64,000 nt of DNA from an uncultured Bacteroidales bacterium (GTDB lineage: Bacteria > Bacteroidota > Bacteroidia > Bacteroidales > FEN-979). Positions 1 through 64,000 of the stretch are shown here, in pieces. The translations under genes were made by a program, and so were the position numbers. The stretch is taken from assembly GCA_903929315.1 (NCBI GenBank), contig CAIYUC010000066.1, forward strand, positions 74,986 through 138,985, written 5' to 3'. The notes under the pieces were generated by a model. It did not search any database. It was given only the letters and a program-made list of their open reading frames with translations, and was not told where the DNA came from. How positions within the stretch are numbered: the first letter of the stretch is position 1; each line of letters begins with the position of its first letter.

Positions 1-2
1 AA

Positions 3-605
3 GCTTCTTTTTACATACTTCAGATCAAGCCATTGATTGGGAATATTGCAGATTATGATGTGGATTTAAATAAGATCAACCCGGATGAAATACTTCTTTA
101 TTCGGAAAAAGAGATGGGGAACGGGATGGTTGATACGATTCATGATGTTGTTTTTGTTGATCCTGAAGATTTCGATAAGATGAAAACCTTAGAAATGGCG
201 GATGATATGGAAAAGATCAACAAGGAGATGATACGTGAGGAAAAAAAATATATACTGATCGGTCCGGGTCGTTGGGGATCACGTGATACTTTTATTGGAA
301 TTCCTGTAGCCTGGCCACAGATATCGAATGCAAAAGTCATTGTTGAAACAAGCCTTGAAGGGTTTCCCTTGGATGCTTCTTCCGGTTCTCATTTTTTCCA
401 TAATGTAACCTCAATGAATGCAGGTTATTTCAGCGTTCAACCGGAGATGTCACAGGGTTTTATCCGGTTCGACATATTAAAACAGCAAAAAGATATCAGG
501 AAAACCAGATTTTTCAGGATTGCTCATTTTAAACACCCACTGATCGTCAGGATGGACGGGAAAAAAAGAATCGCCGTTATCTCCTGGCAAAGAGACGAAA
601 ACTAA
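3..605 (+). CDS. 3' part of a gene truncated by the window edge: C-terminal module of a PEP/pyruvate-binding (PPDK_N-type) family protein, paralog of the C-terminus of the 7403..10369 product
   Basis: The frame is open from base 3 (ASFYILQIKPLIGN...), so the track's Met at 33 is internal. YILIGPGRWGSRDTFIGIPVAWPQISNAKVIVE and SGSHFFHNVTS align with ILIGPGRWGSSDPWLGIPVRWPQISAARLIVE and GTHFFQNLTS of the 988-aa protein. ILQIKPL matches its LLQIRPI. Confidence 0.75.
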   Translation, partial: ASFYILQIKPLIGNIADYDVDLNKINPDEILLYSEKEMGNGMVDTIHDVVFVDPEDFDKMKTLEMADDMEKINKEMIREEKKYILIGPGRWGSRDTFIGIPVAWPQISNAKVIVETSLEGFPLDASSGSHFFHNVTSMNAGYFSVQPEMSQGFIRFDILKQQKDIRKTRFFRIAHFKHPLIVRMDGKKRIAVISWQRDEN

Positions 606-624
606 ATTTAAATCTATATACTCT

Positions 625-1143
625 ATGCGTATTGCCAGAAAAAATACAAAAACAAGTTCCTGGTTGAAGAACGATGTTAATCTTAGCTTACTGGATCCTT
701 TAATTCATAAATACAATGGGAAGAAAGGAAATCTTATCCCGCTATTGCAGGGAACACAGGAGCTTTATGGTTACCTGCCCCGTGGTGCATTTGAGAAAAT
801 TTCGAATGAAACAGGGCTGGAATTAAGTGAGATGTTCGGAGTGGCTACTTTTTATGCACAATTCCGTTTGAAACCTGTAGGAAAACATATTATTAAGGTA
901 TGTCATGGTACCGCCTGTCATGTCCAGAACGCCAAAGAAATAAGCGAGTCACTGGAAGAAGCATTAAAAATCAAAGATGGAGAAACGACCGACGACCGCA
1001 TATTCACTTTGGAATCTGTTGCCTGCCTTGGCTGCTGTTCGCTTGCCCCGGTAATGATGATAGGTGAGCAGGCTTATGGTAAACTTACAGGAAATGAATC
1101 TGTTAAGATTGTTAAGAATATCCGTCTTGCAGATAATAATTAA
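625..1143 (+). CDS. NuoE/HydC-type thioredoxin-like [2Fe-2S] ferredoxin subunit (24-kDa subunit family)
   Basis: 172 aa with cluster motifs CHGTACHV and CLGCCSLAP. It lies directly upstream of a NuoF-like gene. Confidence 0.9.
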   Translation: MRIARKNTKTSSWLKNDVNLSLLDPLIHKYNGKKGNLIPLLQGTQELYGYLPRGAFEKISNETGLELSEMFGVATFYAQFRLKPVGKHIIKVCHGTACHVQNAKEISESLEEALKIKDGETTDDRIFTLESVACLGCCSLAPVMMIGEQAYGKLTGNESVKIVKNIRLADNN

Positions 1144-1193
1144 CAGCCAATTACCTCATCCATCTTAACAAACCTAAAAAGCAATCAAACTAC

Positions 1194-2972
1194 ATGAACA
1201 AAACTACGGTTACAGTCGGCCTGGGAAGTTGCGGGATCGCTGCAGGTGCCGGCAAGACTTATGAAAAGATCCGGGTACTTAAAGAATCCGATAAACTTGA
1301 TTTTGAGCTTAAGAAAACAAGCTGTGTAGGGATGTGTTACCGGGAGCCACTGGTAGAGATCGTTGATGAAACCGGAACATACCTCTATGGGGATGTCAAT
1401 GAAGACAGGGCAATGGAGATCATCGAAAAGCATATCCATCAGCAGGATCCGATTCGTGATTACATCGTGCAAACAGATCTGTTCGATGCTCCGGAAAATG
1501 ATTTTAATGAAGCTCAGGTAAAAATAGTTCTCCGTAATTGCGGGTATATGGACCCTGAATCGATTGAGGAATATGAGGAACGGGGCGGTTATAAGGCCAT
1601 TATAAAAATCCGTGATGAGAAGATCTCCCGTATGGATGTCATACAAACAATTTTGGATTCAGGATTACGTGGCAGAGGTGGTGGTGGCTTTTCAACGGGT
1701 ATGAAATGGAAGCTTGCCAATGGAAATAAATCGAAAGAGAAGTATGTGATCTGTAACGCCGATGAAGGAGACCCGGGAGCATTCATGGATCGTTCCGTAC
1801 TTGAAGGTGACCCGCATTCCATACTTGAAGGCATGATCATCGCTGCATTTGCGATTGAGGCAACAGAAGGGGTTATTTATTGCCGGGCAGAATACCCTTT
1901 GGCAATCAAGCGACTTAACATCGCTTTACAACAAGGCAGGGGAAAAGGTTATCTTGGGAAAAATATATTCGGTATTGAAGGCTTCGACTTTGATATTCGA
2001 ATTAAAGAAGGTGCAGGTGCTTTTGTTTGCGGTGAAGAGACTGCTCTTATTGCATCGGTTGAAGGTCTGCGTGGTATGCCGCGAAAACGGCCGCCCTTCC
2101 CGGCACAATCAGGTCTTTGGAGACAACCTACGAACATCAATAATGTTGAAACCTTTGCAAACATTCCCTGGATCCTGATCAATGGAGCCGGAGCATTCGC
2201 CTCTTATGGTACGGAGAAAAGCAAAGGTACCAAAGTTTTTGCTCTTGCTGGCAAGATCAGAAGGTCGGGGCTGGTTGAGGTGCCGATGGGAATTACCATA
2301 AAAGAGATCATCTACAAGCTTGGTGGTGGTATTAAAAACGATAAGAAATTCAAAGCGGTTCAGTTGGGTGGTCCATCGGGTGGCTGTATCCCCGAATATC
2401 TTTCGGACACTATCGTTGATTATGATTCTGTGACAGCTACCGGTGCCATTATGGGTTCAGGGGGCATGGTGGTGATGGATGAGACTACCTGTATGGTCGA
2501 TGTGGCAAAGTTCTTCCTGGATTTTACCCGGAAGGAATCATGTGGTAAATGTACCTTCTGCCGCGTCGGAACAAAACGTATGCTGGAGATCCTCGATCGC
2601 ATCACCAACAGTGAAGGACAACAAGGAGATATCGAGAAGTTGGAAGACCTGGCTTACCAGATCAAGGATAATTCTCTTTGTGGCCTTGGACAAACAGCTC
2701 CTAATCCCGTCCTCACTACGATCAAATATTTCCGGGATGAATACGAAGCACATATCTTTCATAAAAAATGCCCTGCAAAGGTTTGCCGGCCATTGCTAAC
2801 CTATGTGGTCGATCCTGAAAAATGTACCGGTTGTCTTGTCTGCCTGAAGAACTGCCCTTCAAATGCAATCACGGGTGAAAGAAAGAAAGTACATTTCATT
2901 CACCAGGAGAAATGCACGAAATGCGGGGTTTGTTATTCAAAGTGTAAATTCGAATCCATCCTGTTATCATGA
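1194..2972 (+). CDS. NuoF/HydB-type FMN- and NAD(P)H-binding iron-sulfur subunit, with an N-terminal 2Fe-2S domain and a C-terminal 2x[4Fe-4S] ferredoxin extension
   Basis: Motifs GLRGRGGGGFSTGMKW, CNADEGDPGAF, ESCGKCTFCRVGT...SLCGLGQT, CTGCLVCLKNCP and CTKCGVCYSKC. Confidence 0.9.
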   Translation: MNKTTVTVGLGSCGIAAGAGKTYEKIRVLKESDKLDFELKKTSCVGMCYREPLVEIVDETGTYLYGDVNEDRAMEIIEKHIHQQDPIRDYIVQTDLFDAPENDFNEAQVKIVLRNCGYMDPESIEEYEERGGYKAIIKIRDEKISRMDVIQTILDSGLRGRGGGGFSTGMKWKLANGNKSKEKYVICNADEGDPGAFMDRSVLEGDPHSILEGMIIAAFAIEATEGVIYCRAEYPLAIKRLNIALQQGRGKGYLGKNIFGIEGFDFDIRIKEGAGAFVCGEETALIASVEGLRGMPRKRPPFPAQSGLWRQPTNINNVETFANIPWILINGAGAFASYGTEKSKGTKVFALAGKIRRSGLVEVPMGITIKEIIYKLGGGIKNDKKFKAVQLGGPSGGCIPEYLSDTIVDYDSVTATGAIMGSGGMVVMDETTCMVDVAKFFLDFTRKESCGKCTFCRVGTKRMLEILDRITNSEGQQGDIEKLEDLAYQIKDNSLCGLGQTAPNPVLTTIKYFRDEYEAHIFHKKCPAKVCRPLLTYVVDPEKCTGCLVCLKNCPSNAITGERKKVHFIHQEKCTKCGVCYSKCKFESILLS

Positions 2973-3015
2973 TCCTGGTAAAGACTATACAAAAACACTA
3001 AAATACATTGCACAC

Positions 3016-6000
3016 ATGACAGAAAACTTTTATAATATCTTGCTCAACGGAAATATTGTTAAAGGGATTCCGGGAGAAACTATCCTTGAACTCGCCAGAC
3101 GTCTTGGAATTATCATTCCTACTCTTTGTTATGATGACCGGCTCGAACCATTTACCTCCTGTTATTTATGTGTGGTCGAAGTCGAAGGTATGCGTGGTCA
3201 TCAACCCGCATGTTCAACAAAGATTAATGAAGGAATGAAGATTGTCACCGATAATGAAGGCATCCGTAAATCGAGGAAGATAGCCTTGGAGCTGCTCCTC
3301 AGTAATCATTATGCCGATTGTGTCGCTCCCTGCAAGCAAACCTGTCCGGCAGGCGTGGATGTTCAGGGCTATATTTCACTTATCGATAAAGGGTTGTACA
3401 ACGAAGCGGTGGCGTTAATAAAAGAAACCAATCCACTTCCTGCAATTTGCGGGAGGGTTTGCGTGCGTCCCTGCGAAGCCGAATGCCGCAGGAATTTACT
3501 CGGTGAAGGATCCCCTGTCGGGATCGATTATCTGAAGCGCTTTGCATCGGATTATGATCTTGCTTCACCATCAAAATTTGTCCCCGGATTACATCCCTCT
3601 TCCGGGAAGAAGATTGCCGTGATCGGCGCCGGCCCCGGCGGATTATCGGCCGGTTACTTTCTCCAGACCAGGGGTCACCAGGTAGATATCTATGAAGCTG
3701 CTCCCAAGTCGGGAGGATGGCTCCGATATGGGATACCTGAATATCGTCTTCCAAACGATATCCTTGATCAGGAAGTGAAAAATATCACCGACCTCGGTGT
3801 TAATATTTACTACAATAAAAAATTAGGAGATACTATCAGTTACAAAGATCTCAGGGATCGCTATCATGCAGTGATCCTTACCATCGGATCCCAGAAGGGC
3901 ACAGGGATCGGGTGCGAAGGAGAAGATGCGGAAAACGTCTATTCCGGGATTGACTTCCTGAAAAACATGGAGATTACAGGACAACGTTATGATTTTACCG
4001 GCAAAACAATTGCCGTCATTGGCGGAGGTAATACTGCAATGGATTGCTGCAGGACGTCCATCCGGTGCAATGCTGAAAAGGTTTACATCATCTACCGCAG
4101 GACCGAAAAAGAAATGCCGGCGAACCCGATCGAGATTCATGAATCCAGGCTTGAAGGAGTGGAATATATGTTCCTTACGCTTCCAAAAAAAGTCAATAAG
4201 GATGATAAGGGAGCAATACAATCCATTACCTGCCTGCAGATGGAACTTGGTGAACCTGATGCTTCCGGGAGGCGAAGACCGGTTCCGATAGAAGGTTCGG
4301 AATTCGATATCAAAGTGGATTATGCACTGGCTGCTATCGGACAGAAAACCGATGTGAACTTCATTGATGATATTAACAATCATGCTGAAGGAGGAGAACT
4401 CAAGATCAATCGATGGGGGGATATTGATGTCGATAAAAATACTCTTCAAACCGGTATTCCCTCTGTCTTTGCAGCAGGCGACGGAGTTTCAGGACCGGCT
4501 ACGATCATTGAAGCGATTGCACAGGCAAAAACGGCCACGACCAGTGCACATCAATTCCTGATGGGCCTTCCAATCCTGCCTGTCAATAAACAATTTACAA
4601 GTAAAAAGGAGAATTTCAAGAAACAGATAAATGAAGACTATTTCAACCGGTTTGAAAACCAATTAAGAGAGGAAATGCCTACCCTTTCTGTAGAGATGAG
4701 AAATAACTTCAATGAAGTGGAACTTGGATACAGGAGTGAAGAAGTTGCGCAACATGAGGCAAAACGGTGCCTCGAATGCGGGTGTTCTGTTTTCTTCAAT
4801 TGTGACCTCCAAAAATATTCGACCGAATATGCTGCGGAACAGAAAAATTATAGAGGAGAATTCAAGGAATACACGGTTGATTTCAGGCATCCTTATATTG
4901 AGATAGATAATAATAAATGCATCCTTTGTTCACGCTGTGTCCGGATATGTCATGAAATAGTCGGGGCAAATGCCCTCGGATTGATTAACCGGGGTTTCGA
5001 AACAGTGGTCGCTCCCAGTCTTGGAGATTCACTGCTGGATACTACATGTGAATCATGCGGAATGTGTATATCAACCTGCCCTACAGGGGCGATAACAGAG
5101 AATGTAATCTTCAAACCGGGTCCGGGTATTACCGAAACTGCTGACACAATTTGTAATTATTGTTCCGTCGGGTGTGCTATCAGATTGCATCATAAAAAAG
5201 GCTTCATCATGGGTGTTACCGGAACTTCCGGACTTATGAACCCGGATGGCAATCTATGCAGATACCCGAAATTCGGATACAGATACCTGAATGATCCGGC
5301 AAGGATCTTACAACCGTTACTTAAGGTGAACGGAGAATTTAAAAAGGTCTCTTTTGAAGAAGCCTTTGCATGGATCAAGGATAAAATTGGAAGTGTTTCC
5401 CCGGATGAAAATGCTTTCTTTGCAGGCGCCAGATTGACGAATGAAGAGATGTACCTTATACAGAAACTTGCAAGGGCCGGTGCAAAAACCAACAATATCG
5501 GAAGTTTTCATTATCTTGGAAGAAATGAAGGATACCACAGAAATAGCGATTTTAATGTTCCTTTCGATCATATCGGGAAGGCAAGCAAAATATATTTGCT
5601 GGGAACTGAGATCAATTCTGATCATGCTGTGACCGGTTTTCTTGTCAACAATGCGAGCATCATGAAAAAGATCCCTGTAATCCTGGTTACAGCGAAAGAG
5701 AAGAATTCAATGGAACATAAAGTCGATGAAGTCATTAAGGTCAAGTCTTATTACTATTTCATAAAAGCGGTCAATCATTACCTGCTGACGAAAGGTTTAG
5801 AGAATGGGTTGTTCCTGCGCGACAGGGTTAACGGTTTTGACGTTTATAAAACCCAATTGCTTTCCGGAAATTTCGATGCTCTTGTTCAACGTGCAGGAGT
5901 GGCAGACAAAGAAGTCATTATTGAGTTTGCCGAGACTTACAATAACGAACTGAACGCAATCCTTCTATTTTCCGAGAAAGAAATTTCATCAGCAGCCAGT

Positions 6001-6738
6001 ATCGAGCTATTCAATCTTGCGATGATCACAGGTAAGTTGGGAAAGAGTTCCAATGGTCTTATATCTCTGAAAGAAAAGAATAATTCGCAGGGATTGTTCG
6101 ATATGGGAATTTATCCATCCCTTGGAACAGGCGGTATTCCTGTCAATGACCCGTTACTGATCCAAAGACTCAAAAATAAATGGGCCATTGATTCTGTCCC
6201 TATCGTGATCAATTTTAACCTGAAAGGACTTATGGATAATGGAAAGATCAGGAACCTCTTTATCTTTGGGGAAGATCCGGTCGGGTGTGCGGAGGATAAA
6301 GACGCAGTGAGGGAGATGCTCGAAAAGACAAAATTTATCATGGTCCAGGATTATTTCATGACACAAACGGCAGCAAAAGCTGACCTGATACTTCCGGCAT
6401 CATTCCCGGTCGAAACAGGAGGTAGTTACACCAATACACAAAAGGTAATACAGGAGTTCGCAGCAGCGCTACAATGCAAATTGGAAAAGTCTAATATTGA
6501 ACAGCTAACGGGTTTGTTGGAGAAGTTCGGGCTTGATGGTCATGCTGCCAGGGAAAATATATTATTGGAGATTTTTACATTGCTTCCAAAAACCAAAGAT
6601 GATTCCGGACCTGAAGATCAAAAGATGATAATGAATCTTCAATCAACAGAGGACGATGATTATAATCGTATCTTTAACTTCGGCTGTGATTCGGTTGTCA
6701 GGTATTTTGAAGAGGATTTTATTAAGGCAACAAGCTGA
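3016..6738 (+). CDS. Giant fusion subunit: 2Fe-2S ferredoxin + GltD-like NAD(P)H/FAD oxidoreductase module + NuoG-type Fe-S domains + degenerate molybdopterin-oxidoreductase-like domain
   Basis: The track ORF starts at 2863, but its first 51 codons overlap the upstream gene, so I chose the ATG at 3016 (MTENFYNILLNG). Domain order as read: CYDDRLEPFTSCYLC..PACST; then CPAGVDVQGY, ICGRVCVRPCEAECRR, VIGAGPGGLSAGYF, VIGGGNTAMDC, FAAGDG; then HPYIEIDNNKCILCSRCVRIC, CESCGMCISTCP; then CNYCSVGCAI; then an approximately 520-aa MopB-like tail. Confidence 0.8.
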   Translation: MTENFYNILLNGNIVKGIPGETILELARRLGIIIPTLCYDDRLEPFTSCYLCVVEVEGMRGHQPACSTKINEGMKIVTDNEGIRKSRKIALELLLSNHYADCVAPCKQTCPAGVDVQGYISLIDKGLYNEAVALIKETNPLPAICGRVCVRPCEAECRRNLLGEGSPVGIDYLKRFASDYDLASPSKFVPGLHPSSGKKIAVIGAGPGGLSAGYFLQTRGHQVDIYEAAPKSGGWLRYGIPEYRLPNDILDQEVKNITDLGVNIYYNKKLGDTISYKDLRDRYHAVILTIGSQKGTGIGCEGEDAENVYSGIDFLKNMEITGQRYDFTGKTIAVIGGGNTAMDCCRTSIRCNAEKVYIIYRRTEKEMPANPIEIHESRLEGVEYMFLTLPKKVNKDDKGAIQSITCLQMELGEPDASGRRRPVPIEGSEFDIKVDYALAAIGQKTDVNFIDDINNHAEGGELKINRWGDIDVDKNTLQTGIPSVFAAGDGVSGPATIIEAIAQAKTATTSAHQFLMGLPILPVNKQFTSKKENFKKQINEDYFNRFENQLREEMPTLSVEMRNNFNEVELGYRSEEVAQHEAKRCLECGCSVFFNCDLQKYSTEYAAEQKNYRGEFKEYTVDFRHPYIEIDNNKCILCSRCVRICHEIVGANALGLINRGFETVVAPSLGDSLLDTTCESCGMCISTCPTGAITENVIFKPGPGITETADTICNYCSVGCAIRLHHKKGFIMGVTGTSGLMNPDGNLCRYPKFGYRYLNDPARILQPLLKVNGEFKKVSFEEAFAWIKDKIGSVSPDENAFFAGARLTNEEMYLIQKLARAGAKTNNIGSFHYLGRNEGYHRNSDFNVPFDHIGKASKIYLLGTEINSDHAVTGFLVNNASIMKKIPVILVTAKEKNSMEHKVDEVIKVKSYYYFIKAVNHYLLTKGLENGLFLRDRVNGFDVYKTQLLSGNFDALVQRAGVADKEVIIEFAETYNNELNAILLFSEKEISSAASIELFNLAMITGKLGKSSNGLISLKEKNNSQGLFDMGIYPSLGTGGIPVNDPLLIQRLKNKWAIDSVPIVINFNLKGLMDNGKIRNLFIFGEDPVGCAEDKDAVREMLEKTKFIMVQDYFMTQTAAKADLILPASFPVETGGSYTNTQKVIQEFAAALQCKLEKSNIEQLTGLLEKFGLDGHAARENILLEIFTLLPKTKDDSGPEDQKMIMNLQSTEDDDYNRIFNFGCDSVVRYFEEDFIKATS

Positions 6739-6750
6739 AATTTATAAACT

Positions 6751-6914
6751 CACCCCTGTTGTGGGGCTGTCTGAAATATCTTTGTGATCTTTGTGTAAAA
6801 CATTGTGACCTTTGTGGTTAATTCATAAAAAACTTTACCACAATGAACACTAAGAATGCACAAAGCACACAAAGAAGGAAAAAATATCATACTTTATACT
6901 TTTTAGTCAACCCC
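6751..6914. repeat. About 165-bp palindromic 'word' element (copy E1), bounded by GGGGCTGTCT...AGTCAACCCC, with arms made of CTTTGTG/CATTGTG words
   Basis: Left arm ctttgtgatctttgtgtaaaacattgtgacctttgtggtta pairs with right arm taccacaatgaacactaagaatgcacaaagcacacaaag. It is colinear with the copy at 18822..18981 and starts 12 nt after a stop codon. Confidence 0.75.
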
Positions 6915-6947
6915 AAATGAAAAAATATACATATAAAACGTACTACT

Positions 6948-7403
6948 ATGAAAGAATTCAAATCCATCGATGACATCCTCGAATTCGCCATCAATGCCGA
7001 ACAGGAAGCAGTTGACTTTTATACAAATTTATCGGGCTGGTCGAAGAACGAACAAATGAAAAAAGTATTTGTCGATTTTGCCGGGGAAGAGATGAAGCAT
7101 AAGGCGAAACTTCTGGAGGTAAAAGAAAACAGGTCTTTTAGGATACCCGAAGGGAAAGTCAGGGATCTTAAAATATCTGACTATGTTGTTGATGTTAAGC
7201 CAACACCGGATATGACATACCCGGATGCCCTTGTGCTGGCCATGAAAAAAGAGAAGGATGCTTTCAGGCTTTACCTGCTGCTTTCGGAAGAGTCATCTGA
7301 TCCGGTGATGAAAAACCTTTTCCTTTCGCTGGCGCAGGAAGAATCACGTCACAAATTGCGGTTTGAACTGGAATATGATGATTTCATCCTAAAGGAAAAT
7401 TAA
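6948..7403 (+). CDS. Ferritin-like diiron (rubrerythrin-family) protein
   Basis: 151 aa with two E..H motifs (GEEMKHKAKL, QEESRHKLRFE). Its stop overlaps the next start (TAATG). Confidence 0.75.
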   Translation: MKEFKSIDDILEFAINAEQEAVDFYTNLSGWSKNEQMKKVFVDFAGEEMKHKAKLLEVKENRSFRIPEGKVRDLKISDYVVDVKPTPDMTYPDALVLAMKKEKDAFRLYLLLSEESSDPVMKNLFLSLAQEESRHKLRFELEYDDFILKEN

Positions 7404-10369
7404 TGCCGACAAAAAAAATCCTGGATCCGAAGGAGTACTATTTCATTGACACCTCCTTTAATCTTCTGATGAAAAAGAGGATCTACCAGGTATTGCTCAT
7501 CTCCAGTACATATGATGCCTTCATGCTTGAGGAAGATGGCAGGATTGATGAGACCATCTTCATGGAATACGTTTCCCTGAGCCTTCGTTATGCACCGCAA
7601 TTTATTAAGGTGACTTCTGAAGAAGAAGCCTTTGAAGTGCTCGAAGATAAACGTATTGAGCTTGTAATTTCCATGTTAAGCCTTGAGAAATCAACAACTT
7701 TCGATCTTGCCAAACGGATCAGGCAAAATTATCCGAAGATTCCCATTGTCATTCTGACTCCATTCTCGAGGGAAGTTAATCTTAAACTTACCGAAAAAAA
7801 ACTGGCAGGTGTCGATTATGTTTTCAGCTGGCTTGGAAATGCGGATATTCTTCTTGCAATCATCAAGCTGATCGAAGATAAGATGAACATCGATCAGGAT
7901 GTGAAACAAGGGATCCAGGCCATTTTACTGGTTGAGGACTCGATCCGGTTTTATTCAAGCTATCTTCCGAATATCTACAAGATCATGTTTAAGCAGTCCA
8001 AGGGTTTCATGACCGAGGGACTGAATGAACACCAGAAAATGATACGGATGAGGGGACGTCCGAAGATCCTTCTTGCCACAAACTATGAAGAAGCCGTCGA
8101 TATGTTCGAAAAATATAAGAACAATCTCTTGGGCGTCATTTCAGATATTAGCTTTTGTAAAGGCGGGGAAACTGATAAAACTGCAGGGATCCAGTTTGTA
8201 AAGCTGATCAGGTCCGAAGATGAATTCATGCCCATTTTGTTACAATCCGCGGATGCAGGTAAAGAGGCAATCGCAAAAGAGCTTAAAGTGGGGTTCATCA
8301 ATAAATTATCAAAAGCGCTTTCCATTGAACTCCGGAATTTTATCAATGAAAATTTTTTTTTCGGTGATTTTGTCTTCATAGATCCGTTAACAGGAAATGA
8401 AATAACCAGGGCGGCCAACTTAAAATCATTGCAGGATAAAATATTTGAGATTCCGGATAATTCTCTTCTCTATCATATGCAACGAAACCATTTCTCGAAA
8501 TGGCTAAACGCCCGTACCTTGTTTCCCATAGCAGAAATGTTCCGTGATATATCGGTTTCCCAGTTTCATGACATGGATGAAGCCAAGAGATACATTTTTG
8601 ATTCCATTACCGCATTCCGCATCAATAAAGCAAGAGGAGTAATTGCCGAATTTGACAGGGAACGGTATGATCAATATTTATCTTTTGCAAGAATAGGCGA
8701 GGGGTCGATCGGGGGCAAAGCCAGGGGGCTTGCATTCCTTGATTCAATGGCGAAACGTAACCGTCTGACATATAAATTTGAGGATGTTGTAATAACGATT
8801 CCCAGGACAGTCGTCCTTGGTACGGAGATCTTCGATGAATTCATGGAAGAAAACCATCTTCATGAATATGCACTTTCCGATCGTACCGACAAAGATATTC
8901 TTGCCCATTTTGTCAAAGCACGGCTGCCATTCAGCATACATGAAGATCTCTATACCTTTATTTCCTGTGTCAATAATCCCATAGCAGTGCGCTCCTCAAG
9001 CCTGCTTGAAGATTCCCATTACCAGCCTTTTGCAGGTATCTATTCCACCTACATGATCCCCAATATAAAAGTAAACGAAAGGATCATGATCCAGAAATTG
9101 ACGGAGGCCATTAAAAGTGTATATGCCTCTACGTTTTACAGGGACAGCAAATCATATATGGCCGCCACGCTGAATGTTATTGATGAAGAAAAAATGGGTG
9201 TGGTGCTCCAGGAAGTTACCGGCAGACAATATGGCGACCGTTTCTATCCTGCGATCTCAGGCGTCGCACGATCCATCAATTTCTATCCGATCGAACCTGA
9301 AAAACCGGAAGACGGGATTGCAAATATTGCCTTCGGCCTGGGGAAATATATTGTCGATGGTGGCAATGGCCTCAGGTTCTCACCAAAGTATTCTAAAAAG
9401 ATACTGCAACTTTCTACCCCGGAATTCGCCCTGAGTGAAACTCAACAAACATTTTTCGCCCTCGATCTGAAGGTTGAAAGTTTTATTCCGAATATCGACG
9501 ATACAATTAACTTATTGAAACTAAAGATTAAAGAAGCCGAAAACGATAGTGCTTTAAAAATGGTTGCTTCCACATTTGATTATGACAGCCATGTGATACG
9601 TGACGGAACTTTAACACCTGGAAAGAGAATCATCACCTTCTCACAGGTTTTAAATCATAATACTTTTCCCCTTGCAGAGATATTGCAAACTGTGCTTGAA
9701 ATCGGTCAGAGGGAGATGGGTAAACCGGTTGAAATCGAATTTGCTGTGAATCTCGATATGCCTAAAAACGAACCGAAAGTTTTCTCGCTTTTACAGATCA
9801 GGCCGATCGCCGGGAAAAATGAAACTGTAAACCTGAACCTTGATGAGATCTCCCGCGAAGACACCATCCTTCTGTCGGATTCTGCCCTTGGTAACGGGAT
9901 CATCAATAATATTGCCGATTTCGTATATGTGAAACCCGAATCTTTTAATGCTGCAAAAAGTCAGGAGATCACGCATCGTCTTGAATTGATCAATGATAAA
10001 TTCCTTTCGGAAAAGAAATTCTATATACTTATTGGTCCTGGCCGCTGGGGTTCAAGTGATCCATGGCTTGGAATCCCTGTTCGCTGGCCGCAAATATCTG
10101 CAGCCCGTCTGATCGTTGAATCAGGATTAGCCAATTACCGCATCGACCCGAGCCAGGGAACACACTTTTTCCAAAACCTGACCTCCTTTCGTGTGGGTTA
10201 TTTTACCATTAATCCGTATATTAACCAGGGATTTTATGATGTTGACTATCTGAATCAGGCACCTACATATTACGAAGACGAATATATCAGGCATATAAGG
10301 TTTGATAAGCCTTGCAGAATAGAAATCGACGGGAAAAAGAATATTGGGGTGGTTTATAAGCCTAAATAA
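7403..10369 (+). CDS. Receiver-domain-linked PEP/pyruvate-binding (PPDK_N / PEP-synthase ATP-grasp) protein with an unassigned C-terminal module
   Basis: 988 aa. Two receiver-like modules (the second has ILLVEDS...GVISDISF). IGGKARGLAFL, VRSSSLLEDSH and LLQIRPI are typical of the PpsA/PPDK nucleotide-binding domain. The C-terminus carries ILIGPGRWGSSDPWLGIPVRWPQIS...GTHFFQNLTS. Confidence 0.85.
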   Translation: MPTKKILDPKEYYFIDTSFNLLMKKRIYQVLLISSTYDAFMLEEDGRIDETIFMEYVSLSLRYAPQFIKVTSEEEAFEVLEDKRIELVISMLSLEKSTTFDLAKRIRQNYPKIPIVILTPFSREVNLKLTEKKLAGVDYVFSWLGNADILLAIIKLIEDKMNIDQDVKQGIQAILLVEDSIRFYSSYLPNIYKIMFKQSKGFMTEGLNEHQKMIRMRGRPKILLATNYEEAVDMFEKYKNNLLGVISDISFCKGGETDKTAGIQFVKLIRSEDEFMPILLQSADAGKEAIAKELKVGFINKLSKALSIELRNFINENFFFGDFVFIDPLTGNEITRAANLKSLQDKIFEIPDNSLLYHMQRNHFSKWLNARTLFPIAEMFRDISVSQFHDMDEAKRYIFDSITAFRINKARGVIAEFDRERYDQYLSFARIGEGSIGGKARGLAFLDSMAKRNRLTYKFEDVVITIPRTVVLGTEIFDEFMEENHLHEYALSDRTDKDILAHFVKARLPFSIHEDLYTFISCVNNPIAVRSSSLLEDSHYQPFAGIYSTYMIPNIKVNERIMIQKLTEAIKSVYASTFYRDSKSYMAATLNVIDEEKMGVVLQEVTGRQYGDRFYPAISGVARSINFYPIEPEKPEDGIANIAFGLGKYIVDGGNGLRFSPKYSKKILQLSTPEFALSETQQTFFALDLKVESFIPNIDDTINLLKLKIKEAENDSALKMVASTFDYDSHVIRDGTLTPGKRIITFSQVLNHNTFPLAEILQTVLEIGQREMGKPVEIEFAVNLDMPKNEPKVFSLLQIRPIAGKNETVNLNLDEISREDTILLSDSALGNGIINNIADFVYVKPESFNAAKSQEITHRLELINDKFLSEKKFYILIGPGRWGSSDPWLGIPVRWPQISAARLIVESGLANYRIDPSQGTHFFQNLTSFRVGYFTINPYINQGFYDVDYLNQAPTYYEDEYIRHIRFDKPCRIEIDGKKNIGVVYKPK

Positions 10370-10372
10370 AAA

Positions 10373-10396
10373 GTCACAAAGTCACAAAGTCAAAGG
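10373..10396. repeat. Tandem octamer GTCACAAA x3, starting 3 nt after a stop codon
   Basis: The direct read is gtcacaaagtcacaaagtcaaagg. Confidence 0.8.
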
Positions 10397-10434
10397 TTTA
10401 GTAAATTTCTTATCAATCATTATTTTTACTGTAA

Positions 10435-11760
10435 ATGAAACGAGTTTTGATCCTGTACACTTTCGTTGCTGCTCTGGGCGGACTGGTATTTGGTTTCGAT
10501 ACGGCTGTGATCAACGGCGCATTACCTTTCTTTACAAAGCATTTTGATCTGAGCCATGCAATGCAGGGTTGGGCCGTTAGTTCAGCACTGATCGGGTGCA
10601 TTTTCGGAGCTTTATTCATCGGCCGACCCGGTGATACATATGGCCGGAGGTATATGCTGAAAGTTCTGGCCATTCTTTTCATTGTATCTTCCATCGGTAC
10701 GGGGATGGCTTCGAGTCTGACTATTTTCGTGATCTTCCGCTTCATCGCGGGCCTCGCAATCGGAGGCGCTTCTGTCCTTTCACCGATGTATATCTCAGAG
10801 ATCGCACCGCCGAAGCAGAGAGGACGTTTAACAGCCACTTTCCAGTTGGCCATAGTGATCGGAATATTGGTTGCCTTCTTTTCTGATTATCTCCTTATTA
10901 ACACCGGGCCTGAAAATTGGAGATGGATGTTCATCGCGGGTTTAATTCCCGGACTGGCGTTATTTATCTTGTTATTCTTCGTCAGTGAGAGCCCGCGCTG
11001 GCTGGTAAAGATGGGCCGGATGGAAGCAGCCCTTGATGTCATTACCTCTGTAAACACTGAAGCTGATCCTCACCAAACTTTGCGTGAGATTCAGGATTCC
11101 ATTAACAATGAGGTCATCGGGAAAAATATCTACCTTTTCAAAAAACCGTACCTGAAGCTTGTCATGATCGGCATTGCGGTAGGAATGTTCAATCAATTCA
11201 CCGGGATCAATATTATCATGTATTACGCCACCGATATATTCCGGTCAGCGGGCTTCTCAACAAACTCAGCGATTGGTCAAACAGTGATCATTGGTCTGAC
11301 AAATCTGCTCTTTACGCTCATCGCCATGTCGATCATCGACAAAGTAGGACGGAAGACATTACTCCTGGTGGGATCAATTGGTATGACGATCTTTCTCGGA
11401 TTGTTTGCATTCCTTTTTAAAAGTGGCAATACCGGTGGTTTCTGGATCCTTGGTCTGCTGATCGGTTTTATTGCATTTTTTGCCGCTTCACAGGGCGCTG
11501 TTATCTGGGTGTTGCTTTCGGAAATGTTCCCGAATAACATACGTGCCCGTGGTTCATCCATCGGCTCTTTCTCCCATTGGTTCTTCAATGCTTTGCTGTC
11601 CTTCCTTTTTCCGGTCGTGACCGGCGCATTCGGGGTGGGGAATGCCTTTGTGTTTTATGCTTTTGCAACATTTGTGAGTTTCTTCTTCTTCTTGTTCTTC
11701 CTCAAAGAAACGAAAGGTCGATCCCTTGAAGAGTTAGAAAAACATATGCTGGCGAAATAA
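10435..11760 (+). CDS. Sugar-porter family MFS transporter
   Basis: 441 aa with 12-TM character. Motifs GRPGDTYGRR, PESPRWL and PETKGRSLEELE are sugar-porter signatures. Confidence 0.9.
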   Translation: MKRVLILYTFVAALGGLVFGFDTAVINGALPFFTKHFDLSHAMQGWAVSSALIGCIFGALFIGRPGDTYGRRYMLKVLAILFIVSSIGTGMASSLTIFVIFRFIAGLAIGGASVLSPMYISEIAPPKQRGRLTATFQLAIVIGILVAFFSDYLLINTGPENWRWMFIAGLIPGLALFILLFFVSESPRWLVKMGRMEAALDVITSVNTEADPHQTLREIQDSINNEVIGKNIYLFKKPYLKLVMIGIAVGMFNQFTGINIIMYYATDIFRSAGFSTNSAIGQTVIIGLTNLLFTLIAMSIIDKVGRKTLLLVGSIGMTIFLGLFAFLFKSGNTGGFWILGLLIGFIAFFAASQGAVIWVLLSEMFPNNIRARGSSIGSFSHWFFNALLSFLFPVVTGAFGVGNAFVFYAFATFVSFFFFLFFLKETKGRSLEELEKHMLAK

Positions 11761-11786
11761 CAAATAGCTTTTTCCACCGCTAAGCA

Positions 11787-11961
11787 CCTCACCCCTAAGG
11801 GGTTGTCTAATAAGTTGGAAAGTTAATGTTTCTCGCTGAGTTTCGCTGAGTTAAACGCAGAGTCACGCAAAGTTAAAACTCTTGTTTTCAACATTCTGCG
11901 AAAATCTGCGATTAATCTGCGGAAATCTGCGAGAAAAAAAAGAAACTTATTGGACACCCCC
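11787..11961. repeat. About 175-bp palindromic 'word' element (copy E2) with the same termini as E1/E3 but arms made of CGCTGAG/CGCAGA words
   Basis: The left terminus cctcacccctaaggggttgtctaataagtt matches the reverse complement of the right terminus, gggggtgtccaataagttt. Arm tttctcgctgagtttcgctgagttaaacgcagag pairs with ctgcgattaatctgcggaaatctgcgagaaa. Confidence 0.7.
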
Positions 11962-11977
11962 AATCTTTTGTTCGTCT

Positions 11978-12170
11978 CAGCTCGCGCGCGTTTGTAACGC
12001 GTGCGTAATCCTAATCTCTATTTGGCGCGCGTCTCTGACGCGTGACACATTTTTCAGCTCGCGCGCGTTTGTAACGCGTGCGTAATCCTAATTTCTATTT
12101 GGCGCACGTCTCTGACGCGTGACACATTTTTCAGCTCGCGCGCGTTTGTAACGCGTGCGTAATCCTAATC
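11978..12170. repeat. REP tandem array: 77-bp unit x2.5, each unit carrying one A-type and one B-type REP hairpin
   Basis: The unit start cagctcgcgcgcg recurs at 11978, 12055 and 12132. A-type is gcgcgcgtt-tgt-aacgcgtgc and B-type is gcgcgcgtc-tct-gacgcgtg. Confidence 0.9.
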
Positions 12171-15100
12171 TTTCAAACAACGAACCGAGAAAGCATCCGT
12201 CTTAAAAGCCGGATATACCGACACACTTGGATTCGGATCGTTCATTCCGTGTGCCCAGGCTTTCAACGTTCCATGGGCTGTGGAGGACCAAAAGAATGTC
12301 GCGAACCCCTGATAATCCCAATTTTTATTAAGATACCTGGCACCGGAAAGAATAGCATTAAACCCTGAAAATCCTGAATATTTTAACGGACTGCCTGCAA
12401 AGCCATTACTGATATAATTTGCAAACAAGGTATTCCAATCAGCTTCAGTAGGAACGTGCCATCCCGGCGGGCACATTCCCTGGGTTGAAACGGTTTCGTC
12501 ATATTGCATGACTTCATCCCACTGGTAATACGTTTGTTGTCCGCAGTTAGCAACCGCATCATTATAACAATACTTCTCCCAAATGCAGTTATCCCTCTGG
12601 GAGGTATTTCCTGGAATAAGAGTTCCATAATCAAGATTTGCAGCCATCCAGCATTGGGAACCGATCTGGACAGTAGGATAAACCTTGTTATCTCTTACAT
12701 CTGTGATATTGTTTCCACAAGCAAAAACCGGTGCTGCAACAATTGAAATTGCATGTGTGGCACTGGCACTGCAAAGTGCAGCATTGGTGTAAGTATAACT
12801 CAGTATTTTTAAACCTATCCCAGCCGTTGAAGGTGTGAAAATGCCAGTTAAAGAATTTACTCCCGGCCCTGAATAAGTTCCTCCCAATGGTATCCCGCCT
12901 TTAAGTTTTAAGGGCTGTGCACTGTTTGTGGTAATTGTATCGAAGCAAGCTGTAAATGTAACCACTGAAACTAATGTGCCACTCATGATAATGGTATTTG
13001 AGGTTGCAGGATTCCCCGTGACACATGCAAGGTTAGACGTCAGGATGCAAGATACCAGATCGCCGGATGCCGGATTATAGGTATATGTGGGAGAATTTGT
13101 TCCTTTATTGATTCCGTTGACTTTCCATTGATATGCCGGGTTTGCGCCGCCATTCACGGGGGTTGCTGTGAACGTAACTGAATTTCCGGGGCAGAATGGA
13201 TTGGTTGAGGCGGAAATGGTTATCCCTGCCGGGAGGTTTGCATTAACGACCATCGTTATTGAATTCGATGTGGCAGGATTTCCAACCGGACAGGCAATAT
13301 TTGATGTCATCACACAGGATACAACATCTCCGTTGTTTGGTGAATAAGAATAAACTGGATTATTCGGCCCAACATTGATCCCGTTTACTTTCCATTGATA
13401 TGATGGTAATGTGCCTCCATTGGTTGGGGTAGCTGTAAATGTCACAGAGCTTCCCTGACAGAATGGATTAGCGGATGCTGAAATAACAACACTGACTGGA
13501 AGATTAGGATTGACGGTCATGGTAATCGTATTACTTGTCGCTGGATTTCCAGTAGGACATAGGATATTGGAGGTAAGAACACAATTAACGATATCCCCGT
13601 TTACCGGTGGGTAGCTATATATTGGATTATTTGTACCGACAATTAATCCATTTACCTTCCATTGATATACAGGTAAAGTTCCTCCATTAATCGGTAATGC
13701 AGTATAAATAACAATCGTTCCCGAACAGACCGGGTTTGCAGACGATGAAATGGTAACAGTTACAGGATTCAGTGGGTTGACGATCATTGTTACAACATTG
13801 GAAGTAGCCGGGTTCCCACTGGCACATAAGGCGTTTGACGTGAGTATGCAATTAATAACATCTCCATTGACCGGTGTGTAGCTATAAATAGGATTGTTTG
13901 TGCCAACAATTATTCCATTAACTTTCCACTGATAAACCGGGGTTGTGCCGCCATTGACGGGAGTTGCCTGGAACGTCACGGACGTTCCACTACAAACGGG
14001 ATTTGCTGATGGTGAAATTGTAACACTGACTACCACATTGGTATTTTCAACCATCGTAATTGCATTTGATGTTGCAGGATTTCCTATTGGACAAGGAATG
14101 CTTGAATTCAAAACACATGAAACGACATCTCCGTTATTGGGAACAAATGAGTACACCGGACTACTCAGGCCGACATTTCCCCCATTTACTTTCCACTGAT
14201 ATAATGGTGTTGTACCTTCATTCATTGGAATAGCTGTGAAAGTAACAGTTGAATCTTGGCAGAAAGGATTAGATGAGGCACTAATGGAGAGACTGACCGC
14301 AAGGATTGGATTGACAATCATAGTTATGACATTGGATGTATCCGGGTTATTCATGATGCAGCCGGTGATCGAAGAAGTCAATATACACCTTACTAAATCG
14401 TTGTTTAATGGTGTATAAGAAAAAGAGGGAGAACTGGCTCCTATGTTGATCCCATTAACCTGCCACTGATAGAAAGGATTCCCTCCTCCGTTTGATGCTG
14501 TTGAATTAAACGTAACCTGTGTTCCTTCACAAACATTATTTGATGTGGCAGTGATGGTTATATTGACGGCCGGGCTTGGAGTTACTGTGACATTATAATC
14601 AGTGGGTGAGTCTGCAGAACATCCGTTGGCATCCGTAAAATTGACATAAACATGCTGCGTTCCTGCAGCATTCCAGGTAACCGTTACCGTATTATCCGTG
14701 GTTGAGCCCCCTGATGTTATAACTCCTCCTGCTGAAACACTCCACTGGTAATTCGATTTCCCTGAAGCTGTGGAATAGACCTTTCCCGGGCCGGCACAGG
14801 TATTATTGGGGCCGGAAATTACAGGAACAGGGGCTTGGTTTACCGTAACATATAAATATGCTGTAGCACCGGAATCACACTTATTTAATGCTTGTACTCC
14901 GATTGTTCCTGAAATGGCAGAATTGCTGATATCCACTATAATACTTGGAGTTCCTACACCGCTCGTAAGAGTGAAGCCCGCTGGTAATGTCCAGATATAA
15001 TTCACAGCATGGGTAAGTGATGGAATTGAATAACTAATCCCGTTTGAAGGCTTACATACATTGACCGGTCCGGTAATGGGGCCGGCAGTATCGATTGGCC

Positions 15101-17351
15101 AGCAATCTATGAATTTTTCAAGAAAAGCATCTGTGCCTCCGCCAATGTTTACCTGATGACCATTTGGAGTGCTAATGTTGTCAATAGATGTAGTATAACC
15201 AGCAAGATAAATAGTATCCTCCAGTTCATAGTTAATTGAATTTGCATTGTCATACGATCCTCCTCCAAAGTAGCTTCCCCATATTCTTTGTCCGGTCGAG
15301 TCAAATTTTACAAAGTACGAATCATAATTGCCGGCCAAAGAAGGTTGGTATGAATTAAGAGTGGAAATCCCAGTGGGTGAATTTGTCGATCCACAAAAGA
15401 ATATTTTTCCATGAAGATCAGATGCAATGGCTGTCATATAATCCGATTGTGACCCGCCATAGTATGTGCCCCATATCCTTTGTCCTGAATTGCTGAATTT
15501 AGCAATAAACCCGTCATAGGGACCACCACCATAGGATTGCTGAAAACAGCCGGGACTGGCAATACCGGTGGTAGATTTCGTAGTCCCTGCAATGTAGATA
15601 TATCCATTTTGATCGCTTGAAATATCATCCCCTTCGTCCCACAATGATCCTCCGTAATAAGTTGCCCATAAACGCTGCCCTGAAGGGTTAAAAGCTGCTA
15701 CGAAAGCATCGCCTTGGCCACCTCCATAATTTTGCTGATATGCAGATGGACTTGCAATGCCTACGGTATCATTAGTTTGTCCTATTACATATAGGTTCCC
15801 TGCACTATCTGTAGTGCACCTTGTAAAGAGGGTAGCAAAATCCCCGACCCCATAATAATATGTTCCCCATTGTCGTACTCCATTACTGTCAAATTTGGCA
15901 ATAAATCCAGCAGCGCCGCAATCCGTACAATAATTTGACTCATATGTGCCGGGAGTTGCAATACCTGAATCTGCAGTTGTCTTGCCTGCTATAAAAGTAT
16001 TCCCGGATCTGTCTGCCGCTAACGCACCGGGAGACGCTCCCCATGTTCCACCTATTTCAGCATCACCATTTCCCCCGTAATATGTTGACCAAAGCAGTTC
16101 ACCATTTGTATTGAATTTCGCGAGAAAAGCATTCCACGGTGTACCTGTGTATATAGTCTGAAAAGCTCCGGGGGTTGCAATTCCTGAATCCGAGGTAGTA
16201 ATTCCATCGATATATATATTCCCGTTGAGATCTGCTACGCAAGCTTCAACCCTCTCACCCCCGAGAATATCACCACAAAAATAGGTTCCCCATTGCCTGA
16301 CGCCGTCAGAATTGAATTTTACCAGGAATCCTTTATCTCCAAGTCCGATTTTGGTAGATTGATATGCGCTGTCAGTTGCAATATTATCTGTTGATTGCGT
16401 AACACCGCATAAAAAAACGTTTCCCTTCTGATCAACCGTTGAGCTTGTCGCATAATCCGAATTAAGTCCGCCGTAATAAGTTCCCCAAAGCCTTATTGAT
16501 GTGGGATCAATAATCAAAACTGAATTTTCCGGAATAGTTCTATCAACTGAAAAGCCATAAACTTCACTATTCGTCTTTCGGAAGTGTGCTTTGATATCAA
16601 TTTTGGAATCATTCACTAAATAATAGCTTTCCGGGATCAATTCTTCAACATCACCAAATACAGTCCCGAATTTTAGGGTGCCCTGCATTAAAGAAATATA
16701 GTCGGGACCGGCGATCGTCAATCGTATATCATTGATATTGCCTCCCGGACGGATAACAAAATTGTATTTATATCCATGTTCTTCATTTGTAAAAAATTCA
16801 AGATCAATATCCGGGTAGATGTTTTTGTAAATGATTTTGCTGTATTGTCTTACATTTCTGATCCCTTCAGGATGGGCAGAAGCTGTGAAATAATTGAAGT
16901 ACTCTGTCAACGGGTTTGATGGGATTATTTGGCATTCGGGGTTGGTTCCTTCAAGAGTGATATCTATCCTGTGGAATTGATATTCCTTAAATAGTGAATC
17001 AGAATGATGTTTAGTATTCACAGAATTGTGATTTGTTGAAATTAAAGGATGTGGATTAGGTTTATATTCAACTGAATAAACATCATAGCTAAATCCATCC
17101 CTACGTAACTGTACATTAAACCCCGGTGTATTCAGCAAATACAAAACCCCCGGATTGGGATTGTTCTTCTGATCAATGATCTGGCCTTTGTTTTCGATGA
17201 AGGCTGAGGTAGACTTTAAAAAGCCTTTGGTTTTAGTGCCTTCTGAGAAGGCCTGTTGGGAGAATAGAAACCAATAAAAAATAGTACAAGTCAAAATGTA
17301 AAATGCAAATTGCAAAGTGCAAAATGATTTTACGATTTTACACTTTACCAT
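12165..17351 (-). CDS. Very large secreted surface protein/adhesin: signal peptide, SBBP-type beta-propeller repeats, six Ig-like repeats, C-terminal FISUMP domain
   Basis: Reiterated WGTYYGG...D...GIATPGA.Q units; six approximately 88-aa repeats (NP.C.G..VTF.ATP.NGG..P.YQWKVNG). The C-terminus DVRDNKVYPTVQIGSQCWMAANL...CPPGWHVPTEADW...FWSST...FSVRCLKD matches the Fibrobacter succinogenes major paralogous domain. The start is ATG 17351 (MVKCKIVK...) or ATG 17402. Confidence 0.85.
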   Translation of the reverse strand: MVKCKIVKSFCTLQFAFYILTCTIFYWFLFSQQAFSEGTKTKGFLKSTSAFIENKGQIIDQKNNPNPGVLYLLNTPGFNVQLRRDGFSYDVYSVEYKPNPHPLISTNHNSVNTKHHSDSLFKEYQFHRIDITLEGTNPECQIIPSNPLTEYFNYFTASAHPEGIRNVRQYSKIIYKNIYPDIDLEFFTNEEHGYKYNFVIRPGGNINDIRLTIAGPDYISLMQGTLKFGTVFGDVEELIPESYYLVNDSKIDIKAHFRKTNSEVYGFSVDRTIPENSVLIIDPTSIRLWGTYYGGLNSDYATSSTVDQKGNVFLCGVTQSTDNIATDSAYQSTKIGLGDKGFLVKFNSDGVRQWGTYFCGDILGGERVEACVADLNGNIYIDGITTSDSGIATPGAFQTIYTGTPWNAFLAKFNTNGELLWSTYYGGNGDAEIGGTWGASPGALAADRSGNTFIAGKTTADSGIATPGTYESNYCTDCGAAGFIAKFDSNGVRQWGTYYYGVGDFATLFTRCTTDSAGNLYVIGQTNDTVGIASPSAYQQNYGGGQGDAFVAAFNPSGQRLWATYYGGSLWDEGDDISSDQNGYIYIAGTTKSTTGIASPGCFQQSYGGGPYDGFIAKFSNSGQRIWGTYYGGSQSDYMTAIASDLHGKIFFCGSTNSPTGISTLNSYQPSLAGNYDSYFVKFDSTGQRIWGSYFGGGSYDNANSINYELEDTIYLAGYTTSIDNISTPNGHQVNIGGGTDAFLEKFIDCWPIDTAGPITGPVNVCKPSNGISYSIPSLTHAVNYIWTLPAGFTLTSGVGTPSIIVDISNSAISGTIGVQALNKCDSGATAYLYVTVNQAPVPVISGPNNTCAGPGKVYSTASGKSNYQWSVSAGGVITSGGSTTDNTVTVTWNAAGTQHVYVNFTDANGCSADSPTDYNVTVTPSPAVNITITATSNNVCEGTQVTFNSTASNGGGNPFYQWQVNGINIGASSPSFSYTPLNNDLVRCILTSSITGCIMNNPDTSNVITMIVNPILAVSLSISASSNPFCQDSTVTFTAIPMNEGTTPLYQWKVNGGNVGLSSPVYSFVPNNGDVVSCVLNSSIPCPIGNPATSNAITMVENTNVVVSVTISPSANPVCSGTSVTFQATPVNGGTTPVYQWKVNGIIVGTNNPIYSYTPVNGDVINCILTSNALCASGNPATSNVVTMIVNPLNPVTVTISSSANPVCSGTIVIYTALPINGGTLPVYQWKVNGLIVGTNNPIYSYPPVNGDIVNCVLTSNILCPTGNPATSNTITMTVNPNLPVSVVISASANPFCQGSSVTFTATPTNGGTLPSYQWKVNGINVGPNNPVYSYSPNNGDVVSCVMTSNIACPVGNPATSNSITMVVNANLPAGITISASTNPFCPGNSVTFTATPVNGGANPAYQWKVNGINKGTNSPTYTYNPASGDLVSCILTSNLACVTGNPATSNTIIMSGTLVSVVTFTACFDTITTNSAQPLKLKGGIPLGGTYSGPGVNSLTGIFTPSTAGIGLKILSYTYTNAALCSASATHAISIVAAPVFACGNNITDVRDNKVYPTVQIGSQCWMAANLDYGTLIPGNTSQRDNCIWEKYCYNDAVANCGQQTYYQWDEVMQYDETVSTQGMCPPGWHVPTEADWNTLFANYISNGFAGSPLKYSGFSGFNAILSGARYLNKNWDYQGFATFFWSSTAHGTLKAWAHGMNDPNPSVSVYPAFKTDAFSVRCLKD
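12985..14580 (-). repeat. Intragenic tandem array of six approximately 265-bp Ig-like domain repeats
   Basis: The repeat consensus is visible in the translation. The boundaries are approximate. Confidence 0.8.
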
Positions 17352-17360
17352 TTTACACTT
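17283..17360. repeat. Word-type palindrome (TGTAAAATG/TGCAAA words) overlapping the adhesin start region
   Basis: tgtaaaatgcaaattgcaaagtgcaaaatga faces ttttacgattttacactttaccattttaca. Confidence 0.6.
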
Positions 17361-17364
17361 GGTC

Positions 17365-17373
17365 GGGGGGGGG
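17365..17373 (-). repeat. Homopolymeric C9 tract (G9 on the + strand) between the two candidate adhesin start codons
   Basis: Direct read tcgggggggggat. The tract is 13 nt upstream of ATG 17351 and in frame downstream of ATG 17402. Confidence 0.9.
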
Positions 17374-17445
17374 ATATTTTGTGTAATTGTACAAGCACAC
17401 ATCCGGAAAGAAGAGTTTCTGATTATTAGATTTTCACCCTAACAA

Positions 17446-17453
17446 CAAAGATA
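17446..17453 (-). promoter_or_regulatory. Candidate Bacteroidota sigma-A -7 box (TATCTTTG) for the adhesin gene
   Basis: The reverse complement of caaagata matches TAnnTTTG. It lies 44 nt upstream of ATG 17402. Confidence 0.35.
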
Positions 17454-17525
17454 AGAAATATATAATGAAATCAGGCGAAGTAATTCAATAATTTTTTTAT
17501 TAATACAATTATCGGATTTATTAAA

Positions 17526-17549
17526 GGAATGCAGGAATGCAGGAATGCA
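17526..17549. repeat. Tandem octamer GGAATGCA x3, followed by degenerate words
   Basis: The direct read is ggaatgcaggaatgcaggaatgcagtaattcagaattacc. Confidence 0.8.
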
Positions 17550-17627
17550 GTAATTCAGAATTACCAAAACAAGTTCCTTGTAACTTATAATTCAAATTTC
17601 AACCTCATCTTTCATAATAAAAAAGCA

Positions 17628-17715
17628 TAACCACAATGAACACTATGAAATGACAAGGGACACAAAGATATCTTCCTTGTGTCCTTTGTGTAAAGCATAG
17701 TGTCATTGTGGTTAT
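17628..17715. repeat. Approximately 88-bp hairpin built from the ACCACAATGAACACTA / CACAAAG words
   Basis: ataaccacaatgaacactatgaaatgacaagggacacaaag faces ctttgtgtaaagcatagtgtcattgtggttat. Confidence 0.7.
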
Positions 17716-17781
17716 TGTCTTTAGAAAAAGTTGATCCCACATAGATCACAAGCACTCATTGACAGTGCATAATGGAATATT

Positions 17782-18042
17782 TTATTTGAAAATCAAGGAG
17801 AAAGATGATGGCTGGGAAAGCGCATCCAGCTCGATGTCTATATCAATTTCTTTCCAATGTAATTGCGAAGGAGGATGAAATCTGATATTTAAAATTTGAT
17901 TCACGGAAGAATCTTTAAACCCGGGATAATCTGAAAATGGGATAAAATATTCTTTATCAATCACCAGGACCCATAATCCAAGGTCATTAATCCCGGTAAC
18001 ATTACATGCTGAAGTGCTGATTCCACCTCTCGATGAATCCAT
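17782..18042 (-). CDS. DUF2442-family small protein
   Basis: The C-terminal LHWKEIDIDIELDAL motif is typical of DUF2442. It is paired with a DUF4160 gene. I chose the ATG at 18042, and this start is uncertain. Confidence 0.6.
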   Translation of the reverse strand: MDSSRGGISTSACNVTGINDLGLWVLVIDKEYFIPFSDYPGFKDSSVNQILNIRFHPPSQLHWKEIDIDIELDALSQPSSFSLIFK

Positions 18043-18241
18043 CTTTATTTTCCTCCACAATTTTAATTATTTCAGTCAATTCACCAGACGACATGTTATA
18101 CACCTCAGCCAGAACAATTGCGGGTTCAAGCCAAATTTTTGCCGTACCATCTGAAGTCATTATGTGAACATGCCTGCGTGTCTCTTCCCGACTATTGAAG
18201 AAGAACCGGAATTTACCAACGAGTAATATTGTCGGTGACAT
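18002..18241 (-). CDS. DUF4160-family small protein
   Basis: MSPTILLVGKFRFFFNSREETRRHVHI...AKIWLEP... matches the DUF4160 pattern (F.F.S.E...PH.H). I chose the internal Met at 18241 rather than the ORF start at 18322. Confidence 0.65.
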   Translation of the reverse strand: MSPTILLVGKFRFFFNSREETRRHVHIMTSDGTAKIWLEPAIVLAEVYNMSSGELTEIIKIVEENKDGFIERWNQHFSM

Positions 18242-18388
18242 GCTTGCTCCTTTAGGACAAAGGTAATCAATATTTAAATTCAATAATGCCGTATTAAAAC
18301 AGGCAAGATCCCGAAATCTCATAATTCATGTTTCACTCTCATATCTTATAATTGAATATTTTTATAAATTTGAATCGACAATAATATT

Positions 18389-18808
18389 ATGGCCCTGAGC
18401 ATCTTTGAAGATAATTCTTCAGTCCCCGGCAATGACGATCTTTCCCGTGCATTGGGTGATAAATATGAACTTTGGAACGAAATAAAGGAGTTCGTTCAAA
18501 AACAATATTCCGATGTTTCCGAAGAATGGAATCATTCCGGGAAGAATTCTGGCTGGGGATTTCGTCTGAGATATAAAAAACGTGTTATCGTTTACCTGAT
18601 CCCCTGTTCAGGATTTTTTAAAGTTGGACTGGTTTATGGTGAAAAAGCTACTAAAGAAGCATTGAACAGTACAATTTCCGAAGAAATAAAATCGATCATT
18701 AAGAATGCAAAAGTATATGGAGAAGGAAGAGGATTCCGGATCGATGTTACTAATAAAGACATTCTGGAAGATATTAAAAAATTGAGCATCATCAAGCTGA
18801 ACAATTGA
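18389..18808 (+). CDS. Hypothetical protein, DUF3788-like by recollection
   Basis: 139 aa. SGWGFRLRYKKRVIVYLIPCSGFFKVGLVYGEKA resembles the DUF3788 core. Confidence 0.45.
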   Translation: MALSIFEDNSSVPGNDDLSRALGDKYELWNEIKEFVQKQYSDVSEEWNHSGKNSGWGFRLRYKKRVIVYLIPCSGFFKVGLVYGEKATKEALNSTISEEIKSIIKNAKVYGEGRGFRIDVTNKDILEDIKKLSIIKLNN

Positions 18809-18821
18809 CATGTTTAGTGTA

Positions 18822-18981
18822 GGGGCTGTCTAAAAAGTCTTTGTGATCTTTGTGCAAGACATTGTGCCCATTGTGGTTAATAAAACACTGAACCACAATG
18901 AACACTAAGAAGGCACAAAGTACACTATGAAGGGAAAATTATTATTCTCATTACTTTTAAGTCAACCCCCAGGGGGTGAGG
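18822..18981. repeat. About 160-bp palindromic 'word' element (copy E3), colinear with E1
   Basis: ggggctgtctaaaaagtctttgtgatctttgtgcaagacattgtgcccattgtggtt ... aaccacaatgaacactaagaaggcacaaag ... gtcaacccccagggggtgagg. It fills the whole gap between two convergent stop codons. Confidence 0.75.
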
Positions 18982-21648
18982 CTAAATCGAATCTTTCCCC
19001 GGAATCGGCAAATTCTCCTGGACACATAACGAGGTAAGTTTTTCCATTGACCATGGCGCTGCATAATTATAGAAATTACCGTAAGGTTTCTGGAGAATCG
19101 TAACCAGTTGCCAGATATCAGGATCATGTTCGGGCAGGATCTGTTTTTCGATCTTTTTCCAGCTCTTTATATACATTTTCAGGGTCATAAAAGTGGAAGG
19201 ATCCATATAGTACAATGGAATCTTTTCCAGTTCCTCAGTAAGAATTTTATTTTTGGTCCTTGTGAGATGGCGTTCTCCGAATTCAGTGAGGATCTGCATA
19301 TATTTTTCAAAGAGAATATATTCATTTAGCAGAAAGACGATCTCGACCGGTTCAAATTCTTTCCAGAAAGAGACCGGATGTGGCTGGCCCAGGAATCTTC
19401 CCAACATGAATGAACCTGCATTGAACCCCTTTTTACCTGTTTTAAGACAAATTCTGATCATGTTCTTGAAGAACCTGACTTTCCGGTCGGTGGTCAGGAA
19501 ATTATAGATCTTATGCTGGTCCATATGGGATCCGAGTCCGCTTTTCAGGATCTCATTGAAATAATAATCTGTGTGCAAGTCAAACCAGGCATTCACATAA
19601 TCCATTGCCTTTTTAGGCTGGTTATCATAATCGTTCCGGATTAATTTGATAAGATCGGGCAGGGTTATTGTCTCTTCAGTCGGGATATCGTTGACAATTA
19701 CCTGGTATTCCTTATAAGCACGGGCCATATTGATAAAAACCCGTTCTTCTTTGGGTTCCATTTCAAGCTTATGACCTTCCAGGTATTTCAGGAACCGCGC
19801 AGGTTGAAACTGGGCTTTCCCAAGATAAATCGATTGCCGTCTGCTGGAAACGGTGATCCAGTCACCTTCCTGTATGATCATATTATATTCATTTACCAGG
19901 GTATTTCCCTTGAGCTGCATGTGCTGGTTTTTAAGATCAATGAAAGCCGGGATCCCATACCCGAGACATGCTGTCACAACATGAATCGCCAATGGATTCA
20001 TGCTCATAATCACATCCAGCTCTGCCATAAAGATCGTTTCCGAAGGAATGAAGTTCTCCTTGCAAAGACAAACTTTCTCACCTCTTTTCTTCGCTTCCAG
20101 CGCTTTAGCCATGGAAAAATAGATCTTTGTCGAAACAGCGGACCTGGGAAGGACAGATATTCCGGAACCAAAATATGGAAGCACTCTCAAAGATTCATCA
20201 TCAATTCGTTCAGAAAAGATCTGTCGCAAATGATAAGGTCGTATCAGTTGTATTACCCGGTATTTTGAAATGATCTTTTTCTGGTAAAGATCGATAGCCG
20301 AAAGCAGCGTGGCCCTTCCTGTCAATTCCGAAGGATTGAGCTGGAGTATTGCAAAAAAAGAGGTGCCTTGCCATGATTCAACAGCAAATTCTATCGTAGC
20401 AGGGGATTTCAGCATATCTTCAAAGATCGGAAGAACGGGAGTGAAATGATAAACAGCGGGGAATTCTTCTTTTATCTCTGTCCGGTCAAAATATTCCTTT
20501 TGTTCGGCATGTACGGTTCCTGTCATGATATCTTCTCCGAAAATTTCCCTGACACTTTCGATTTGCATACCCAGACCGGTGCGGGGATGCCTGCTGTATA
20601 AAACGCCCGGATAAGAATTTTTATCCCTGACGGTCCAAACCATCTTTTGCAGGATAAGTGAAGGATACATCGGTTGTCCACGCTGGAAAGTATAGATCAG
20701 ATCCTGGTTCTGAATAAAAAAATCATGCGCTTTTTTCATGAACTTGCTGGCCTGGTATTGCGTATCCCAAAGGATCCGTTGATCAACCTCATCAATTTTC
20801 CTGTATAAATAATAGATTTTTGCTTCAATTTCCGGTTCGCCCTTGAAATCAATTCTTCTCCCGCGTCCTAATTTCTTCTCGGAAAAGAGGATATTGTTGA
20901 TCGTTTTCAGATTATTGAGATAAATCTTATCAGCAACGTCTCTTCCATAATCTCTTAACAGCGATTTATAAACATTTTTTGTGACGCCGACATTCAGGTA
21001 AGTAGGCATCAACCCAGGGATATATTGTGGTGTAGCGCACCGCATGGCGAAAATGAGAGGATTTATTTCCGACCCCAGTTTGGACCCGGTCATCTTTTCA
21101 AGATTTGATATGGCGGCTGTGATATTTTCCTCGCGTTCTTCTTCAGGGAGGTGATAGGAATGAGAAGTCATTACGCAGAAATCAGGAACGGGATAGCCTT
21201 TCTGGTAAAGATCAAGCAGCATTTTCCCTTTCTGGCTTAACAGGACATCATCATATTTAACCTGTGTGGTACAAGGAATAATATTATTATTCTCGGTAAA
21301 TTCGATACCGGAAATTAATTTTGCCATTTCCTTCCGGTATGCATCCTTCAACTTAGAAATTCGTGCGGTTGCTTTTTGGTCACCCCGCGATGCCAGGATA
21401 AGGAGTTTAAGGTACTGGATCGATTTTTTTGTTGAATCCCGCGTCAGCATCCTGACATCAGCGTATGTTATGGGAATTGGTATGAAAGGGCCGTTATCAC
21501 TTGTACAATATTCAAGTTCAGGGGAAAGATTATGGGCTAATGAGCCAATGGCGGATTCGTTTAATGTTCCGGAAATAAACCTTCGGATGCTCTCGAAATT
21601 CGCATAATCTGCCCTGAGCCGGAAATCAAAAATTTCAGGATGACTCAT
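18982..21648 (-). CDS. PPDK-like protein: unknown N-terminal region + divergent PPDK nucleotide-binding (ATP-grasp) domain + swivel phospho-His-like domain + unassigned approximately 270-aa C-terminal domain. There is no PEP/pyruvate TIM barrel.
   Basis: GKMLLDLYQKGYPVPDFCVMTS, NPLIFAMRCATPQYIPGLMPTYLNVGV, FGEDIMTGTVH and AILQLNPSELTGRATLLSAIDLYQKKII align with PPDK motifs (GGKGANLAEM..GLPVPPGF, NPLLVSVRSGA..SMPGMMDT.LNLG, GEDVVAG, LQTR.GKRT). GEKVCLCKENFIPSETIFMAELDVIMSMNPLAIHVVTACLGYGIPAF aligns with G..VIL.R.ETSPED...M..A.GILT..GG.TSHAAVVARG.GKP, and the His is kept at residue 556. Confidence 0.75.
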   Translation of the reverse strand: MSHPEIFDFRLRADYANFESIRRFISGTLNESAIGSLAHNLSPELEYCTSDNGPFIPIPITYADVRMLTRDSTKKSIQYLKLLILASRGDQKATARISKLKDAYRKEMAKLISGIEFTENNNIIPCTTQVKYDDVLLSQKGKMLLDLYQKGYPVPDFCVMTSHSYHLPEEEREENITAAISNLEKMTGSKLGSEINPLIFAMRCATPQYIPGLMPTYLNVGVTKNVYKSLLRDYGRDVADKIYLNNLKTINNILFSEKKLGRGRRIDFKGEPEIEAKIYYLYRKIDEVDQRILWDTQYQASKFMKKAHDFFIQNQDLIYTFQRGQPMYPSLILQKMVWTVRDKNSYPGVLYSRHPRTGLGMQIESVREIFGEDIMTGTVHAEQKEYFDRTEIKEEFPAVYHFTPVLPIFEDMLKSPATIEFAVESWQGTSFFAILQLNPSELTGRATLLSAIDLYQKKIISKYRVIQLIRPYHLRQIFSERIDDESLRVLPYFGSGISVLPRSAVSTKIYFSMAKALEAKKRGEKVCLCKENFIPSETIFMAELDVIMSMNPLAIHVVTACLGYGIPAFIDLKNQHMQLKGNTLVNEYNMIIQEGDWITVSSRRQSIYLGKAQFQPARFLKYLEGHKLEMEPKEERVFINMARAYKEYQVIVNDIPTEETITLPDLIKLIRNDYDNQPKKAMDYVNAWFDLHTDYYFNEILKSGLGSHMDQHKIYNFLTTDRKVRFFKNMIRICLKTGKKGFNAGSFMLGRFLGQPHPVSFWKEFEPVEIVFLLNEYILFEKYMQILTEFGERHLTRTKNKILTEELEKIPLYYMDPSTFMTLKMYIKSWKKIEKQILPEHDPDIWQLVTILQKPYGNFYNYAAPWSMEKLTSLCVQENLPIPGKDSI

Positions 21649-21897
21649 GAAACCTCAATTTGAATGATAAAACAAAGTTAAGGTAATTCATGAAAGTTCA
21701 AATTGGTCATTTCTTTTTTGAGGTGCCAGGTTGTAAAGACTTAATATGGCGCGCGTGTATGGCGCGCGTGTATGGCGCGCGTCTCCGACGCGTGCCTGAT
21801 CACAATTGGCGCGCGTCTCTGACGCGTGCCCATGACGCATGCCACACCGCAATATGGCGCGCGTCTCTGACGCGTGCCTAACCCATGAGCAATAGAC

Positions 21898-22464
21898 TTA
21901 ATATGAATTCAGCTCAGGCGTTTCAAGTATCACAGGCAAAATATTGCTTAACCCAGCATAGTTCCTTGCAGAACTTAAAAAATAATCTTCAGGATTTTCA
22001 ACAATCATTTCTTTTACCGGATTCTGGTGAATATATTTAAGCTTTTGATAGAAAATTTTTGGACAGGAAATTAGTTCAGGATGATTTCCGTCCTGCCAAA
22101 ATTTATATTTTTCTACTCTCCTTAAGGATTTACCTTTATCTGCAAATCTTAAAAGTATCCAATCTTTGCGACTTTCAGGATTATCCAGGATCTCCTGAAG
22201 AATAACCCGGGCAGTAAATTTTTTAAAATCGCGTAATATTTCCGGTAAAGTAATAGTATTCCCTGCCCTTCCAATCATATGAAGATGGTTACTCATAAGG
22301 CACCATGCATATATTTCTAATCCTTTATGCATTTGGCAATACTTTAATGATTCGACGATTTTTATTTTGTAAACTTTCCTGGTGAAAATATCTATCCAAT
22401 CAACAATTGTTAATGTCACAAAATAGGCTTTATCATTTTCCCTGATTTTGTATTTTTCAGACAT
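21898..22464 (-). CDS. REP-associated tyrosine transposase (RAYT; IS200/IS605-family Y1 transposase-like)
   Basis: MSEKYKIRENDKAYFVTLTIVDWIDIFTR...AWCLMSNHLHMI carries the HUH motif (HLH), and YIHQNPVK carries the catalytic Tyr. The track ORF start at 22572 lies inside a REP copy, so I chose the ATG at 22464. Confidence 0.85.
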   Translation of the reverse strand: MSEKYKIRENDKAYFVTLTIVDWIDIFTRKVYKIKIVESLKYCQMHKGLEIYAWCLMSNHLHMIGRAGNTITLPEILRDFKKFTARVILQEILDNPESRKDWILLRFADKGKSLRRVEKYKFWQDGNHPELISCPKIFYQKLKYIHQNPVKEMIVENPEDYFLSSARNYAGLSNILPVILETPELNSY

Positions 22465-22594
22465 GGTTTGAAATCTTGATTTTACATTAATCAGGAATTT
22501 TTGAAAAGGTGATACTGTTTTCGGGAAAATATTTTTGTTTAAAGCCAGGCACGCGTCGGAGACGCGCGCCATACACTCATGCTATGCAGAGATT

Positions 22595-22645
22595 TTCTTT
22601 GTGACCATTGTGCAATCATTGTGACCATTGTGGTTAAATAAAAAG
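22595..22645. repeat. Half copy (one arm only) of the CTTTGTG/CATTGTG word element
   Basis: The read is ttctttgtgaccattgtgcaatcattgtgaccattgtggttaaataaaaag, with no matching right arm. Confidence 0.6.
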
Positions 22646-22682
22646 TAATTTTATCCTTCTGAAATTCCCAAACTTAAAGCCA

Positions 22683-22849
22683 GGCACGCGTCGGAGACGC
22701 GCGCCAAAGTGGGTTTATTTGGTTAAACCGTGCACGCGTCGGAGACGCGCGCCAAAGTGGGTTTATTTGGTTAAACCGTGCACGCGTCGGAGACGCGCGC
22801 CAAAGTGGGTTTATTTGGTAAACCGTGCACGCGTCGGAGACGCGCGCCA
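22683..22849. repeat. REP tandem array: 48-bp unit (23-bp REP + 25-bp invariant spacer) x3.5
   Basis: gcacgcgtcggagacgcgcgcc recurs at 22684, 22732, 22780 and 22827. The spacers aaagtgggtttatttggttaaaccgt are identical except for a single T deletion in the last. Confidence 0.9.
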
Positions 22850-22948
22850 TAAGCGTGTATATGATCATTGCAGTCAATGTAAAAATAATTAATTTTACCA
22901 ATTAGCATGCTGGCGCGCGTCTCTGACGCGTGCCTTATCACACAATCA

Positions 22949-24235
22949 ATGAGAAAGGTCATATTTTTCTTCGCTTTGTTTTTTACTTTAATGGACTTTC
23001 CATCCCTCTGTCAGGAATTTTATATGATCAAAGGCACAATATCCGATAATTCAACGAACATAGTTCTGCCCTTTGCACAGATTTCTGTCAGTAATTCAAC
23101 AATCGGCATTGCCTCCAATACCGACGGCTATTTTGAGATCAATATACCAAATGAACATTTGAAAGATTCATTGGTTGTTTATTACCTGGGGTATGAATCC
23201 TTTAAAGGAAAAATCTCTGAAATGTTGAATGATCAGAATTCCATACGACTAAATCCGGTAGTCTTATCATTGTCTGAGATTGAGATCATTGGCTTGACCG
23301 CGCAGGAAGTTATAAGAAGAGCAGTAGCAAATATTCCGGACAATTATGGTTCAGGGCCTATGATCCTGACCGCATTTATACGGGTTCAGAAAATGATCAA
23401 TAATAAACTGGTCGAATTTGCCGAAGCTGTGATCAATGATGAAAAAGACGGTTATTATCTGTACAAGCAAAAGGCGCTGCCTGAAAAATACAGGAAATCC
23501 AATCTGCCTGAACTCGTAAAAGCGCGGGTTATCTCCGATACTATTCTGGTTAACTCATTGGATGAGGTGGGTAAAAATGCCTATTGTCTGAGCTGCTATT
23601 TTACCCGGGATATTGTTGAATTTTACCCCGGAACCGTATTTGATGAAAAAGAATTTAAGAAATATGATTTCCACATGGAAGAAATAATCGGCCAGCAAGG
23701 GAAAAAGATCTATCATATCCGGTTTGACCAAAAAGATAAGATCAGGGAATCACTTTGGCAGGGAGAACTATTCATTGATGCCGGGGAGTTTGCGGTTGAG
23801 AAAGTCATCCTTAAACCAAGCCTGAAGAATTTTGATCATTATAACAGAAAAACAAAGTACATGCGAACCTATACCATACGAAATATGCCCGGGTGGATCC
23901 AGGAAATCCCCCTGGGACAAACTGAGGTTACCTATTCAACTCGTAATGGAAAATGGTTTTTGAATACGATCCGCAATGAATACTGGATGACCTATAACCA
24001 TCCCGGTACAGGACAAATGCTGAAATACGGATATAAAGATGAGGTCGTGGTGACGGATGTGAGTTGTGATCCGGAAAAGATAAAAAGTTTTAACGGGGAC
24101 AAATCCGTCGGCAGAAACCGGCGCTGGGATCAGATCATCGGCCAACCGGATGAAACCTTCTGGAGCCATTATAATTACCTGCCCATCGAGGAAACGCTGA
24201 AAAATGCGATCCGGAAAATTTCGGATAGTCAATAG
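22949..24235 (+). CDS. Exported hypothetical protein with an N-terminal CarboxypepD_reg-like domain
   Basis: Signal peptide MRKVIFFFALFFTLMDFPSLCQ, then IKGTISDNSTNIVLPFAQISVSNSTIGIASNTDGYFEINIP. The ORF start at 22907 lies in a REP copy, so I chose the ATG at 22949. Confidence 0.7.
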   Translation: MRKVIFFFALFFTLMDFPSLCQEFYMIKGTISDNSTNIVLPFAQISVSNSTIGIASNTDGYFEINIPNEHLKDSLVVYYLGYESFKGKISEMLNDQNSIRLNPVVLSLSEIEIIGLTAQEVIRRAVANIPDNYGSGPMILTAFIRVQKMINNKLVEFAEAVINDEKDGYYLYKQKALPEKYRKSNLPELVKARVISDTILVNSLDEVGKNAYCLSCYFTRDIVEFYPGTVFDEKEFKKYDFHMEEIIGQQGKKIYHIRFDQKDKIRESLWQGELFIDAGEFAVEKVILKPSLKNFDHYNRKTKYMRTYTIRNMPGWIQEIPLGQTEVTYSTRNGKWFLNTIRNEYWMTYNHPGTGQMLKYGYKDEVVVTDVSCDPEKIKSFNGDKSVGRNRRWDQIIGQPDETFWSHYNYLPIEETLKNAIRKISDSQ

Positions 24236-24262
24236 TAATCTTCTTTTCACAACAGAGGCGAA

Positions 24263-24490
24263 GAGAAATTGTTTAATGAGTTCGAGGTAATTACGCACGC
24301 GTTCGGAAACGCGCGCGAGATAAGTCACGCGTCAGAGACGCGCGCCAATTGTGAGAAATTGTTTAATGAGTTCGAGGTAATTACGCACGCGTTCGGAAAC
24401 GCGCGCGAGATAAGTCACGCGTCAGAGACGCGCGCCAATTGTGAGAAATTGTTTAATGAGTTCGAGGTAACTACGCACGCGTTCGGCAAT
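24263..24490. repeat. REP tandem array: 90-bp unit x2.5, each unit with an A-type and a B-type REP (reverse orientation) plus non-REP sequence
   Basis: gagaaattgtttaatgagttcgaggtaa recurs at 24263, 24353 and 24443. Units contain cgcacgcgttcggaaacgcgcgcg and gtcacgcgtcagagacgcgcgcc. Confidence 0.9.
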
Positions 24491-24609
24491 TTATCTGCCA
24501 AAGGCAGACGCGTGCAAGCTGTCGGTTATCGTAATTCGTAATCATTTTTTTCTCCGCATCACGCGTTTCGCGTTACGCGTCACGTCTTCGTTCGCCCGTC
24601 CGGACTAAT

Positions 24610-25326
24610 TCACGAATCCAGATTATTCTGAATAATCATCTCCATCGAATTAACCTCCAGCGCAACCAGGTTCCCGAAACCATCTTTCCCTTCCATATAT
24701 GGCCCGTTATCGAGATCAATGAATTTATAGAATGAATTATGAACGGCCAGGTTGATAAGCTCAAGATTTACCGGTACATGTCCGTGGATAATTCTCCGGT
24801 TTCCGATTTTTTCAGGTTTGATCTCATAGTCCCTGACCCAAAGCATGGAACGTTTATCTTCGAACGGATCAGCAATTTTGAAATTTAATCCTGCATGAAC
24901 AAGAATGAAATTATCCAGAATGACATAATATTCAAGAGTTTTAAGCCATTCAATGTATTCGGAAGGGATTTCTTTAAGATTCCTTGTTCCAAAGCTTTTT
25001 AGCGTAGCTTGTCCCCCGAATGAAAACCAGGCCATCCGTTTACGGTTAAGAAAATGGTGAAGAAACAGGTTTCCTGACCTCATTTCACTCTCGTACAACT
25101 CCAGGAAGATCTCTTCATGATTCCCTTTCAAAACCGTAATCGTATATTCATCTTTTTGCAGGGTGCGAATATAATCGATCACCTCCTTCGAACCGGGTCC
25201 CCGGTCAATGTAATCTCCAAGAAAATAAAGCTCATCCTGGCGGGAAGGCTGGATAAGTACTTCGACCAGCGCCTGAAGCGTCTTTATACAACCATGGATA
25301 TCAGGGATGACCCATTGCTTTTTCAT
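24610..25326 (-). CDS. Metallophosphoesterase (PPP/ApaH-like Ser/Thr phosphatase family)
   Basis: Motifs DIHGC, GDYIDRG, GNHE and GH are present in the order typical of the family. Confidence 0.85.
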   Translation of the reverse strand: MKKQWVIPDIHGCIKTLQALVEVLIQPSRQDELYFLGDYIDRGPGSKEVIDYIRTLQKDEYTITVLKGNHEEIFLELYESEMRSGNLFLHHFLNRKRMAWFSFGGQATLKSFGTRNLKEIPSEYIEWLKTLEYYVILDNFILVHAGLNFKIADPFEDKRSMLWVRDYEIKPEKIGNRRIIHGHVPVNLELINLAVHNSFYKFIDLDNGPYMEGKDGFGNLVALEVNSMEMIIQNNLDS

Positions 25327-25337
25327 AAAAAGGAAGA

Positions 25338-26084
25338 TTACTTTCTTTTCCCCTGGTTAGCAACCTCTTCCATGAGTTTTTTAATCAATTCAGGATCTCC
25401 GATGAAATAATCTTTTTTCAGGTTAAGGTCATCATCAAACTCAAAAACATAAGGAATTCCTGTTGGCAGATTCAGTTCCACGATATCCTTATCAGGTATG
25501 CTCTTCAGATATTTGACTATACCTCTCAGGCTGTTGCCATGGGCAGCAACCAGCACTTCCCCGTGTTCACGAAGCTTTCCCGACATTTCACTCTTCCAGT
25601 AAGGGACGATCCTTTCGACCGTCTCTTTGAGGGATTCCGTTGAAGGAATTTCCGATGGTTTAAGATCCTGATAACGGAGGTCGAACCGTGAATGACGCGG
25701 ATCATTTTCCTCCAAAGGCGGAGGAGGAATATCATAGCTCCTTCTCCAGATCAGGACCTGCTGATCGCCATATTTTTCCGCCATTTCCGACTTATTCAGC
25801 CCCTGCAGACTCCCGTAATGTTTTTCATTTAATCGCCAGGTTTTAAATACAGGGATCCAAATCAGGTCCATTTGTTCCAGGGAAAGCCATAAGGTTCTTA
25901 TGGCCCTGGTAAGATAGGATGTATAGGCGATTTTAAAATGAAAACCCTCCTTCTTCAGGGTTTTTCCTGCATCAGTGGCTTCACGTATACCTCTTTCCGA
26001 AAGATCGATATCCGTCCATCCTGTGAAACGGTTCTCTTTGTTCCAGGCGCTTTCGCCATGCCGCAATAATACGAGTCTTTTCAT
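25338..26084 (-). CDS. gpmA: 2,3-bisphosphoglycerate-dependent phosphoglycerate mutase
   Basis: [34 protein letters not shown] and AAHGNSLR. I chose the start at the Met of [12 protein letters not shown]. Confidence 0.95.
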
Positions 26085-26111
26085 GTGTGGAGATCGATTT
26101 GTTAATGGCCT

Positions 26112-26119
26112 CAAAAGTA
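26112..26119 (-). promoter_or_regulatory. Candidate -7 box (TACTTTTG) for gpmA
   Basis: The reverse complement of caaaagta matches TAnnTTTG. It lies 27 nt upstream of ATG 26084. Confidence 0.4.
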
Positions 26120-26131
26120 CTAATTTTTTAA

Positions 26132-26139
26132 TATCTTTG
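26132..26139 (+). promoter_or_regulatory. Candidate -7 box (TATCTTTG) for the DUF2723 gene, divergent from the gpmA promoter
   Basis: TAnnTTTG match 23 nt upstream of ATG 26163. Confidence 0.4.
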
Positions 26140-26162
26140 CCCTTCTGTCAACCGTGAATTCC

Positions 26163-29100
26163 ATGAAAAATTACAACAAGATCAATACTATCCTCGGATG
26201 GTTCATCTTCTTTGCGGCTTCCATTGTCTTCATTCTTACTTCAGAACCCACCATGAGTTTCTGGGATTGCGGCGAGTATATTGCAACAGCCTTTAAGCTG
26301 GAAGTCGGCCACCCACCGGGAGCGCCGTTGTTCCAGATGCTGGGGCGTTTTTTCACTTTGTTTGCGTTAGGAGACGTCACTCATGTTGCGAGAATGGTAA
26401 ATACGATGTCTGCTCTTTGCAGCGGGCTGACGATCATGTTCCTTTTCTGGACTATAACAATGATAGCCAAAAAGATTGCATTGAAAACCAGAGATGAGAT
26501 GACCACAGGAACGATTTATACTATCATGGGAGCAGGCCTGGTGGGTTCCTTAGCTTACACATTCACCGATTCATTTTGGTTCTCTGCTGTAGAAGGTGAA
26601 GTTTATGCGATGTCATCGTTTTTCACCGCGGTTGTGTTCTGGGCGATCTTCAAATGGGAAGAACATGCAGATGAAAAACATGCATATCGTTGGCTCATCC
26701 TCATAGCCTATCTTATGGGGCTTTCTATAGGTGTCCACTTATTGAACTTACTTGCAATACCGGCCATAACTTTCGTTTATTATTTTAAAAAACATCCCAA
26801 TCCGGACAGAAAAGGCGTTCTTCTTACGCTGGTTATCTCCATTGCCTTACTGGCGGTTGTGATGTATGTGATTATTCCCTGGATCATAAAGCTGGCCGGA
26901 TTGTTTGAATTGTTTTTTATCAATTCTATCGGGTTACCTTTCAATTCCGGAACAATAATTTATTTTGTTCTGCTGATCGGCCTGATCACATGGAGTTTGA
27001 TCTATACGAAAAAACAAGGCAGGACAGTTCTCAACACGATTATTATTTCTTTTACCTTCCTTATTATAGGCTATACCTCCTTCCTGATGCTTGTCGTAAG
27101 AAGCAATGCCAAAACCCCGCTCGATGAGAACAACCCGGAAAATGCCATGGGTCTGCTGGCCTACCTGGGACGTGAACAATATGGCGACTGGCCTCTTATC
27201 ACCGGCCCCTATTATAATGCACCGGTAATTGACAGAAAAAATGGTTCCCCGGTCTATACAAAAAATGATAAGGCCGGGAAATATGTTATTACAGATAAAA
27301 GAGAAAAAACCATTCCTGTATATGACCCGCGGTTTACTACAATTTTCCCCAGGATGTGGGAAGATAAAGACCCGAAACATGCGGAAGGATATAAGAAATG
27401 GGCGAAGGTTAAAGGAATTCCTGTTACCGTGCAAAACGGCGACCAGCAGGAGACAAAAAATAAACCGACATTCGGTGAAAATCTGCGGTTTTTCTGGAAT
27501 TACCAGGTCATACATATGTATTTCCGATACTTTATGTGGAATTTCACCGGAAAACAAAATGATAACCAGGGAATGGGGGATAAGCTGAACGGAAACTGGA
27601 AAAGTGGAATTCCCTTTATCGATAAATGGCGATTGGGTGAGCAAAAATTACCGGAAATGCGAAAAAATAAAGCGGATAATAACTTTTATTTTTTCCCTCT
27701 GATCCTTGGCATCATTGGGTTTATCTATAATATTAGAAAAGATAAAAAAAGCACCCTCGTTATTTTCCTTTTGTTTTTTATGACAGGAATGGCCATTGTG
27801 CTGTATCTCAACCAATATGCACCTCAACCGAGAGAACGTGATTATGCTTATGCCGGATCATGCTATGCTTTTGCCATTTGGATTGGGATGGGTGTAATGG
27901 CCCTTTCGGAAGTGTTAGGTAAAAAACTTGATCAGAAGCTTTCCGCAATAATTGTAACGCTGTTTACACTGATCCTTGTGCCTGGAATCATGGGACAACA
28001 GGGATGGGATGATCATGATCGTTCGGGAAGATATACCGGCCTGGCAACTGCAACAGATTACCTGAATTCATGTGCGCCGGATGCCATTCTTTTCACCAAT
28101 GGCGACAATGATACTTTTCCTCTCTGGTATGCACAGGAAGTAGAGGGAATCCGAACGGATGTGCGTGTCGTGAACCTTAGCCTGTTAAACATGGATTGGT
28201 ACATTGACCAGGCAAAAAGGAAAGCTTATAATTCTGATCCCGTTCCGTTTTCACTGACCAGGGATAAGTACATTCAGGGAAATCATGACGTCACTTATGT
28301 CATTGAAAATGAGAAGTTGAAAAATTATTATATCGATTTACATGATCTTTTTAATGTCATCACCAATGATGAAAGTAAGCTGAAGTTCAACACAGACCAA
28401 ATCGGAACAGTTGATTTCTTTCCAACGAAGAAATTTATGGTTACTTATGATCCCAGGCAAATTAAAGAGAACAAGCTGATCCCTGAAAAATATTTCAATC
28501 GCCTTGATACAATACGTTGGGAATTAAAGCGCCAGGTTATCGAGAAAAACAACCTGATGATCCTTGACCTTCTTGCAACGAACCATTGGAAACGACCGGT
28601 ATATTTCGCAATGACCATGGGCCCTGAATCGTATATCGGTCTTGATAAATATTTCCACCTTGAAGGTGTTGCATTCCGGGTACTCCCGGTCCTTGCCAAA
28701 TCCCATGACGAACAGCCGGGAGAAATAAATTCTGATATCATGTATGATAATATGATGAATAAATTTACATTTGGTAACATGCGGGATCCGAAAGTATATA
28801 TGGATGAGAATAATTTGCGGATCGCAATGAATTTAAGGAATGCTTTCGGGCGACTTGCCAATTGCCTCATCCTTGAAGGGAAAAAAGATTCTGCCCGGCG
28901 TGTCCTGGATCGTTGCATGGAAGTAATGCCCGGGAATTCCATTCCTATGAATTTCTTCGTAATTCCTATCGCCGAAGGATATTATAAGATAGAGGAGACG
29001 AAGAAAGGAGACCAGATCGCGGAAAGCGTATATACTTTGATCAACGATGATCTTGCCTGGCTCTTCTCATTTCCTGATGATGATTTAAAAGACAGTGACC

Positions 29101-29249
29101 TGGATCTGCAGCAAGACATCATGACAATGCAGCGTTTGTCGGTGGTAACCAAGAACAATAACCGGGAAATGCTGGCTCAAAAATCAGAGGCAAGCCTCGA
29201 GAAGTATTATCAGTTATATATGACAAAAGTATATCAGCCACGCCGATGA
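26163..29249 (+). CDS. DUF2723-family polytopic membrane protein (GT-C-like putative glycosyl/mannosyltransferase)
   Basis: SFWDCGEYIATAFKLEVGHPPGAPLF is the DUF2723 signature. Many TM helices are followed by a large soluble C-terminal part. The start is either ATG 26163 or GTG 26154. Confidence 0.85.
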   Translation: MKNYNKINTILGWFIFFAASIVFILTSEPTMSFWDCGEYIATAFKLEVGHPPGAPLFQMLGRFFTLFALGDVTHVARMVNTMSALCSGLTIMFLFWTITMIAKKIALKTRDEMTTGTIYTIMGAGLVGSLAYTFTDSFWFSAVEGEVYAMSSFFTAVVFWAIFKWEEHADEKHAYRWLILIAYLMGLSIGVHLLNLLAIPAITFVYYFKKHPNPDRKGVLLTLVISIALLAVVMYVIIPWIIKLAGLFELFFINSIGLPFNSGTIIYFVLLIGLITWSLIYTKKQGRTVLNTIIISFTFLIIGYTSFLMLVVRSNAKTPLDENNPENAMGLLAYLGREQYGDWPLITGPYYNAPVIDRKNGSPVYTKNDKAGKYVITDKREKTIPVYDPRFTTIFPRMWEDKDPKHAEGYKKWAKVKGIPVTVQNGDQQETKNKPTFGENLRFFWNYQVIHMYFRYFMWNFTGKQNDNQGMGDKLNGNWKSGIPFIDKWRLGEQKLPEMRKNKADNNFYFFPLILGIIGFIYNIRKDKKSTLVIFLLFFMTGMAIVLYLNQYAPQPRERDYAYAGSCYAFAIWIGMGVMALSEVLGKKLDQKLSAIIVTLFTLILVPGIMGQQGWDDHDRSGRYTGLATATDYLNSCAPDAILFTNGDNDTFPLWYAQEVEGIRTDVRVVNLSLLNMDWYIDQAKRKAYNSDPVPFSLTRDKYIQGNHDVTYVIENEKLKNYYIDLHDLFNVITNDESKLKFNTDQIGTVDFFPTKKFMVTYDPRQIKENKLIPEKYFNRLDTIRWELKRQVIEKNNLMILDLLATNHWKRPVYFAMTMGPESYIGLDKYFHLEGVAFRVLPVLAKSHDEQPGEINSDIMYDNMMNKFTFGNMRDPKVYMDENNLRIAMNLRNAFGRLANCLILEGKKDSARRVLDRCMEVMPGNSIPMNFFVIPIAEGYYKIEETKKGDQIAESVYTLINDDLAWLFSFPDDDLKDSDLDLQQDIMTMQRLSVVTKNNNREMLAQKSEASLEKYYQLYMTKVYQPRR

Positions 29250-29896
29250 ATGCCGGGATCAGACAACCTTTCTTTTTCCGGTTCTTTAATAAAAGATATC
29301 TTACCTGTAAGATACCCAACCCGGAACAAACTATTTTTCTGACCTTTGATGATGGTCCTGTTCCTGAAGTCACGCCGGAAGTATTGAAAATACTTGAGAA
29401 ACGATCAACAAAAGCGACCTTCTTTTGCCTGGGTGAAAATGTGAAAAAATACCCTGAACTGTTTCAGGGGATCTTAACACAAGGGCATTCCATAGGGAAT
29501 CATTCATTTACTCACATGAATGGCTGGAAAACACCAACCGGACAATATGTCGAAAATGTAATGCGCTGTAATGAATATTTTACTACCTCGTTATTTCGCC
29601 CGCCATATGGAAGATTTTCCATCAGCCAATATTATATTTTAAGAAAACATTTCCAATTCATCCTATGGTCCGTCCTCAGTCGTGACTACAAACCGGAGGT
29701 CACTCCGGATCAATGCTTTGATAATGTAATGAAGTATACAACAAGCGGTTCTATCATAGTGTTTCACGACAGTCTGAAAGCAAAGGAAAAAGTTCTTTTT
29801 GCCCTTCCGCGATTCATCGATCTGCTTTTGGAAAAAGGATTCCGGTTTGGAGTAATTCCGTATAATTCTAAAGGACCCCCTCATCAGCAAAGCTGA
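29246..29896 (+). CDS. Polysaccharide deacetylase (NodB-homology domain)
   Basis: Motifs FLTFDDGP and GNHSFTH. The start overlaps the upstream stop (ATGA). Confidence 0.85.
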   Translation: MNAGIRQPFFFRFFNKRYLTCKIPNPEQTIFLTFDDGPVPEVTPEVLKILEKRSTKATFFCLGENVKKYPELFQGILTQGHSIGNHSFTHMNGWKTPTGQYVENVMRCNEYFTTSLFRPPYGRFSISQYYILRKHFQFILWSVLSRDYKPEVTPDQCFDNVMKYTTSGSIIVFHDSLKAKEKVLFALPRFIDLLLEKGFRFGVIPYNSKGPPHQQS

Positions 29897-30566
29897 AATA
29901 CTTGTCATCCCCGATGATCAGGTGATCCAGCACTGCTACATCCAGCATCATCCCCGCATCTTTCAGCTTGGAGGTAATTTTATGATCGGCTTCGCTGGGT
30001 TGCACATTTCCTGACGGGTGATTATGACCAAGAATAATAGATGAAGCATGATGATCAAGGACGATCTTAAATATTTTCTTTGGATCTACCACAGTTCCTG
30101 AAATACCTCCTTCGCTGATACTGCATTTCCGGATGACTTTATTGGCTTTGTTTAACAAGATGATCCAGAATTCTTCATAAGGTTGGTCTCCCATCGTACT
30201 ACGGAAAATTTCATAAGCATCTTTGCTGTTCGTAATTTTTTCTTTGGCGATCACTACTGCTTCATTTCTGCGTTTACCCAGTTCCATGGCGGCAATAATA
30301 ACCACCGCCTTGGCTTTTCCGATCCCTTTGAATTTCTCCAATTCCCTGACACCCAGTTTTGACAATTCAATGAGGTTTTCTTTTACATCTCCAAGAACTT
30401 TCTTTGCCAGATCGACAGCCGTTTCATTTATATTGCCCGAGCCCAGCAGGATCGCCAGGAGTTCAGCATCACTCAATGCATTTTTCCCTTTCAGAAGAAG
30501 TTTCTCTCTTGGCCTGTCATCCTCCGCCCAATTTTTAATGGTTAACCGGTTTATATAACTCTCCAT
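29868..30566 (-). CDS. radC: RadC-family JAB-domain protein
   Basis: EDDRPREKL and the JAMM motif HNHPSGNVQPSEAD. I chose the start at MESYINRL. Confidence 0.9.
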   Translation of the reverse strand: MESYINRLTIKNWAEDDRPREKLLLKGKNALSDAELLAILLGSGNINETAVDLAKKVLGDVKENLIELSKLGVRELEKFKGIGKAKAVVIIAAMELGKRRNEAVVIAKEKITNSKDAYEIFRSTMGDQPYEEFWIILLNKANKVIRKCSISEGGISGTVVDPKKIFKIVLDHHASSIILGHNHPSGNVQPSEADHKITSKLKDAGMMLDVAVLDHLIIGDDKYFSFADEGVL

Positions 30567-30700
30567 ATTTTTTCTCATTAATCGGAGAAAAATAAAAAGG
30601 TAATACCTTTGCAATGGATTATTTTAAAAATTATTACTTTTGAATGAACGTTCTCCTTCCTTCAGCTAGGGGTAGATTTATTAGTAAATATTTTTTTAAA

Positions 30701-30771
30701 ACCGCAAAGACGCGGAGACGCAGAGAATGAAGAATTAATAAATTTTCTTTGCGCCTCTGCGCCTCTGCGGT
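30701..30771. repeat. Hairpin of the ACCGCAAAGACGCG word family
   Basis: accgcaaagacgcggagacgcagag faces ctttgcgcctctgcgcctctgcggt. Confidence 0.75.
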
Positions 30772-30785
30772 GAATAAGATCTATA

Positions 30786-31535
30786 TTGAACACCTTTCCG
30801 CTATATATTATTGAGCTTTCAAAAGTTAATTCTACAAATGAATATGCTATTGACTTGTTGAAATCTCAGGACATTCCGGAGGGTACCGTCATCTGGGCCC
30901 TGGAACAATATGCAGGAAAAGGACAGGGAAATAAAACATGGGAAAGCGAACCTGGAAAGAATCTGACATTTACACTGATCCTGCATCCCGATTTCTTACC
31001 ACCTGAGAAGCAGTTTTTTCTTAATGAGGCAGTTGCATTGGGTGTGCTTGATTTTGCCGGTTCATTTATTTCAAACAAAAAAATATCTCTTAAATGGCCA
31101 AACGACATTTATGCCAGTAACTATAAGCTTGGGGGTATGTTGATAAACAATATCATTTCCGGGATGATATTCGAAACATCTATCATAGGTATCGGATTGA
31201 ATATCAATCAAACTGAATACTCCCAACTGATTCCAAACCCGGTTTCACTTAAACTGCTTATACAAGACGATATTGAATTAAGATCAGCCCTTATCAGGCT
31301 TTGCCAATTGGTTGAGTTCCGATACCGGCAGCTGCAAAATGCCGATTTTAAAAATTTACAGGACGATTATTGTAAAAACCTCCTGGGATATGACAGTTGG
31401 CGTAATTATTTGACAAGAGATCAGGTAATGGAAGGAAAAATAGCAGGGGTCACAGAAAATGGCAGGTTATTGGTTCAAAACAAGGAATTGCAAATCCAGG
31501 AGTTTGACCATCATCAGATAGAATTTCTTTTTTAG
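30786..31535 (+). CDS. birA: Biotin--[acetyl-CoA-carboxylase] ligase (no HTH domain)
   Basis: STNEYA, GKGQGNKTWESEPGKNLTFTLIL and KWPNDIY. The start is a TTG per the track. Confidence 0.85.
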   Translation: MNTFPLYIIELSKVNSTNEYAIDLLKSQDIPEGTVIWALEQYAGKGQGNKTWESEPGKNLTFTLILHPDFLPPEKQFFLNEAVALGVLDFAGSFISNKKISLKWPNDIYASNYKLGGMLINNIISGMIFETSIIGIGLNINQTEYSQLIPNPVSLKLLIQDDIELRSALIRLCQLVEFRYRQLQNADFKNLQDDYCKNLLGYDSWRNYLTRDQVMEGKIAGVTENGRLLVQNKELQIQEFDHHQIEFLF

Positions 31536-31618
31536 TTCCCAGTCAGCAGTTAACAGTCACCGATCACCAGTTGCCGATCACCATTACGAAATTATCATTT
31601 GAAATGGAATAACGAGAC

Positions 31619-32365
31619 CTACTTGTTATATCTTTTCCCCATACTGACACTCAGGTATAGCGTGAGAAAGAAATTTTGTGGCGGGTTATAGGCCATTAGG
31701 GGAATGCCGACAGGTTCATAATCAAGGACACCACCTATTTCAAGGGATTGGATCCGTTTATTCAGAGTGCCGAATTCAAATTCCAGACCACCTCTTGCAT
31801 AGATTCCAGGGTAAAATTTTGTATAGATGATTCCGTCGAGGAATGGGCCTCTTCCATAAATGGTTTCAGGAAAATCTGTTGCAGGGTCATATCGGCGTTC
31901 TATGCGGGTATTATCTGAAACAATATACAGATAGACCGGCTTTGCCAGTCCTATGGTGATCCCGCCATAATAAAGGTAACTCAATTGAATTCCGCCCCAG
32001 TAAGGTTTTCTGTTCATGATATGCTGGATTCCCATACCCCCCCTGAGAAAATATACATAATTCAGTTTTCCGTAAACATAGCTTTTTGAATCGGAATAGT
32101 ACAGATTTGTGATTTTGATCTCTTTCAATGCTTTATATGTTGAGAATTCAATCTCCCATATCCTCTGGGTAAGAAAGGAAAGGTTCTTCCCTTTCCGGAA
32201 CTTTAAACCCCAGCCGTTTGTATTCAGGTGAAGACCCAGGGTCCATTGCCGTTCAAAAAGAACATTGTCGTTTGTCGTATCAATGTTATTCTCATTCTGA
32301 GCATAGGAGATCAACCCTGCCGAAACCAATAAAATAATACCAAGAAGGTTATACAATTTATGCAT
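31619..32365 (-). CDS. Hypothetical exported protein, beta-barrel-like
   Basis: Signal peptide MHKLYNLLGIILLVSAGLISYAQ, with alternating aromatic/Gly-rich strands. I recognised no family. Confidence 0.6.
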   Translation of the reverse strand: MHKLYNLLGIILLVSAGLISYAQNENNIDTTNDNVLFERQWTLGLHLNTNGWGLKFRKGKNLSFLTQRIWEIEFSTYKALKEIKITNLYYSDSKSYVYGKLNYVYFLRGGMGIQHIMNRKPYWGGIQLSYLYYGGITIGLAKPVYLYIVSDNTRIERRYDPATDFPETIYGRGPFLDGIIYTKFYPGIYARGGLEFEFGTLNKRIQSLEIGGVLDYEPVGIPLMAYNPPQNFFLTLYLSVSMGKRYNK

Positions 32366-32404
32366 TACAACAGGAAATCAGGTTCGGGTAACAAAGGTAC
32401 AAAA

Positions 32405-32444
32405 GAAATAAAAAAAGGGAAGATACCCTTCCCTTTAATTTTTT
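32405..32444 (-). terminator. Rho-independent terminator (9-bp stem aaagggaag/cttcccttt with A/T runs on both sides)
   Basis: The stem pairs 32414-32422 with 32428-32436. On the minus strand it is followed by a T-run. It lies 27 nt downstream of the small lipoprotein ORF. Confidence 0.6.
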
Positions 32445-32470
32445 GAAAAGAAAATCTTAATTAAATCTTA

Positions 32471-32596
32471 TCAGTGACGCTCTATTTGATATCTTTGTTT
32501 CTCTCCGTATGCAGCGCATCGTTCACTTGATTTGCACGAAATTAGGAGAATTCCGAAGAGGATGACAACTGTGAAAGCTAACAAGATTTTTCTCAT
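32471..32596 (-). CDS. Small putative lipoprotein (41 aa), absent from the ORF track
   Basis: The minus-strand translation is MRKILLAFTVVILFGILLISCKSSERCAAYGEKQRYQIERH. It has a lipobox LLISC, and its own terminator follows. Confidence 0.5.
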   Translation of the reverse strand: MRKILLAFTVVILFGILLISCKSSERCAAYGEKQRYQIERH

Positions 32597-32713
32597 GACG
32601 ACTTATAAATATTGGAATATCTGAATATCAAATACAAAGTAAAGGAATTTCATGATTAACAACAAGCTTTTTTGAAAATTATTGTGCAAAAGTTATAAAC
32701 TTTAACAGAATTG

Positions 32714-33400
32714 ATGAATTATATGGAAAAAATCAATCCCGTAATAGAAGAAAGTTGGAAGGAAATATTGGAAGATGAGTTCGACAAACCCTATTTCGCG
32801 GAACTGAAGCAATTTTTATTGGGGGAAAAGAAAAAATTCAGGGTCTTTCCACCTGGCCCACTGATATTTAATGCATTCAATCGTACGCCTTTTCAAAATG
32901 TAAAAGTTGTCCTTATCGGTCAGGATCCTTATCATGGTTCTGGTCAGGCTCACGGACTTTGCTTCTCGGTCCCGGATGGAATTCCAAAGCCTCCCTCATT
33001 GGTAAATATTTTTATCGAATTAGAAACAGATACAGGAATACCTCAACCTGCTCATGGCAACCTGGAAAAATGGGCCGACCAGGGAGTTCTGTTACTCAAC
33101 GCTACATTAACGGTAAGGGAAAACCAGGCAGGCTCACACCAGAACAAAGGATGGGAAATATTCACGGATGCCGTGATCACCAAGCTTTCCGAATTGCACA
33201 GCGGTTTGATATTTATTCTTTGGGGTAACTTTGCAATTGCAAAGAGAAACCTTGTCGATTCATCGAAGCATATTATCCTGACGGCTGCACATCCTTCACC
33301 GTTTTCTGCCAATAAGGGTTTTTTTGGTTGCAGGCATTTCTCGAAAGTCAACGAAATACTGAAAAGCGCCGGACAGGCAGAAATCGATTGGAGACTTTAA
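32714..33400 (+). CDS. ung: Uracil-DNA glycosylase (family 1)
   Basis: Motifs VVLIGQDPYHGSGQAHGLCFSV, LLLNATLTV and HPSPFSA. Confidence 0.95.
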   Translation: MNYMEKINPVIEESWKEILEDEFDKPYFAELKQFLLGEKKKFRVFPPGPLIFNAFNRTPFQNVKVVLIGQDPYHGSGQAHGLCFSVPDGIPKPPSLVNIFIELETDTGIPQPAHGNLEKWADQGVLLLNATLTVRENQAGSHQNKGWEIFTDAVITKLSELHSGLIFILWGNFAIAKRNLVDSSKHIILTAAHPSPFSANKGFFGCRHFSKVNEILKSAGQAEIDWRL

Positions 33401-33444
33401 AATTTTACGATTATTATGACGTTTTCTATTGTAAAAGGTTTGAA

Positions 33445-34269
33445 ATGAACAGATTTTTCAGTTTTGTTAAAGTTGCTTCATTCATTCTTCTATCTGTTGT
33501 TTTTTTCTCTTGTCATAAAAATGGCACGGTTGAGGAGATTACAATTAAGAAGAATGGGAACATCTTGTTCCAATTCACTCATTTGAATAACGGGAATGAG
33601 CTTTTGTTTGATACGATGATTTATAGGACATCCACCGGGAATCAATATATGATCAATGATCTTCAATACTTTATCTCGGGATTCCAGGTTCATAGAGCAA
33701 AAGATAAGTGGATCCAAATCGTATCGGATAAGGGGATTCATTATATCGATGCACAGGATAAATCCACGTTTTTATGGAAAGTAACTGACGGGATTCCCCC
33801 CGGTGTTTACGATTCTGTCAGTTTTATTTTCGGCCTCGATGCAGCCAACAATATTTCCTTCCGTTTTCCTGATCCGCCGGAACGCGATATGTTCTGGCCG
33901 GAAATCTTAGGAGGCGGTTATCATTACATGAAAATGAACCTGAAATGGAAAAACAATTCAATGACGGACCCGATGCCATTCATGTTTCACCTGGGAATAG
34001 GCCAGATGTATAACGGGGATTCTACCAACACGGATTCAATCATTGGGTATATTCAAAATTATTTTACCATAAAATCTTTCTCTCCATTTGCAATTAAAGA
34101 CAATCAATTAACCCGAATTAACCTCATTATGAACATCGAAAAATGGTTCGATTCACAGAATGCATTTAACTTTTCGGATTACCCGATGGGGATCATGCAA
34201 AACCAGCTTGGAATGTACCGGGCATGCATGAATGGGAGGAAGGCTTTTGCAATGAAGAATGAGCAATGA
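33445..34269 (+). CDS. MbnP-like exported protein (partner of a di-heme peroxidase)
   Basis: Signal/lipobox MNRFFSFVKVASFILLSVVFFSC. LQYFISGFQVH resembles the MbnP family. It sits directly upstream of an MbnH/CCP-like gene. The assignment is by recollection and context. Confidence 0.45.
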   Translation: MNRFFSFVKVASFILLSVVFFSCHKNGTVEEITIKKNGNILFQFTHLNNGNELLFDTMIYRTSTGNQYMINDLQYFISGFQVHRAKDKWIQIVSDKGIHYIDAQDKSTFLWKVTDGIPPGVYDSVSFIFGLDAANNISFRFPDPPERDMFWPEILGGGYHYMKMNLKWKNNSMTDPMPFMFHLGIGQMYNGDSTNTDSIIGYIQNYFTIKSFSPFAIKDNQLTRINLIMNIEKWFDSQNAFNFSDYPMGIMQNQLGMYRACMNGRKAFAMKNEQ

Positions 34270-34325
34270 TCAATGAGGAATGGGCAATAAGCAATTATCA
34301 AGTTCTGACCGGGATTTTCACAGCT

Positions 34326-34348
34326 GGCGCGCGTCTCTGACGCGTGCC
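34326..34348 (+). repeat. Single B-type REP hairpin between the MbnP-like and peroxidase genes
   Basis: Exact ggcgcgcgtctctgacgcgtgcc. Confidence 0.9.
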
Positions 34349-34371
34349 CGGATAACTTTAGCAGCTAAGTA

Positions 34372-35520
34372 ATGAGTAAAAGCAGATTTTTTACAGGGAT
34401 GATGTTTGTTTTGATGATCACCATTCTTTCATCCTGCAAAAAGAAAGAAGATCAAACCACTACATATACTCCAACTCCCTATGCCATTCAAATTCCTCTT
34501 CGTTTTCCTTCACTACTAAATATTCCCAAGGATAATCCGATGACACAGGAAGGAATAGAACTGGGCCGGTATTTATTTTATGACGGACGTCTTTCCGGCA
34601 GGACCGATCCTGATTCTATGATGAGTTGTTCAACCTGCCATATCCAGTCAAACTCTTTTGTATGCGGGATAGATCATCCTAAATTCAAGGGGGGACATCC
34701 GTTTGGTATTACTGGCATACCCACCTCACATTACATGCTTCCGATGATCAATCTTGTCTGGAACACTACCGGATATCTATGGAACGGGGCTATCTACCCC
34801 GGGAACCCTGATATTCAAAGCAGGAATCTGGAGGATATTGTGAGGTTGGTTATGACAATACCCCAGGAGATGTATGCCGATACCAACAGGGTAAAAATAT
34901 TGTTTCAACAGTTGAATGGTTATCCCGGTCTCTTTCAGAAAGCCTTTGGCAGCGATGTCATTACCATAAAAAACATGGGAAAAGCCATCGCACAGTTTGT
35001 TCGTACTTTAATCTCTGCAAATTCAAAGTTCGACCGTTTTATGCGGGGGGAAGTGCAGCTTAATTCAGAGGAGTTGGACGGGTACGTTTTATTTATGACT
35101 GAGCAGGGAGGCGATTGTTTTCATTGCCATGGCGGGGATGGTAACCCTCTTTTCACTACCAATCTCTGTTATAACAATGGGAAAGATTCGGTATTTACGG
35201 ATCCCCTTGACCACTATTCTGTGACTAAAAATTCGATGGATATCGGAGCTTATAAAGCCCCGACATTAAGGAACCTGGCTTTCACAGCGCCCTATATGCA
35301 TGACGGCAGATTCAAAACGATCGATGAAGTGATCGACTTTTATAGCTCCGGTCTTGTATGGTCGCCATCCATAAGCCCGCTTATGCATCATCTACGAACC
35401 GGGGGAGTGCAGCTCACTCCCATAAAAAAGGCCCATTTAAAGGCATTTTTATTAACATTGACAGATAGCTCTTTTGTAATAAATCCGGCATTCGGAAGAC
35501 CGGCGAAGTTGCCGGATTAA
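34372..35520 (+). CDS. Di-heme cytochrome c peroxidase family lipoprotein (MbnH/MauG/CCP-like)
   Basis: Lipobox LSSC and two heme motifs, CSTCH and CFHCH. APTLRN and APYMHDG are typical of the CCP family. Confidence 0.85.
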   Translation: MSKSRFFTGMMFVLMITILSSCKKKEDQTTTYTPTPYAIQIPLRFPSLLNIPKDNPMTQEGIELGRYLFYDGRLSGRTDPDSMMSCSTCHIQSNSFVCGIDHPKFKGGHPFGITGIPTSHYMLPMINLVWNTTGYLWNGAIYPGNPDIQSRNLEDIVRLVMTIPQEMYADTNRVKILFQQLNGYPGLFQKAFGSDVITIKNMGKAIAQFVRTLISANSKFDRFMRGEVQLNSEELDGYVLFMTEQGGDCFHCHGGDGNPLFTTNLCYNNGKDSVFTDPLDHYSVTKNSMDIGAYKAPTLRNLAFTAPYMHDGRFKTIDEVIDFYSSGLVWSPSISPLMHHLRTGGVQLTPIKKAHLKAFLLTLTDSSFVINPAFGRPAKLPD

Positions 35521-35570
35521 TAATAATTAAATACTTCATTCTCTTTATTGAAAGCTCAAAAGGAAAAATT

Positions 35571-35633
35571 ACCGCAAAGACGCGAAGAAATAATTCATGA
35601 ATTTTTATTTTTGCGTCTTCGCGCCTTCGCGGT
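35571..35633. repeat. Hairpin of the ACCGCAAAGACGCG word family
   Basis: accgcaaagacgcgaag faces tttgcgtcttcgcgccttcgcggt. Confidence 0.75.
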
Positions 35634-35690
35634 GAAAAAAAAATTGCTTTTAAGTCAAAAACAAAAGGGAATGGAGTTAAAGATGAAATT

Positions 35691-36497
35691 ATGCTTCTTT
35701 TCCCAAATAGCAAGATCAACCTCGGCCTGAACGTTCTTGAAAAACGTCACGATGGTTTTCATAATATTGAAACAATATTCTATCCGGTTGGTTTATCCGA
35801 TGCGTTGGAAATTATCATTGCAAATGACGGGAAATTCGAATTCAATCACACGGGATTATCAATCGAAGGAAACACGGAAGATAACCTTTGTATAAAAGCC
35901 TACCGGTTATTAACTGAAGATTTTAAACTGGCTCAGGTAAAAATTCATCTGCATAAAGTAATTCCTATAGGCGCCGGCCTTGGTGGCGGTTCTTCGGATG
36001 GGGCATCCACGATAAAACTATTGAACCAACTTTTCTCTCTTGGGCTTTCGAATAGTGGAATTACAGAATACTCCCGGAAACTGGGAAGTGATTGTGCCTT
36101 TTTCATCGAAAATAAGCCGGTTTTTGCTTTCGGAAAAGGAGATCATTTCGAACCTATCCGGGTTGACTTGTCAACCTTTACCATCCTCATTGTTGTCCCG
36201 GCGATCCATGTGAATACGGCAGAAGCTTATTCCATGGTTATGCCTTCGAAAACCGGGAGATCGCTGAAAGATATTGTATTTCTACCTGCCCATCAATGGA
36301 GAGATCATCTTCAGAATGATTTTGAATCCTCTGTATTTTTGCATCATCCACAGATCCTGCAGATCAAACAGCAGTTATATGATCAGGGGGCCGTCTATGC
36401 TTCAATGAGTGGCAGTGGTTCCGCTGTTTACGGAATATTTGAAAAGAAGAAAATCCCTTTGGGTCTTTTCAGCGATTGTTTTGTCTGGTTGCAGTAA
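35691..36497 (+). CDS. ispE: 4-diphosphocytidyl-2-C-methyl-D-erythritol kinase
   Basis: FPNSKINLGLNVLEKRHDGFHNIETIF and the GHMP motif PIGAGLGGGSSDGA. Confidence 0.9.
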   Translation: MLLFPNSKINLGLNVLEKRHDGFHNIETIFYPVGLSDALEIIIANDGKFEFNHTGLSIEGNTEDNLCIKAYRLLTEDFKLAQVKIHLHKVIPIGAGLGGGSSDGASTIKLLNQLFSLGLSNSGITEYSRKLGSDCAFFIENKPVFAFGKGDHFEPIRVDLSTFTILIVVPAIHVNTAEAYSMVMPSKTGRSLKDIVFLPAHQWRDHLQNDFESSVFLHHPQILQIKQQLYDQGAVYASMSGSGSAVYGIFEKKKIPLGLFSDCFVWLQ

Positions 36498-36513
36498 ATC
36501 AGGAACCCTGGAA

Positions 36514-36735
36514 TCATTTTTTTATAATTTGCTCATAGATCGACATGATCTCGTCCCTGTATTTAGGGGGAGCTTCAATGTATCCCCATCCGTTTTCCAA
36601 TTGCCAGATGCCGCCAATAGCGGAATCTGCAGAGGAAACGAGCCCAAAAGGAATTTTTTTGTCCTCCAGGACTTCAGACAATAATTCTGCTTCAAATTCA
36701 CTGCTTAAATCCACGATTCTTTCATATTCTTCCAT
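36514..36735 (-). CDS. Hypothetical small protein (possibly DUF2007-like)
   Basis: 73-aa acidic ORF in a gap with no competing gene. The family call is weak. Confidence 0.45.
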   Translation of the reverse strand: MEEYERIVDLSSEFEAELLSEVLEDKKIPFGLVSSADSAIGGIWQLENGWGYIEAPPKYRDEIMSIYEQIIKK

Positions 36736-36843
36736 AACTGGTTACTTAAAATTGGGGGATAAAGGTACGAATTCAAGCTGAAATATCATCCTGTTTTTCT
36801 TAGCGTGCGCCAATTATAAATTGGGCCATGAAGCCAGACCCGA

Positions 36844-37254
36844 TTATAAATTAATAAAATCCTGAGCTGTCATTACAATTATCTGCGCCTTTTTATAATC
36901 TTTGAGATTCCGGGTTAACAGGATGTCACAATCACTTTCTAATGCACAAAAGTATTGGATGGCATCTTCAAAATCAGTAAATTCAGAATTCAATGCAAGG
37001 TCAATTATTTTTTCATTTAATGGGACCACATGAACCAACAGTCTGAATTTCCTCAATACCTGCTTAGCTTCAGCAGAGGATATCTGTTTGGAGATAAAAT
37101 AATGAATATTAGCAATAGAAAGAGCTGAAATGAAGATTTGAATCTTCCTTTCATCAGAAAAAGTAAATAACCTGGCAGTTGACTGATAGTGAGGATCACG
37201 CGATGCAAGTAAATCATAAATGATATCCGTATCAACGAAGACCTTTTTTTTCAT
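36844..37254 (-). CDS. PIN-domain (VapC-like) toxin
   Basis: VFVDTDIIYDLL, FEDAIQ and LTRNLKDY supply acidic PIN residues. There is a 4-nt overlap with the upstream antitoxin-like gene. Confidence 0.8.
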   Translation of the reverse strand: MKKKVFVDTDIIYDLLASRDPHYQSTARLFTFSDERKIQIFISALSIANIHYFISKQISSAEAKQVLRKFRLLVHVVPLNEKIIDLALNSEFTDFEDAIQYFCALESDCDILLTRNLKDYKKAQIIVMTAQDFINL

Positions 37255-37496
37255 AAATACTTTTCAGTGATGTGTTTTTGATATTTTTCTTTATGATTGA
37301 AACCGGAAGGTAACCGGATGATTCCACCAAGTGATTTTACCAATGGCGAAATCTCCTCTTTTTCAGTTGATTCTGATGTTATAGCTGACAGATAGTTTTC
37401 TATCAGTCTGGATAAGCTTGTTTCATGATCATCAGCATATTTTTTGGCTTGCTCGATAATCTTCTTTTTCAATTTTAAGGTGAGTTTTGTATCCAT
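37251..37496 (-). CDS. Antitoxin-like small protein (DUF6364-like)
   Basis: MDTKLTLKLKKKIIEQAKKYADDHETSLSRLIENYL. I chose the Met at 37496 rather than the ORF start at 37547. Confidence 0.65.
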   Translation of the reverse strand: MDTKLTLKLKKKIIEQAKKYADDHETSLSRLIENYLSAITSESTEKEEISPLVKSLGGIIRLPSGFNHKEKYQKHITEKYL

Positions 37497-37516
37497 TTCA
37501 TTTTTCTTAAGGCGTA

Positions 37517-37524
37517 CAAAAATA
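37517..37524 (-). promoter_or_regulatory. Candidate -7 box (TATTTTTG) for the antitoxin/PIN operon
   Basis: The reverse complement of caaaaata lies 20 nt upstream of ATG 37496. A second copy is at 37525-37532. Confidence 0.3.
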
Positions 37525-37627
37525 CAAAAATAATACGTATAATTCAAAAAAAATTATCCAATTTGCTTCTTATTCGTGTCTTCCGCTAATTTATTAATGG
37601 TCGGAGATTTGGGATTGTGGAAGTCGT

Positions 37628-37760
37628 AGTGTGCCTTCGTGCAATCCTTGGAGACCTTACTGGATAACCTTTAAAGATTTTAACCACAAAGGGGCACAAA
37701 GGATTGCACAAAGCCTTCCTAACGGCAGGGATCACAAAGTTTGCACAAAGTATCACAAGG
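37628..37760. repeat. CACAAAG-word hairpin plus trailing word repeats
   Basis: tgtgccttcgtgcaatccttgg faces ccacaaaggggcacaaaggattgcacaaag, followed by atcacaaagtttgcacaaagtatcacaagg. Confidence 0.6.
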
Positions 37761-37811
37761 AAAAAAAGATCTCAAGCATGCACTACAAGCGCGCGCTAAG
37801 TGGGAATAATC

Positions 37812-37834
37812 AGCACGCGTCAGAGACGCGCGCT
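37812..37834 (-). repeat. Single B-type REP hairpin (variant) 20 nt downstream of the permease gene stop
   Basis: The read is agcacgcgtcagagacgcgcgct. Confidence 0.8.
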
Positions 37835-37853
37835 AAATGGTTAATCTCCCTGG

Positions 37854-38933
37854 CTATTTTGGTGCCGCCCTCACCAGAAACAAAGCCACAATCGTGAAGA
37901 TAATATTCGGGGTCCACACAGCGAGCAGGGGCGGAAAATTTCCGAATGTGGCCAACACCGTGAAAACCTGCATAAATAAAATATATAAAAAAGTCAATGC
38001 CAGGCCGAACCCTAGACTGAAACCAACTCCACCCCGGGTTTTACGGCTGGACACAGAAACACCAATTAGTGTGAGTACGAGTGTCGCAAACGGGAATACG
38101 ATACGTTCGTATTTCTTTACCTTGTACTTGATCACATCCGGATCGCCCCGCATCTCTATTTTCTTTAGATGCTCCTGTAATACAAAATAGTTCATGACGG
38201 AGACCTCCTCAATATCTTCGTTCAGATCGGAAGGCCTGAATGGTAATAACGTATCCATCCTCATTCCCGTTTTGATAGTTTCATTATTCACATAGAGTTT
38301 CCGGATAAAATAATTGTTCAGAATCCATTTCGAACGGATACTGTCCCATTCCACCCGGTCAGCCATTAATTTATAGTGAAGATCCCGGTCGTCCGTAAAT
38401 GTTTCCAGCGAAAATTTCCACCCGGTTTTAGTTTTTCTGTTGAAATTTTCCAGATATATATAAGTTCCGGGACTGACCTGCTTGTGAATATTCATATCAT
38501 TGAATGCCTTGGGATCTTTAATGTATTGCCTTTCAAAGGTAAGCTTGCCCCTGTTCGTATAGGGTATGATGAAATTACCGAGAAGAAAGGACATCAGGCC
38601 CAGAATGGCTGCTGAGACCAAGTATGGAAACAGCAGCCGGCGGAAACTGATCCCGCTGCTGAGAATGGCAATGATTTCAGTGTTGGCAGCCATCCTGGAG
38701 GTAAAGAAAATGACTGCTATGAATACAAACAGGTAGCTGAACAGGTTGACGAAATGGGGGATGAAATTCAGGTAATAGTTGAAAATGATGGCTTTTAAAG
38801 GTGCGTCATGCTTCAGGAAGTCATCAATATGCTCGGAAACATCAAAGATGATCACGATGAAAATGAGCAGGATAATGGAAAAGAAAAACGTTCCCAGGAA
38901 TTGTTTGATAATATATTTGTCGATGATCTTCAT
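37854..38933 (-). CDS. LptF/LptG-family (YjgP/YjgQ) permease
   Basis: 359 aa. MKIIDKYIIKQFLGTFFFSIILL is followed by a periplasmic middle domain and C-terminal TM helices. Confidence 0.85.
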   Translation of the reverse strand: MKIIDKYIIKQFLGTFFFSIILLIFIVIIFDVSEHIDDFLKHDAPLKAIIFNYYLNFIPHFVNLFSYLFVFIAVIFFTSRMAANTEIIAILSSGISFRRLLFPYLVSAAILGLMSFLLGNFIIPYTNRGKLTFERQYIKDPKAFNDMNIHKQVSPGTYIYLENFNRKTKTGWKFSLETFTDDRDLHYKLMADRVEWDSIRSKWILNNYFIRKLYVNNETIKTGMRMDTLLPFRPSDLNEDIEEVSVMNYFVLQEHLKKIEMRGDPDVIKYKVKKYERIVFPFATLVLTLIGVSVSSRKTRGGVGFSLGFGLALTFLYILFMQVFTVLATFGNFPPLLAVWTPNIIFTIVALFLVRAAPK

Positions 38934-38936
38934 CTT

Positions 38937-40067
38937 TCAGAGCTTATTCATAAGTTGTCGGGTCATGATCGCTTTCCAGGCTGAGAAATTTCCTTTAAGG
39001 ATCTTTCTTCTTGATTCCGACATCAGCCAGATATAAAACCCCAGGTTATGAGCGGTAGCGATCATCGCGGCAAGCATTTCTTTTGCGACGAACAGATGCC
39101 GGAGATAAGCTTTCGAATAATCCTGATCGGTGAAGACCCCGCCTTCTTCCTCGAGCGGTGAAAAATCTTTTTTCCACTTAACATTTTTGATATTGATGAT
39201 ACCGTTCCGTGTAAACAGCATACCGTTTCGTCCGTTCCGGGTAGGGATCACACAATCGAAAAGATCGATTCCCAAGGCAATACATTCCAGGATATTTGCC
39301 GGTGTTCCGACGCCCATAAGGTAACGGGGTTTGTTTTCCGGAAGGGTCTTGCAGACAAGGTCCGTCATCTCATACATCACTGCAGTCGGTTCACCCACGG
39401 ATAAACCGCCGATCGCATTTCCGGGGGCATCACATCCCGTTATGTATTCGGCTGACCGCAGACGCAAATCCTTGTAAATGCTTCCCTGGACGATCGGAAA
39501 CAAACTCTGGGAATATCCATGCTGACATTCCGTCTTATCAAATTGTTCGAGGCAACGGTTCAGCCAATGGTGGGTAATGTCAATGGAATTAGAGGCATAC
39601 TCATATTCACATGGATAAGGGGTACATTCATCGAAAGCCATAATGATATCTGCCCCGATCGAACGCTGAATATCAATAACTTTTTCGGGGGTGAAGAAAT
39701 GGCGCGACCCGTCAATGTGAGATTGAAAGACCACGCCGTCTTCGGTGAATTTCCGTATATCTGTCATGGAATAGATCTGGTATCCGCCACTGTCTGTCAG
39801 GATGGGCTTATGCCAGCCATTGAACCGGTGGATACCACCGGCGTCCGATACGATATCTACACCCGGCCGGAGGTACAGATGATAAGTATTCGCCAATAAA
39901 ATCTGGGCTTTTATATCTTCCCTTAATTCCTTCAGATGGAGGCCTTTTACTGCTCCGGCTGTTCCAACCGGCATAAAAGCAGGTGTTTCCACCGTTCCAT
40001 GGTCAGTCTCAATTATTCCTGCACGAGCAGATGATGCATTATCATGGCCTTTTATCCGGAATCTCAT
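38937..40067 (-). CDS. tgt: Queuine tRNA-ribosyltransferase
   Basis: TPAFMPVGT, LTDSGGYQ, GLSVGEP and VPTRNGRNG. Confidence 0.95.
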   Translation of the reverse strand: MRFRIKGHDNASSARAGIIETDHGTVETPAFMPVGTAGAVKGLHLKELREDIKAQILLANTYHLYLRPGVDIVSDAGGIHRFNGWHKPILTDSGGYQIYSMTDIRKFTEDGVVFQSHIDGSRHFFTPEKVIDIQRSIGADIIMAFDECTPYPCEYEYASNSIDITHHWLNRCLEQFDKTECQHGYSQSLFPIVQGSIYKDLRLRSAEYITGCDAPGNAIGGLSVGEPTAVMYEMTDLVCKTLPENKPRYLMGVGTPANILECIALGIDLFDCVIPTRNGRNGMLFTRNGIINIKNVKWKKDFSPLEEEGGVFTDQDYSKAYLRHLFVAKEMLAAMIATAHNLGFYIWLMSESRRKILKGNFSAWKAIMTRQLMNKL

Positions 40068-40124
40068 AAAATACTATACAGAGAATTAATTCATAAACCA
40101 GAACGCAGAATTCAGGTACTCTCT

Positions 40125-40178
40125 TTGTTAATCTGTTACTTTGTTACTTTGTTACTTTATTACTCTGTTACTTTATGC
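40125..40178. repeat. Degenerate tandem octamers (GTTACTTT) in a divergent intergenic region
   Basis: The read is tgttaatctgttactttgttactttgttactttattactctgttactttatgctcc. Confidence 0.75.
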
Positions 40179-40248
40179 TCCAATTATACGATCAGTAAAG
40201 CGTTTGTAAAATTTACCGTAAAGGTAGATTTTATTCAATTAATATAAA

Positions 40249-40256
40249 TAAATTTG
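40249..40256 (+). promoter_or_regulatory. Candidate -7 box (TAAATTTG) for the GT2 gene
   Basis: TAnnTTTG match 28 nt upstream of ATG 40284. Confidence 0.35.
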
Positions 40257-40283
40257 CCCGGTGATTCTCTTAAATGATGTTAA

Positions 40284-41417
40284 ATGCCGGAACTTTCTGT
40301 TGTCCCGAACAATGGCTTTCTTTTACTTTTTATTTTATTTATTCTCACCTTCGTTTTTCTGAATCTTTATTATTGGGTCATCTTTTACAGGCTCGCAATT
40401 CATAAAGAAAAAGCGGAAAAAATAAACGAGCAAGGCGTATCGGTGGTCATTTGCGCCCGTGATGAATACTCCCGTCTGAAGGAGAACCTTCCCCTGATCC
40501 TTGAACAGAATTATTCGAATTATGAGGTCCTGGTAGTGAATCATGCTTCTGATGATGACAGTTCGTTTCTGCTTGCCAGGATGGCCGAACATTACCCGCA
40601 GCTCAAGATTATTGAGATAAAGGAAAATCTGAATTTTTTCACAGGAAAAAAATTTCCTCTTTCCATCGGGATCAAATCTGCAAAAAATGATATTATATTG
40701 CTTACAGATGCCGATTGCAAGCCTGCCGGGAAGAACTGGATATCGATGATGCAACAGTTTTGCGTCGATCCGGCTGAAATTGTCCTTGGATATGGTTCCT
40801 ACGAACATAAAAAAGGGCTGCTGAATAAACTCATCCGTTTCGATACGGCAATTATTGCTGTTCAATACCTCTCCTGCGCATTAGCAGGAATTCCATACAT
40901 GGGGGTTGGCAGGAATATCGAATACAGAAAATCTTTGTTTTATCAAACCAAGGGGTTTACCTCTCATTACCGGATTGACTCCGGAGATGACGATTTGTTC
41001 ATAAACAGTGTCGCAAACAATAAGAATACCAGGATTATCCTCGACCCGGAAAGCTTCACTTTTTCCGAACCAAAAACGAAATTCAATGACTGGATCCTTC
41101 AGAAGAAAAGGCATTTATCGACAGGTCGTTTTTACAGGGTGCAACACAAGGTATTGCTGGGGAGCTATGCACTCAGCCAATTCCTCTTTTACTTGTTTTT
41201 CGTCCTTTTACTTGTATTCAATCATGCGGTTCCACTGGTTCTGACGATATTTTTTGTGAAATTGTTCTGCCAGATGTTCGTTTTCGGGAAATGTATGGTA
41301 AGGCTTCAGGAAAAAAAGATCTGGATATATATTCCATTTTTTGAAATTTTTTTCCTACTTTTAAATACTTGGATTTCTGTTTCAAATTTATTTTCTAAAC
41401 CGAATAAATGGAAGTAA
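40284..41417 (+). CDS. Family-2 glycosyltransferase with membrane-spanning N- and C-termini
   Basis: VSVVICARDE, LLTDADC (DxD) and the GT-A pattern QKKRH. Confidence 0.85.
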   Translation: MPELSVVPNNGFLLLFILFILTFVFLNLYYWVIFYRLAIHKEKAEKINEQGVSVVICARDEYSRLKENLPLILEQNYSNYEVLVVNHASDDDSSFLLARMAEHYPQLKIIEIKENLNFFTGKKFPLSIGIKSAKNDIILLTDADCKPAGKNWISMMQQFCVDPAEIVLGYGSYEHKKGLLNKLIRFDTAIIAVQYLSCALAGIPYMGVGRNIEYRKSLFYQTKGFTSHYRIDSGDDDLFINSVANNKNTRIILDPESFTFSEPKTKFNDWILQKKRHLSTGRFYRVQHKVLLGSYALSQFLFYLFFVLLLVFNHAVPLVLTIFFVKLFCQMFVFGKCMVRLQEKKIWIYIPFFEIFFLLLNTWISVSNLFSKPNKWK

Positions 41418-42016
41418 CCGGACATCTGACACCTAAAGCCCAGCGCGATTATCTGCTTGTTCAACAGGCGGCAAACAGCGGTGACCGGAAGGCCTATACC
41501 GAGCTCCTTAATAATTACAGGGATTCACTTTACTTCCTGCTGTTAAAGATGACCAATAACCCGGTTGATGCCGAAGATCTTACCATTGAAGCCTTTGGAA
41601 AAGCGTTTAAAAACCTTGATCAATATTCACCGGAATATGCTTTCAGCACCTGGTTGTTCAAAATCGCAACAAATAATTGCATCGATTATATGCGAAAAAA
41701 CCGCCGGATGAATTTTACCAGTGGTATCGATAATGAAGGGAATGAAACAGATAATTATCCCGCCAATTTACCCTCCCAGACCCTTGATCCTGAGGAAAAG
41801 GTCATTGAAAAACAGAAGATAAAACTGATGCGGGAGATAGTGGAGAAATTAAAACCCCATTACAGGATGCTGATAGAAATGCGGTATTTCAAAGAGCTTT
41901 CTTACGAAGAAATCGCAACCCAGCTCGATTTACCTTTGGGTACAGTCAAAGCCCAACTTTTCAGGGCCCGTGAACTGCTTTACCATATCCTGAAAAATTC
42001 ACAGGAAAAAATTTAG
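41408..42016 (+). CDS. ECF-type sigma-70 family RNA polymerase sigma factor
   Basis: Region 2 (DAEDLTIEAF...FSTWLFKIATNNCIDYMRK) and region 4 (LSYEEIATQLDLPLGTVKAQLFRAR). There is a 10-nt overlap with the GT2 gene. Confidence 0.9.
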   Translation: MEVTGHLTPKAQRDYLLVQQAANSGDRKAYTELLNNYRDSLYFLLLKMTNNPVDAEDLTIEAFGKAFKNLDQYSPEYAFSTWLFKIATNNCIDYMRKNRRMNFTSGIDNEGNETDNYPANLPSQTLDPEEKVIEKQKIKLMREIVEKLKPHYRMLIEMRYFKELSYEEIATQLDLPLGTVKAQLFRARELLYHILKNSQEKI

Positions 42017-42055
42017 CGCACTATTTGCAACAATAATCATAGATACTTAATAAAT

Positions 42056-44062
42056 ATGGATAATACTGATTTTCAAAAACAGGTACTTCAGGGTATTCCT
42101 GGGGAACTTCCCGAACTCCTGCCATACGAGCCGGAGGTCAATCACGCGCCTGTTCGCAAGGATATTCTTACACCGGAAGAAAAAAAGCTTGCACTAAGGA
42201 ATGCATTACGGTATTTTGATAAAAGGCATCATGATGTTCTGGCCCCGGAGTTTGCAAAAGAGCTGAAAGATTACGGAAGGATCTATATGTACCGCTTCAG
42301 GCCGGGATATGAAATGTTTGCAAGAAAAATTCAGGAATATCCTTCCAACTCCGTCCAGGCAGCAGCCGTCATGCTGATGATTCAGAACAATCTTGATCCT
42401 GCAGTTGCGCAGCATCCCTATGAGCTGATCACCTATGGCGGGAATGGTGCTGTATTCCAGAACTGGGCACAATACCTGCTTACAATGAAATACCTGGCTG
42501 AAATGAACGATGACCAGACACTTGTCATCTATTCGGGTCATCCATTAGGGTTATTTCCATCGCATACGGATGCCCCCAGGGTTGTTGTCACAAACGGCAT
42601 GGTCATCCCGAATTATTCCCGTCCGGATGACTGGGAGCGGTTTAATGCCCTAGGTGTTTCACAATACGGTCAGATGACGGCCGGTTCCTATATGTACATT
42701 GGCCCGCAAGGGATCGTTCACGGGACTGCCATCACGGTCATGAATGCTGCCCGGAAGCAATCGCGGGCAGGGATAGAAGGAAAAGTTTTCGTTACATCCG
42801 GGCTTGGAGGAATGTCGGGCGCTCAGGGAAAGGCCGCGGTGATTGCCGGCGCCATAGGCGTGATTGCAGAGATCAACCCGAAAGCGGTCAAAAAACGATT
42901 TGAGCAAGGTTGGATCGATGAGGTTTATACCGGTCTCGATCCATTGCTCTCCCGCATCAGTGAGGCAAAGCAAAAGAAAGAACCAATCGCCCTTGCTTAC
43001 CAGGGAAACGTAGTTGACCTATGGGAAAAGCTGGCAGCGACAAACACTAAAATAGAGTTAGGCTCCGACCAGACCTCCCTGCATAACCCCTGGTCAGGCG
43101 GTTATTATCCGGCCGGACTTAGTTTTGAAGAATCCAATAGAATGATGGTCAAAGAGCCGGAAAAGTTCAAAGAGGAAGTCAGAAAATCACTAAAACGGCA
43201 AATCAACGCCATCAATAAAATAGCGGCCAATGGGATGTATTTCTGGGATTATGGAAATGCGTTCCTTCTGGAAGCCGGTCGTGCAGGCGCCGATGTAATC
43301 AGGAAGGATGGCAGTTTCATATATCCTTCCTATGTCGAGGATATCATAGGCCCGCTTTATTTTGATTACGGTTTCGGGCCATTCAGGTGGGTCTGCACTT
43401 CGGGTGATCCTGAAGATCTTCAGCGCACAGATCAGATCGCACTCAGGGTCCTTGAAAATCTTGCTGTGAATGCTCCATCCGTGATCAAAGTCCAGATGCA
43501 GGATAATATTCATTGGATAAAAGAAGCAGCAGACAATAACCTGGTAGTAGGTTCCCAGGCACGGATACTTTACGCAGATTGTGAAGGCCGTATCCACATC
43601 GCAGCTGCTTTCAATGATGCGATCAAATCGGGTACGATAAGTGCACCGATTGTCCTGGGCCGTGATCACCACGATGTTTCCGGAACCGATTCCCCTTACC
43701 GTGAAACTTCAAATATCTATGACGGTTCAAAATTCACGGCAGATATGGCCATTCAAAACGTGATCGGCGACAGTTTCCGGGGCGCTACCTGGGTATCTGT
43801 TCATAACGGAGGAGGAGTAGGCTGGGGTGAAGTTATCAATGGCGGTTTCGGTCTGCTTCTCGACGGTTCAGAAAAAGCTCATCGCCGGTTGCATTCGATG
43901 TTATACTGGGATGTGAATAATGGTATTGCCCGTCGCGCCTGGGCACGAAACAAGGAGGCCATCTTCGCTATAACAAGAGCGATGAAAACAGAACCAAAGC
44001 TGAAGGTTACGCTACCGAATTTTGTGGATGACGACCTCGTGGAAGTTGCATGTAAAGATTAA
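42056..44062 (+). CDS. hutU: Urocanate hydratase (long form)
   Basis: GLGGMSGAQ, YPSYVEDIIGPLYFDYGFGPFRWVC and GRDHHDVSGTDSPYRETSN. Confidence 0.95.
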   Translation: MDNTDFQKQVLQGIPGELPELLPYEPEVNHAPVRKDILTPEEKKLALRNALRYFDKRHHDVLAPEFAKELKDYGRIYMYRFRPGYEMFARKIQEYPSNSVQAAAVMLMIQNNLDPAVAQHPYELITYGGNGAVFQNWAQYLLTMKYLAEMNDDQTLVIYSGHPLGLFPSHTDAPRVVVTNGMVIPNYSRPDDWERFNALGVSQYGQMTAGSYMYIGPQGIVHGTAITVMNAARKQSRAGIEGKVFVTSGLGGMSGAQGKAAVIAGAIGVIAEINPKAVKKRFEQGWIDEVYTGLDPLLSRISEAKQKKEPIALAYQGNVVDLWEKLAATNTKIELGSDQTSLHNPWSGGYYPAGLSFEESNRMMVKEPEKFKEEVRKSLKRQINAINKIAANGMYFWDYGNAFLLEAGRAGADVIRKDGSFIYPSYVEDIIGPLYFDYGFGPFRWVCTSGDPEDLQRTDQIALRVLENLAVNAPSVIKVQMQDNIHWIKEAADNNLVVGSQARILYADCEGRIHIAAAFNDAIKSGTISAPIVLGRDHHDVSGTDSPYRETSNIYDGSKFTADMAIQNVIGDSFRGATWVSVHNGGGVGWGEVINGGFGLLLDGSEKAHRRLHSMLYWDVNNGIARRAWARNKEAIFAITRAMKTEPKLKVTLPNFVDDDLVEVACKD

Positions 44063-44138
44063 TATCTTAACTTTACTGCTTCTATACTATCCATAAACAC
44101 GTTATAAAGTTATCAAAAGATCTTATAATCTTTCTCCT

Positions 44139-46253
44139 ATGAAAAAATATTTCATTTTTATTTCTATCCTTGCACTTCTTATTGGAAATGGTTGCAAGCA
44201 AAAAATCACCGTGAAATACCCGGCAACAAAAAAGGTCGACACTGTCAATAATTATTTTGGAACGAAAATCGCAGATCCTTACCGCTGGTTGGAAAATGAC
44301 ACTTCCAAAGCCACTGCGGAATGGGTCAAAGCGGAAAACGCCGTCACCTTTGATTATCTTTCAAAGATCCCTTTCAGGGAAAAGATCCGCGAAAGGCTTA
44401 CGAAAATCTGGAACTACCCGAAATACGGCGTCCCTTTTAAAGAAGGGCCTTATTATTTCTTCTTTAAAAACAACGGTTTGCAGAATCAGTCGGTGCTTTA
44501 TTACCGAAAAGGGCTGGAAGACACTGCAAATGTCCTGTTGGATCCCAATAAACTCGCTACTGACGGCACCCTTGCCCTTACCTCGGTGAAAGTTTCCCAT
44601 GACGGGAAATACCTTGCTTTCAGCATTGCGAAAAGCGGTTCCGACTGGAATGAGATCTTCGTGATGGAGATTGAATCGGGGAAAATCCTGCCGGACAATT
44701 TAAAATGGGTCAAATTCTCGAGGATTTCCTGGAAAGGGGACGGGTTTTATTACAGCCGGTACCCGGAACCTGCACCGGATGAAGAGCTCGTGACTAAAAA
44801 CGAATTCCAGAAAGTCTATTTCCACAAAGTTGGTGACGACCAGAAGAATGATCTGTTGGTCTATGAAAACAAGAAATTCCCTTTACGCAACTTTAGCGCC
44901 TCGGTGACGGAAGACGAAAGATTCCTGCTGGTGTATGAATCCGAATCGACCAGTGGCAATGCTTTATTTTATAAAGACCTGAAGAAAAGCACCATGCCTT
45001 TCAAGCTTCTTGCGGAGGGATTTGAATTTGAATATAGCGTGGTCGATAATATTGAAGACAAGCTGCTTGTCGAAACCAACTACAAAGCTCCCAAAAAGAT
45101 GCTCGTATTGATGGATCCGGAAAACCCCGGTCCCGATCACTGGAAAACAATGATCCCGGAACGGGAAGATGTACTTGAATCGGTCGAAGTTGCACGCGAC
45201 AGGATTATTTCACTCTACATGCAGAATGCCATAAACAAGGCTTATGTTTACGATCTGAAGGGACAATTTCTCCAGGAATTAAATCTCCCCGGCCTGGGTA
45301 CGCTCAGCGGCTTCAGTGGTAAGAAGGGCGAAAATATTGCCTTTTACGGTTTTACAACCTTCCGTTTCCCGACTACTGTATTCAAATACGAAGTGTCAAC
45401 CAATCAATCAACTGTCTATACGCGGCCGGAGATCGATTTTGATCCCGATCAATACGAAGCAAAGCAGGTCACGTACAGCAGTAAAGACAAAACCAGCATA
45501 ACCATGTTCCTGGTCTATAAAAAAGGGTTGAAGCTCGATGGTCAAAATCCCACTTTATTATATGGTTATGGGGGGTTCAATATCAGCATGACGCCGAATT
45601 TCAGCATCAGCCGTACCTTGTTTCTAGCTAATGGCGGTGTTTATGCTGTCCCGAACCTGCGCGGGGGAGGAGAATATGGTGAAAGTTGGCATAAAGCCGG
45701 TACCAAGGAAAGAAAGCAAAATGTCTTTGATGATTTCATTGCTGCGGCTGAGTACCTGATCAGTGAAAAATACACATCTCCCGAACACCTCGCCATCCTT
45801 GGCGGTTCCAATGGTGGTTTACTGGTAGGCGCCTGCATGACCCAGCGGCCGGATCTTTTCAAAGTCTGCATTCCCCAGGTGGGCGTGATGGATATGCTCC
45901 GTTACCATAAGTTCACCATCGGCTGGGCATGGAAATCCGACTATGGATCAAGTGAGACGAAGGAAGGATTTGATTGGCTGATCAAATATTCTCCTTTACA
46001 TAACCTCAAAAAAGGAGTAAGCTATCCTGCCACGATGGCATTCACAGCCGATCATGATGACCGCGTGGTTCCCGCACATACATTTAAATTTATGGCCACC
46101 CTGCAGGAAGATAATGCCGGGCCGAATCCAATGATCGTCAGGATCGAGACCAAAGCAGGACATGGCGCCGGTACCCCTACCTCAAAACTGATCGAGGAAA
46201 CTACCGATCTCTGGTCATTTGTGTTCTATAACCTGGGGATGAAGGTGAAATAG
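44139..46253 (+). CDS. Prolyl oligopeptidase (S9A) lipoprotein
   Basis: DPYRWLE at the N-terminus; catalytic GGSNGGLL, DDRV and AGHG. Confidence 0.95.
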   Translation: MKKYFIFISILALLIGNGCKQKITVKYPATKKVDTVNNYFGTKIADPYRWLENDTSKATAEWVKAENAVTFDYLSKIPFREKIRERLTKIWNYPKYGVPFKEGPYYFFFKNNGLQNQSVLYYRKGLEDTANVLLDPNKLATDGTLALTSVKVSHDGKYLAFSIAKSGSDWNEIFVMEIESGKILPDNLKWVKFSRISWKGDGFYYSRYPEPAPDEELVTKNEFQKVYFHKVGDDQKNDLLVYENKKFPLRNFSASVTEDERFLLVYESESTSGNALFYKDLKKSTMPFKLLAEGFEFEYSVVDNIEDKLLVETNYKAPKKMLVLMDPENPGPDHWKTMIPEREDVLESVEVARDRIISLYMQNAINKAYVYDLKGQFLQELNLPGLGTLSGFSGKKGENIAFYGFTTFRFPTTVFKYEVSTNQSTVYTRPEIDFDPDQYEAKQVTYSSKDKTSITMFLVYKKGLKLDGQNPTLLYGYGGFNISMTPNFSISRTLFLANGGVYAVPNLRGGGEYGESWHKAGTKERKQNVFDDFIAAAEYLISEKYTSPEHLAILGGSNGGLLVGACMTQRPDLFKVCIPQVGVMDMLRYHKFTIGWAWKSDYGSSETKEGFDWLIKYSPLHNLKKGVSYPATMAFTADHDDRVVPAHTFKFMATLQEDNAGPNPMIVRIETKAGHGAGTPTSKLIEETTDLWSFVFYNLGMKVK

Positions 46254-46295
46254 ATGCCGGATGCCGGATGCCAGATGTCAGATGTCAGATACTTG
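46254..46295 (+). repeat. Heptad tandem array ATnCCnG (ATGCCGG x2, ATGCCAG, ATGTCAG x2, degenerate), starting on the base after the TAG stop
   Basis: The direct read is tag|atgccggatgccggatgccagatgtcagatgtcagatacttg. Confidence 0.9.
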
Positions 46296-46385
46296 AAGCT
46301 TGAGGCCCGAAGACTGAAACCTGAAAAAAAGTTATTAACAATCGTATTACCTTTCCAATAATACCCGATTAATGGGTAATCCCAG

Positions 46386-46970
46386 ATGATTATGATCTAT
46401 TCGGATGAAAATCTCCTGAAAGGACTCAGGGAACACAAAACGGATTGCATAAAGTTCATGTACAAGGATTATTTTCCCCTGGTAAAATCAATAGTTACCA
46501 AAAATTCCGGGAATTATCAGGATGTGGAAGATGTTTTCCAGGATGGATTGATCGTCCTCTACCAAAAGACAGATTCAGGATCCCTCTGTCTGAACTGCAC
46601 CCTGAAAACATTTTTCTACTCGGTCTGCTGGAATATATGGATGCAACGCCTGGACCGGAAGTGGAGATTGCTATACCAGGATGAAATCCTGAATGAACCT
46701 GCTGCCGAATACGAAAACAATGACAAAGATTATGATGAAGAGAAACTGGAAAAATTGAGGTTATACCACTTGCATTTTCTAAAGTTACCGGAGGAATGTC
46801 AGAAATTGCTTAATTATTTTGTAAATAAAACTCCTTTAAAAGTTATTGCCCGGATCATGGGCTTTAAAGATGAAAAATATGCAAAAACACGAAAATATAT
46901 GTGTAAGAATATGTTACGAAAGAGAATAATGAATGATCCAAGAAGCAAAAGTTTTGTTTTTTATGAATAA
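46386..46970 (+). CDS. Sigma-70 family (ECF-like) sigma factor
   Basis: Region 2-like DVEDVFQDGLIVLYQK and region 4-like CQKLLNYFVNKTPLKVIARIMGFKDEKYAKTRKYMCKNMLRKRI. Confidence 0.75.
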   Translation: MIMIYSDENLLKGLREHKTDCIKFMYKDYFPLVKSIVTKNSGNYQDVEDVFQDGLIVLYQKTDSGSLCLNCTLKTFFYSVCWNIWMQRLDRKWRLLYQDEILNEPAAEYENNDKDYDEEKLEKLRLYHLHFLKLPEECQKLLNYFVNKTPLKVIARIMGFKDEKYAKTRKYMCKNMLRKRIMNDPRSKSFVFYE

Positions 46971-47778
46971 AAATGAAAAAATATACGAATGGATTGACCG
47001 TTTCAATGATAATGAATTGAACGGAGAGGAATTAAAAGAGTTCCTGAAGCTTTTAAAAAATGAGCCAGCTCTCAGAGCTGAAGTAAGATTGGACAAAGAT
47101 CTCAATGAAATGTTGCAGGATGAGGGTCTTCTATCTTTAAGAAAAAAGATCATTGAATTAAGAAAAAACCGTGAAGATAGAGGGATAGGCGAGAAGATAG
47201 TTCTTCTTGCGGCATCCATATTGGTCATCCTGGTTTTATCTGTTATTCTTTATCTTGTCATTGGTTTGAAAACCGGGAATAATAAGATACTCCAAACAAA
47301 TAACAGCCCTGCCAACGGATTACCCATTAATAAAAATTCTTCTCCTGAATTGAATAACAGGAAAAACAATCCGGGAAAACAACAATTGATGAATGACACG
47401 CTGTCAAAGAACAGACCCGGGATTTCCAGTAATCAAAATCAATCTTTAATAGCTGCTAACTACAAACCATTTCCTCCATTTGAAAGCCTGATCGGAACCC
47501 ATATACGATCGGAGTATTTCAAATTGATTGAACCTTTTCCGGGTTCTCATTTTAAAAATAGCAGTACCATCCTTTTTTCCTGGGAAACAGATATTTCTCA
47601 TCCCCTTACTATGGTGATCATGGACAATCAGGGGCAACTCATTTTTGATTCGCATCCGGTTCATGATAAATCACTGAAAGTGCCTTCCGGACGGTTGAAA
47701 AATGGATTATTTTATTTTAAGATTCTAAAGGAAGATGAGATGGTGTTTTTTGGTAAATTTACCATTGAAATTAAGTAA
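46963..47778 (+). CDS. Single-pass membrane protein in the anti-sigma position
   Basis: I chose MNKNEKIYEWIDRF as the start, which overlaps the sigma gene by 8 nt. One TM helix (IVLLAASILVILVLSVILYLVIGL) is followed by an approximately 180-aa extracytoplasmic part. No known anti-sigma motif was seen. Confidence 0.6.
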   Translation: MNKNEKIYEWIDRFNDNELNGEELKEFLKLLKNEPALRAEVRLDKDLNEMLQDEGLLSLRKKIIELRKNREDRGIGEKIVLLAASILVILVLSVILYLVIGLKTGNNKILQTNNSPANGLPINKNSSPELNNRKNNPGKQQLMNDTLSKNRPGISSNQNQSLIAANYKPFPPFESLIGTHIRSEYFKLIEPFPGSHFKNSSTILFSWETDISHPLTMVIMDNQGQLIFDSHPVHDKSLKVPSGRLKNGLFYFKILKEDEMVFFGKFTIEIK

Positions 47779-47781
47779 TTA

Positions 47782-50619
47782 TTGAAAAAACCAGAAATCA
47801 TTTATTCATGGCTTAAAAATCTTCGGACCTGCTTTATTTACCTGGGTCTCATTTCAGGCAACTTCACGATTTTATATTCACAAAATCCTTTTGTTTTTGC
47901 TGGTGAAAACTGCTTCACTGAGGGTAAAAGATTATACCATAGAGGGGTATATGATAGTGCTGCAATAAAGCTCAAATGTTTTTTAGATCTTTCCCCTGAA
48001 CGAAAACTGCTTGTTGATCCATTGGCGAGTGGTATCAGGATTTCAAAACAAGAGGTGGAACAAATCCTGTCTGCCTGTTTAAAATTGTCGGTTTGTTTTA
48101 TAATCCTTAAAGATTTTGATAGCGGATTTATCTACCTGGATCAAGGGCTTGTAATTTTTAAACAGGCTGGCTTTCAGAATGAGAAGTTATTAACCGACTT
48201 CTATTTTCAGAAGGGCAACTGCTATTTTTTAAGGAAGGATTACAGCAATGCTATTCATTTTTACCAGCAAGCACTCTCTCACATGCCTATGGGGGATCCG
48301 TTAAAGGTATCGGTTTATATGAATTTGGGTGATATCTATTTTGTAAAGGAGGACGCTGATAATGCCATTGATCATTATAGAAAGGCATTGATACTTCTCA
48401 AAGCTTCAGCGAAAGGCAGCTTGGAAAAATCTGCTGATATTCTGGCTAATCTTGGTGCAGCATATTTTGAGAAAAACGATAATGAAAAAGCGATATTTTA
48501 TTTTTTAAAAGCCAAAAAAATTTATGAACTCAACCACACGAATGATACACTCAGCATTGGCAGACTCTTTGTGAACATAGGCAGCGTATATTTAAAACGC
48601 AATGTGATAAATAAATCTTTGAACTATTATAGGTCAGCAATCAGATATATAAGAACAAAGAATAAGTTTTATTCCCCGGAACTATTATTACTCTATAAAG
48701 ATTTTGCATCCGCATATTCGAAATCTGGCAGGGAAGATTCTTGTTTTTTTTATCTTTCTGCAGCGATGGATCTTTTGACACATCAGAAACAAGATGAAAA
48801 TGATGAAGCAGCCGATCTGTATCGGTTAATGGGCAATTGTTCCAAATCACAAAACCATTGGCAGGATGCTTTGAATTATTATAACAAGTCATTATCAACA
48901 TTGATCCCGGAATATAGGGATGGAGAAGAGAATTTCCGGAGGATATTGACTAACCCTGTCCGGTTGCTGGAATTCTGCAGGATATTAACTGATAGGGCAC
49001 AGGCAATCTACCAATACGGATCGGTTCATCCTGAAGAAGTTGATTTTATCAAACGATCTTTTTCGGATTATTTAACCTCCCTTAAACTGTTGAATGTGAT
49101 TTCAAAAGGTTTTGGACGCGAAGGCTCTAAACTGATCTTTAATGAGACTTCAAAAGAATTTTATTCAAGGGTTTTGAATATTGGGTTTCAGGACATGGAT
49201 GCCTTGGATGAACAGGAGAAGGAAAAGTTGTTCGGGCTTTCTGAAAAAAGTCGTACGAATGTTCTTTTGGAAACAATGAATGAAAAAACGGCAAAAAGAG
49301 TTTCCGGTATTCCTGAAATTTTGCTGAAAAAAGATAATGCAATACAGTATGAGCTCACTCGTTTAGGCAGTAAATATTTTTCCGACCCTCCACTGGTCGC
49401 CAAAGATGAGCAAAAAACATTATTGAATGAAGTAATGCGGATTTCAGACCTCTATCAGGAACATGATTCTCTGATTAAGGAGTTTGAATTGAACAACCCC
49501 AAATACTTTGATATGAAATACGGGGATTCCCATGTTTCATTAGCTGAAATCCGGCAGAAACTTGATCCGGATGAATCCCTGATCGAATATTTTACAGGCG
49601 ATTCCACTTTATTTATTTTTCTTGTTACAAGAGATTGTGTTATTGTGAAAAAAGTCAGGATTAATGATGACTTTCAAGCCAGTGTAAAAAAATACAATAA
49701 ACTCCTGGCAAGCGCTGATATTCAGGATTATTTCAGGATCAGTAAAATGCTATACCAGTTCTTACTTGCTCCTATCGGGAGCTACCTGAAGAATGACAAG
49801 AAATTGATCATTATTCCGGATGAAATTCTTGCATTGGTTCCTTTTGAAACGTTGGTCAGCGACACTTTCACAACCAGCGGGGTCACTAATAACCATTATC
49901 TTGTAAATGATTTCGAGATCTGTTATCACTATTCGGCGACATTATGGAGGAAAAGTTTTGATGCTGCCGGGGATTACCAACCGGGTGACAATAAGCATTT
50001 TAATTTCATAGGTTATTCACCCGGATTTCAGTTAAAGAATAATAACCTTCCCTATGCGGATGATGAGATCATAAAAGTAACCCGTATCCTGAAGGATCAT
50101 GGAGTGGAAGCGGTTTCAGTACTTCATGACCAGGCTACTGAAGAACATTTTAAAAGATATACCTCTTCCTATTCCTGGATCCATCTTGCTACACATAGTA
50201 AGGTTGACTTTAACTATCCTGAAAGATCCGGTTTGCTTTTTACCGAAGATCCCGGATCTAAAAAGGATCAAACCTCCGGGAACGATGTTTTATATCTGGA
50301 TGAGATATATAATTTAGGTCTGCATGCTGACCTGGTGGTATTAAGTGCGTGTGCCACGGGTACCGGGAAAATCATCAAATCGGAAGGCGCAATGGCTTTG
50401 ACCCGTGGTTTTCTTTATGCCGGAGCGTCAAACATACTGTATTCCCTTTGGAATATCACCGACAAGCATACACGGGACTTCATGATCGGCTTTTATTCTG
50501 AACTGGTTTCAGGGAAGAGCTATTCAGCGGCTCTCCGGGCCGAGAAGCTGAAGATGATCTCCCGGCCGGAAACTTCTCTTCCCACCATCTGGGCGCCGTA
50601 TGTGTTGATGGGGAGATGA
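47782..50619 (+). CDS. Exported TPR-repeat / CHAT-domain (caspase-like) protein
   Basis: Multiple TPR units (NAIHFYQQAL, AIDHYRKAL, KAIFYFLKA). The C-terminal CHAT domain has a catalytic-type His (WIHLATHSKVD) and Cys (LVVLSACATGTG). The start is a TTG per the track. Confidence 0.85.
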   Translation: MKKPEIIYSWLKNLRTCFIYLGLISGNFTILYSQNPFVFAGENCFTEGKRLYHRGVYDSAAIKLKCFLDLSPERKLLVDPLASGIRISKQEVEQILSACLKLSVCFIILKDFDSGFIYLDQGLVIFKQAGFQNEKLLTDFYFQKGNCYFLRKDYSNAIHFYQQALSHMPMGDPLKVSVYMNLGDIYFVKEDADNAIDHYRKALILLKASAKGSLEKSADILANLGAAYFEKNDNEKAIFYFLKAKKIYELNHTNDTLSIGRLFVNIGSVYLKRNVINKSLNYYRSAIRYIRTKNKFYSPELLLLYKDFASAYSKSGREDSCFFYLSAAMDLLTHQKQDENDEAADLYRLMGNCSKSQNHWQDALNYYNKSLSTLIPEYRDGEENFRRILTNPVRLLEFCRILTDRAQAIYQYGSVHPEEVDFIKRSFSDYLTSLKLLNVISKGFGREGSKLIFNETSKEFYSRVLNIGFQDMDALDEQEKEKLFGLSEKSRTNVLLETMNEKTAKRVSGIPEILLKKDNAIQYELTRLGSKYFSDPPLVAKDEQKTLLNEVMRISDLYQEHDSLIKEFELNNPKYFDMKYGDSHVSLAEIRQKLDPDESLIEYFTGDSTLFIFLVTRDCVIVKKVRINDDFQASVKKYNKLLASADIQDYFRISKMLYQFLLAPIGSYLKNDKKLIIIPDEILALVPFETLVSDTFTTSGVTNNHYLVNDFEICYHYSATLWRKSFDAAGDYQPGDNKHFNFIGYSPGFQLKNNNLPYADDEIIKVTRILKDHGVEAVSVLHDQATEEHFKRYTSSYSWIHLATHSKVDFNYPERSGLLFTEDPGSKKDQTSGNDVLYLDEIYNLGLHADLVVLSACATGTGKIIKSEGAMALTRGFLYAGASNILYSLWNITDKHTRDFMIGFYSELVSGKSYSAALRAEKLKMISRPETSLPTIWAPYVLMGR

Positions 50620-50667
50620 TTCCGGATACCGGATGCCAGATACCAGATACCAGATGTCAGATACATC
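50619..50667 (+). repeat. Heptad tandem array ATnCCnG (6 units plus a degenerate one) sharing its first base with the TGA stop
   Basis: The read is tg|attccggataccggatgccagataccagataccagatgtcagatacatc. Confidence 0.9.
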
Positions 50668-50679
50668 ATACGTCACGCG

Positions 50680-51075
50680 TCACACGTTTCGCGTTACGTC
50701 AAGACAAGCAACCGTTTCGATCTCGACCAAAGCGCCCATAGGCAGTCCCAACGCAGCGAACGCTGCCCTGGAAGGAGCGTTCACGGGGTAAAAACTTCCA
50801 TATATCGTATTCATCGCGCTGTAATTATTCATGTCGCTGAGGATACAGGTTGTTTTTATCACATCTTTAAACTCATATCCTGCTTCTTTCAGAATTGCCC
50901 CGATATTTTTCATGACTTGTTGGGTCTGTTCATGAATACCACCTTCCACCAGTTTCCCAGTGCCCGGGTCAATGGCGATCTGTCCTGAGATAAAGAGCAT
51001 TCCATTGATCTCAATAGCCTGGCTATAAGTTGCCAATGCTTTCGGAGCATCGTTGGTATTGATAATTCTTTTCAT
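50680..51075 (-). CDS. ridA: RidA/YjgF-family reactive intermediate deaminase
   Basis: APKALATYSQA, FISGQI and PSRAAF..LP.GALVEIE. The last approximately 7 codons run into an ACGCGT-rich repeat fragment. Confidence 0.9.
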   Translation of the reverse strand: MKRIINTNDAPKALATYSQAIEINGMLFISGQIAIDPGTGKLVEGGIHEQTQQVMKNIGAILKEAGYEFKDVIKTTCILSDMNNYSAMNTIYGSFYPVNAPSRAAFAALGLPMGALVEIETVACLDVTRNV

Positions 51076-51161
51076 GACCTGGATATATTATTGTCAATTT
51101 TATGTTCTTGAATTATTTGTAATAAAATAATGAATTAAAGAACTTTGCCTTCTTGTGCCTT

Positions 51162-53798
51162 CTATTGTGCAAAGTCCCTGAAATCTTTCTTTTTATCAAG
51201 TTTCAGATCCTGGAGGACGGAAGCTTTTACGTTGATCGAGAAGCTCCATTGCTGCTGTCCTCCTTTGGGTGTCCAGTTGAAATGCATTTCCCAGCAATGA
51301 AGATCACGATCGACCCTGATATTGGTATAGGATAATTGTCCATGGACTACATCATAACCGCTTTGGAGGGTGATCTTCCATTTTGGGGTGATATTCATTT
51401 GCCCGTTGAAACCGATTGTTTGTGTGACCGATTCCACTCGTGGCTGGGCAAGATTACCCCTGGTTTTCCCGTAATGCAGGTTATAAGTGACCGAGAAGCT
51501 CCAGGGAATATCGAAATCCACGTAAGTGTTATAGTAATTATTGATATCCGATATTTCCTCCTCAGATCCCCTGACCGGTTTTTTCACCGTCTTGCTTTTC
51601 CCCGATGAGAGGGAATAGTTCAGACCAAGATCCCAGGTTGTATTATCAAGACGTAAAAGACGGTGATGAACTTTCCATTCGGTCGAATTGGTCCTGTTGC
51701 CGGAAGTGTCTGACGCATACATATCCCAGGAACTGCCATAGGTTATTTTAAGATCTTTAAATAAGGTCGTGTATCCTGACATGGTGATCGGGCTCCACCT
51801 GACGGAATCTTTCGCCAGGTCATAGCTGGTTGCGATCGTAAAGTTGTCGATCAGCATGATCTTTTTTGTTCCCGTAACCGTATCTTTACTATTCCTGACC
51901 TTCATTTCCAGGTTATTTCCCAGGCTGAACGAGACCACCCCCGATTTTTGACCGGGAGGTCCGCCGTAGATGGATGAATAATTCCCGTCCTGGAAGATGG
52001 AATAAGGCTGCAGGGGTACCTTGTTAGTGTCATTCTCAACACGTTTGTAATAACCCAGCGACGGGGCTCCGAAATTTGGTGTGTAGGAGAAACTCACGGT
52101 GGGAATCAGCATGTGACGGATGCCGATAATCGGACCTTTTTTAAACTGGAACATCCCGTACAGCCTTGTATTGAAAGAGGAAGAAATGCTGCCATCGATT
52201 GCATTGGCAAACCTGTATATGGTATCTGTCACCAGTGAATCATGTGTTGTTTTCGGCTCAGGGATGAAACGTTTCCGGATGGTTTGGAAATACATGCGGT
52301 CGGTAAGGTTGACAGAGTTGGTCCAGTTGATATTTTTTAATATCCTGAATGTGGCGGAAATGGGGATGGTATGACGGATACCGTTTTGCATATTTCTCTC
52401 CCAGTCCTTTTTGAAAAGCAGGGAATCAACGGTGTTATAATTGTTTTGGGCTGCAAGGTCATATTTCATGCTGATGTTTTCATACCATTTCATTTTCCCG
52501 ATCCTTTCACTTTTCCTGAAAGGATAGAACTGGTCCAGGGAAAGAGCTAACTGTGGAAATGTTATATTCACTGTTTTGGCCAGTGTATTCTGGCTATGGC
52601 TGAGATTCATGTCCAAATGTATAACAGAAGCAAAATTGGTATGATAATTAATACTTGATTGAAATGTGTTGGAGAGGTATGACTCGGCATTGCTCACAAG
52701 GTTGGCAGTGTTGTATTTATTACTGACAATATTTACGTTGGCGGAAAAGGTGCTGTTCGGACGGGCTTTGGGATCCTGGACGTGACTCCATTGGATGAGG
52801 AAATCGGTTTCCCGCGTAAAATCGGGTGAATCCTGCGGCCCTTGCAGGTTGACCGAATATCCGAAATTAAATGTACCATGATAGTGGTATCTGTTGTTGT
52901 AATTGAAAATAGGTTTAAGCCCCCAGCTGCCGCGTGTATAGATATCTCCTTTCAGGTAAAGATCCATATAATCGCTGATGCCCCAGTAATATCCTCCATC
53001 GGTGAAGAAAAACCCGCGGTTGTTCGATTCCCCGTATGTTGGAATGAGTATCCCGGACCTTCTTCCCTGGCGGTTGGGGAAATATCCGAATGGAATAGCG
53101 AGCGGAGTTGGTACACCGGCTATAACCATGTACGCCGGTCCTGTGATGACTCTTTTATTCGGGATCACTTTGCCCCGGTTGAACCTGAATTCGTAATGGG
53201 GATCTTCCTGCAGGTCACAGGTAGTATAGGAACCATCTTTTATGTAAGTGATATCATTCTCCATTTTTTTAACAGTCTTGCCATGAAGGTACCCTTCGTC
53301 TTGCTTGGTGAAGACAATTTGTATATATCCTTTTTTGGTATCGTAATTATAACGGATGATCTTCGATTTGAAGGTCTGTCCGGCCTGGGAGAATTCGGGT
53401 GATCCCTGGTTCTTTCCTGTTGAATCAGGCACCCCGGTGGCATAGAATGTATGGTTTGGAAAGTCAATTTCAACAGAATCGGCCTTCAGGATAATATCCT
53501 GATACCTCATATCTGCCTTCTTGAAAAGAAATAATTTCTGCCCTTTGATCTCAAACCGCAGGGAATCGTTTGCCGAATAATCTACTTTTGATTTAAGCTT
53601 TGTTTTTTTCTGCTCCGGTTTTGCAACATTTCTGCCAGGGAGCGAATCTTTAAGGGAAATGCTGTCTGTATGGATTATCTTTTCATCGTTTTTCTGTTTA
53701 ACCGAATCCTGTGCACATAATTTCAGTGGTGGCAGAAGAAAAAGGAAAAACAAAAAACATAACCAATAGCAGAGCCTTGTTAATAAGTCCGTTAACAA
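51162..53798 (-). CDS. LptD/OstA-like large outer-membrane protein
   Basis: 878 aa with a signal peptide, an N-terminal OstA-like strand repeat region (FEIKGQKLFLFKKADMRYQDIILKADSVEI) and a long beta-barrel-like remainder. The start is TTG. Confidence 0.65.
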   Translation of the reverse strand: MLTDLLTRLCYWLCFLFFLFLLPPLKLCAQDSVKQKNDEKIIHTDSISLKDSLPGRNVAKPEQKKTKLKSKVDYSANDSLRFEIKGQKLFLFKKADMRYQDIILKADSVEIDFPNHTFYATGVPDSTGKNQGSPEFSQAGQTFKSKIIRYNYDTKKGYIQIVFTKQDEGYLHGKTVKKMENDITYIKDGSYTTCDLQEDPHYEFRFNRGKVIPNKRVITGPAYMVIAGVPTPLAIPFGYFPNRQGRRSGILIPTYGESNNRGFFFTDGGYYWGISDYMDLYLKGDIYTRGSWGLKPIFNYNNRYHYHGTFNFGYSVNLQGPQDSPDFTRETDFLIQWSHVQDPKARPNSTFSANVNIVSNKYNTANLVSNAESYLSNTFQSSINYHTNFASVIHLDMNLSHSQNTLAKTVNITFPQLALSLDQFYPFRKSERIGKMKWYENISMKYDLAAQNNYNTVDSLLFKKDWERNMQNGIRHTIPISATFRILKNINWTNSVNLTDRMYFQTIRKRFIPEPKTTHDSLVTDTIYRFANAIDGSISSSFNTRLYGMFQFKKGPIIGIRHMLIPTVSFSYTPNFGAPSLGYYKRVENDTNKVPLQPYSIFQDGNYSSIYGGPPGQKSGVVSFSLGNNLEMKVRNSKDTVTGTKKIMLIDNFTIATSYDLAKDSVRWSPITMSGYTTLFKDLKITYGSSWDMYASDTSGNRTNSTEWKVHHRLLRLDNTTWDLGLNYSLSSGKSKTVKKPVRGSEEEISDINNYYNTYVDFDIPWSFSVTYNLHYGKTRGNLAQPRVESVTQTIGFNGQMNITPKWKITLQSGYDVVHGQLSYTNIRVDRDLHCWEMHFNWTPKGGQQQWSFSINVKASVLQDLKLDKKKDFRDFAQ

Positions 53799-53962
53799 TT
53801 TCTTTTCTGAACTCTAAGGTTAATGTCCTATCTTTGTTCTGAAATCCTATTGAAAATTAGGATATACGACCCAAAAACCAGCCTTTCTGGCTTTCAAAAC
53901 TAAGGAAAATAATTGAGTGCAGGACGATTTTATGATACTTTAACAATATCAGTTAGTTAAGA

Positions 53963-55162
53963 ATGCTTCGCTACAGCCTTGTATTTATCTTCCTGTTTTT
54001 TGCTTCTTGTATTCCGGTTAAAACCTACTCACAGGAAAAAACATCGCTTAATACAGTGGTCATTGATGCCGGTCATGGTGGGAAAGACCCTGGTACCATG
54101 GGAAAACAGGCGCAGGAGAAATATATAAACCTTGGCATTGCCTTGAAGCTGGGTGGGCTTATTCGCAGCAACTGTCCTGATGTTAAAGTAATTTTTACAA
54201 GGGAAAAGGATGAATTCATTGAACTTCATGAAAGAGCAGATATAGCGAACAGGAATAATGCCGATCTGTTCATATCGATCCATTGCAATTCAAATCCTTC
54301 GCATATATTCCGGGGCGCTGAGACTTACGTTATGGGATTGCACAGGTCCCAGGCCAACCTTGAGATTGCCAAGAAGGAAAATGCATCCATCCTGATGGAA
54401 CCAAACTATTCGGTAAACTATAACGGCTTCGATCCGAATTCCGATGAATCCTATATCACTTTTACGATGTTCCAGAATGCCTTCCTTGATCAGAGCACAA
54501 ATTTCGCAGCAACCGTCCAGGATCAGTTGAAAGGCAGGGTAGGTCTTGATGATCGGGGGGTAAGGCAGGCCGGTTTTCTCGTCTTATACAAAACGACTAT
54601 GCCAAGCGTACTGGTAGAAGCCGGCTTTTTAAGCAACCCGGAAGAGGAGACTTTTTTGATCTCTGATAATGGACAGGAATTCATAGCGTCTGCTATCTTC
54701 AGAGCCTTTATCAGTTTTAAAAAGAAAATCGAAAGCGGGGGAAAAGAAGTCATTGCATATAATCCCGGGATCGATACTCAAAAGGGAAAATCAAAAATAA
54801 TTGTCACAAAACCAGTGAAAACACAAAAAGAAATTGTATCCGGGAAAACAGAACCCAAACCTGATCCCCCGAAGAAAACGAAAATCCAATCACCCGTGAT
54901 CAGTTACCGCGTTCAATTCATGATCTATCCCAAAGACATTAGTTTACATTCAGTGAAATTTTCCGGTTTACCGGATATCAGAATGTATCGTCACCAGGGA
55001 ATGTTCAAGTATACCACCGGTGAAGGGAAGTCTGTTGAAGAAGTGACGAAATTCCTGGATATGGCAAAGGATAAAGGATTTAAAGACGCTTTTATTGTGG
55101 CTTTTAAGGGCGAAGAAAGGATTACGATTGCGGAGGCTAAACGACTTCAGTCCTTTGAATAG
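53963..55162 (+). CDS. N-acetylmuramoyl-L-alanine amidase (Amidase_3) with a C-terminal SPOR domain
   Basis: VVIDAGHGGKDPG, SIHCNS and VLVEAGFLSN. The SPOR-like domain is YRVQFMIY...FKDAFIVAF. Confidence 0.9.
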   Translation: MLRYSLVFIFLFFASCIPVKTYSQEKTSLNTVVIDAGHGGKDPGTMGKQAQEKYINLGIALKLGGLIRSNCPDVKVIFTREKDEFIELHERADIANRNNADLFISIHCNSNPSHIFRGAETYVMGLHRSQANLEIAKKENASILMEPNYSVNYNGFDPNSDESYITFTMFQNAFLDQSTNFAATVQDQLKGRVGLDDRGVRQAGFLVLYKTTMPSVLVEAGFLSNPEEETFLISDNGQEFIASAIFRAFISFKKKIESGGKEVIAYNPGIDTQKGKSKIIVTKPVKTQKEIVSGKTEPKPDPPKKTKIQSPVISYRVQFMIYPKDISLHSVKFSGLPDIRMYRHQGMFKYTTGEGKSVEEVTKFLDMAKDKGFKDAFIVAFKGEERITIAEAKRLQSFE

Positions 55163-55264
55163 TTATTCATTGTTATTCAGTGGTTATTCGGTAGTTATTC
55201 AGTGGTTATTCGGTAGTTATTCAGTGGTTATTCGGTAGTTATTCATAGTTATTCATAGTTATTC
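55162..55264 (+). repeat. Tandem array of 11 GTTATTC-containing 10/11-mers, sharing its first base with the TAG stop
   Basis: GTTATTC occurs at 55162, 55172, 55183, 55194, 55205, 55216, 55227, 55238, 55248 and 55258, with the last copy ending at 55264. There is a 22-bp super-period (gttattcagtg gttattcggta). Confidence 0.9.
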
Positions 55265-55368
55265 TTTGTATAAGTATTTATACTGATGATTAACTTTTGT
55301 ATTGTCAATTAACATTGATATACATGGGGAAATAATAGGGGGAAATTGAAAGTACCTGAAAAATTATG

Positions 55369-55376
55369 TATGTTTG
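55369..55376 (+). promoter_or_regulatory. Candidate -7 box (TATGTTTG) for the mlaD-like gene
   Basis: The TAnnTTTG match overlaps the track's TTG start at 55374, which argues for a downstream start (TTG 55398). Confidence 0.3.
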
Positions 55377-55397
55377 CATACTCAAACAAACCATACG

Positions 55398-56351
55398 TTG
55401 AAGTTCACTATCAGTAAAGAAATCAAGGTCGCAGTCGTTTTCGTCATTGCCATATCCGTACTTGTATGGGGGGTAATGTACCTGAAAGGATTGGAGATCT
55501 TTACCCATAACAGGGTAATTTATGCGGTATATGACCGTGTTAACGGGTTAGTGAAAGCAAATCCTGTATCAATCAATGGTTTGAAGGTCGGACAGGTGAA
55601 AGACCTTTATTTTTCAAAGACGAACAGGGGTAAGATCATCGTGGAACTTTACATTGCCAATGATTACCCGATACCCAAAAATTCACAGGCAACCATTACC
55701 AGTTCAGATCTTCTTGGTTCCAAGGAGGTTGAGATTGTACTTGGCAATTCAAAAGAAGTCATTAAGGAAGGAGATACACTGAGATCACTGACCGATGCTA
55801 CCTTGGGTGAAGCTGTGAACCAGCAGCTCTTACCACTGAAAAGAAAAGCGGAGAGCCTGATCAACTCTATTGATTCCCTTGTAGGAACCTTTCAGGAATT
55901 ACTTAACAAGGACACACGGAATAACCTTGTCGTATCGATCGAACATATTAAACAATCTCTCGAGAATCTGGCTCATATGACCTATAATGTTGATACCTTA
56001 ATTGATAAAGAAAGAACGAATCTGGCGGCCATCATCAACAATATCGCATCGATCAGCTCAAATCTGAAACAGAATAACGAAAAGATCAATACCATTCTCT
56101 CCAATTTTTCAACTCTGAGCGACTCCCTTGCCAGGGCGAAAATCCCTAGCACCTTTAACCAGATCAACAAAGTGTTGTCAGATTTAACGGAGGTACTGGA
56201 TAAGATCAACAAAGGACATGGAACATTAGGGCAATTCGTGAATGACGAAAAGCTTTACAATGAGGTAGAGAAAGCAGCAAAGGATCTGAACCTGCTGCTT
56301 GAGGATATCAAGGCGAATCCGAAGAGGTATCTCAAAGTATCAGTCTTCTAA
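55398..56351 (+). CDS. MlaD/MCE-family protein
   Basis: N-terminal TM, then the MCE core NGLVKANPVSINGLKVGQVKDLYF...ATITSSDLLGSKEVEI, then a long coiled-coil tail. The start is uncertain (55374 or 55398, both TTG). Confidence 0.8.
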   Translation: MKFTISKEIKVAVVFVIAISVLVWGVMYLKGLEIFTHNRVIYAVYDRVNGLVKANPVSINGLKVGQVKDLYFSKTNRGKIIVELYIANDYPIPKNSQATITSSDLLGSKEVEIVLGNSKEVIKEGDTLRSLTDATLGEAVNQQLLPLKRKAESLINSIDSLVGTFQELLNKDTRNNLVVSIEHIKQSLENLAHMTYNVDTLIDKERTNLAAIINNIASISSNLKQNNEKINTILSNFSTLSDSLARAKIPSTFNQINKVLSDLTEVLDKINKGHGTLGQFVNDEKLYNEVEKAAKDLNLLLEDIKANPKRYLKVSVF

Positions 56352-56385
56352 TCGTAATTTCTATATTTTCCTTATATAACGGACT

Positions 56386-56450
56386 GTTATTCGTGGTTAT
56401 TCGTGGTTATTCGTGGTTATTCATTGTTAATTATTCATTGTTAGTTGTTC
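56386..56450 (+). repeat. Tandem array of GTTATTC-containing 10-mers (4 exact plus 2 degenerate)
   Basis: The read is gttattcgtg x3, gttattcatt, gttaattattcatt, gttagttgttc. It has the same orientation as the 55162 array. Confidence 0.9.
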
Positions 56451-56461
56451 ACTGATTTATC

Positions 56462-57988
56462 TTACCAGATAAAAATATCCTCCTTCTTCAGCGGTCTTCT
56501 CTCTTCCATCCATTTGAAATTTTTCAGCTTCAGATCATGAGGAGAAATGTCTTTTTCGGGGTATAAGGTTCCTGAGGGCTGGTTGATGTAAGTTATGCTT
56601 TTCAGCTCATTTTTTTCGAGGAAGATCAGCATATCGCTGGAAACGACTTTGTTGATCCCGATCAGACTCTTGTCATCTTCCCTGGCATAATAAATGGTTT
56701 CGGCATTCCCCAGAACTTTGATCTTGAAAATATCATTGTTCCTGAAATATGCGATCATATCACGTCCTTTTACCTGGTTAAACTTGTTTGTATCATCTTT
56801 TGAAATGATAAAGGCGCTGTTGTAAAATACCATGGAATCTACCTCCCCATGAAGAATGACCATATGAATTGAGTCTGCGGTTAGCTGGTTTTTCGCCGAC
56901 CAGAATACCGGCTCCCGGTAAAGGATCAGAGTGGAATCTTTTCCATGATAGACCATGGAATCACACATTCCCTGCAAATTCTTCCTGAAAAATTTGACCT
57001 TATAAAAGCAAAAGACATTTTTAATGTTCTGACCTGTGTCGAAGGTGGTTCTTATGGTATCAGAATGGATGAAGAGTGAATCTTTGTTTTCAATCATAAT
57101 GCCGACTGCACTGTCGGTCATGAAAGCAAATCCCTGCCTGCGCCTGATCTCACCGTAATTGCCTGTCATGATAATTTTCCTGACGGTGTCAACCAGCACT
57201 GCATGCTTAAAAACCTGGCCGAACCCGTTTATCCGCTCATAGTATATGCTGTCACCGGTAAGATTCTGGTTTTTATGAAAAATTTTGGCATTTTTCCTGA
57301 ACCGTGCCTTATCATTTTGAGTATCATACCATCCGTTCGTACAATAAATCGAATCTTCATTTCCTGTGATAGTGGAAGGTCCGTAAAAATAAGCGGTCGC
57401 TGTTTTCGTATTATACATCAGGGTATCGGAATGCATGGTATAATCAGGATTCAGAAGAATGACCCTGTCCTTAAAGAAGAATTCTTTCTTATCCGTATAG
57501 TAGTATCCGTGTTTGCTGACCAGGATGTTTTTACTGTTCACGATCTTACCCCAATCATCATATCTCGCCATACGCGTTATCCGGTTAAAAATTATGGTGT
57601 CGGCGGTAACGACCGTTTCTTTGTCTACCAGTCTGGCATTATTCTTCATTCGTCCAACCTTGGTATTTCCGTCATATTTAAGTGTATCACCGAAAATATT
57701 CAGTGTATCACTTACTTTAATATGAACATTTCCGTAAGCCATTACGCTGTTCATGGCCTCATTCAGGTAAGCGCTGTCACAGTACAACCAGGTACTATCA
57801 TGTCGCATGACCACATTTCCTATGATCCTTTGGATATCCGGGGCAATTGCTTTGTTAAACTCCCATTTATCAGCTTGTTCAAGGAGAATTTTTGTAGTCT
57901 CCTGTGAAACAGAGTAGAAAGAAATCAGGAAAAGGAAAAGGAAAAAGCATCCTGACCGGTAAATCATCCTTATGATCATAGCGAACAT
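56462..57988 (-). CDS. OstA-like (LptA/LptD N-terminal fold) repeat protein
   Basis: Signal peptide, then repeated strand motifs such as GNVVMRHDSTWLYCDSAYLNE...AYGNVHI. The candidate starts are ATG 57988 or 57979, or TTG 58015. Confidence 0.6.
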   Translation of the reverse strand: MFAMIIRMIYRSGCFFLFLFLISFYSVSQETTKILLEQADKWEFNKAIAPDIQRIIGNVVMRHDSTWLYCDSAYLNEAMNSVMAYGNVHIKVSDTLNIFGDTLKYDGNTKVGRMKNNARLVDKETVVTADTIIFNRITRMARYDDWGKIVNSKNILVSKHGYYYTDKKEFFFKDRVILLNPDYTMHSDTLMYNTKTATAYFYGPSTITGNEDSIYCTNGWYDTQNDKARFRKNAKIFHKNQNLTGDSIYYERINGFGQVFKHAVLVDTVRKIIMTGNYGEIRRRQGFAFMTDSAVGIMIENKDSLFIHSDTIRTTFDTGQNIKNVFCFYKVKFFRKNLQGMCDSMVYHGKDSTLILYREPVFWSAKNQLTADSIHMVILHGEVDSMVFYNSAFIISKDDTNKFNQVKGRDMIAYFRNNDIFKIKVLGNAETIYYAREDDKSLIGINKVVSSDMLIFLEKNELKSITYINQPSGTLYPEKDISPHDLKLKNFKWMEERRPLKKEDIFIW

Positions 57989-58084
57989 ACGATTCTTCTG
58001 ATAAGCAACAGACAAACTTACATAAAAATCAGCTTTATCCGAATACCGGATAAAAAACTCTTAAAGGGTTGCAAGGGAAGACAG

Positions 58085-58133
58085 ATTCCAGATGCCAGAT
58101 CCCGGATACCAGATGCCGGATGCCGGATGCCGG
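58085..58133 (+). repeat. Heptad tandem array ATnCCnG (7 units) ending 1 nt from the stop codon of the minus-strand 58135 gene
   Basis: The read is attccagatgccagatcccggataccagatgccggatgccggatgccgg|a|tta. Confidence 0.9.
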
Positions 58134-58134
58134 A

Positions 58135-61032
58135 TTAATAATTTATTGAGTAAAGGAATTCAAACCCCCAGGAATTGGTATCGGGGAAATAAATGCTTCG
58201 AACACCAAATTCGAAAGGGATCAGGAATCGCAAAATATGAAGATCTGCCATAAGTTCTAACCCTGCTGACCTGTAAATGCTCAGGTTCTTATCCAGGGTG
58301 CCTTCTGCATAATCGTAAAAAAGATTCAGCTTGAATCTCTTGAAATAGAGTAAGGAACCGAGGCTGAGATCAGGATAAAACAGAGGAAACTTGTAATTCA
58401 GGCTGAGACTGTACAGATCTTTGCTTTCCTGACCGGTGAATCCTCTTGGATAATTTATAATATCAGAGAACTGGTAAAAAGAAAAAGGATTGATCTTACT
58501 TTCCTGGATCCCGCCATAGAACCGGAAACTATGATGATTGAAGAACCCGGGGAAAAAAAGATTAGTGGCAACACTAATAATGGAACCCATGGAATTTCCC
58601 TGAAATGGTGTATCCCTGAATTGAAAATCAATGGTCTGACCCCATTTTGGAAACATATCCTTCGGATTTGACCGGATATAGTTAGAAGCATACAACCGGT
58701 AATTCATTGTTTGGATCAGTCCTTTCGTATAAAATGAAGGTGTTCCGGAAGTATGGATCACGTCGAGGAGTGAGGTCCCTATGGAAGGAGTTACAAACCT
58801 GTAATATTTACCATGTGTAAAATTCCAGGGGATACTGATAGTACCGGTAAAATTCATCTCCTCCCATTTGAAAGGTATAGCTTCAGATGATTTCCGGATG
58901 ATATAATATGAAGATCTTCCACCATAACTAAAAGTAAGGTCAAAGACCGGATACAAACCCTGGTAGCTCAGATCAGCAAAGACTTTCCCGGTTCCTTCGT
59001 TGATATTGTAATCATACCCGGCGGTGGCAATAGTAGTGCTCAGTACATTCTGGGAGAGAAATGAAACTCCCGGGTGAAGCATCAGGTTATTAATATCGAA
59101 TGAAGCAGGAGCCCAACTATGAATGTTGAAAAGAGTTAACCCTTTATGGTATTTTTTTGATTTAAAAATCGTCCCTCTGATTGAATCTTTTGCAAGATCA
59201 TAATCAGTATTTTGAATCATCTTGTAAATGTTATAATGCAACACACTATCCTGAATGTTAATCTTTTCTTGCAGAGCCAGTGAGTTGTATAATTTTATAG
59301 AATTATCCTTTACATTCGCGAGAGCGATCCATTTAGTCGTATCGAGCCTTGTTTCAGCAATCATTGACCCGTCAGAACTGTATTCGGAATAGATCATCCG
59401 TTGATGATCTGCAGTGAAATTTGGATCCCGGGCTCCAAACCTTGAGGATGTAACCTGATAGATTTGCCGGGTCAGGGTATCGACAGCATAAATATTTTCA
59501 ATTCCGGAATAGTCGCCGGTATACAGGATGTAATGTTTATAAAAAAAAGAAGGACCGGAAATTTTGTTATAGTCATAGGGAACATATTGGGTAAACTTTC
59601 CTGTCGTGAGATTGAGCAGTCCTACGCATTTTCCTTTTTCATTTAACAGAGTCATGGTGATTTTGGTATTATTATCATTCCATGAAGGAGTGATCGCCAA
59701 TGCTTTATTCCCAAAATTAAACGTTTTTAAAAGTTTTCCTGTTTTGATATCAAGGATAACAAGGGAGGATTCATTATTTAATGTCACATGAATGGCTGCT
59801 ACTTTTGTTCCATCCGGGGAGATCCTTGCTGCAAAATAGCGTGATCGTTTAGTCAGGTTCCGGATTTTTTTAGTATGTATGTCATACACTTTAATGATTG
59901 TATAATCCCTGTTATTCCATCGTATATCAGGCGCTGCTTCGACCCATACCAATAAGTTGCCGGCTACAGATACCGATTGGTTTAAATACAACCCGGGAGT
60001 AAATAATTTTTTCTCCCGTCCGTGATTATTTACCAGAACAAAGCGATCAATATCGTCCATGGATTTTTTTTCAGCAATAAAAGTTGAGTCATTTAATTGG
60101 CAAGGGAGCTGGTATAGTGTAAAGTTCTTTGGATCCGGCTTCGTGACCAGCCTGTGATCAGTGTAAATTATCCCGGTTGCCTGTTGCGACCATAAACGAT
60201 CCAGTTCTGAAAGAGTTTGACTGTATAATTTAACTTTGGGTAGTCCTGTGATCTTTTTGATGCCGCTGGAAAAAGGTATTACTATAAAGGGGTATTTGGC
60301 TACACGATCCAGTGTGGAATTCCACAATCCGGCGCTGTACATTTCTCTTGTTTTTGCGACAAGGAAATACCCTAATGAATAATAATCGGGAACGAAAGTT
60401 TTATACGAACCGAGAACAGCTTTGTCATAGGAATATTGTCCTTTTTCCAAAAGCTGTGCCCGCAAAGTGCTTTCAAAACCGGCAAGTCGACCCCTGCCTG
60501 AAGCAGAAAGCGCTGTCTCTATGGAAACTGCATCCCCTTCAAGGAACCAACGGGGAATATATAGACCCAATACGGTGCCCGTTACCTGCTCTCCGAATAA
60601 GTAATACAATATCCGGGTAAACCCTCTGTTCATCTTACTGGTCTGTACCGCATGCCTATACTCATGGATCGCCAGCTGTTCAAGCCATTCTTCTCCATAT
60701 ATATCCTGCGGAGGACACGGATACATTTCAATTCTTTTCGGAGCCCAAACAGTAACGCCATTCGAAACAGAGGATTGCTGGTGAATGACAATGGGAATTT
60801 TCGGGACTTTTGCAGAGAGTGTGTGGGTGTCACTCCGGACGACCATCTCAAGGATATTACTGAGATACTGCGAATTTTTTTCGAAAGAGGCAGGATAAAT
60901 AAGTTTGAATCTTTTGGTATTGATTTGCCTCCAATGAATCGAAGCAGGATCTGTACCTGTCGTGAAATATTGAGCCGGACTGCTTTTGCAAAGTATTATA
61001 AACAGGAATGGAATAATTAGAAGTTGTTTCAT
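58135..61032 (-). CDS. Exported multidomain protein: HExxH metalloprotease-like N-domain, PD40/TolB-like beta-propeller repeats, beta-barrel-like C-terminus
   Basis: Signal peptide MKQLLIIPFLFIILCKSSPAQ, then AIHEYRHAV, ARISPDGTKVAA and DPNFTADHQRMIYSEY. The C-terminus ends ...FEFLYSINY. Confidence 0.65.
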   Translation of the reverse strand: MKQLLIIPFLFIILCKSSPAQYFTTGTDPASIHWRQINTKRFKLIYPASFEKNSQYLSNILEMVVRSDTHTLSAKVPKIPIVIHQQSSVSNGVTVWAPKRIEMYPCPPQDIYGEEWLEQLAIHEYRHAVQTSKMNRGFTRILYYLFGEQVTGTVLGLYIPRWFLEGDAVSIETALSASGRGRLAGFESTLRAQLLEKGQYSYDKAVLGSYKTFVPDYYSLGYFLVAKTREMYSAGLWNSTLDRVAKYPFIVIPFSSGIKKITGLPKVKLYSQTLSELDRLWSQQATGIIYTDHRLVTKPDPKNFTLYQLPCQLNDSTFIAEKKSMDDIDRFVLVNNHGREKKLFTPGLYLNQSVSVAGNLLVWVEAAPDIRWNNRDYTIIKVYDIHTKKIRNLTKRSRYFAARISPDGTKVAAIHVTLNNESSLVILDIKTGKLLKTFNFGNKALAITPSWNDNNTKITMTLLNEKGKCVGLLNLTTGKFTQYVPYDYNKISGPSFFYKHYILYTGDYSGIENIYAVDTLTRQIYQVTSSRFGARDPNFTADHQRMIYSEYSSDGSMIAETRLDTTKWIALANVKDNSIKLYNSLALQEKINIQDSVLHYNIYKMIQNTDYDLAKDSIRGTIFKSKKYHKGLTLFNIHSWAPASFDINNLMLHPGVSFLSQNVLSTTIATAGYDYNINEGTGKVFADLSYQGLYPVFDLTFSYGGRSSYYIIRKSSEAIPFKWEEMNFTGTISIPWNFTHGKYYRFVTPSIGTSLLDVIHTSGTPSFYTKGLIQTMNYRLYASNYIRSNPKDMFPKWGQTIDFQFRDTPFQGNSMGSIISVATNLFFPGFFNHHSFRFYGGIQESKINPFSFYQFSDIINYPRGFTGQESKDLYSLSLNYKFPLFYPDLSLGSLLYFKRFKLNLFYDYAEGTLDKNLSIYRSAGLELMADLHILRFLIPFEFGVRSIYFPDTNSWGFEFLYSINY

Positions 61033-61172
61033 TGTTGGAGCGTTGCAAAAAGGCTGGAAACAAAAGTAATATACATTTTTAAAAGCTCCCAAAAGAAATA
61101 ACAAGCCATTCGCAATTTTGGGCTGGCAGACTATTTTTAATGTAGAACAATTCCATATTAGGATTTAATCTA

Positions 61173-61180
61173 TATCTTTG
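61173..61180 (+). promoter_or_regulatory. Candidate -7 box (TATCTTTG) upstream of the small ORF / TonB-receptor pair
   Basis: The TAnnTTTG match lies only 4 nt before ATG 61185. Either the mRNA is nearly leaderless or the ORF start is wrong. Confidence 0.3.
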
Positions 61181-61184
61181 CACA

Positions 61185-61505
61185 ATGTTTTGCATTCGCC
61201 GTTACATATCTGTTTTATTATTGGTTTGTCTCCTGCCGGTCATCACTCCTAAAGAGTTTATTCATGCTTTGATGGGACATGATGACACAGAGTGCTATTA
61301 TCATTCAAATCTGACAGTTGGCAAGATTCACCAGCATTGCAAAATATTGCAGATCACGGCTTCCTCCTTTATAGCAGACCTGAAGAATTATTTATTGCAT
61401 AGTGTTTTTCAAAGAGCCATTTATTTCTTTTCAGCACGATCATTCATTTATGGTATTTCATTCCACCTTTCATACTTGCGGGCTCCCCCGGTAAATAATA
61501 TCTGA
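61185..61505 (+). CDS. Hypothetical small membrane protein with a His/Cys-rich segment
   Basis: N-terminal TM, then FIHALMGHDDTECYYH...HQHC. It precedes a TonB-dependent receptor gene. Confidence 0.45.
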   Translation: MFCIRRYISVLLLVCLLPVITPKEFIHALMGHDDTECYYHSNLTVGKIHQHCKILQITASSFIADLKNYLLHSVFQRAIYFFSARSFIYGISFHLSYLRAPPVNNI

Positions 61506-61627
61506 ATTTAAGGCAGATATCCTTCTGATAATCTGTTAAATTCCTTTTTCCATTATTTATTTAAATCTAAAAGGTCATTGAGATTTTTCTTTTGGTCTCA
61601 AATAATGATCTCTTAAAATCAATAGTT

Positions 61628-64000
61628 ATGAAGACTTATAAAAAAGAATGTTATTTATTTATCCTTGGATTATTGTTGGCTGCCAATCTGTTTTCCCAAG
61701 TGACTTTAACAGGAAAGGTCATCGAAAAAAAAACAGGGCTTCCGTTGTTCGGGGTTGACCTTTTTATTCCTGAGCTACAGGTCGGAGCAGCAACCGATAC
61801 TTCAGGTCTTTACAAAATCGTTCATCTTCCCAAAAGAAAGATACTTATCGAAATCAGCTCTTTAGGTTATAAAAGTATTATAGTGGATGTGGATCTGACA
61901 ACGATCAGGACAATGGATTTTTCACTTGAAGAATCCCCTGAAGTGATGAATGAGATCGTGGTAACAGGTACCTCAAAAGCAACGGAGATCAGGAAAGACC
62001 CGGTCCCTATACTGGTACTTGACAGAAAAGGGATTGATCAGAATCTGAACACCAATATTATTGATGCGATAGCAAAACTTCCCGGTGTTGATGCTGTTAC
62101 TACCGGTCCTAATATCTCCAAGCCATTTATCCGCGGATTGGGCTATAATCGTGTATTAACATTGTTTGACGGTATAAGGCAGGAAGGACAGCAATGGGGA
62201 GACGAACATGGTATTGAAGTGGACGAAAATGCCATTAATAAGGTGGAGATAGTGAAAGGCCCTGCAAGCTTGATCTATGGTTCAGATGCACTGGCAGGGG
62301 TTGTGAATTTAATTCCTTTCCCACCGGTACAGAGTGGTACTATAAAGGGTAGCTTTTTAGCAGACTATCAAACGAATAATGGTTTGTTTGGTGGTTCTTT
62401 CGCAGAAGATGGCAACAATAACGGGCTGATATGGGGTGGCAGGATTTCCCATAAGGAGGCCAAGGATTATCAGAACAAATATGATGGCCGTGTTTACAAT
62501 ACAGGTTTCCGGGAAACAGATGCAAGTGCTTATGCAGGAATTAATAAACATTGGGGATATTCCCATCTCAACTTTTCTCTTTATGACGATCTGCAGGAGA
62601 TACCGGATGGCAGCCGTGATTCCGCTACCCGCAAGTTTACCAGGCAAATCACGGAAGCAGATACCCTCAGACCCATTGTAAGTGATGCTGAACTGAATTC
62701 CTACAAAATTTCCGTCCTGCATCAGCATATTCAGCATTACCGGTTGTATTCATCAAACAGTATTTATCTTGATGATAGCAAGATCGGGATTGTGTTAGGC
62801 TACCAGCAAAATGTCAGGCAGGAATTCAGTCATCCCCAGGCTCCTGAAACCGCCGGCTTATATCTTATACTTAATTCATTGACTTATGACCTGAAATATT
62901 ATCTGCCCACTCTGAAATGCTGGGAAATTACCATCGGTGTGAACGGCATGTATCAGATGAATGCAAATAAAGGCACAGAATTTATTATTCCCGATTACCT
63001 GGAGTTTGATATCGGACCTTTTGCACTGGTAAAAAAATCATTTAAGAAGCTGGATCTAAGTGCCGGGGTGAGATTTGATACCCGTTATTTCAGTAGCAGC
63101 CGTATGTTTACCCGGCCGGATCCGCAGACAGGTTTTGATATGCAGGTCACACCACCTGATACTGCCGAGGCTGCCGAACCGTTCATGGATTTTAAACATA
63201 CCTTTTCAGGGTTGTCGGCAAGCTTAGGAGCGACGTATACGATCAATCAAAATTTCAGTATTAAAGCCAATGTTGCCCGTGGATTCCGTGCACCCAACAT
63301 CGCGGAAATATCCGCAAATGGTGTTCATCCGGGTACGAATATTTACCAGATCGGAAATCCGGGTTTCAAACCTGAATTCAGCCTGCAGGAGGACGTCGGC
63401 TTGTTCTATTCCTCTAAATCTGTAATAGCAAGCATCGAATTGTTCAACAATGATATTTCCAATTATATCTTTAACCAGAAAGTTTTAAACCATCTCGGAC
63501 AGGATTCGATCATTGTCCGCGGAAACGAAACTTTTCAGTTTCAGCAATCGCAAGCAGAATTATATGGTGGTGAAGCAAGTCTCGATATCCATTTTTTCGA
63601 ATGGTTACATTTTGAAAACTCCCTTTCAGTCATCTATGCGTTAAATAAAGGAGGTAATGGAGTAAAAATTAACGATAGTTCCAGATACTTGCCGTTCATT
63701 CCGCCGATACATACGCATACCGAAGTGCGTATCGAATTTCCGCGGAATTTAAAACATCTTTCATCCATCTATGCAAAAATTGATATGGAATATTATGCAA
63801 AACAAAACCGGGTTTACCTGGCTGACAATACCGAAACGCCAACACCCGGATATACACTTTTTGATGCAGGGTTGGGAGCAAGTGTTACCAGGAGTTCGGG
63901 CAAAGTATTATTCAGCTTTCATATTGCAGCTAATAATATATTTGATATTGCTTATCAATCGCACCTGAGCAGGTTAAAATATTTCGAACAGTACCCTGAT
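61628..64000 (+). CDS. TonB-dependent receptor with a CarboxypepD_reg N-domain, 3'-truncated by the window edge (not in the ORF track because no stop is reached)
   Basis: Manual translation gives MKTYKKECYLFILGLLLAANLFSQVTLTGKVIEKKTGLPLFGVDLFIP...IVVTGTSKATE...IDAIAKLPGVDAVTTGPNISKPFIRGLGYNRVLTLFDGIRQEGQQWGDEHG...VEIVKGPASLIYGSDALAGVVNLI, and later FRAPNIAEISANGVHPGT. The frame is open through base 64000. Confidence 0.9.
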   Translation, partial: MKTYKKECYLFILGLLLAANLFSQVTLTGKVIEKKTGLPLFGVDLFIPELQVGAATDTSGLYKIVHLPKRKILIEISSLGYKSIIVDVDLTTIRTMDFSLEESPEVMNEIVVTGTSKATEIRKDPVPILVLDRKGIDQNLNTNIIDAIAKLPGVDAVTTGPNISKPFIRGLGYNRVLTLFDGIRQEGQQWGDEHGIEVDENAINKVEIVKGPASLIYGSDALAGVVNLIPFPPVQSGTIKGSFLADYQTNNGLFGGSFAEDGNNNGLIWGGRISHKEAKDYQNKYDGRVYNTGFRETDASAYAGINKHWGYSHLNFSLYDDLQEIPDGSRDSATRKFTRQITEADTLRPIVSDAELNSYKISVLHQHIQHYRLYSSNSIYLDDSKIGIVLGYQQNVRQEFSHPQAPETAGLYLILNSLTYDLKYYLPTLKCWEITIGVNGMYQMNANKGTEFIIPDYLEFDIGPFALVKKSFKKLDLSAGVRFDTRYFSSSRMFTRPDPQTGFDMQVTPPDTAEAAEPFMDFKHTFSGLSASLGATYTINQNFSIKANVARGFRAPNIAEISANGVHPGTNIYQIGNPGFKPEFSLQEDVGLFYSSKSVIASIELFNNDISNYIFNQKVLNHLGQDSIIVRGNETFQFQQSQAELYGGEASLDIHFFEWLHFENSLSVIYALNKGGNGVKINDSSRYLPFIPPIHTHTEVRIEFPRNLKHLSSIYAKIDMEYYAKQNRVYLADNTETPTPGYTLFDAGLGASVTRSSGKVLFSFHIAANNIFDIAYQSHLSRLKYFEQYPD

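Follow-up and report, generated by a model that had tools for sequence, protein, structure and literature searches.

A dispersed family of hairpin-forming repeats with shared inverted ends and variable interiors in Bacteroidota and related phyla

How can repeats within one genome keep the same ends while the sequence between those ends is built from different words? The question is raised by three elements, E1 (6748-6914), E2 (11787-11961) and E3 (18822-18981), each a long imperfect palindrome, in the window analysed here, i.e. the whole 64-kb stretch of DNA. A preliminary description had seen in them three full copies of one family with common termini, and this is borne out by their sequences, by the matches between their ends and by hairpins of the form C4-loop-G4, which occur in the window at E1, E2 and E3 only. 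The source genome is not among the GTDB representatives; homologous proteins are found in relatives labelled Bacteroidales or Bacteroidota by their sources.

Architecture of the three elements

Four segments recur in what follows: a is CCTCACCCC outside the left end, b is the left inverted end, c is the reverse complement of b at the right end, and d is GGGG(T/A)GAGG outside the right end. E1 opens with an accessory motif a (ACTCACCCC, 6748-6756, plus strand), whose C4 is able to pair with the terminal G4 of the element across a loop formed by 6757-6762. The core unit that follows (6763-6914, plus strand, 152 bp) comprises a left inverted end (GGGGCTGTCTGAAATA, 6763-6778, plus strand), a left arm of four YTTTGTG words, an apical loop around 6819-6836, a right arm of CACAAWG words, an additional A-rich segment around 6873-6897 and a right inverted end (CTTTTTAGTCAACCCC, 6899-6914, plus strand). 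In E2, motif a (CCTCACCCC, 11787-11795, plus strand) is separated by the loop TAA (11796-11798) from a core of 163 bp (11799-11961, plus strand) with GGGGTTGTCTAATAAG as its left and CTTATTGGACACCCCC as its right end; one arm consists of CGCTGAG/CGCAGAG/CGCAAAG words and the other of four TCTGCG words spaced 10-11 nt, followed by an A-run. This core is homologous to elements at two further loci (L095 and L003). The E3 core (18822-18969, plus strand, 148 bp) is colinear with that of E1 and starts 13 nt past the stop codon of the gene at 18389-18808, and its accessory motif lies on the far side, at 18972-18981 on the minus strand (GGGGGTGAGG as read on the plus strand, CCTCACCCCC on the minus strand). 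Because CCTCACCCC stands to the left of E1 and E2 and, on the minus strand, to the right of E3, the E3 interior is flipped relative to this marker. The distances from CCTCACCCC to the nearest stop codon agree with those given earlier: 9 nt for E1 (gene 2863-6738), 26 nt for E2 (MFS transporter gene 10435-11760) and 0 nt for E3 (gene 18982-21648, minus strand).

The bounding ends are 16-17 bp long and read GGGG(Y)TG(W)CT(A)A(W)AAG and its reverse complement; the pattern GGGG[CT]TG[AT]CT[ACT]A[AT]AAG describes this end on both sides, and the end motif of the family, found in inverted pairs, is GGGGYTGWCTAAWAAG. Three exact matches to GGGGYTGTCTRA occur in 64 kb, one per element and each at the left end, where by our estimate ~0.03 would be expected by chance, so that the sharing of termini is above chance level; the reverse-complement ends of E1-E3 match with one or two mismatches. 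As had been proposed, E1 and E3 are colinear (88% identity over 60 nt and 83% over 93 nt), and E2 has the ends and the design in common with them but not the interior.

In computed folds each element is a single long interrupted hairpin closed by GGGG:CCCC, with folding energies of -43.5, -65.5 and -56.2 kcal/mol for E1, E2 and E3, and z-scores against dinucleotide shuffles of -4.1, -7.4 and -5.4, respectively. Rfam covariance models gave no match at gathering thresholds over the 64 kb, and nothing on the elements at E <= 5 over positions 1-25000. The arms are rich in repeated words: positions whose 6-mer, with strands collapsed, has three or more occurrences in the interior number 10 in E1, 20 in E2 and 15 in E3, versus 1.8, 0.5 and 0.5 in shuffled sequences. 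The words lie on one strand in one arm and their complements in the other, and their spacing is 10-11 nt in E2 (positions 97, 107, 118 and 128) and in another family member (L048, positions 123, 133, 144 and 154).

Partial or foldback versions had also been reported at three further places. Word arms are present at all three, but recognisable GGGG/CCCC ends are not. A permuted foldback relative at 17600-17725 consists of a loop and a CACAAWG arm followed by a YTTTGTG arm, and is thus 'inside-out' with respect to E1; a half element at 22595-22645 (plus strand) has only a YTTTGTG/CATTGTG arm and the start of a loop, and lies among GC-rich hairpin repeats beside a RAYT-like gene; and a diverged word hairpin at 37628-37760 (plus strand) has five CACAAAG words on its right arm without the family's inverted ends.

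The RAYT-like gene is part of a REPtron-like unit (21766-22935). Its ORF, of the RAYT-type Y1 HUH kind (21898-22572, minus strand), has NHLH, WQ and YIHQNP motifs and fits the Bacteroidetes-specific RAYT subclass 2.6 defined in PMC6006769. It is flanked on both sides by the GC-rich hairpin repeat GGCGCGCGTCTCTGACGCGTGCC rather than by GGGG...CCCC elements, and its first 36 codons probably belong to one such repeat. Further GC-rich hairpin repeats of the GGCGCGCGTCTCTGACGCGTGCC type occur at 11975-12171, 24263-24532, 34318-34349 and 37814-37839, as 77-nt units (three, directly after E2), as 90-nt units (three) or as single copies, and some pairs are inverted, as in REPIN/BIME arrangements.

Open frames run through the window elements (6750-6890 on the minus and 6759-6821 on the plus strand, e.g. 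MWGCLKYLCDLCVKHCDLCG), and gene callers have placed small ORFs of 41-61 aa without Pfam domains in elements of related genomes (L092, 1614-1799; L079, 1504-1629). Such low-complexity 'hypothetical proteins' are probably annotation artefacts of the repeat family.

Copies, ends and neighbouring genes

A search for further copies, as the preliminary description had suggested, was productive. A metagenome scan with a pattern taken from the left arm of E1 and E3 yielded 13 contigs, which stand for 10 additional loci whose flanks are unrelated, and 13 distinct loci of the E1/E3 subfamily were counted overall; the copies come from metagenome contigs in which closely related species are possibly mixed. 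The repeated unit of this subfamily is 152 bp long, has sharp GGGG-to-CCCC bounds, and shows 85-90% identity between copies and ~90% mean column identity. The aligned copies have in common four YTTTGTG words, an AT-rich apical loop, a CACAAWG arm, the A-rich segment and the right end, and in one of them (L076) the ~25-nt A-rich segment before the right end is exactly deleted. Several short contigs of the same population, whose encoded proteins are identical to window proteins, break off inside E1 (L063, L065), E2 (L001) or E3 (L060, L061), as is expected from the effect of a multi-copy repeat on short-read assemblies. On another contig (L064), an interior identical to that of E1 is preceded not by the E1 neighbour but by an FtsX gene and a separate CCTCACCCC-loop-GGGG; the contig represents one more copy, a recombinant or a chimera that arose by way of such a copy.

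Beyond the subfamily, a scan of species-representative genomes for the a-b pattern gave 58 loci, a total no greater than chance, since by our estimate ~120 chance matches were expected, and the matches in high-GC genomes are accordingly noise. We kept only matches with an AAAAG extension and a matching right end. About 25 elements combine this extension with a right end that matches at a distance of 90-220 nt and with a hairpin interior, the interiors being other than those of E1-E3. Their hosts are Bacteroidales, other Bacteroidota, Ignavibacteria, a MAG labelled Chlorobiaceae, Calditrichia and a few others, and a 109-bp family member is present in four phage-like contigs. Words of the CTTTGTG, CTTTGCG, CTCTGTG, TCTGCG and CCGTG types recur in the interiors of this superfamily, while in about half of its members the interior consists of unrelated small hairpins without words. 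A blastn search of a plasmid collection found no match, and literature searches on the end sequences, Bacteroidetes MITEs, REPs and stem-loop families found no description of the family. These data confirm that E1-E3 are true copies of a dispersed, non-coding, multi-copy repeat family in Bacteroidota and related phyla.

The ends themselves are informative. Every copy of the E1/E3 subfamily has TGTCT at its left and TGACT at its right end, and the unit therefore has polarity. In the superfamily, paired end positions change in concert: at position 8, 12 elements have A:T and 6 have T:A, the same behaviour is seen at positions 11 and 13, and the covariation score is 0.134 versus 0.100 in shuffles (2 of 500 reach the observed score), falling to at most 0.073 when the partners are slid. 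CCTCACCCC, which had been described as a terminus of the element, must be reassigned, for it sits outside the 152-bp repeated unit as an accessory motif that may be present on one side, on both sides or on neither. The window elements each have a or d, never both. In 273 kb of loci that were not chosen for the motif, 10 of the 18 occurrences of a or d abut an element end. A stand-alone CCTCACCCC-loop-GGGGTGAGG hairpin was absent from 538 kb, where the sole regex match is a divergent CCTCCCCC/GGGGAGAAG pair (L068), and one stand-alone example is found in a phage contig (L086). The idea that the element inserts into an abundant, free-standing target hairpin of this kind thus finds no support in the 538 kb, the one phage example remaining. 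Derivation of a from a decayed right end, as in a tail-to-head tandem, is ruled out, because a is constant while right ends vary. We infer that CCTCACCCC outside the end is either a preferred target or the outer end of the element.

Within the 13 aligned subfamily copies, variation is unevenly distributed. With columns fixed by the search pattern left out, 13 of 52 paired columns are variable versus 44 of 72 unpaired ones (Fisher p = 1e-4), and for the right arm by itself 9 of 36 paired versus 25 of 42 unpaired columns are variable (p = 0.003). There are no compensatory double substitutions among these copies. Either pairing or the words themselves are maintained, for which selection or arm-to-arm correction could be the cause, and the conserved stems could reflect conserved words, e.g. 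binding sites, rather than pairing.

Most copies lie close to the 3' ends of genes. A stop codon is found 12-71 nt away from 10 of 12 subfamily copies, and both orientations with respect to the upstream gene are seen among the copies. At elements that have an a or d and a known neighbouring gene, the motif usually follows the stop codon of that gene in sense orientation, as CCTCACCCC does in E1, E2, E3 and three other loci (L064, L073, L077); exceptions are L067 and one motif in L094. Two subfamily copies are in divergent, promoter-side spacers, and several members in other phyla appear between divergent ORFs by crude ORF calling, so that the association with 3' ends is a bias and not a rule. 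A terminator scan of positions 6000-19500 found no T-tract terminator at the a-b hairpins or at the element ends. Matches to sigma-70-type promoters inside the right end were set aside as not meaningful for Bacteroidota promoters.

Occupied sites, empty sites and turnover of interiors

The sites of E1 and E3 could be followed into related genomes through homologues of the rubrerythrin gene next to E1 and through the DUF3788 gene at E3. In an 87% relative (L092, identical in L093), a family member occupies the E1 site between flanks that can be aligned with those of the window. Its a motif (AATTCACCCC), its left end (GAAACTGTCTGAAAAT, with a decayed G4) and its right end (CAGACAACCC) all align with E1, but its interior does not, and has CGCAAAG/CTTTGCG words instead of CACAAAG. 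At the E3 site, the motif at the stop codon of the 888-aa gene is kept (GGGGGTGAGG in the window, GGGGTTGAGG in L094 and GGGGAGG in L095), such that a GGGGTGAGG motif beside this stop codon is conserved in three species, while the element itself is of the E1 type in the window, clearly of the E2 type in L095 and something else in L094. Alignments at these two orthologous sites show that interiors turn over while the ends stay. The sharing of ends between elements with swapped word sets, which the preliminary description had found unusual, is therefore real and stronger than was claimed, because it is seen between related species as well as within one genome.

Other comparisons bear on how the turnover may occur. 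The orientation of the interior relative to a or d differs between E1 and E3, between E2 and the L095 element, between L033 and L047, and between L042/L045 and L055/L056. The E1 left end (CTGTCTGAAATAT) departs from the subfamily consensus (TTGTCTAAAAAGT) and resembles the orthologous L092 end, a hint, resting on few positions, that the interior and right end of E1 may have been overwritten from another copy. The number of word units in an array is not the same on two contigs of one locus (L074 versus L075). Ectopic conversion, inversion and slippage would be the mechanisms suggested by these differences. As a separate observation, the E3-site spacer of L094 (1813-2124, an 83% relative) contains four CCTCACCCC/GGGGTGAGG motifs and two CCCTCCCC-TTGA-AGGGGAGGG hairpins that flank an AT-rich core as an inverted pair, which may be another architecture of the superfamily.

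Presence of the elements is variable. In a relative with 74% identity (a 5.27-Mb genome with the same gene order) the spacer at the E1 site is 40 nt long versus 209 nt with E1 in the window. A different 87% relative (the P0008 contig) has a gap of 75 nt at the E1 site and only 78 nt after the transporter gene, and hence carries neither E1 nor E2. The E1 site is thus empty in both L080 and the P0008 contig and the E2 site in the latter, with flanks too diverged to place a junction; the relatives compared yielded no closely related empty site with alignable flanks. An alignment of copies with relatives, as had been advised, accordingly provides empty sites at E1 and E2 but no target-site duplications: there is no direct repeat of any length in the flanks of the aligned subfamily copies, and no duplication at ~20 family members in other phyla. 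The E1 site of a 93% relative (L079, 1484-1679) lacks the element and carries a solitary GGGGGAAGCCGAAGACGGGGGTGAGTT, whose loop-plus-d module also adjoins elements in a lake Bacteroidetes MAG (L011, L052).

No source of mobility was apparent in the regions covered. The window genes are housekeeping genes and the one RAYT-like gene, and the absence of a cognate transposase noted earlier extends from the window to the most frequent families near ~35 related loci; mobile-element, transposase, recombinase and Y1 families are absent from the 25 Pfam families found most often in the 144 ORFs next to 33 loci. No kb-scale pair of family ends that would mark a longer element was found in ~650 kb of loci, and no end pair encloses more than 420 bp in any locus checked. 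The earlier comparison with MITEs thus holds for the small size, non-coding nature, inverted ends, multiple copies and variable presence of the elements, but fails for target duplication, and a longer element with the same ends did not turn up in the loci checked. Because neither was found, we infer transposition rather than observe it. Ends of Tn3/Tn21 and Tn5, which we take to bear a loose resemblance to the family ends, were rejected as relatives, the likeness being too loose and the expected 2-9-bp duplications missing. Ends of the IS5 family (PMC4596501) were rejected on the same grounds, i.e. too loose a resemblance and absence of the 2-9-bp duplications expected.

Gene order beyond the transporter gene (window 11760-12165) differs from that in the ERZ1426844 and P0008 contigs. 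Relatives, and one contig encoding an identical protein, have an 84-aa gene and a radical-SAM gene after the transporter gene, where the window has E2, a cluster of hairpin repeats and a 1745-aa gene in convergent orientation. The difference suggests that a rearrangement broke, or that sequences were joined in assembly, at the repeats.

Possible origins and known relatives

We would give roughly an even chance to the proposal that E1-E3 belong to a non-autonomous, dispersed, hairpin-forming repeat family, similar to MITEs or REPINs, that persists at gene 3' ends and whose interiors turn over. Copies would be made by an enzyme supplied in trans, which may act on a folded single strand, since insertions lack a target duplication, and they would persist mainly 10-70 nt downstream of stop codons. 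A resident copy would keep its ends while two processes renew its interior. Copies would recombine ectopically or convert one another, with the shared ends as anchors and at times with inversion, and the word units of ~10-11 nt would slip, one arm then serving to correct the other. Elements that have ends in common but not their word sets would be the outcome of this turnover. Orthologous sites at which ends are retained and interiors replaced, and the lack of target duplications, point to mobilisation or recombination other than standard MITE cut-and-paste. Selection or arm-to-arm correction would maintain word-to-word pairing; at mRNA 3' ends the element is therefore probably active, or else tolerated, as a long interrupted hairpin, and is not a classical terminator.

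Several other explanations account for parts of the evidence. A RAYT-type HUH (Y1) enzyme that works on single strands could mobilise the elements as REPIN-like sequences, by recognising the C4-loop-G4 end hairpins and cleaving and rejoining the folded strand without target duplication. The lack of duplications at the loci examined is what such an enzyme would leave; both ends read C4-loop-G4 on one strand wherever a and d are present, the entire unit is a hairpin, the elements are intergenic and near gene 3' ends, and the window encodes a RAYT of subclass 2.6 with a half element (22595-22645) inside its repeat cluster. That gene is flanked by GGCGCGCGTCTCTGACGCGTGCC, however, which is a different repeat, no conserved 5' tag such as GTAG or CGTC stands beside the C4/G4 hairpin, a and d are missing from many copies of one subfamily, and Y1 genes are not prominent among the 144 neighbouring ORFs; we consider this route unlikely. 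It is similarly doubtful that the elements are RNA or DNA structures selected by the host at gene 3' ends, be it as mRNA protectors, termination or pause hairpins or decoys, that spread by gene conversion and not by transposition. Their proximity to stop codons, the sense orientation of CCTCACCCC after them, the conservation of the accessory motif at one gene's 3' end in three species, the constancy of paired columns beside freely varying spacers and the strong folding energies would all be explained, but no end has a T-tract terminator signature, copies occur in both orientations and in part between divergent genes, and E1 lies within a conserved co-directional gene string in which relatives make do with a 40-nt spacer. 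Compensatory changes within the subfamily and an Rfam family are likewise wanting.

The words might instead be arrays of protein-binding sites (C-R-C-W-R-A-G, four per arm and about one helical turn apart) for an oligomerising nucleoid, partition-like or regulatory factor. The 10-11-nt spacing in E2 and L048, the invariance of words beside variable spacers and the recurrence of related word types in many genomes are in keeping with this, but words differ between copies in one genome (E1/E3 versus E2), about half of the family members have wordless interiors, and no candidate binding protein is linked to the elements in the window or among the neighbouring ORFs, which makes the explanation quite improbable. 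Still less credit can be given to invertons, in which a site-specific invertase would flip the segment between the inverted repeats. Both interior orientations relative to an outside marker do occur (E1/E3, E2/L095, L033/L047, L042 and L045 versus L055 and L056), but these flips are between different loci or species, the interior is in a single orientation on all contigs that cover E1 (L062-L065) or E3 (L060, L061), inversion of a nearly palindromic interior would change little, and neither the window nor the neighbouring-ORF families examined include an invertase gene. A more speculative reading, which we think has only a slim chance of being correct, is that CCTCACCCC after stop codons and the terminal G4 form a hairpin-junction attachment site at which a single-strand- or hairpin-specific recombinase swaps hairpin 'cassettes' in either orientation without target duplication. 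If so, Bacteroidota, Ignavibacteriota and relatives would share mobile hairpin elements of a new class, site-directed and TSD-less, with word arms phased at ~10.5 nt that are continuously rebuilt.

Seen as a non-autonomous repeat family, the elements have counterparts in other bacteria. ERIC/IRU, Correia (NEMIS) and RUP elements of proteobacteria and pneumococci are imperfect palindromes of 100-170 bp with conserved ends that occur in several genera and are co-transcribed with neighbouring genes; each family has a fixed interior, and Correia and ERIC duplicate TA. Our elements resemble these in size, palindromic form and conserved ends, but have no sequence similarity to them, exchange their interiors and carry a C4/G4 hairpin motif outside the end. 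Integron attC sites combine a conserved hairpin base with a variable distal part, recombine as folded single strands without target duplication and lie at gene 3' ends. The resemblance to attC is one of architecture only, as R/L boxes (GTTRRRY), an integrase and a cassette array are lacking here.

REP and REPIN elements with RAYT are reportedly the subject of a 2011 study by Bertels and Rainey. Like the present family, they are extragenic hairpin doublets of ~100-150 nt, often near gene 3' ends, that are present many times per genome, leave no target duplication and are less conserved in the middle (PMC6006769). REPINs, however, consist of two short REP palindromes with a conserved tag, whereas the 16-17-bp ends here are untagged and not self-palindromic, the only palindromic part being the accessory C4-loop-G4 hairpin, and the RAYT gene of a REPtron is flanked by its own repeats, unlike the RAYT-like gene of the window. 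BrickBuilt, a MITE of Porphyromonas gingivalis (PMC4596501) and thus of the same phylum, is also small, non-coding, multi-copy and intergenic, with terminal inverted repeats and an interior of short repeated units in variable number. Its ends (GAGACCTTTGCA) match IS5-family elements of its own genome, its filled and empty sites reveal a duplicated GAAA, and its repeats are direct 23-mers and not two complementary arms of 7-nt words, whereas no matching IS and no target duplication are found here.

The family thus works like MITEs and REPINs but is filed under neither, because a MITE should have a target duplication and a matching IS, neither of which was found in the loci examined, and the RAYT-like gene that a REPIN assignment would call for lies within a different repeat. 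Modular palindromic repeats are a known kind; what is new is the combination of ends shared across phyla, a C4/G4 hairpin motif after stop codons, absence of target duplication and exchange of interiors at orthologous sites. Should the distribution in our sample hold for the FCB group at large, the family would cause recurrent assembly breaks with contigs ending inside copies, as well as spurious small ORFs in annotation, e.g. the 61-aa 'gene' inside L092. Many genes would also be followed directly by long hairpins, in organisms about whose transcript 3' ends little is known.

The window also contains tandem arrays of short words, at 17537-17560, 46253-46320, 50611-50664, 55162-55274, 56406-56442 and 58077-58144. 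They are made up of GATGCCG-type heptamers, GTTATTCAGTG 11-mers and GGAATGCA 8-mers, and several begin at or a few nucleotides from stop codons. These arrays resemble the intergenic heptamer repeats discussed in PMC4679880, and in a related genome (L080, 16215-16245) four GAAGAAT units stand at the stop codon of a transporter gene.

Follow-up and report, generated by a model that had tools for sequence, protein, structure and literature searches.

The open reading frame at 21898..22464 on the minus strand of the window, by which we mean the whole 64-kb stretch of DNA that was analyzed, is a genuine gene for a REP-associated tyrosine transposase (RAYT, or TnpAREP) of the HUH/Y1 superfamily. The locus as a whole is very likely a REPtron of the Bacteroidetes-type RAYT class, that is, a Y1 gene kept by purifying selection and bracketed by arrays of its cognate REP repeat, with further copies of the repeat between genes elsewhere. 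The best candidates for a domesticated transposase that keeps up populations of short repeats within a bacterial genome are RAYT/REP systems. The original prediction had read the locus as a RAYT/REP arrangement, and family models, protein fold, over-representation of the repeat, and an arrangement kept around homologues all agree with it.

The transposase gene and its product

The gene product begins MSEKYK and is 188 aa long. A mechanical listing of open reading frames gives a 224-aa version, whose upstream ATG falls within a REP copy; because 40 of 40 aligned homologues begin MSEKYK or MSDKYK, the 188-aa form is the real RAYT product. It matches the Pfam model PF01797 (Y1_Tnp) at 32.4 bits (gathering score 23, E 1.1e-7) and the NCBIfam equivalog model NF047646 (REP_Tyr_transpos) at 90.2 bits (cut-off 80), as expected if the original assignment to Y1 transposases is right. 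The two motifs on which that assignment had been based are where they should be, the HUH motif at His59-Leu-His61 and YIHQNP, with the catalytic Tyr143, at 143-148; the protein also has WQ at 122-123 and SS at 163-164. Among 41 homologues His59, His61, Trp122, Tyr143, His145, Asn147, Pro148, and Ser164 do not vary, and Gln123 and Ser163 are nearly invariant (at least 90%).

An AF2 model of the protein (pLDDT 86) places Tyr143 in a helix spanning residues 134-150. Its top PDB match by Foldseek is 4ER8_A, the E. coli TnpAREP (E 4.5e-7, TM 0.58/0.65), followed by 2xma, 2xm3, 2a6m, and 2vjv, which are transposases of IS608 and ISDra2. A family profile likewise finds 4er8 first in the PDB; the single sequence, searched against the PDB with phmmer, finds nothing relevant, 4er8 being reached by the profile only. 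The dN/dS ratio against the homologue at locus L049 is 0.12, and by this measure the gene is under purifying selection. Against three other homologues (loci L050, L051, and L053) synonymous sites are saturated. The neighbors of the gene encode a CarbopepD_reg_2 protein and a protein of 888 aa that matches no Pfam family.

The REP repeat and its layout in the window

The principal repeat, REP type A, is the 23-mer GGCGCGCGTCTCYGACGCGTGCC. A pattern count allowing up to 3 mismatches finds 15 copies in the window, the number and the positions that the original prediction had given by eye, while 100 dinucleotide-preserving shuffles of the window give no match at all. The description of a GC-rich, strictly intergenic repeat in an AT-richer background also holds: 17 of the 23 positions are G or C (74%, versus 41.4% GC for the window), and all copies lie between long open reading frames. 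The copy at 22912 overlaps ORF 22907..24235 only where the start of that frame is over-extended; gene callers begin it 16 codons later. About 9-11 of the 15 copies are in the flanks of the RAYT gene, and the remainder, at four other loci, are mostly found shortly past gene 3' ends. The first description overlooked a second repeat, REP type B (CGCGCGCGTT-TGT/TTCC-AACGCGTGCG, five copies), as well as the fact that most REP copies are units of head-to-tail tandems with periods of 48, 77, and 90 bp.

As single-stranded DNA, the top strand of the REP is calculated to form an unbroken 10-bp stem (-11.9 kcal/mol), and the bottom strand a stem with an internal mismatch (-9.7 kcal/mol). Type-A copies in the window are preceded by WT or GCT, then GG, and never by GT[AG]G. 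Only 2 of the 15 have a CT foot; the others have AT or TT, so that just the T is conserved.

The layout around the gene is as first described, with three full and two half copies on its 3' side and five inverted copies plus one re-inverted copy on its 5' side. On the 3' side a 13-bp tandem, TATGGCGCGCGTG x2.9 at 21745..21782 (+), supplies two half copies (5' arm only, at 21748 and 21761) and then leads into the first full copy. The full copies, all exact, are at 21774..21796 (+, loop TCC, REP 3' end towards the gene), 21808..21830 (+, loop TCT), and 21856..21878 (+, 20 nt from the RAYT stop codon), and a degenerate 3' arm, CATGACGCATGCC, directly follows the second of these at 21831-21843. On the 5' side an exact copy at 22548..22570 (-), forward on the coding strand, lies 84 nt upstream of the start codon. 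Beyond it a 48-bp head-to-tail tandem at 22683..22849 (-) holds four type-A REPs (22683, 22731, 22779, and 22826) with identical 25-nt spacers. The re-inverted copy, at 22912..22934 (+), has the canonical GCT foot and forms with the 22826 copy a head-to-head inverted pair, of which the window has no other; the 22912 copy is also the sole exception to the rule that REP 3' ends point towards the gene on both sides. Between metagenome contigs encoding an identical protein, the arrays on each side vary by a single 48-bp REP unit: sister contigs have one extra unit at the position of 21856..21878, and at locus L045 three copies stand in place of the four-REP array. The population is represented in the JGI metagenomes 3300022593, 3300023311, and 3300022650.

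Two of the remaining loci are tandems between convergent genes. In the first, a 77-bp tandem x2.5 at 11977..12171 (+), type B (11983, 12060, and 12137, all +) alternates head-to-tail with type A (12024 and 12101). In the second, a 90-bp tandem x2.5 at 24263..24486 (-) whose broken third unit reaches about 24520, type A (24324 and 24414) alternates with a type B that has a 4-nt loop (24294 and 24384, both -). The other two are solitary: an exact type-A REP with a GCT foot at 34326..34348 (+), between MbnP-like and MauG-like genes, and a type-A variant at 37812..37834 (-), just beyond the stop codon of an LptF/LptG gene, in which the closing G-C pair has become A-T (AGCG...GCT).

A CRISPR-like array was considered and rejected, since the spacers are identical within each array and the repeats are plain tandem duplication units. 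A general role as intrinsic terminator appears untenable from the sequence, in which runs of T precede forward copies rather than follow them. An Rfam scan of the whole window matched no RNA family, and no target-site or excision footprints were found in the window.

Conservation, covariation, and competing explanations

The REP module is present in different groups of Bacteroidota (Hymenobacter, Saprospiraceae, Flavobacteriaceae, and Bacteroidales MAGs) at a local GC content of 39-73%. Isolates of several Hymenobacter species carry the exact 23-mer in their genomes (at least 27 copies in Hymenobacter aranciens), as do independent assemblies; in Hymenobacter it makes REPIN-like inverted doublets. 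No RAYT was found by tblastn within 8 kb of the exact 23-mer in 44 genome stretches from Hymenobacter and MAGs.

Around RAYT homologues with 62-77% identity, which are in unrelated gene contexts, the same REP stem recurs in the same arrangement, with 4-8 forward REPs upstream (three loci) and 2-7 reverse REPs downstream. Compared with L050, L051, and L053, the non-coding REP stem is unchanged or compensatorily changed despite the saturation of synonymous sites in the gene. Covariation in the stem was examined at 66 sites near RAYT homologues, chosen on the outer frame GCGC-N13-GTGC only, with the inner 5 bp unselected; because selection was on the outer frame alone, the inner stem can be tested independently. 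(A first, hairpin-based collection was discarded as circular, its sequences having been picked for being hairpins.) The inner 5 bp are fully paired at 63 of the 66 sites and comprise at least 12 distinct stems. The covariation score is 0.571, compared with 0.154 in shuffles, none of 500 of which reaches 0.571, and no more than 0.125 in slid controls. T is found at -1 in 60 of the 66 and C at -2 in 41. The type of REP tracks the RAYT tree, with more distant homologues bearing covarying stems. Within 700 bp of the gene the frame has a 12-fold higher density than at greater distances, as one expects if the repeat is tied to RAYT positions, which the first reading had proposed. Selection acts on both the RAYT gene and the REP.

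There is an alternative in which the REPs are hairpins maintained by the host for structural or regulatory ends (e.g. mRNA 3'-end protection, or protein-binding sites) and multiplied by slippage or recombination, the RAYT having a merely historical link to them, or some other domesticated function, and no longer mobilizing them, if it ever did. Such an account fits the perfect tandem arrays that hold most of the copies, with their length polymorphism in one-period steps, as well as the location of dispersed copies mostly just beyond gene 3' ends, and it would make little of the missing CT foot in the majority of local copies. The three homologue loci L050, L051, and L053 (20 kb each), which have no REP away from the gene, can be counted for it too; they suggest that dispersal may be weak in some hosts. 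It does not account well for a repeat that co-diverges with the protein, that shows the 12-fold enrichment beside the gene, and that keeps its orientation (upstream forward, downstream reverse) at 59 of the 66 sites, a fixed orientation for which a role purely at the RNA level has no need. Nor does it sit well with catalytic residues that are invariant and under purifying selection. We regard host-maintained hairpins as an improbable explanation. No clear orthologous REP insertion sites were found between the MAG loci and the window, and homologous genes were present in L019 only.

Still less probable, and in our view very unlikely, is that the gene and its flanking hairpins are an autonomous IS200/IS605-like element that moves as a unit, with the dispersed hairpins as solo ends or MITE-like derivatives. 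IS200/IS605 elements have one subterminal hairpin per end, on the same strand, and often carry tnpB. Here the flanking hairpins are multiple and mutually inverted, and the ORFs of the window include no tnpB adjoining the RAYT gene. Fold and chemistry are indeed common to the TnpA proteins of IS608 and ISDra2, homologues at 60-68% identity are found in differing gene contexts, and one of them has an IS110 transposase nearby. Yet the protein scores 20.5 against the IS200 model NF033573, below its cut-off of 55, and its tyrosine motif, YIHQNP, is not the Y[IV]ENQ of the IS200 type (PMC6006769). Moreover, this is the only Y1 gene in the 64 kb, and the neighbors of an 83% orthologue are unchanged, which would fit a single-copy gene passed on by vertical descent. 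A GC-rich palindrome arisen by chance, or an artefact of assembly, is effectively refuted as an explanation of the REP by the absence of the repeat from all 100 shuffles and its presence in isolate Hymenobacter genomes and independent assemblies, even though the contig is metagenome-assembled and its tandem repeats, being prone to mis-assembly, could account for differences in copy number.

Relation to known systems, proposed mechanism, and meaning

The REPtron reading brings with it a class assignment. To our knowledge no member of RAYT Group 5, or subclass 2.6, has been the subject of a biochemical study, all mechanistic work having been done on proteobacterial Groups 2 and 3. The original prediction knew of no characterized example from Bacteroidota, which stands as regards biochemistry but not as regards the class and its hairpins, both already described (PMC6006769 and PMC5581495). 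TnpAY1 subclass 2.6 of Quentin et al. 2018 (PMC6006769), a mostly Bacteroidetes group, is Group 5 of Bertels et al. 2017 (PMC5581495), and the locus matches it as judged from sequence features. For that subclass PMC6006769, the source of all its traits given here, lists the motifs NH[LIV]H, WQ, YIH[QN]NP, and a C-terminal SS, which correspond to N58-H-L-H61, W122-Q123, Y143-I-H-Q-N-P148, and S163-S164. Length (188 aa versus a mean of 179) and HUH-to-Tyr spacing (84 residues versus a median of 82) also agree. The long spacing in the subclass comes from an insertion of about 21 aa, predicted to be helical, between alphaC and beta4 (PMC6006769), and in the AF2 model residues 99-110 form an additional helix, located between a helix at 72-93 and a strand at 122-130. 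Both have Bacteroidetes hosts, and both have flanking hairpins that lack GT[AG]G, with further copies elsewhere in the genome in the subclass (PMC6006769) and at four other loci of the window here.

The hairpins themselves share a frame, CT[AG]G plus GCGC...GTGC with a G.T pair and a 3-nt loop, which is found here and in Spirosoma, Aequorivita, Zobellia, Flexibacter, and Owenweeksia (PMC6006769). For example, the REP at 22909-22934, GCT-GGCGCGCGTC-TCT-GACGCGTGCC, has the same design as the flanking hairpins of Spirosoma linguale (GCTGGCGCGAGC-ATAT-GCTCGTGCC) and Aequorivita (GCTAG-CGCGAGCG-TCC-CGCTCGTG) given in that paper. Its upper stem, CGCGTC/GACGCG, is absent from the subclass 2.6 hairpin table of PMC6006769, and GCGCGCGT has no match in its supplementary files. 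The paper calls class 2.6 and class 3 structures "weaker" and "atypical," whereas the 10-bp hairpin here, at -11.9 kcal/mol, is strong; in the parts consulted we found no description of head-to-tail arrays or of strain-level variation in copy number.

Comparison with the proteobacterial systems is instructive in both directions. The REPtron of E. coli K-12 (TnpAREP, or YafM, structure 4ER8, with its REP/BIME repeats) belongs to RAYT Group 2, or subclass 2.2. Like the present locus it has a single Y1 gene bracketed by REPs, chromosomal there and by our proposal here, where it is the only one in the 64 kb; in both, the REP is an imperfect palindrome, the number of flanking REPs varies between strains, and local amplification is proposed as a step in their spread. 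The stem mismatch of the E. coli REP is required for binding (PMC3333891). The two proteins are only 17% identical over the structural alignment, the motifs DHLH and YIHYNP in E. coli being NHLH and YIHQNP here, and the E. coli REPs are longer (30-40 nt, versus 23 nt), with a GTAG foot in place of CT/WT and inverted BIME pairs in place of a mostly head-to-tail arrangement.

The Group 3 RAYTs with REPINs, or subclass 2.5 (Pseudomonas fluorescens, Stenotrophomonas maltophilia, and Marinomonas), have REPs of similar build to ours, about 23 nt with a stem of 8-10 bp and a loop of 3-4 nt. Cleavage at a CT dinucleotide has been shown for the Sm and Mb enzymes (PMC8266576), and the dinucleotide conserved 5' of the REP family here is likewise CT. 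Group 3 differs in that its REPs are perfectly palindromic and carry a GTAG guide, and its proteins have DH[LF]H and YI[VI]ANP. More generally, the GTAG-REP systems of Groups 2 and 3 have GT[AG]G at the 5' foot of the hairpin, a feature absent here, and pair DH[LF]H with YIHYNP or YI[VI]ANP, neither of which the RAYT here matches (PMC6006769). REPINs are predominantly inverted doublets, whereas this window has one inverted pair and its other multi-copy sites are head-to-tail. Binding, cleavage, and rejoining of REPs as single-stranded DNA have been shown just for Group 2 and Group 3 enzymes (PMC3333891, PMC8266576). The IS608 and ISDra2 TnpA proteins, which have the same HUH/Y1 fold, recognize a subterminal single-stranded hairpin by a mismatch or a loop T, and comparable recognition is proposed for the RAYT.

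How the enzyme binds the REP, which strand it chooses, where it cleaves, and that it mobilizes REPs at this locus are inferred by analogy with the TnpAREP proteins of E. coli, Stenotrophomonas, and Marinomonas. When the DNA is single-stranded, the strand GGCGCGCGTC-TCY-GACGCGTGCC would form a 10-bp hairpin with a 3-nt loop beginning with T and a G.T pair at the fourth position. Because the complementary strand has an A.C mismatch where this one has G.T, the two strands of the REP should be structurally distinguishable. The enzyme would bind the hairpin and probably recognize it by three features: the lower stem GCGC/GTGC, invariant and containing the G.T pair; the T of the loop; and, abutting the foot of the hairpin where proteobacterial REPs have GT[AG]G, the dinucleotide CT, which is WT in the AT-rich genome here. 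Tyr143, with a metal held by His59 and His61, would then attack the DNA to form a 5'-phosphotyrosine link, to be resolved by the 3'-OH of another cleaved site, so that REP units could be moved, joined, or lost. Should the enzyme cleave at CT, most copies in the window may be poor substrates, as only 2 of 15 have it. Units of REP plus spacer might be amplified locally into head-to-tail arrays, either through this chemistry or when direct repeats slip against each other; the identical-spacer arrays and their one-period steps in copy number are explained equally well by unequal recombination or by slippage during replication.

The overall picture of RAYTs is unchanged by this locus, as the gene can be named by standard annotation and the class and its hairpins have been in print since 2017-2018. 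As a representative of the Bacteroidetes class it is clean and intact, and the comparative data recommend it as a test case, with a REP that stays unchanged at saturated gene divergence and arrays whose length varies between strains. Covariation in the stem around a set of fixed elements, namely lower stem, G.T pair, loop T, and 5' CT, pinpoints the nucleotides to mutate. We suggest, as a speculation that may well prove wrong, that RAYTs of Group 5 (subclass 2.6) may differ from the GTAG-guided enzymes in how they choose a substrate and the point of cleavage, which would be determined by the CT abutting the hairpin, the invariant GCGC/GTGC lower stem with its G.T pair, and the loop T. A REP module that is nucleotide-identical across RAYTs with saturated synonymous sites, and that recurs in different groups of Bacteroidota, would in turn imply either a very long and tight co-constraint of enzyme and substrate or repeated horizontal spread of the REPtron. 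If this is true, there may be two modes of proliferation, the same REP multiplying as head-to-tail arrays in AT-rich hosts and as REPIN doublets in Hymenobacter.

The transposase and its published class

The 188-aa product of the RAYT gene (21898..22464, minus strand) had been recognized by its HUH and Tyr motifs, and profile searches agree: it scores 32.4 bits against Pfam Y1_Tnp (cut-off 23) and 90.2 against the NCBIfam equivalog "REP-associated tyrosine transposase" (cut-off 80), while the NCBIfam IS200 equivalog is not reached (20.5, cut-off 55). A mechanical ORF list gives a 224-aa version, with an upstream ATG that falls within a REP copy; because all 40 aligned homologues begin at MSEKYK or MSDKYK, the 188-aa form, beginning MSEKYK, is the real product. 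Invariant residues in an alignment of 41 relatives include His59, His61, Trp122, Tyr143, His145, Asn147, Pro148, Ser164, Arg166 and Tyr168. Public data hold about 2,800 relatives, many of them named "REP element-mobilizing transposase RayT" (JGI) or "transposase [Bacteroidota bacterium]" (NCBI). A PDB search with the single sequence found no match; a search with the family profile found E. coli TnpAREP (4er8) first, then IS200/IS605 transposases. The closest structure to an AlphaFold model of the protein (pLDDT 86, pTM 0.84) is 4ER8_A (E 4.5e-7), followed by the ISDra2, IS608 and IS200 transposases. With a dN/dS of 0.12 against the 77%-identical homologue, the gene is, by this sequence measure, under purifying selection.

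The original reading of the locus as a RAYT/REP system is correct and the finding is real. The system belongs to a published class, TnpAY1 subclass 2.6 (Quentin et al. 2018, PMC6006769), equivalent to RAYT Group 5 in Bertels et al. 2017, and its gene can be named by standard annotation. The account of subclass 2.6 in PMC6006769 describes 63 members (mean 179 aa), mostly from Bacteroidetes, with the motifs NH[LIV]H, WQ, YIH[QN]NP and a C-terminal SS, an approximately 21-aa helical insertion from alphaC to beta4, and flanking "atypical" structures without GT[AG]G that are copied elsewhere in the genome. Its supplement includes hairpins of the same design as the window REP from Spirosoma linguale (GCTGGCGCGAGC-ATAT-GCTCGTGCC), Aequorivita (GCTAG-CGCGAGCG-TCC-CGCTCGTG), Zobellia (GCTAGCGCTCGTT-TGT-AACGAGTGCCGT) and Flexibacter litoralis (CTGGCGCAAGGT-TCT-ACCTTGTGC). 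The window protein carries every one of these motifs with the corresponding spacing, and the window REP has the hairpin frame. By contrast, the defining features of GTAG-REP groups and of IS200/IS605 elements are absent from the locus, and that of REPIN doublets is absent in the window genome. The suggestion that Bacteroidota lack a characterised example thus holds for biochemistry, which is confined to RAYT Groups 2 and 3 (PMC3333891, PMC8266576), but not for the class and its hairpins, which PMC6006769 had already published. The 16-mers flanking Group 5 genes are about as frequent as those beside insertion sequences (Bertels et al., PMC5581495).

REP copies in the window and in other genomes

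With up to three mismatches allowed, the type-A REP 23-mer (GGCGCGCGTCTCYGACGCGTGCC) matches the 64-kb window 15 times, at the positions of the original prediction, and 100 dinucleotide-preserving shuffles of the window contain no match. The flanking layout is also as described: three full plus-strand copies (21774, 21808, 21856) lie on the 3' side of the gene, with two half copies (the REP 5' arm), each a unit of a 13-bp tandem repeat, and five minus-strand copies (22548, 22683, 22731, 22779, 22826) lie on the 5' side with one re-inverted plus-strand copy (22912). Every copy sits between long ORFs, and the repeat (17 of 23 bases G+C) stands in a window of 41.4% GC.

Two features go beyond the original prediction. 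Most REP copies belong to the units of perfect tandem arrays (periods 48, 77 and 90 bp), and a second variant of the REP, called type B (CGCGCGCGTT-TGT-AACGCGTGCG, alternatively with loop TTCC), occurs three times on the plus strand (11983-12005, 12060-12082, 12137-12159) and twice on the minus strand (24294-24317, 24384-24407). Types A and B alternate head-to-tail inside the 77-bp and 90-bp units, and beyond the REP copies the outer frame GCGC-N13/14-GTGC does not occur in the 64 kb. The type-B core stem (GCGCGCGTT/AACGCGTGC) is that of the REP beside the 62%-identical RAYT of locus L053, the sole difference being the closing pair (C-G vs A-T). Since the 64-kb window holds no second Y1 gene, type B may be the REP of a RAYT paralogue in another part of the genome. 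In the 90-bp array the third unit is broken (24474-24520): through GGCAATTTATCTGCC...GGCA, a type-B arm (CGCACGCGTTCGG) is connected with the 3' arm of a type A in opposite orientation (GACGCGTGC), possibly a recombination scar between the two REP types.

As single-stranded DNA, the type-A strand forms a hairpin (-11.9 kcal/mol, z -4.75) with a 3-nt loop and an unbroken stem of 10 bp, the fourth position being a G.T pair. In the complementary strand that position is an A.C mismatch (-9.7 kcal/mol), so that the two strands can be told apart by structure.

Many intergenic regions of the window also contain short tandem repeats (7-11 bp units, e.g. CACAAAG, CTTTGTTA, CAGATGC/GATACCA, GTTATTC) unrelated to the REP, at 6839-6876, 18894-18933, 37650-37760, 40123-40174, 46252-46290, 50618-50671, 55159-55264, 56385-56451 and 58082-58135. 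In locus L044 a (GATGCTG)n run lies directly against a REP copy. The intergenic stretch 11809-11930, with TCTGCGA-type repeats, is 75% identical, inverted, to intergenic positions 3826-3945 of L019, a locus from a LacPavin Bacteroidetes MAG; a homologue of the neighbouring 1745-aa surface protein, 61% identical, is also encoded in that MAG.

When one genome per species was scanned, the exact 23-mer turned up in 44 genome stretches (local GC 0.39 to 0.73). Most come from Hymenobacter species, H. aranciens having at least 27 copies, and the 23-mer also occurs singly in MAGs labelled Saprospiraceae, Flavobacteriaceae, Bacteroidales and Bacteroidetes. No RAYT lies within 8 kb of the 23-mer in these stretches. 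GCT precedes the REP in most copies; at many Hymenobacter loci (among L001-L042) the 23-mer, with this GCT foot, is followed by GACTGG and a second small hairpin. There the 23-mer makes up the outer arms of inverted doublets spaced about 107 bp, the second hairpin lying inside, and these doublets fold as long REPIN-like hairpins (L006, 150-285: -72.6 kcal/mol, z -10).

REP conservation beside divergent and identical genes

RAYT homologues of 62-77% identity lie in unrelated gene contexts, flanked by essentially the same REP stem, GCGCGCGT(C/T)...(G/A)ACGCGTGC. Upstream, at the three loci covering that flank, are forward tandem arrays of 4-8 REPs, and downstream are reverse arrays of 2-7 REPs, each array having its own spacer. 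Synonymous sites are saturated between these genes and the window RAYT (pS 0.76-0.83). Because the non-coding stem is nevertheless unchanged or compensatorily changed (e.g. closing pair G-C to A-T), the REP itself is under constraint. Among 80 further RAYT loci (36-59% identity), many genes lie between inverted hairpin pairs whose stems vary by clade, and REP type tracks the neighbour-joining tree of the RAYT proteins. A simple detector found no recurrent flanking hairpin in one clade at 38-45% identity (L103-L122, L134), which may have a different REP, a weaker one or none.

For a non-circular test of the hairpin, sites were chosen by the outer frame GCGC-N13-GTGC alone, within 700 bp of the genes, yielding 66 sites at 21 loci. 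The inner five positions are fully paired in 63 of the 66, with at least 12 different inner stems, and 59 keep the rule of forward copies upstream and reverse copies downstream. Position -1 is T in 60 sites and position -2 is C in 41. The covariation score is 0.571, against 0.154 for shuffles (0 of 500 reach the observed value) and at most 0.125 for slid controls; frame density is 0.63 per kb up to 700 bp from the genes and drops to 0.054 per kb beyond.

At the other extreme, the identical RAYT protein is encoded by five further metagenome contigs, DNA being available for four, and the neighbour genes match the window on those long enough to show them; an 83% orthologue likewise has these neighbours. 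The downstream REP cluster has four copies in L045 (1253-2413), L046, L047 and L048, versus three in the window (21747-22934), and L045 has only three units in its upstream 48-bp array, where the window has four. Since contigs with identical RAYT differ in REP unit counts, array length is polymorphic in one-period steps. An 888-aa ORF (18982-21648, minus strand), without a Pfam match at E 1e-5, adjoins the window RAYT and is beside it on every identical-RAYT contig long enough to show the spot.

Candidate substrate determinants and possible array turnover

By analogy with studied relatives, the RAYT protein would bind the top-strand REP hairpin of single-stranded DNA; Tyr143 would cleave nearby, with metal bound by His59/His61, to give a 5'-phosphotyrosine intermediate, whose rejoining to another cleaved end would move, fuse or lose REP units. 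Binding by E. coli TnpAREP requires a 5' tetranucleotide and a stem mismatch (PMC3333891). The Group 3 enzymes of Stenotrophomonas and Marinomonas cleave at CT dinucleotides, and a GTAG guide was shown to help site choice by the Marinomonas enzyme (PMC8266576). In the present family, the likely determinants judged from sequence comparison are the invariant lower stem, its G.T pair, the T in the loop, and the foot CT (directly 5' of the hairpin), as these are fixed while the upper stem covaries. CT precedes all five type-B copies in the window and only 2 of the 15 type-A copies, the rest having AT or TT. If cleavage takes place at CT, most window type-A copies may be poor substrates. The head-to-tail arrays fit a step of "local amplification" like that put forward for E. 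coli, and slippage between direct repeats could produce them equally well.

To the published class, the analysis adds a REP shown to be constrained while the synonymous sites of its RAYT saturate, a list of invariant versus covarying REP positions, and a tandem-array mode with strain-level variation.

Follow-up and report, generated by a model that had tools for sequence, protein, structure and literature searches.

A candidate three-gene signalling module of Bacteroidales combines an ECF-type sigma factor, an anti-sigma-like membrane protein and a predicted exported TPR-CHAT protease

We describe a compact locus of an uncultured Bacteroidales bacterium in which the genes for an ECF-type sigma factor, an anti-sigma-like membrane protein (MID, for its middle position) and a TPR-CHAT caspase-like protein follow each other on a 64,000-nucleotide stretch of contig CAIYUC010000066.1, hereafter the window. 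Tentatively, and with slightly less than even confidence, we read the whole locus as a conserved Bacteroidales signalling module which resembles Myxococcus DdvS/DdvA in three pieces. It is a split Bacteroidota variant of a kind already known from DdvA and from the type III-E CRISPR protein Csx29. Two of its features seem new, namely the T9SS CTD-like periplasmic domain of MID and a promoter motif that also marks radC, a REP-associated transposase gene, ssb, topA and other genes.

Anti-sigma factors that undergo canonical regulated intramembrane proteolysis include RseA, with DegS and RseP, and RsiW, with PrsW and RasP. DdvA from Myxococcus xanthus, for which a cryo-EM structure is available, is an anti-sigma factor fused to a periplasmic TPR-CHAT part; its chain runs from the anti-sigma domain through a transmembrane helix and a flexible linker to TPR-CHAT. 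Its authors propose that CHAT makes an (auto)proteolytic site-1 cut in the linker and that RseP follows (PMC11506125). In Craspase, the complex of Cas7-11 with the TPR-CHAT protein Csx29, Csx29 cleaves Csx30, the inhibitor of the ECF-like CASP-sigma (PMC10028731). The sequence-only reading of the window had taken the combination of genes to be functionally uncharacterised. This stands for the split, three-gene Bacteroidota form, for which we found no paper, but not for the related DdvA and Csx29 systems, which are published.

Results

The ORF list contains three plus-strand genes coding for the sigma factor, MID and the TPR-CHAT protein (Table 1). The sigma/MID junction reads ATGAATAA, where the genes overlap by 8 nt, and the MID/CHAT junction is TAA-tta-TTG with a gap of 3 nt. 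The junction sequences confirm the tight packing described in the sequence-only reading, and the rest of its description was borne out as well: an ECF-like sigma factor, a single-pass membrane protein in second place with one hydrophobic segment, and a 945-aa protein with TPRs and a CHAT domain that carries the proposed His and Cys.

Table 1. Positions of the genes and sequence features within the window.
Feature	Position	Strand	Basis or remark
Divergent ECF-type sigma-70 family factor, 194 aa	46386..46970	+	Pfam, NCBIfam
MID, anti-sigma-like single-pass membrane protein, 271 aa from ATG at 46963	46963..47778	+	
PPFESLIG short linear motif (P-x-F/L/Y-E-x-L/M-I/V-G) at the linker/beta-sandwich junction	47473..47496	+	Homologue conservation
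MID periplasmic beta-sandwich, T9SS C-terminal sorting domain (CTD)-like	47500..47775	+	Pfam, hhalign, Foldseek
Predicted exported TPR-CHAT caspase-like protease, 945 aa, TTG start	47782..50619	+	Pfam, AF2, Foldseek
Catalytic His805 codon (HLATHS, translated from 50182-50199)	50194..50196	+	
Catalytic Cys857 codon (LSACATG, translated from 50341-50361)	50350..50352	+	
Putative sigma-dependent (autoregulatory) promoter GTATTACCTTT-N11-CGATTAATG	46344..46374	+	11 nt between its end and the sigma ATG
Second motif copy	30576..30606	-	9 nt upstream of RadC/JAB gene (29868-30566, -); predicted regulon member
Third motif copy	22485..22515	-	20 nt upstream of REP-associated tyrosine transposase gene (21898-22464, -); predicted regulon member

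The sigma protein matched Sigma70_r2 at 1.2e-7 (Pfam) and TIGR02937 (sigma70-ECF) with 47.8 bits, above the cutoff of 42.9 (NCBIfam), which places it in the ECF group (group 4). Its region 4 is atypical (YAKTRKYxCKNMLRK): no Pfam region-4 family matched the window protein, and PF08281 was found in one homologue only. Two cysteines, C138 and C173, are invariant. The family comprises 420 clusters (50% identity) at E<=1e-30.

The AF2 model divides MID into a three-helix N-domain (aa 1-~70), a transmembrane segment (aa 79-97) preceded directly by a K/R-rich stretch, a disordered linker of ~70 aa (aa 103-171) and a beta-sandwich (aa 180-271). In position and layout MID is anti-sigma-like: its gene lies directly 3' of the sigma gene and is coupled to it, and the helical N-domain is followed by one transmembrane segment. 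A homologous N-terminal motif with one transmembrane segment is encoded downstream of 87 out of 89 sigma genes, and the periplasmic domain varies. No Pfam family was found for the full protein, and the N-termini (the window protein and 10 diverse homologues) gave no significant match in Pfam or NCBIfam, anti-sigma families such as zf-HC2, RskA or FecR N-terminal included. Solved anti-sigma structures in the PDB were not matched by sequence or profile, and a conserved Cys/His zinc motif is absent from MID. Among 25 MID homologues, seven had weak DUF3379 matches (best 0.009) and one matched DUF4880. These missing matches count against an anti-sigma role for MID, which is a candidate for sigma binding by its gene position and layout.

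The third protein consists of a signal-peptide-like N-terminus (aa 1-~33, ending ...LYS/Q), a TPR superhelix (aa ~36-590) and a CHAT domain (aa ~598-945). PF12770 was matched at 6e-53 over aa 654-945, and several TPR families over aa 140-373 (Pfam). The AF2 model (pLDDT 82, pTM 0.71) had its best Foldseek matches in Csx29/Craspase (8eey_B, E 6.6e-14), DdvA (8rot, E 3e-12) and separase, while DdvA (8rot_B, E 2e-4) was the sole solved CHAT protein detected by sequence. Sigma, MID, RadC and RayT matched none of the PADLOC defence models, and the CHAT protein had a generic TPR match only. The CHAT fold and the His-Cys dyad mark the protein as a predicted clan CD caspase-like protease. The catalytic residues are conserved in orthologs, a point on which the sequence-only reading depended: the His is found in 62/62 aligned homologues and the Cys in 61/62, the exception being ended by a contig edge, so that the dyad is complete in all 61 locus homologues long enough to reach both residues. 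Both are also invariant among 36 aligned distant homologues.

The TPR-CHAT protein could also be a non-catalytic co-anti-sigma factor or sensor like RseB: it would bind MID with its TPRs and keep a conventional site-1 protease away from MID until displaced by a ligand. The large TPR region is in keeping with this. Moreover, RseP is blocked sterically by the TPR-CHAT part of DdvA. Under the conditions tested, the DdvA variants H862A and C907A behaved as wild type; CHAT-dependent cleavage is undemonstrated even there, which also weighs against a site-1 role here (PMC11506125). However, in short forms of the CHAT protein (391-436 aa) nothing of the TPR region is left, yet the CHAT domain with the dyad is kept, and the presence of the dyad in every homologue reaching it argues for catalysis. 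We consider an RseB-like role quite unlikely.

Using the sigma factor we fetched 80 species-level loci, 66 of which had enough flanking sequence to be judged. The three-gene linkage is conserved across genomes, as the sequence-only reading needed it to be: a CHAT gene stands beside the sigma/MID pair in 62 of the 66. In 26 species the order is that of the window (type A), and 36 species have, in another genomic context, a gene for a TPR-CHAT lipoprotein divergently upstream of sigma (type B). The search from distant CHAT homologues gave two more arrangements whose sigmas are more distant members of this family, one with the window's gene order in a new context (L205) and one with convergent order (L210), which makes four in all. 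The linkage is far beyond chance. Type A CHAT proteins begin with a signal-peptidase-I-like N-terminus (ending Y/A-Q), type B proteins with one of lipoprotein type (L-x-x-C), and from these sequences we infer that the protein is exported.

The genes flanking type A loci (urocanase, S9 peptidase, RidA and LptD) are syntenic too, as they would be if the adjacency were inherited synteny without function. But the linkage persists in three other contexts without these genes, and the promoter motif described below is shared. Functionless synteny is already contradicted by these two observations, and we regard it as highly improbable.

The periplasmic part of MID begins with the disordered linker and ends in the sandwich, with the PPFESLIG motif at their junction. 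P171 and E174 of the motif are invariant (alignment A2). In 41 out of 56 type-A MID homologues, compared to 0 out of 58 other MIDs, the motif lies at a fixed distance of ~100 aa from the C-terminal end; it is missing in L031 and L033, which have no CHAT gene. It may be a docking or cleavage site. In its sequence the sandwich resembles a T9SS CTD. PF18962 (Por_Secre_tail) was matched by 13 out of 25 MID homologues, all below the curated threshold (best 2.3e-4), CHU_C by 3 and DUF3244 by 4, and the window MID had no match at E<=1 to the CTD models PF18962 and TIGR04183 (Pfam, NCBIfam). Comparison of the sandwich with T9SS cargo CTDs by hhalign gave a probability of 88% and E 3e-6, and Foldseek returned Ig/FN3-like folds, among them the T9SS substrate CTD 8glk_D. 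In type A, MID is the only protein of the module with a CTD-like domain; the MIDs of types B, C and D have a TPR-like domain in place of the CTD-like one.

Ahead of the sigma gene lies the bipartite motif GTATTACCTTT-N11-CGATTAATG, which is conserved before ~79 sigma genes of 80 species, 10-20 nt ahead of the start codon. Its position before the sigma factor's own gene is that expected of an autoregulated ECF sigma, and it probably works as a promoter. Exact copies occur 3 times in the window, where 0.01 would be expected. When 1.15 Mb was scanned with a PWM, 132 matches came up, 79 of them before sigma genes and ~45 before the divergent type B operon, in which a T9SS cargo gene precedes TPR-CHAT. 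In L210 (type D) the sigma gene and an operon of a lipoprotein gene followed by CHAT have a diverged motif in common, TGGTTACAAT-N14-TTACTAAT. Wherever CHAT lies outside the sigma operon, the motif or, in type D, its diverged version heads the CHAT operon, so that CHAT is predicted to share its regulation with sigma in every case. The other two window copies precede genes whose relatives are marked elsewhere, namely radC in L013 and L129 and the REP-associated transposase family in L006 and L124. Further motif-marked genes are ssb, topA and a ~411-aa T9SS cargo family, the latter also on metagenome contigs.

The separate CHAT operon of type B fits equally well with the TPR-CHAT protein being an output of the regulon. 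The sigma/anti-sigma pair would then sense something else, and the exported protease would process or degrade envelope, T9SS-cargo or foreign proteins. In types B and D the CHAT gene follows a T9SS cargo or lipoprotein gene behind its own copy of the motif, and the ~411-aa cargo family is marked elsewhere as well. Five loci (L016, L030, L031, L033 and L054) have sigma and MID without a CHAT gene; because they keep the pair, CHAT is dispensable for it, which speaks against an obligatory regulatory role. Other, distant TPR-CHAT homologues adjoin T9SS-CTD cargo genes with no sigma close by. Against an output role, the linkage to one sigma family outlasts four rearrangements, in DdvA a protease of this architecture is joined to an anti-sigma factor (PMC11506125), and the sole protein of the type A module with a CTD-like domain is MID itself. 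We regard the output role as possible but doubtful.

It is also conceivable, though unlikely, that control is coupled to secretion: the T9SS would engage the CTD-like fold of MID and sigma would report the state of the T9SS in a FlgM- or PorA-like way, with CHAT cutting the engaged tether or acting on co-regulated cargo. The MID linker could span to the outer membrane, and the CTD-like domain is retained in the CHAT-less loci L016, L031 and L033. The family and hhalign matches of the sandwich and the cargo genes that carry the motif (in type B and on metagenome contigs) point the same way. There is also a precedent in Porphyromonas gingivalis, where the CTD protein PorA is reported to signal to PorXY-SigP (PMC7712824, PMC12152298). 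In both systems a protein with a CTD (here CTD-like) takes part, here by proposal, in signalling to an ECF sigma of Bacteroidota; PorA, however, is a free cargo acting on a two-component sensor, whereas the CTD-like fold of our locus forms the periplasmic end of MID, and the sigma family differs. On the other hand, the window MID falls below every Pfam CTD threshold, Ig-like sandwiches are common and the Foldseek matches generic, the MIDs of the three other types are not CTD-like, and the predicted regulon (radC, ssb, topA) is without any tie to secretion.

Discussion

Since DdvA fuses the same parts in one chain, we read the split module as DdvA-like by the Rosetta-stone argument. In the mechanism that we propose, the sigma factor would be held at the membrane by the cytoplasmic three-helix N-terminus of the co-translated MID, and the exported TPR-CHAT protein would meet the linker, the PxFExLIG junction and the sandwich on the periplasmic side. 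Upon an envelope or extracellular signal, CHAT would clip the periplasmic part of MID as a site-1 protease does, and intramembrane (site-2) cleavage would then free sigma, which would transcribe a scattered regulon as well as its own operon, the latter from GTATTACCTTT-N11-CGATTAATG. The binding of sigma by MID, the cut by CHAT, the site-2 step and the nature of the signal are all inferred. The idea of the sequence-only reading that the protease acts on the extracytoplasmic part of an anti-sigma factor stays plausible, but unproven.

The DdvA system and this locus have in common an ECF-type sigma, a three-helix cytoplasmic N-domain, a single transmembrane helix, a flexible periplasmic linker and an extracytoplasmic (here predicted) TPR-CHAT part with a His-Cys dyad. 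They differ in that the protease here is a separate, predicted exported protein encoded by its own gene (Table 1), which sets the locus apart from the fused family. The N-domain of DdvA binds zinc, whereas MID lacks the zinc-binding (CHCC) motif and carries the T9SS-CTD-like domain. DdvA-like fusions are reported only from Myxococcota and one Comamonas, and the predicted regulon here is not a CRISPR/CBASS island and had no PADLOC match. Craspase offers the likeness of a TPR-CHAT protein releasing an ECF-like sigma by cleavage of its inhibitor, as proposed here, but it is cytoplasmic, RNA-guided and CRISPR-linked; in our case the protease is predicted to be exported, no cas genes are present and the candidate inhibitor is a membrane protein. 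With canonical intramembrane proteolysis the locus has in common that the anti-sigma factor (here a candidate) crosses the membrane once, that sigma is co-transcribed with it and that a periplasmic site-1 cut is the proposed trigger. The candidate site-1 enzyme, however, would be a caspase-like cysteine protease of clan CD and not a PDZ serine protease; its gene lies in the sigma operon or is co-regulated with it.

A bolder version, which we also think improbable, is that MID ends in a genuine T9SS sorting domain on a periplasm-spanning tether and that the co-regulated CHAT protease cuts this tether. Sigma would then be coupled to the secretion machinery or to cell-surface events and would drive a LexA-independent programme of DNA handling and selfish elements. 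If true, the programme would include ssb, topA, recJ-like genes, radC, REP-associated transposases, GxxExxY and four-helix-bundle cassettes, and toxins, and would amount to a response of Bacteroidales that is set off at the envelope and resembles DNA stress, competence or defence. More generally, the module may show how exported caspase-like proteases steer gene expression from outside the cell.

The sigma-MID-CHAT module

The sequence-only reading had described an ECF-type sigma factor, an anti-sigma-like single-pass membrane protein (MID) and an exported TPR-CHAT protease as a three-gene module, and this observation was confirmed. The three ORFs lie where it placed them (Table), the junction sequences display the 8-nt overlap of the MID ATG with the sigma stop (...TTTTATGAATAA...) and the 3-nt gap before the CHAT gene (TAA-tta-TTG), and the HLATHS and LSACATG motifs of the CHAT protein translate where expected. 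The flanks are housekeeping genes, with urocanase and an S9 peptidase upstream and RidA and LptD, convergent, downstream. PADLOC gave no defence-system match for the module.

The first protein is indeed an ECF-type sigma factor. It matches Sigma70_r2 in Pfam (1.2e-7) and scores 47.8 bits against the ECF superfamily model TIGR02937, whose curated cutoff is 42.9; region 4 was not recognisable in the Pfam search. The protein is conserved at >50% identity among the 120 homologues listed, and an exhaustive profile search put the family at 420 clusters (50% identity) for E<=1e-30, rising to 4456 for E<=1e-10. We looked for a CHAT-associated ECF group in the main text of the ECF reclassification paper, which does not mention CHAT.

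Two sigma cysteines, C138 and C173, are invariant in 89/89 homologues; one opens region 4 and the other lies in the YxKTRKYxCK helix. C71 and C81 are also frequent. These cysteines may confer redox or metal sensitivity on the sigma factor itself. A second, canonical ECF sigma factor is encoded 4.4 kb upstream of the module, with r2 and r4_2 recognised in its orthologues. No anti-sigma gene adjoins it; urocanase is directly next, a pairing that is syntenic across genomes with the gene order of the window (type A).

Table. Coordinates of the features discussed (in the window unless a related locus, L-number, from another genome or metagenome is named)
Feature	Position	Strand	Remarks
Sigma gene	46386-46970	+	194 aa
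MID gene	46963-47778	+	271 aa, ATG at 46963
TPR-CHAT gene	47782-50619	+	945 aa, TTG start
PPFESLIG motif of MID	47473-47496		short, conserved, directly ahead of the beta-sandwich
Motif copy 1		+	before sigma gene
Motif copy 2	30576-30606	-	before RadC/JAB gene, ATG at 30566, minus strand
Motif copy 3	22485-22515	-	before REP-associated tyrosine transposase gene, ATG at 22464, minus strand
RadC/transposase motif, other genomes	L013 11491-11525; L006 4694-4728
Diverged-motif pair	L210 about 8575-9961; 4018-7790	-; +
Canonical ECF sigma gene	41408-42016	+
Transposase gene	21898-22464	-	REP-associated tyrosine transposase
GC-rich repeat arrays	21745-21782; 22684-22849; 24263-24486; 11977-12171
7-nt tandem repeats	46252-46290; 50618-50671; 58082-58135		5-8 copies
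CHAT beside T9SS cargo	L206 4299-8943; L209 5001-13132; L211 5001-10955		no sigma near
Tandem sigma-MID pairs	L049 7992-9321; 9653-10982

Linkage of CHAT to the sigma-MID pair

We fetched 80 loci via the sigma alignment, one per GTDB species, and scored the window proteins against every ORF in them. All 80 were from Bacteroidota (Bacteroidales MAGs, Prolixibacteraceae, Draconibacterium and Lentimicrobiaceae), and two arrangements were dominant. Type A, found in 26 species, has the sigma-MID-CHAT order and flanking synteny of the window; its CHAT proteins come in a long form of 837-951 aa with TPR and CHAT regions and a short form of 391-436 aa in which CHAT is the only domain. Type B, found in 36 mostly Lentimicrobiaceae-like species, keeps the sigma-MID pair in a genomic context unrelated to type A; about 1.7 kb upstream, in opposite orientation, lies the TPR-CHAT gene (1105-1158 aa), preceded by a gene for a ~410-aa protein. 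As the reverse approach, the loci of eight distant TPR-CHAT homologues were examined. Two of these gave further arrangements with more distant sigma factors of the same family (phmmer 1e-20): L205 retains the order sigma, MID-like, CHAT in a new context, and at L210 sigma-MID is convergent with CHAT. Three adjoin T9SS cargo genes with no sigma, and three have neither alongside.

The CHAT gene was present in 62/66 loci with enough flank to judge, so the arrangement proposed from the window is conserved across genomes, in four forms (types A-D). A linkage that persists through four rearrangements goes beyond simple inherited synteny. It is not universal: five loci are CHAT-less (L030, L054, L031, L033 and L016, where CstA comes after MID). 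In the main rival to a protease acting on MID, CHAT would be an output of the regulon, with envelope proteins or T9SS cargo as its targets. Such an output role is favoured by the CHAT-less loci, by the separate CHAT operon of types B and D and by the places elsewhere where CHAT and cargo genes adjoin, and we consider it the less probable of the two readings.

The short CHAT proteins occur in Prolixibacteraceae/Draconibacterium-like genomes (L013, L018, L019, L021-L025, L027, L028, L034, L035, L056) and consist of a signal peptide and a CHAT domain with an intact catalytic dyad, without the TPR region. At L206, L209 and L211 the cargo partners of CHAT are an S8 peptidase with Por_Secre_tail, a 2403-aa multi-domain cargo and a CHU_C protein. 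These neighbourhoods may point to a broader functional connection of CHAT proteins with T9SS cargo in Bacteroidota.

A conserved putative promoter motif and the predicted regulon

The aligned sigma upstream regions, in types A and B alike, contain GTATTACCTTT-N11-(C/G)GAT(T/A)A, whose end lies 10-20 nt ahead of the start codon. When 1.15 Mb of locus DNA was scanned with a PWM, we obtained 132 matches, of which 79 preceded sigma genes, about 45 were opposite-strand copies in type B and a handful were elsewhere. The type B opposite-strand copies stand ahead of the ~410-aa gene that precedes TPR-CHAT. The product of that ~410-aa gene carries CarboxypepD_reg/SdrD_B and Por_Secre_tail domains and is a T9SS cargo; tblastn of the window found no homologue of it. 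At L210 a diverged motif, TGGTTACAAT-N14-TTACTAAT, is common to the sigma gene and an operon of a 282-aa lipoprotein and CHAT, and it looks like a co-diverged version for the diverged sigma. In this distribution the motif of the sigma gene invariably stands ahead of the CHAT gene as well, be it in the sigma operon or in an operon of its own. We infer that the motif is probably the sigma factor's own promoter. A general housekeeping promoter was rejected, since nearly all copies in the 1.15 Mb precede sigma genes or the CHAT/cargo operon. A generic sigma-70 promoter/terminator scan of the module gave counts that did not differ from those in shuffled sequence.

The window holds exactly three motif copies against 0.01 expected, before the sigma, RadC/JAB and transposase genes. 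The RadC/transposase motif was also found in other genomes (L013, L006, L129, L124), and across the putative regulon sites (window, L013, L006, L084-L163) it is written GTATYACCTTT-N11-YGATTAATG. A metagenome scan with the type A form gave at least 120 stretches, and downstream genes were taken from 80 loci, a sample over many organisms and not a defined regulon. Among the matches listed were the sigma itself (about 12), TIGR02436 four-helix-bundle proteins (about 15), GxxExxY (about 8), SSB (2), topoisomerase I (2), the ~411-aa T9SS cargo (2), a RecJ-like DHH/DHHA1 protein, DUF559, RelE/HigB-type toxins, RhuM and several unknowns. This suggests that the motif marks a scattered regulon of DNA-handling and selfish-cassette genes. 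A literature search on the GxxExxY and four-helix-bundle genes gave nothing useful.

Several type B genomes (L039, L041, L044, L045, L047, L049, L063) have two tandem sigma-MID pairs, each with its own motif copy, and at L032, L041 and L052 the motif also drives an additional MID-like TPR gene that has no sigma partner. The transposase gene of the window lies among arrays of GC-rich repeats (for example with the unit GCACGCGTCGGAGACGCGCGCC), an organisation that resembles a REPtron. Related 7-nt tandem repeats (AGATGCC / GATACCA / CAGATGC) directly flank the three-gene module on both sides, with a third array 7.5 kb off; other short tandem repeats occur in many further intergenic regions of the window and related loci.

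The middle protein

After 87/89 sigma genes we found a protein with one transmembrane segment near residues 80-110 and the conserved N-terminal pattern [I/W]-I-[D/E]-R-[F/Y]-x3-E-L-x3-E-x3-F-x3-L-x2-N-x2-L-x2-E, usually overlapping the sigma stop. In the window MID the single strongly hydrophobic segment (aa 79-97) follows a K/R-rich stretch. The AF2 model has three N-terminal helices (aa 3-15, 21-33 and 35 onwards) continuing into the transmembrane helix, a disordered region (aa 103-171) and a confident eight-strand beta-sandwich (aa 180-270). This predicted layout is that of a class I membrane anti-sigma factor. Membership of a known anti-sigma family was rejected, as Pfam/NCBIfam gave nothing significant for the window protein, 10 diverse N-termini or 25/25 members of the full-length alignment (A2). 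PDB profile searches with A2 and the N-terminal alignment A4 gave spurious matches only (RTF1, HigB-2), and no zinc motif was found in MID. The anti-sigma assignment thus draws on position, coupling and topology.

The periplasmic domain differs by type, being a beta-sandwich in A and TPR-like in B, C and D. In type A, this sandwich is similar to a T9SS C-terminal sorting domain (CTD): 13/25 homologues match Por_Secre_tail (best 2.3e-4), 3 CHU_C and 4 DUF3244, hhalign to the type B cargo CTDs gave a probability of 88% (E 3e-6), and Foldseek found Ig/FN3-like folds, a T9SS substrate CTD among them. A secretion-coupled model built on this CTD-like domain is less likely than cleavage of MID by the CHAT protease. 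The PPFESLIG-type motif is fixed ~100 aa from the C-terminus in 41/56 type A MID homologues and absent in all other MIDs and in the CHAT-less L031 and L033. Joint loss of the periplasmic domain with CHAT was rejected: the CHAT-less L016, L031 and L033 retain the beta-sandwich, and only the PxFExLIG junction motif is gone (L031, L033).

The predicted TPR-CHAT protease and its known relatives

The third protein has several TPR families at aa 140-373 and a CHAT domain at aa 654-945 (6e-53). The catalytic residues, whose conservation in orthologues the sequence-only reading had set as a test, are conserved: His805 and Cys857 are present in 61/61 locus homologues that reach them (one further sequence ends before the Cys) and invariant among 36 aligned distant homologues. 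A non-catalytic shielding role of CHAT is accordingly the less likely reading. In type A the N-termini are hydrophobic, with ...Y/A-S/A-Q at their end, in agreement with the signal-peptidase-I 'Q-rule' of Bacteroidetes, and type B N-termini are lipoprotein boxes ending in Cys, so all the CHAT proteins are predicted to be extracytoplasmic. In the AF2 model (pLDDT 82, pTM 0.71) a long TPR superhelix leads into an alpha/beta CHAT domain. The structures in the PDB that match it best are TPR-CHAT proteases, namely Csx29/Craspase (8eey_B, E 6.6e-14), DdvA (8rot, E 3.2e-12) and separase; by sequence, 8rot_B was the only solved CHAT detected.

In Myxococcus, the anti-sigma factor DdvA joins a zinc-bound three-helix domain in the cytoplasm, through one transmembrane helix and a flexible linker, to a TPR-CHAT in the periplasm, and becomes an RseP substrate without its TPR-CHAT (PMC11506125). 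Its authors proposed signal-induced CHAT autoproteolysis of the linker, which could not be demonstrated, and beyond Myxococcota they report such fusions only from one Comamonas (PMC11506125). In type III-E CRISPR the TPR-CHAT Csx29 cuts Csx30, an inhibitor of an ECF-like sigma factor (PMC10028731). The parts of our module are like those of DdvA, but are spread over two proteins and come from a different phylum; we found no paper on this split form. Since these parts are fused in one chain in DdvA, a Rosetta-stone argument suggests that MID and TPR-CHAT work together.

The three genes very probably form one functional module. In the chain that we tentatively favour, at somewhat less than an even chance, the sigma factor would be paired with the anti-sigma-like MID, and the exported caspase-like protease, co-regulated with this pair, would cut the periplasmic tether of MID as a site-1 protease. 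The earlier interpretation is partly supported.

Meaning of the module

CHAT proteases have so far been tied to sigma control in two systems, a cytoplasmic CRISPR-guided enzyme and a myxobacterial anti-sigma factor fused to its protease; in the fused system neither signal nor cleavage was demonstrated (PMC11506125). Our module is a new, split Bacteroidota form of a sigma system linked to a TPR-CHAT protease, accompanied by a conserved motif read as its promoter, an anti-sigma-like ectodomain that resembles a CTD, and a predicted regulon that was unexpected. Since this widespread version (420 clusters at E<=1e-30) puts the presumed protease and the presumed substrate in separate proteins, the proposed 'caspase as site-1 protease' step would become directly testable. 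The recognisable motif is a ready reporter and comes with a predicted regulon, and natural variants (TPR-less forms, CHAT-less loci, lipoprotein forms, MIDs with a CTD-like or TPR domain) are built-in comparisons. Through these features the module lends itself to experiments on a mechanism which even in its characterised relatives is still unproven. If the CTD-like domain of MID is functional, it would tie type IX secretion to sigma release in a way not described before.
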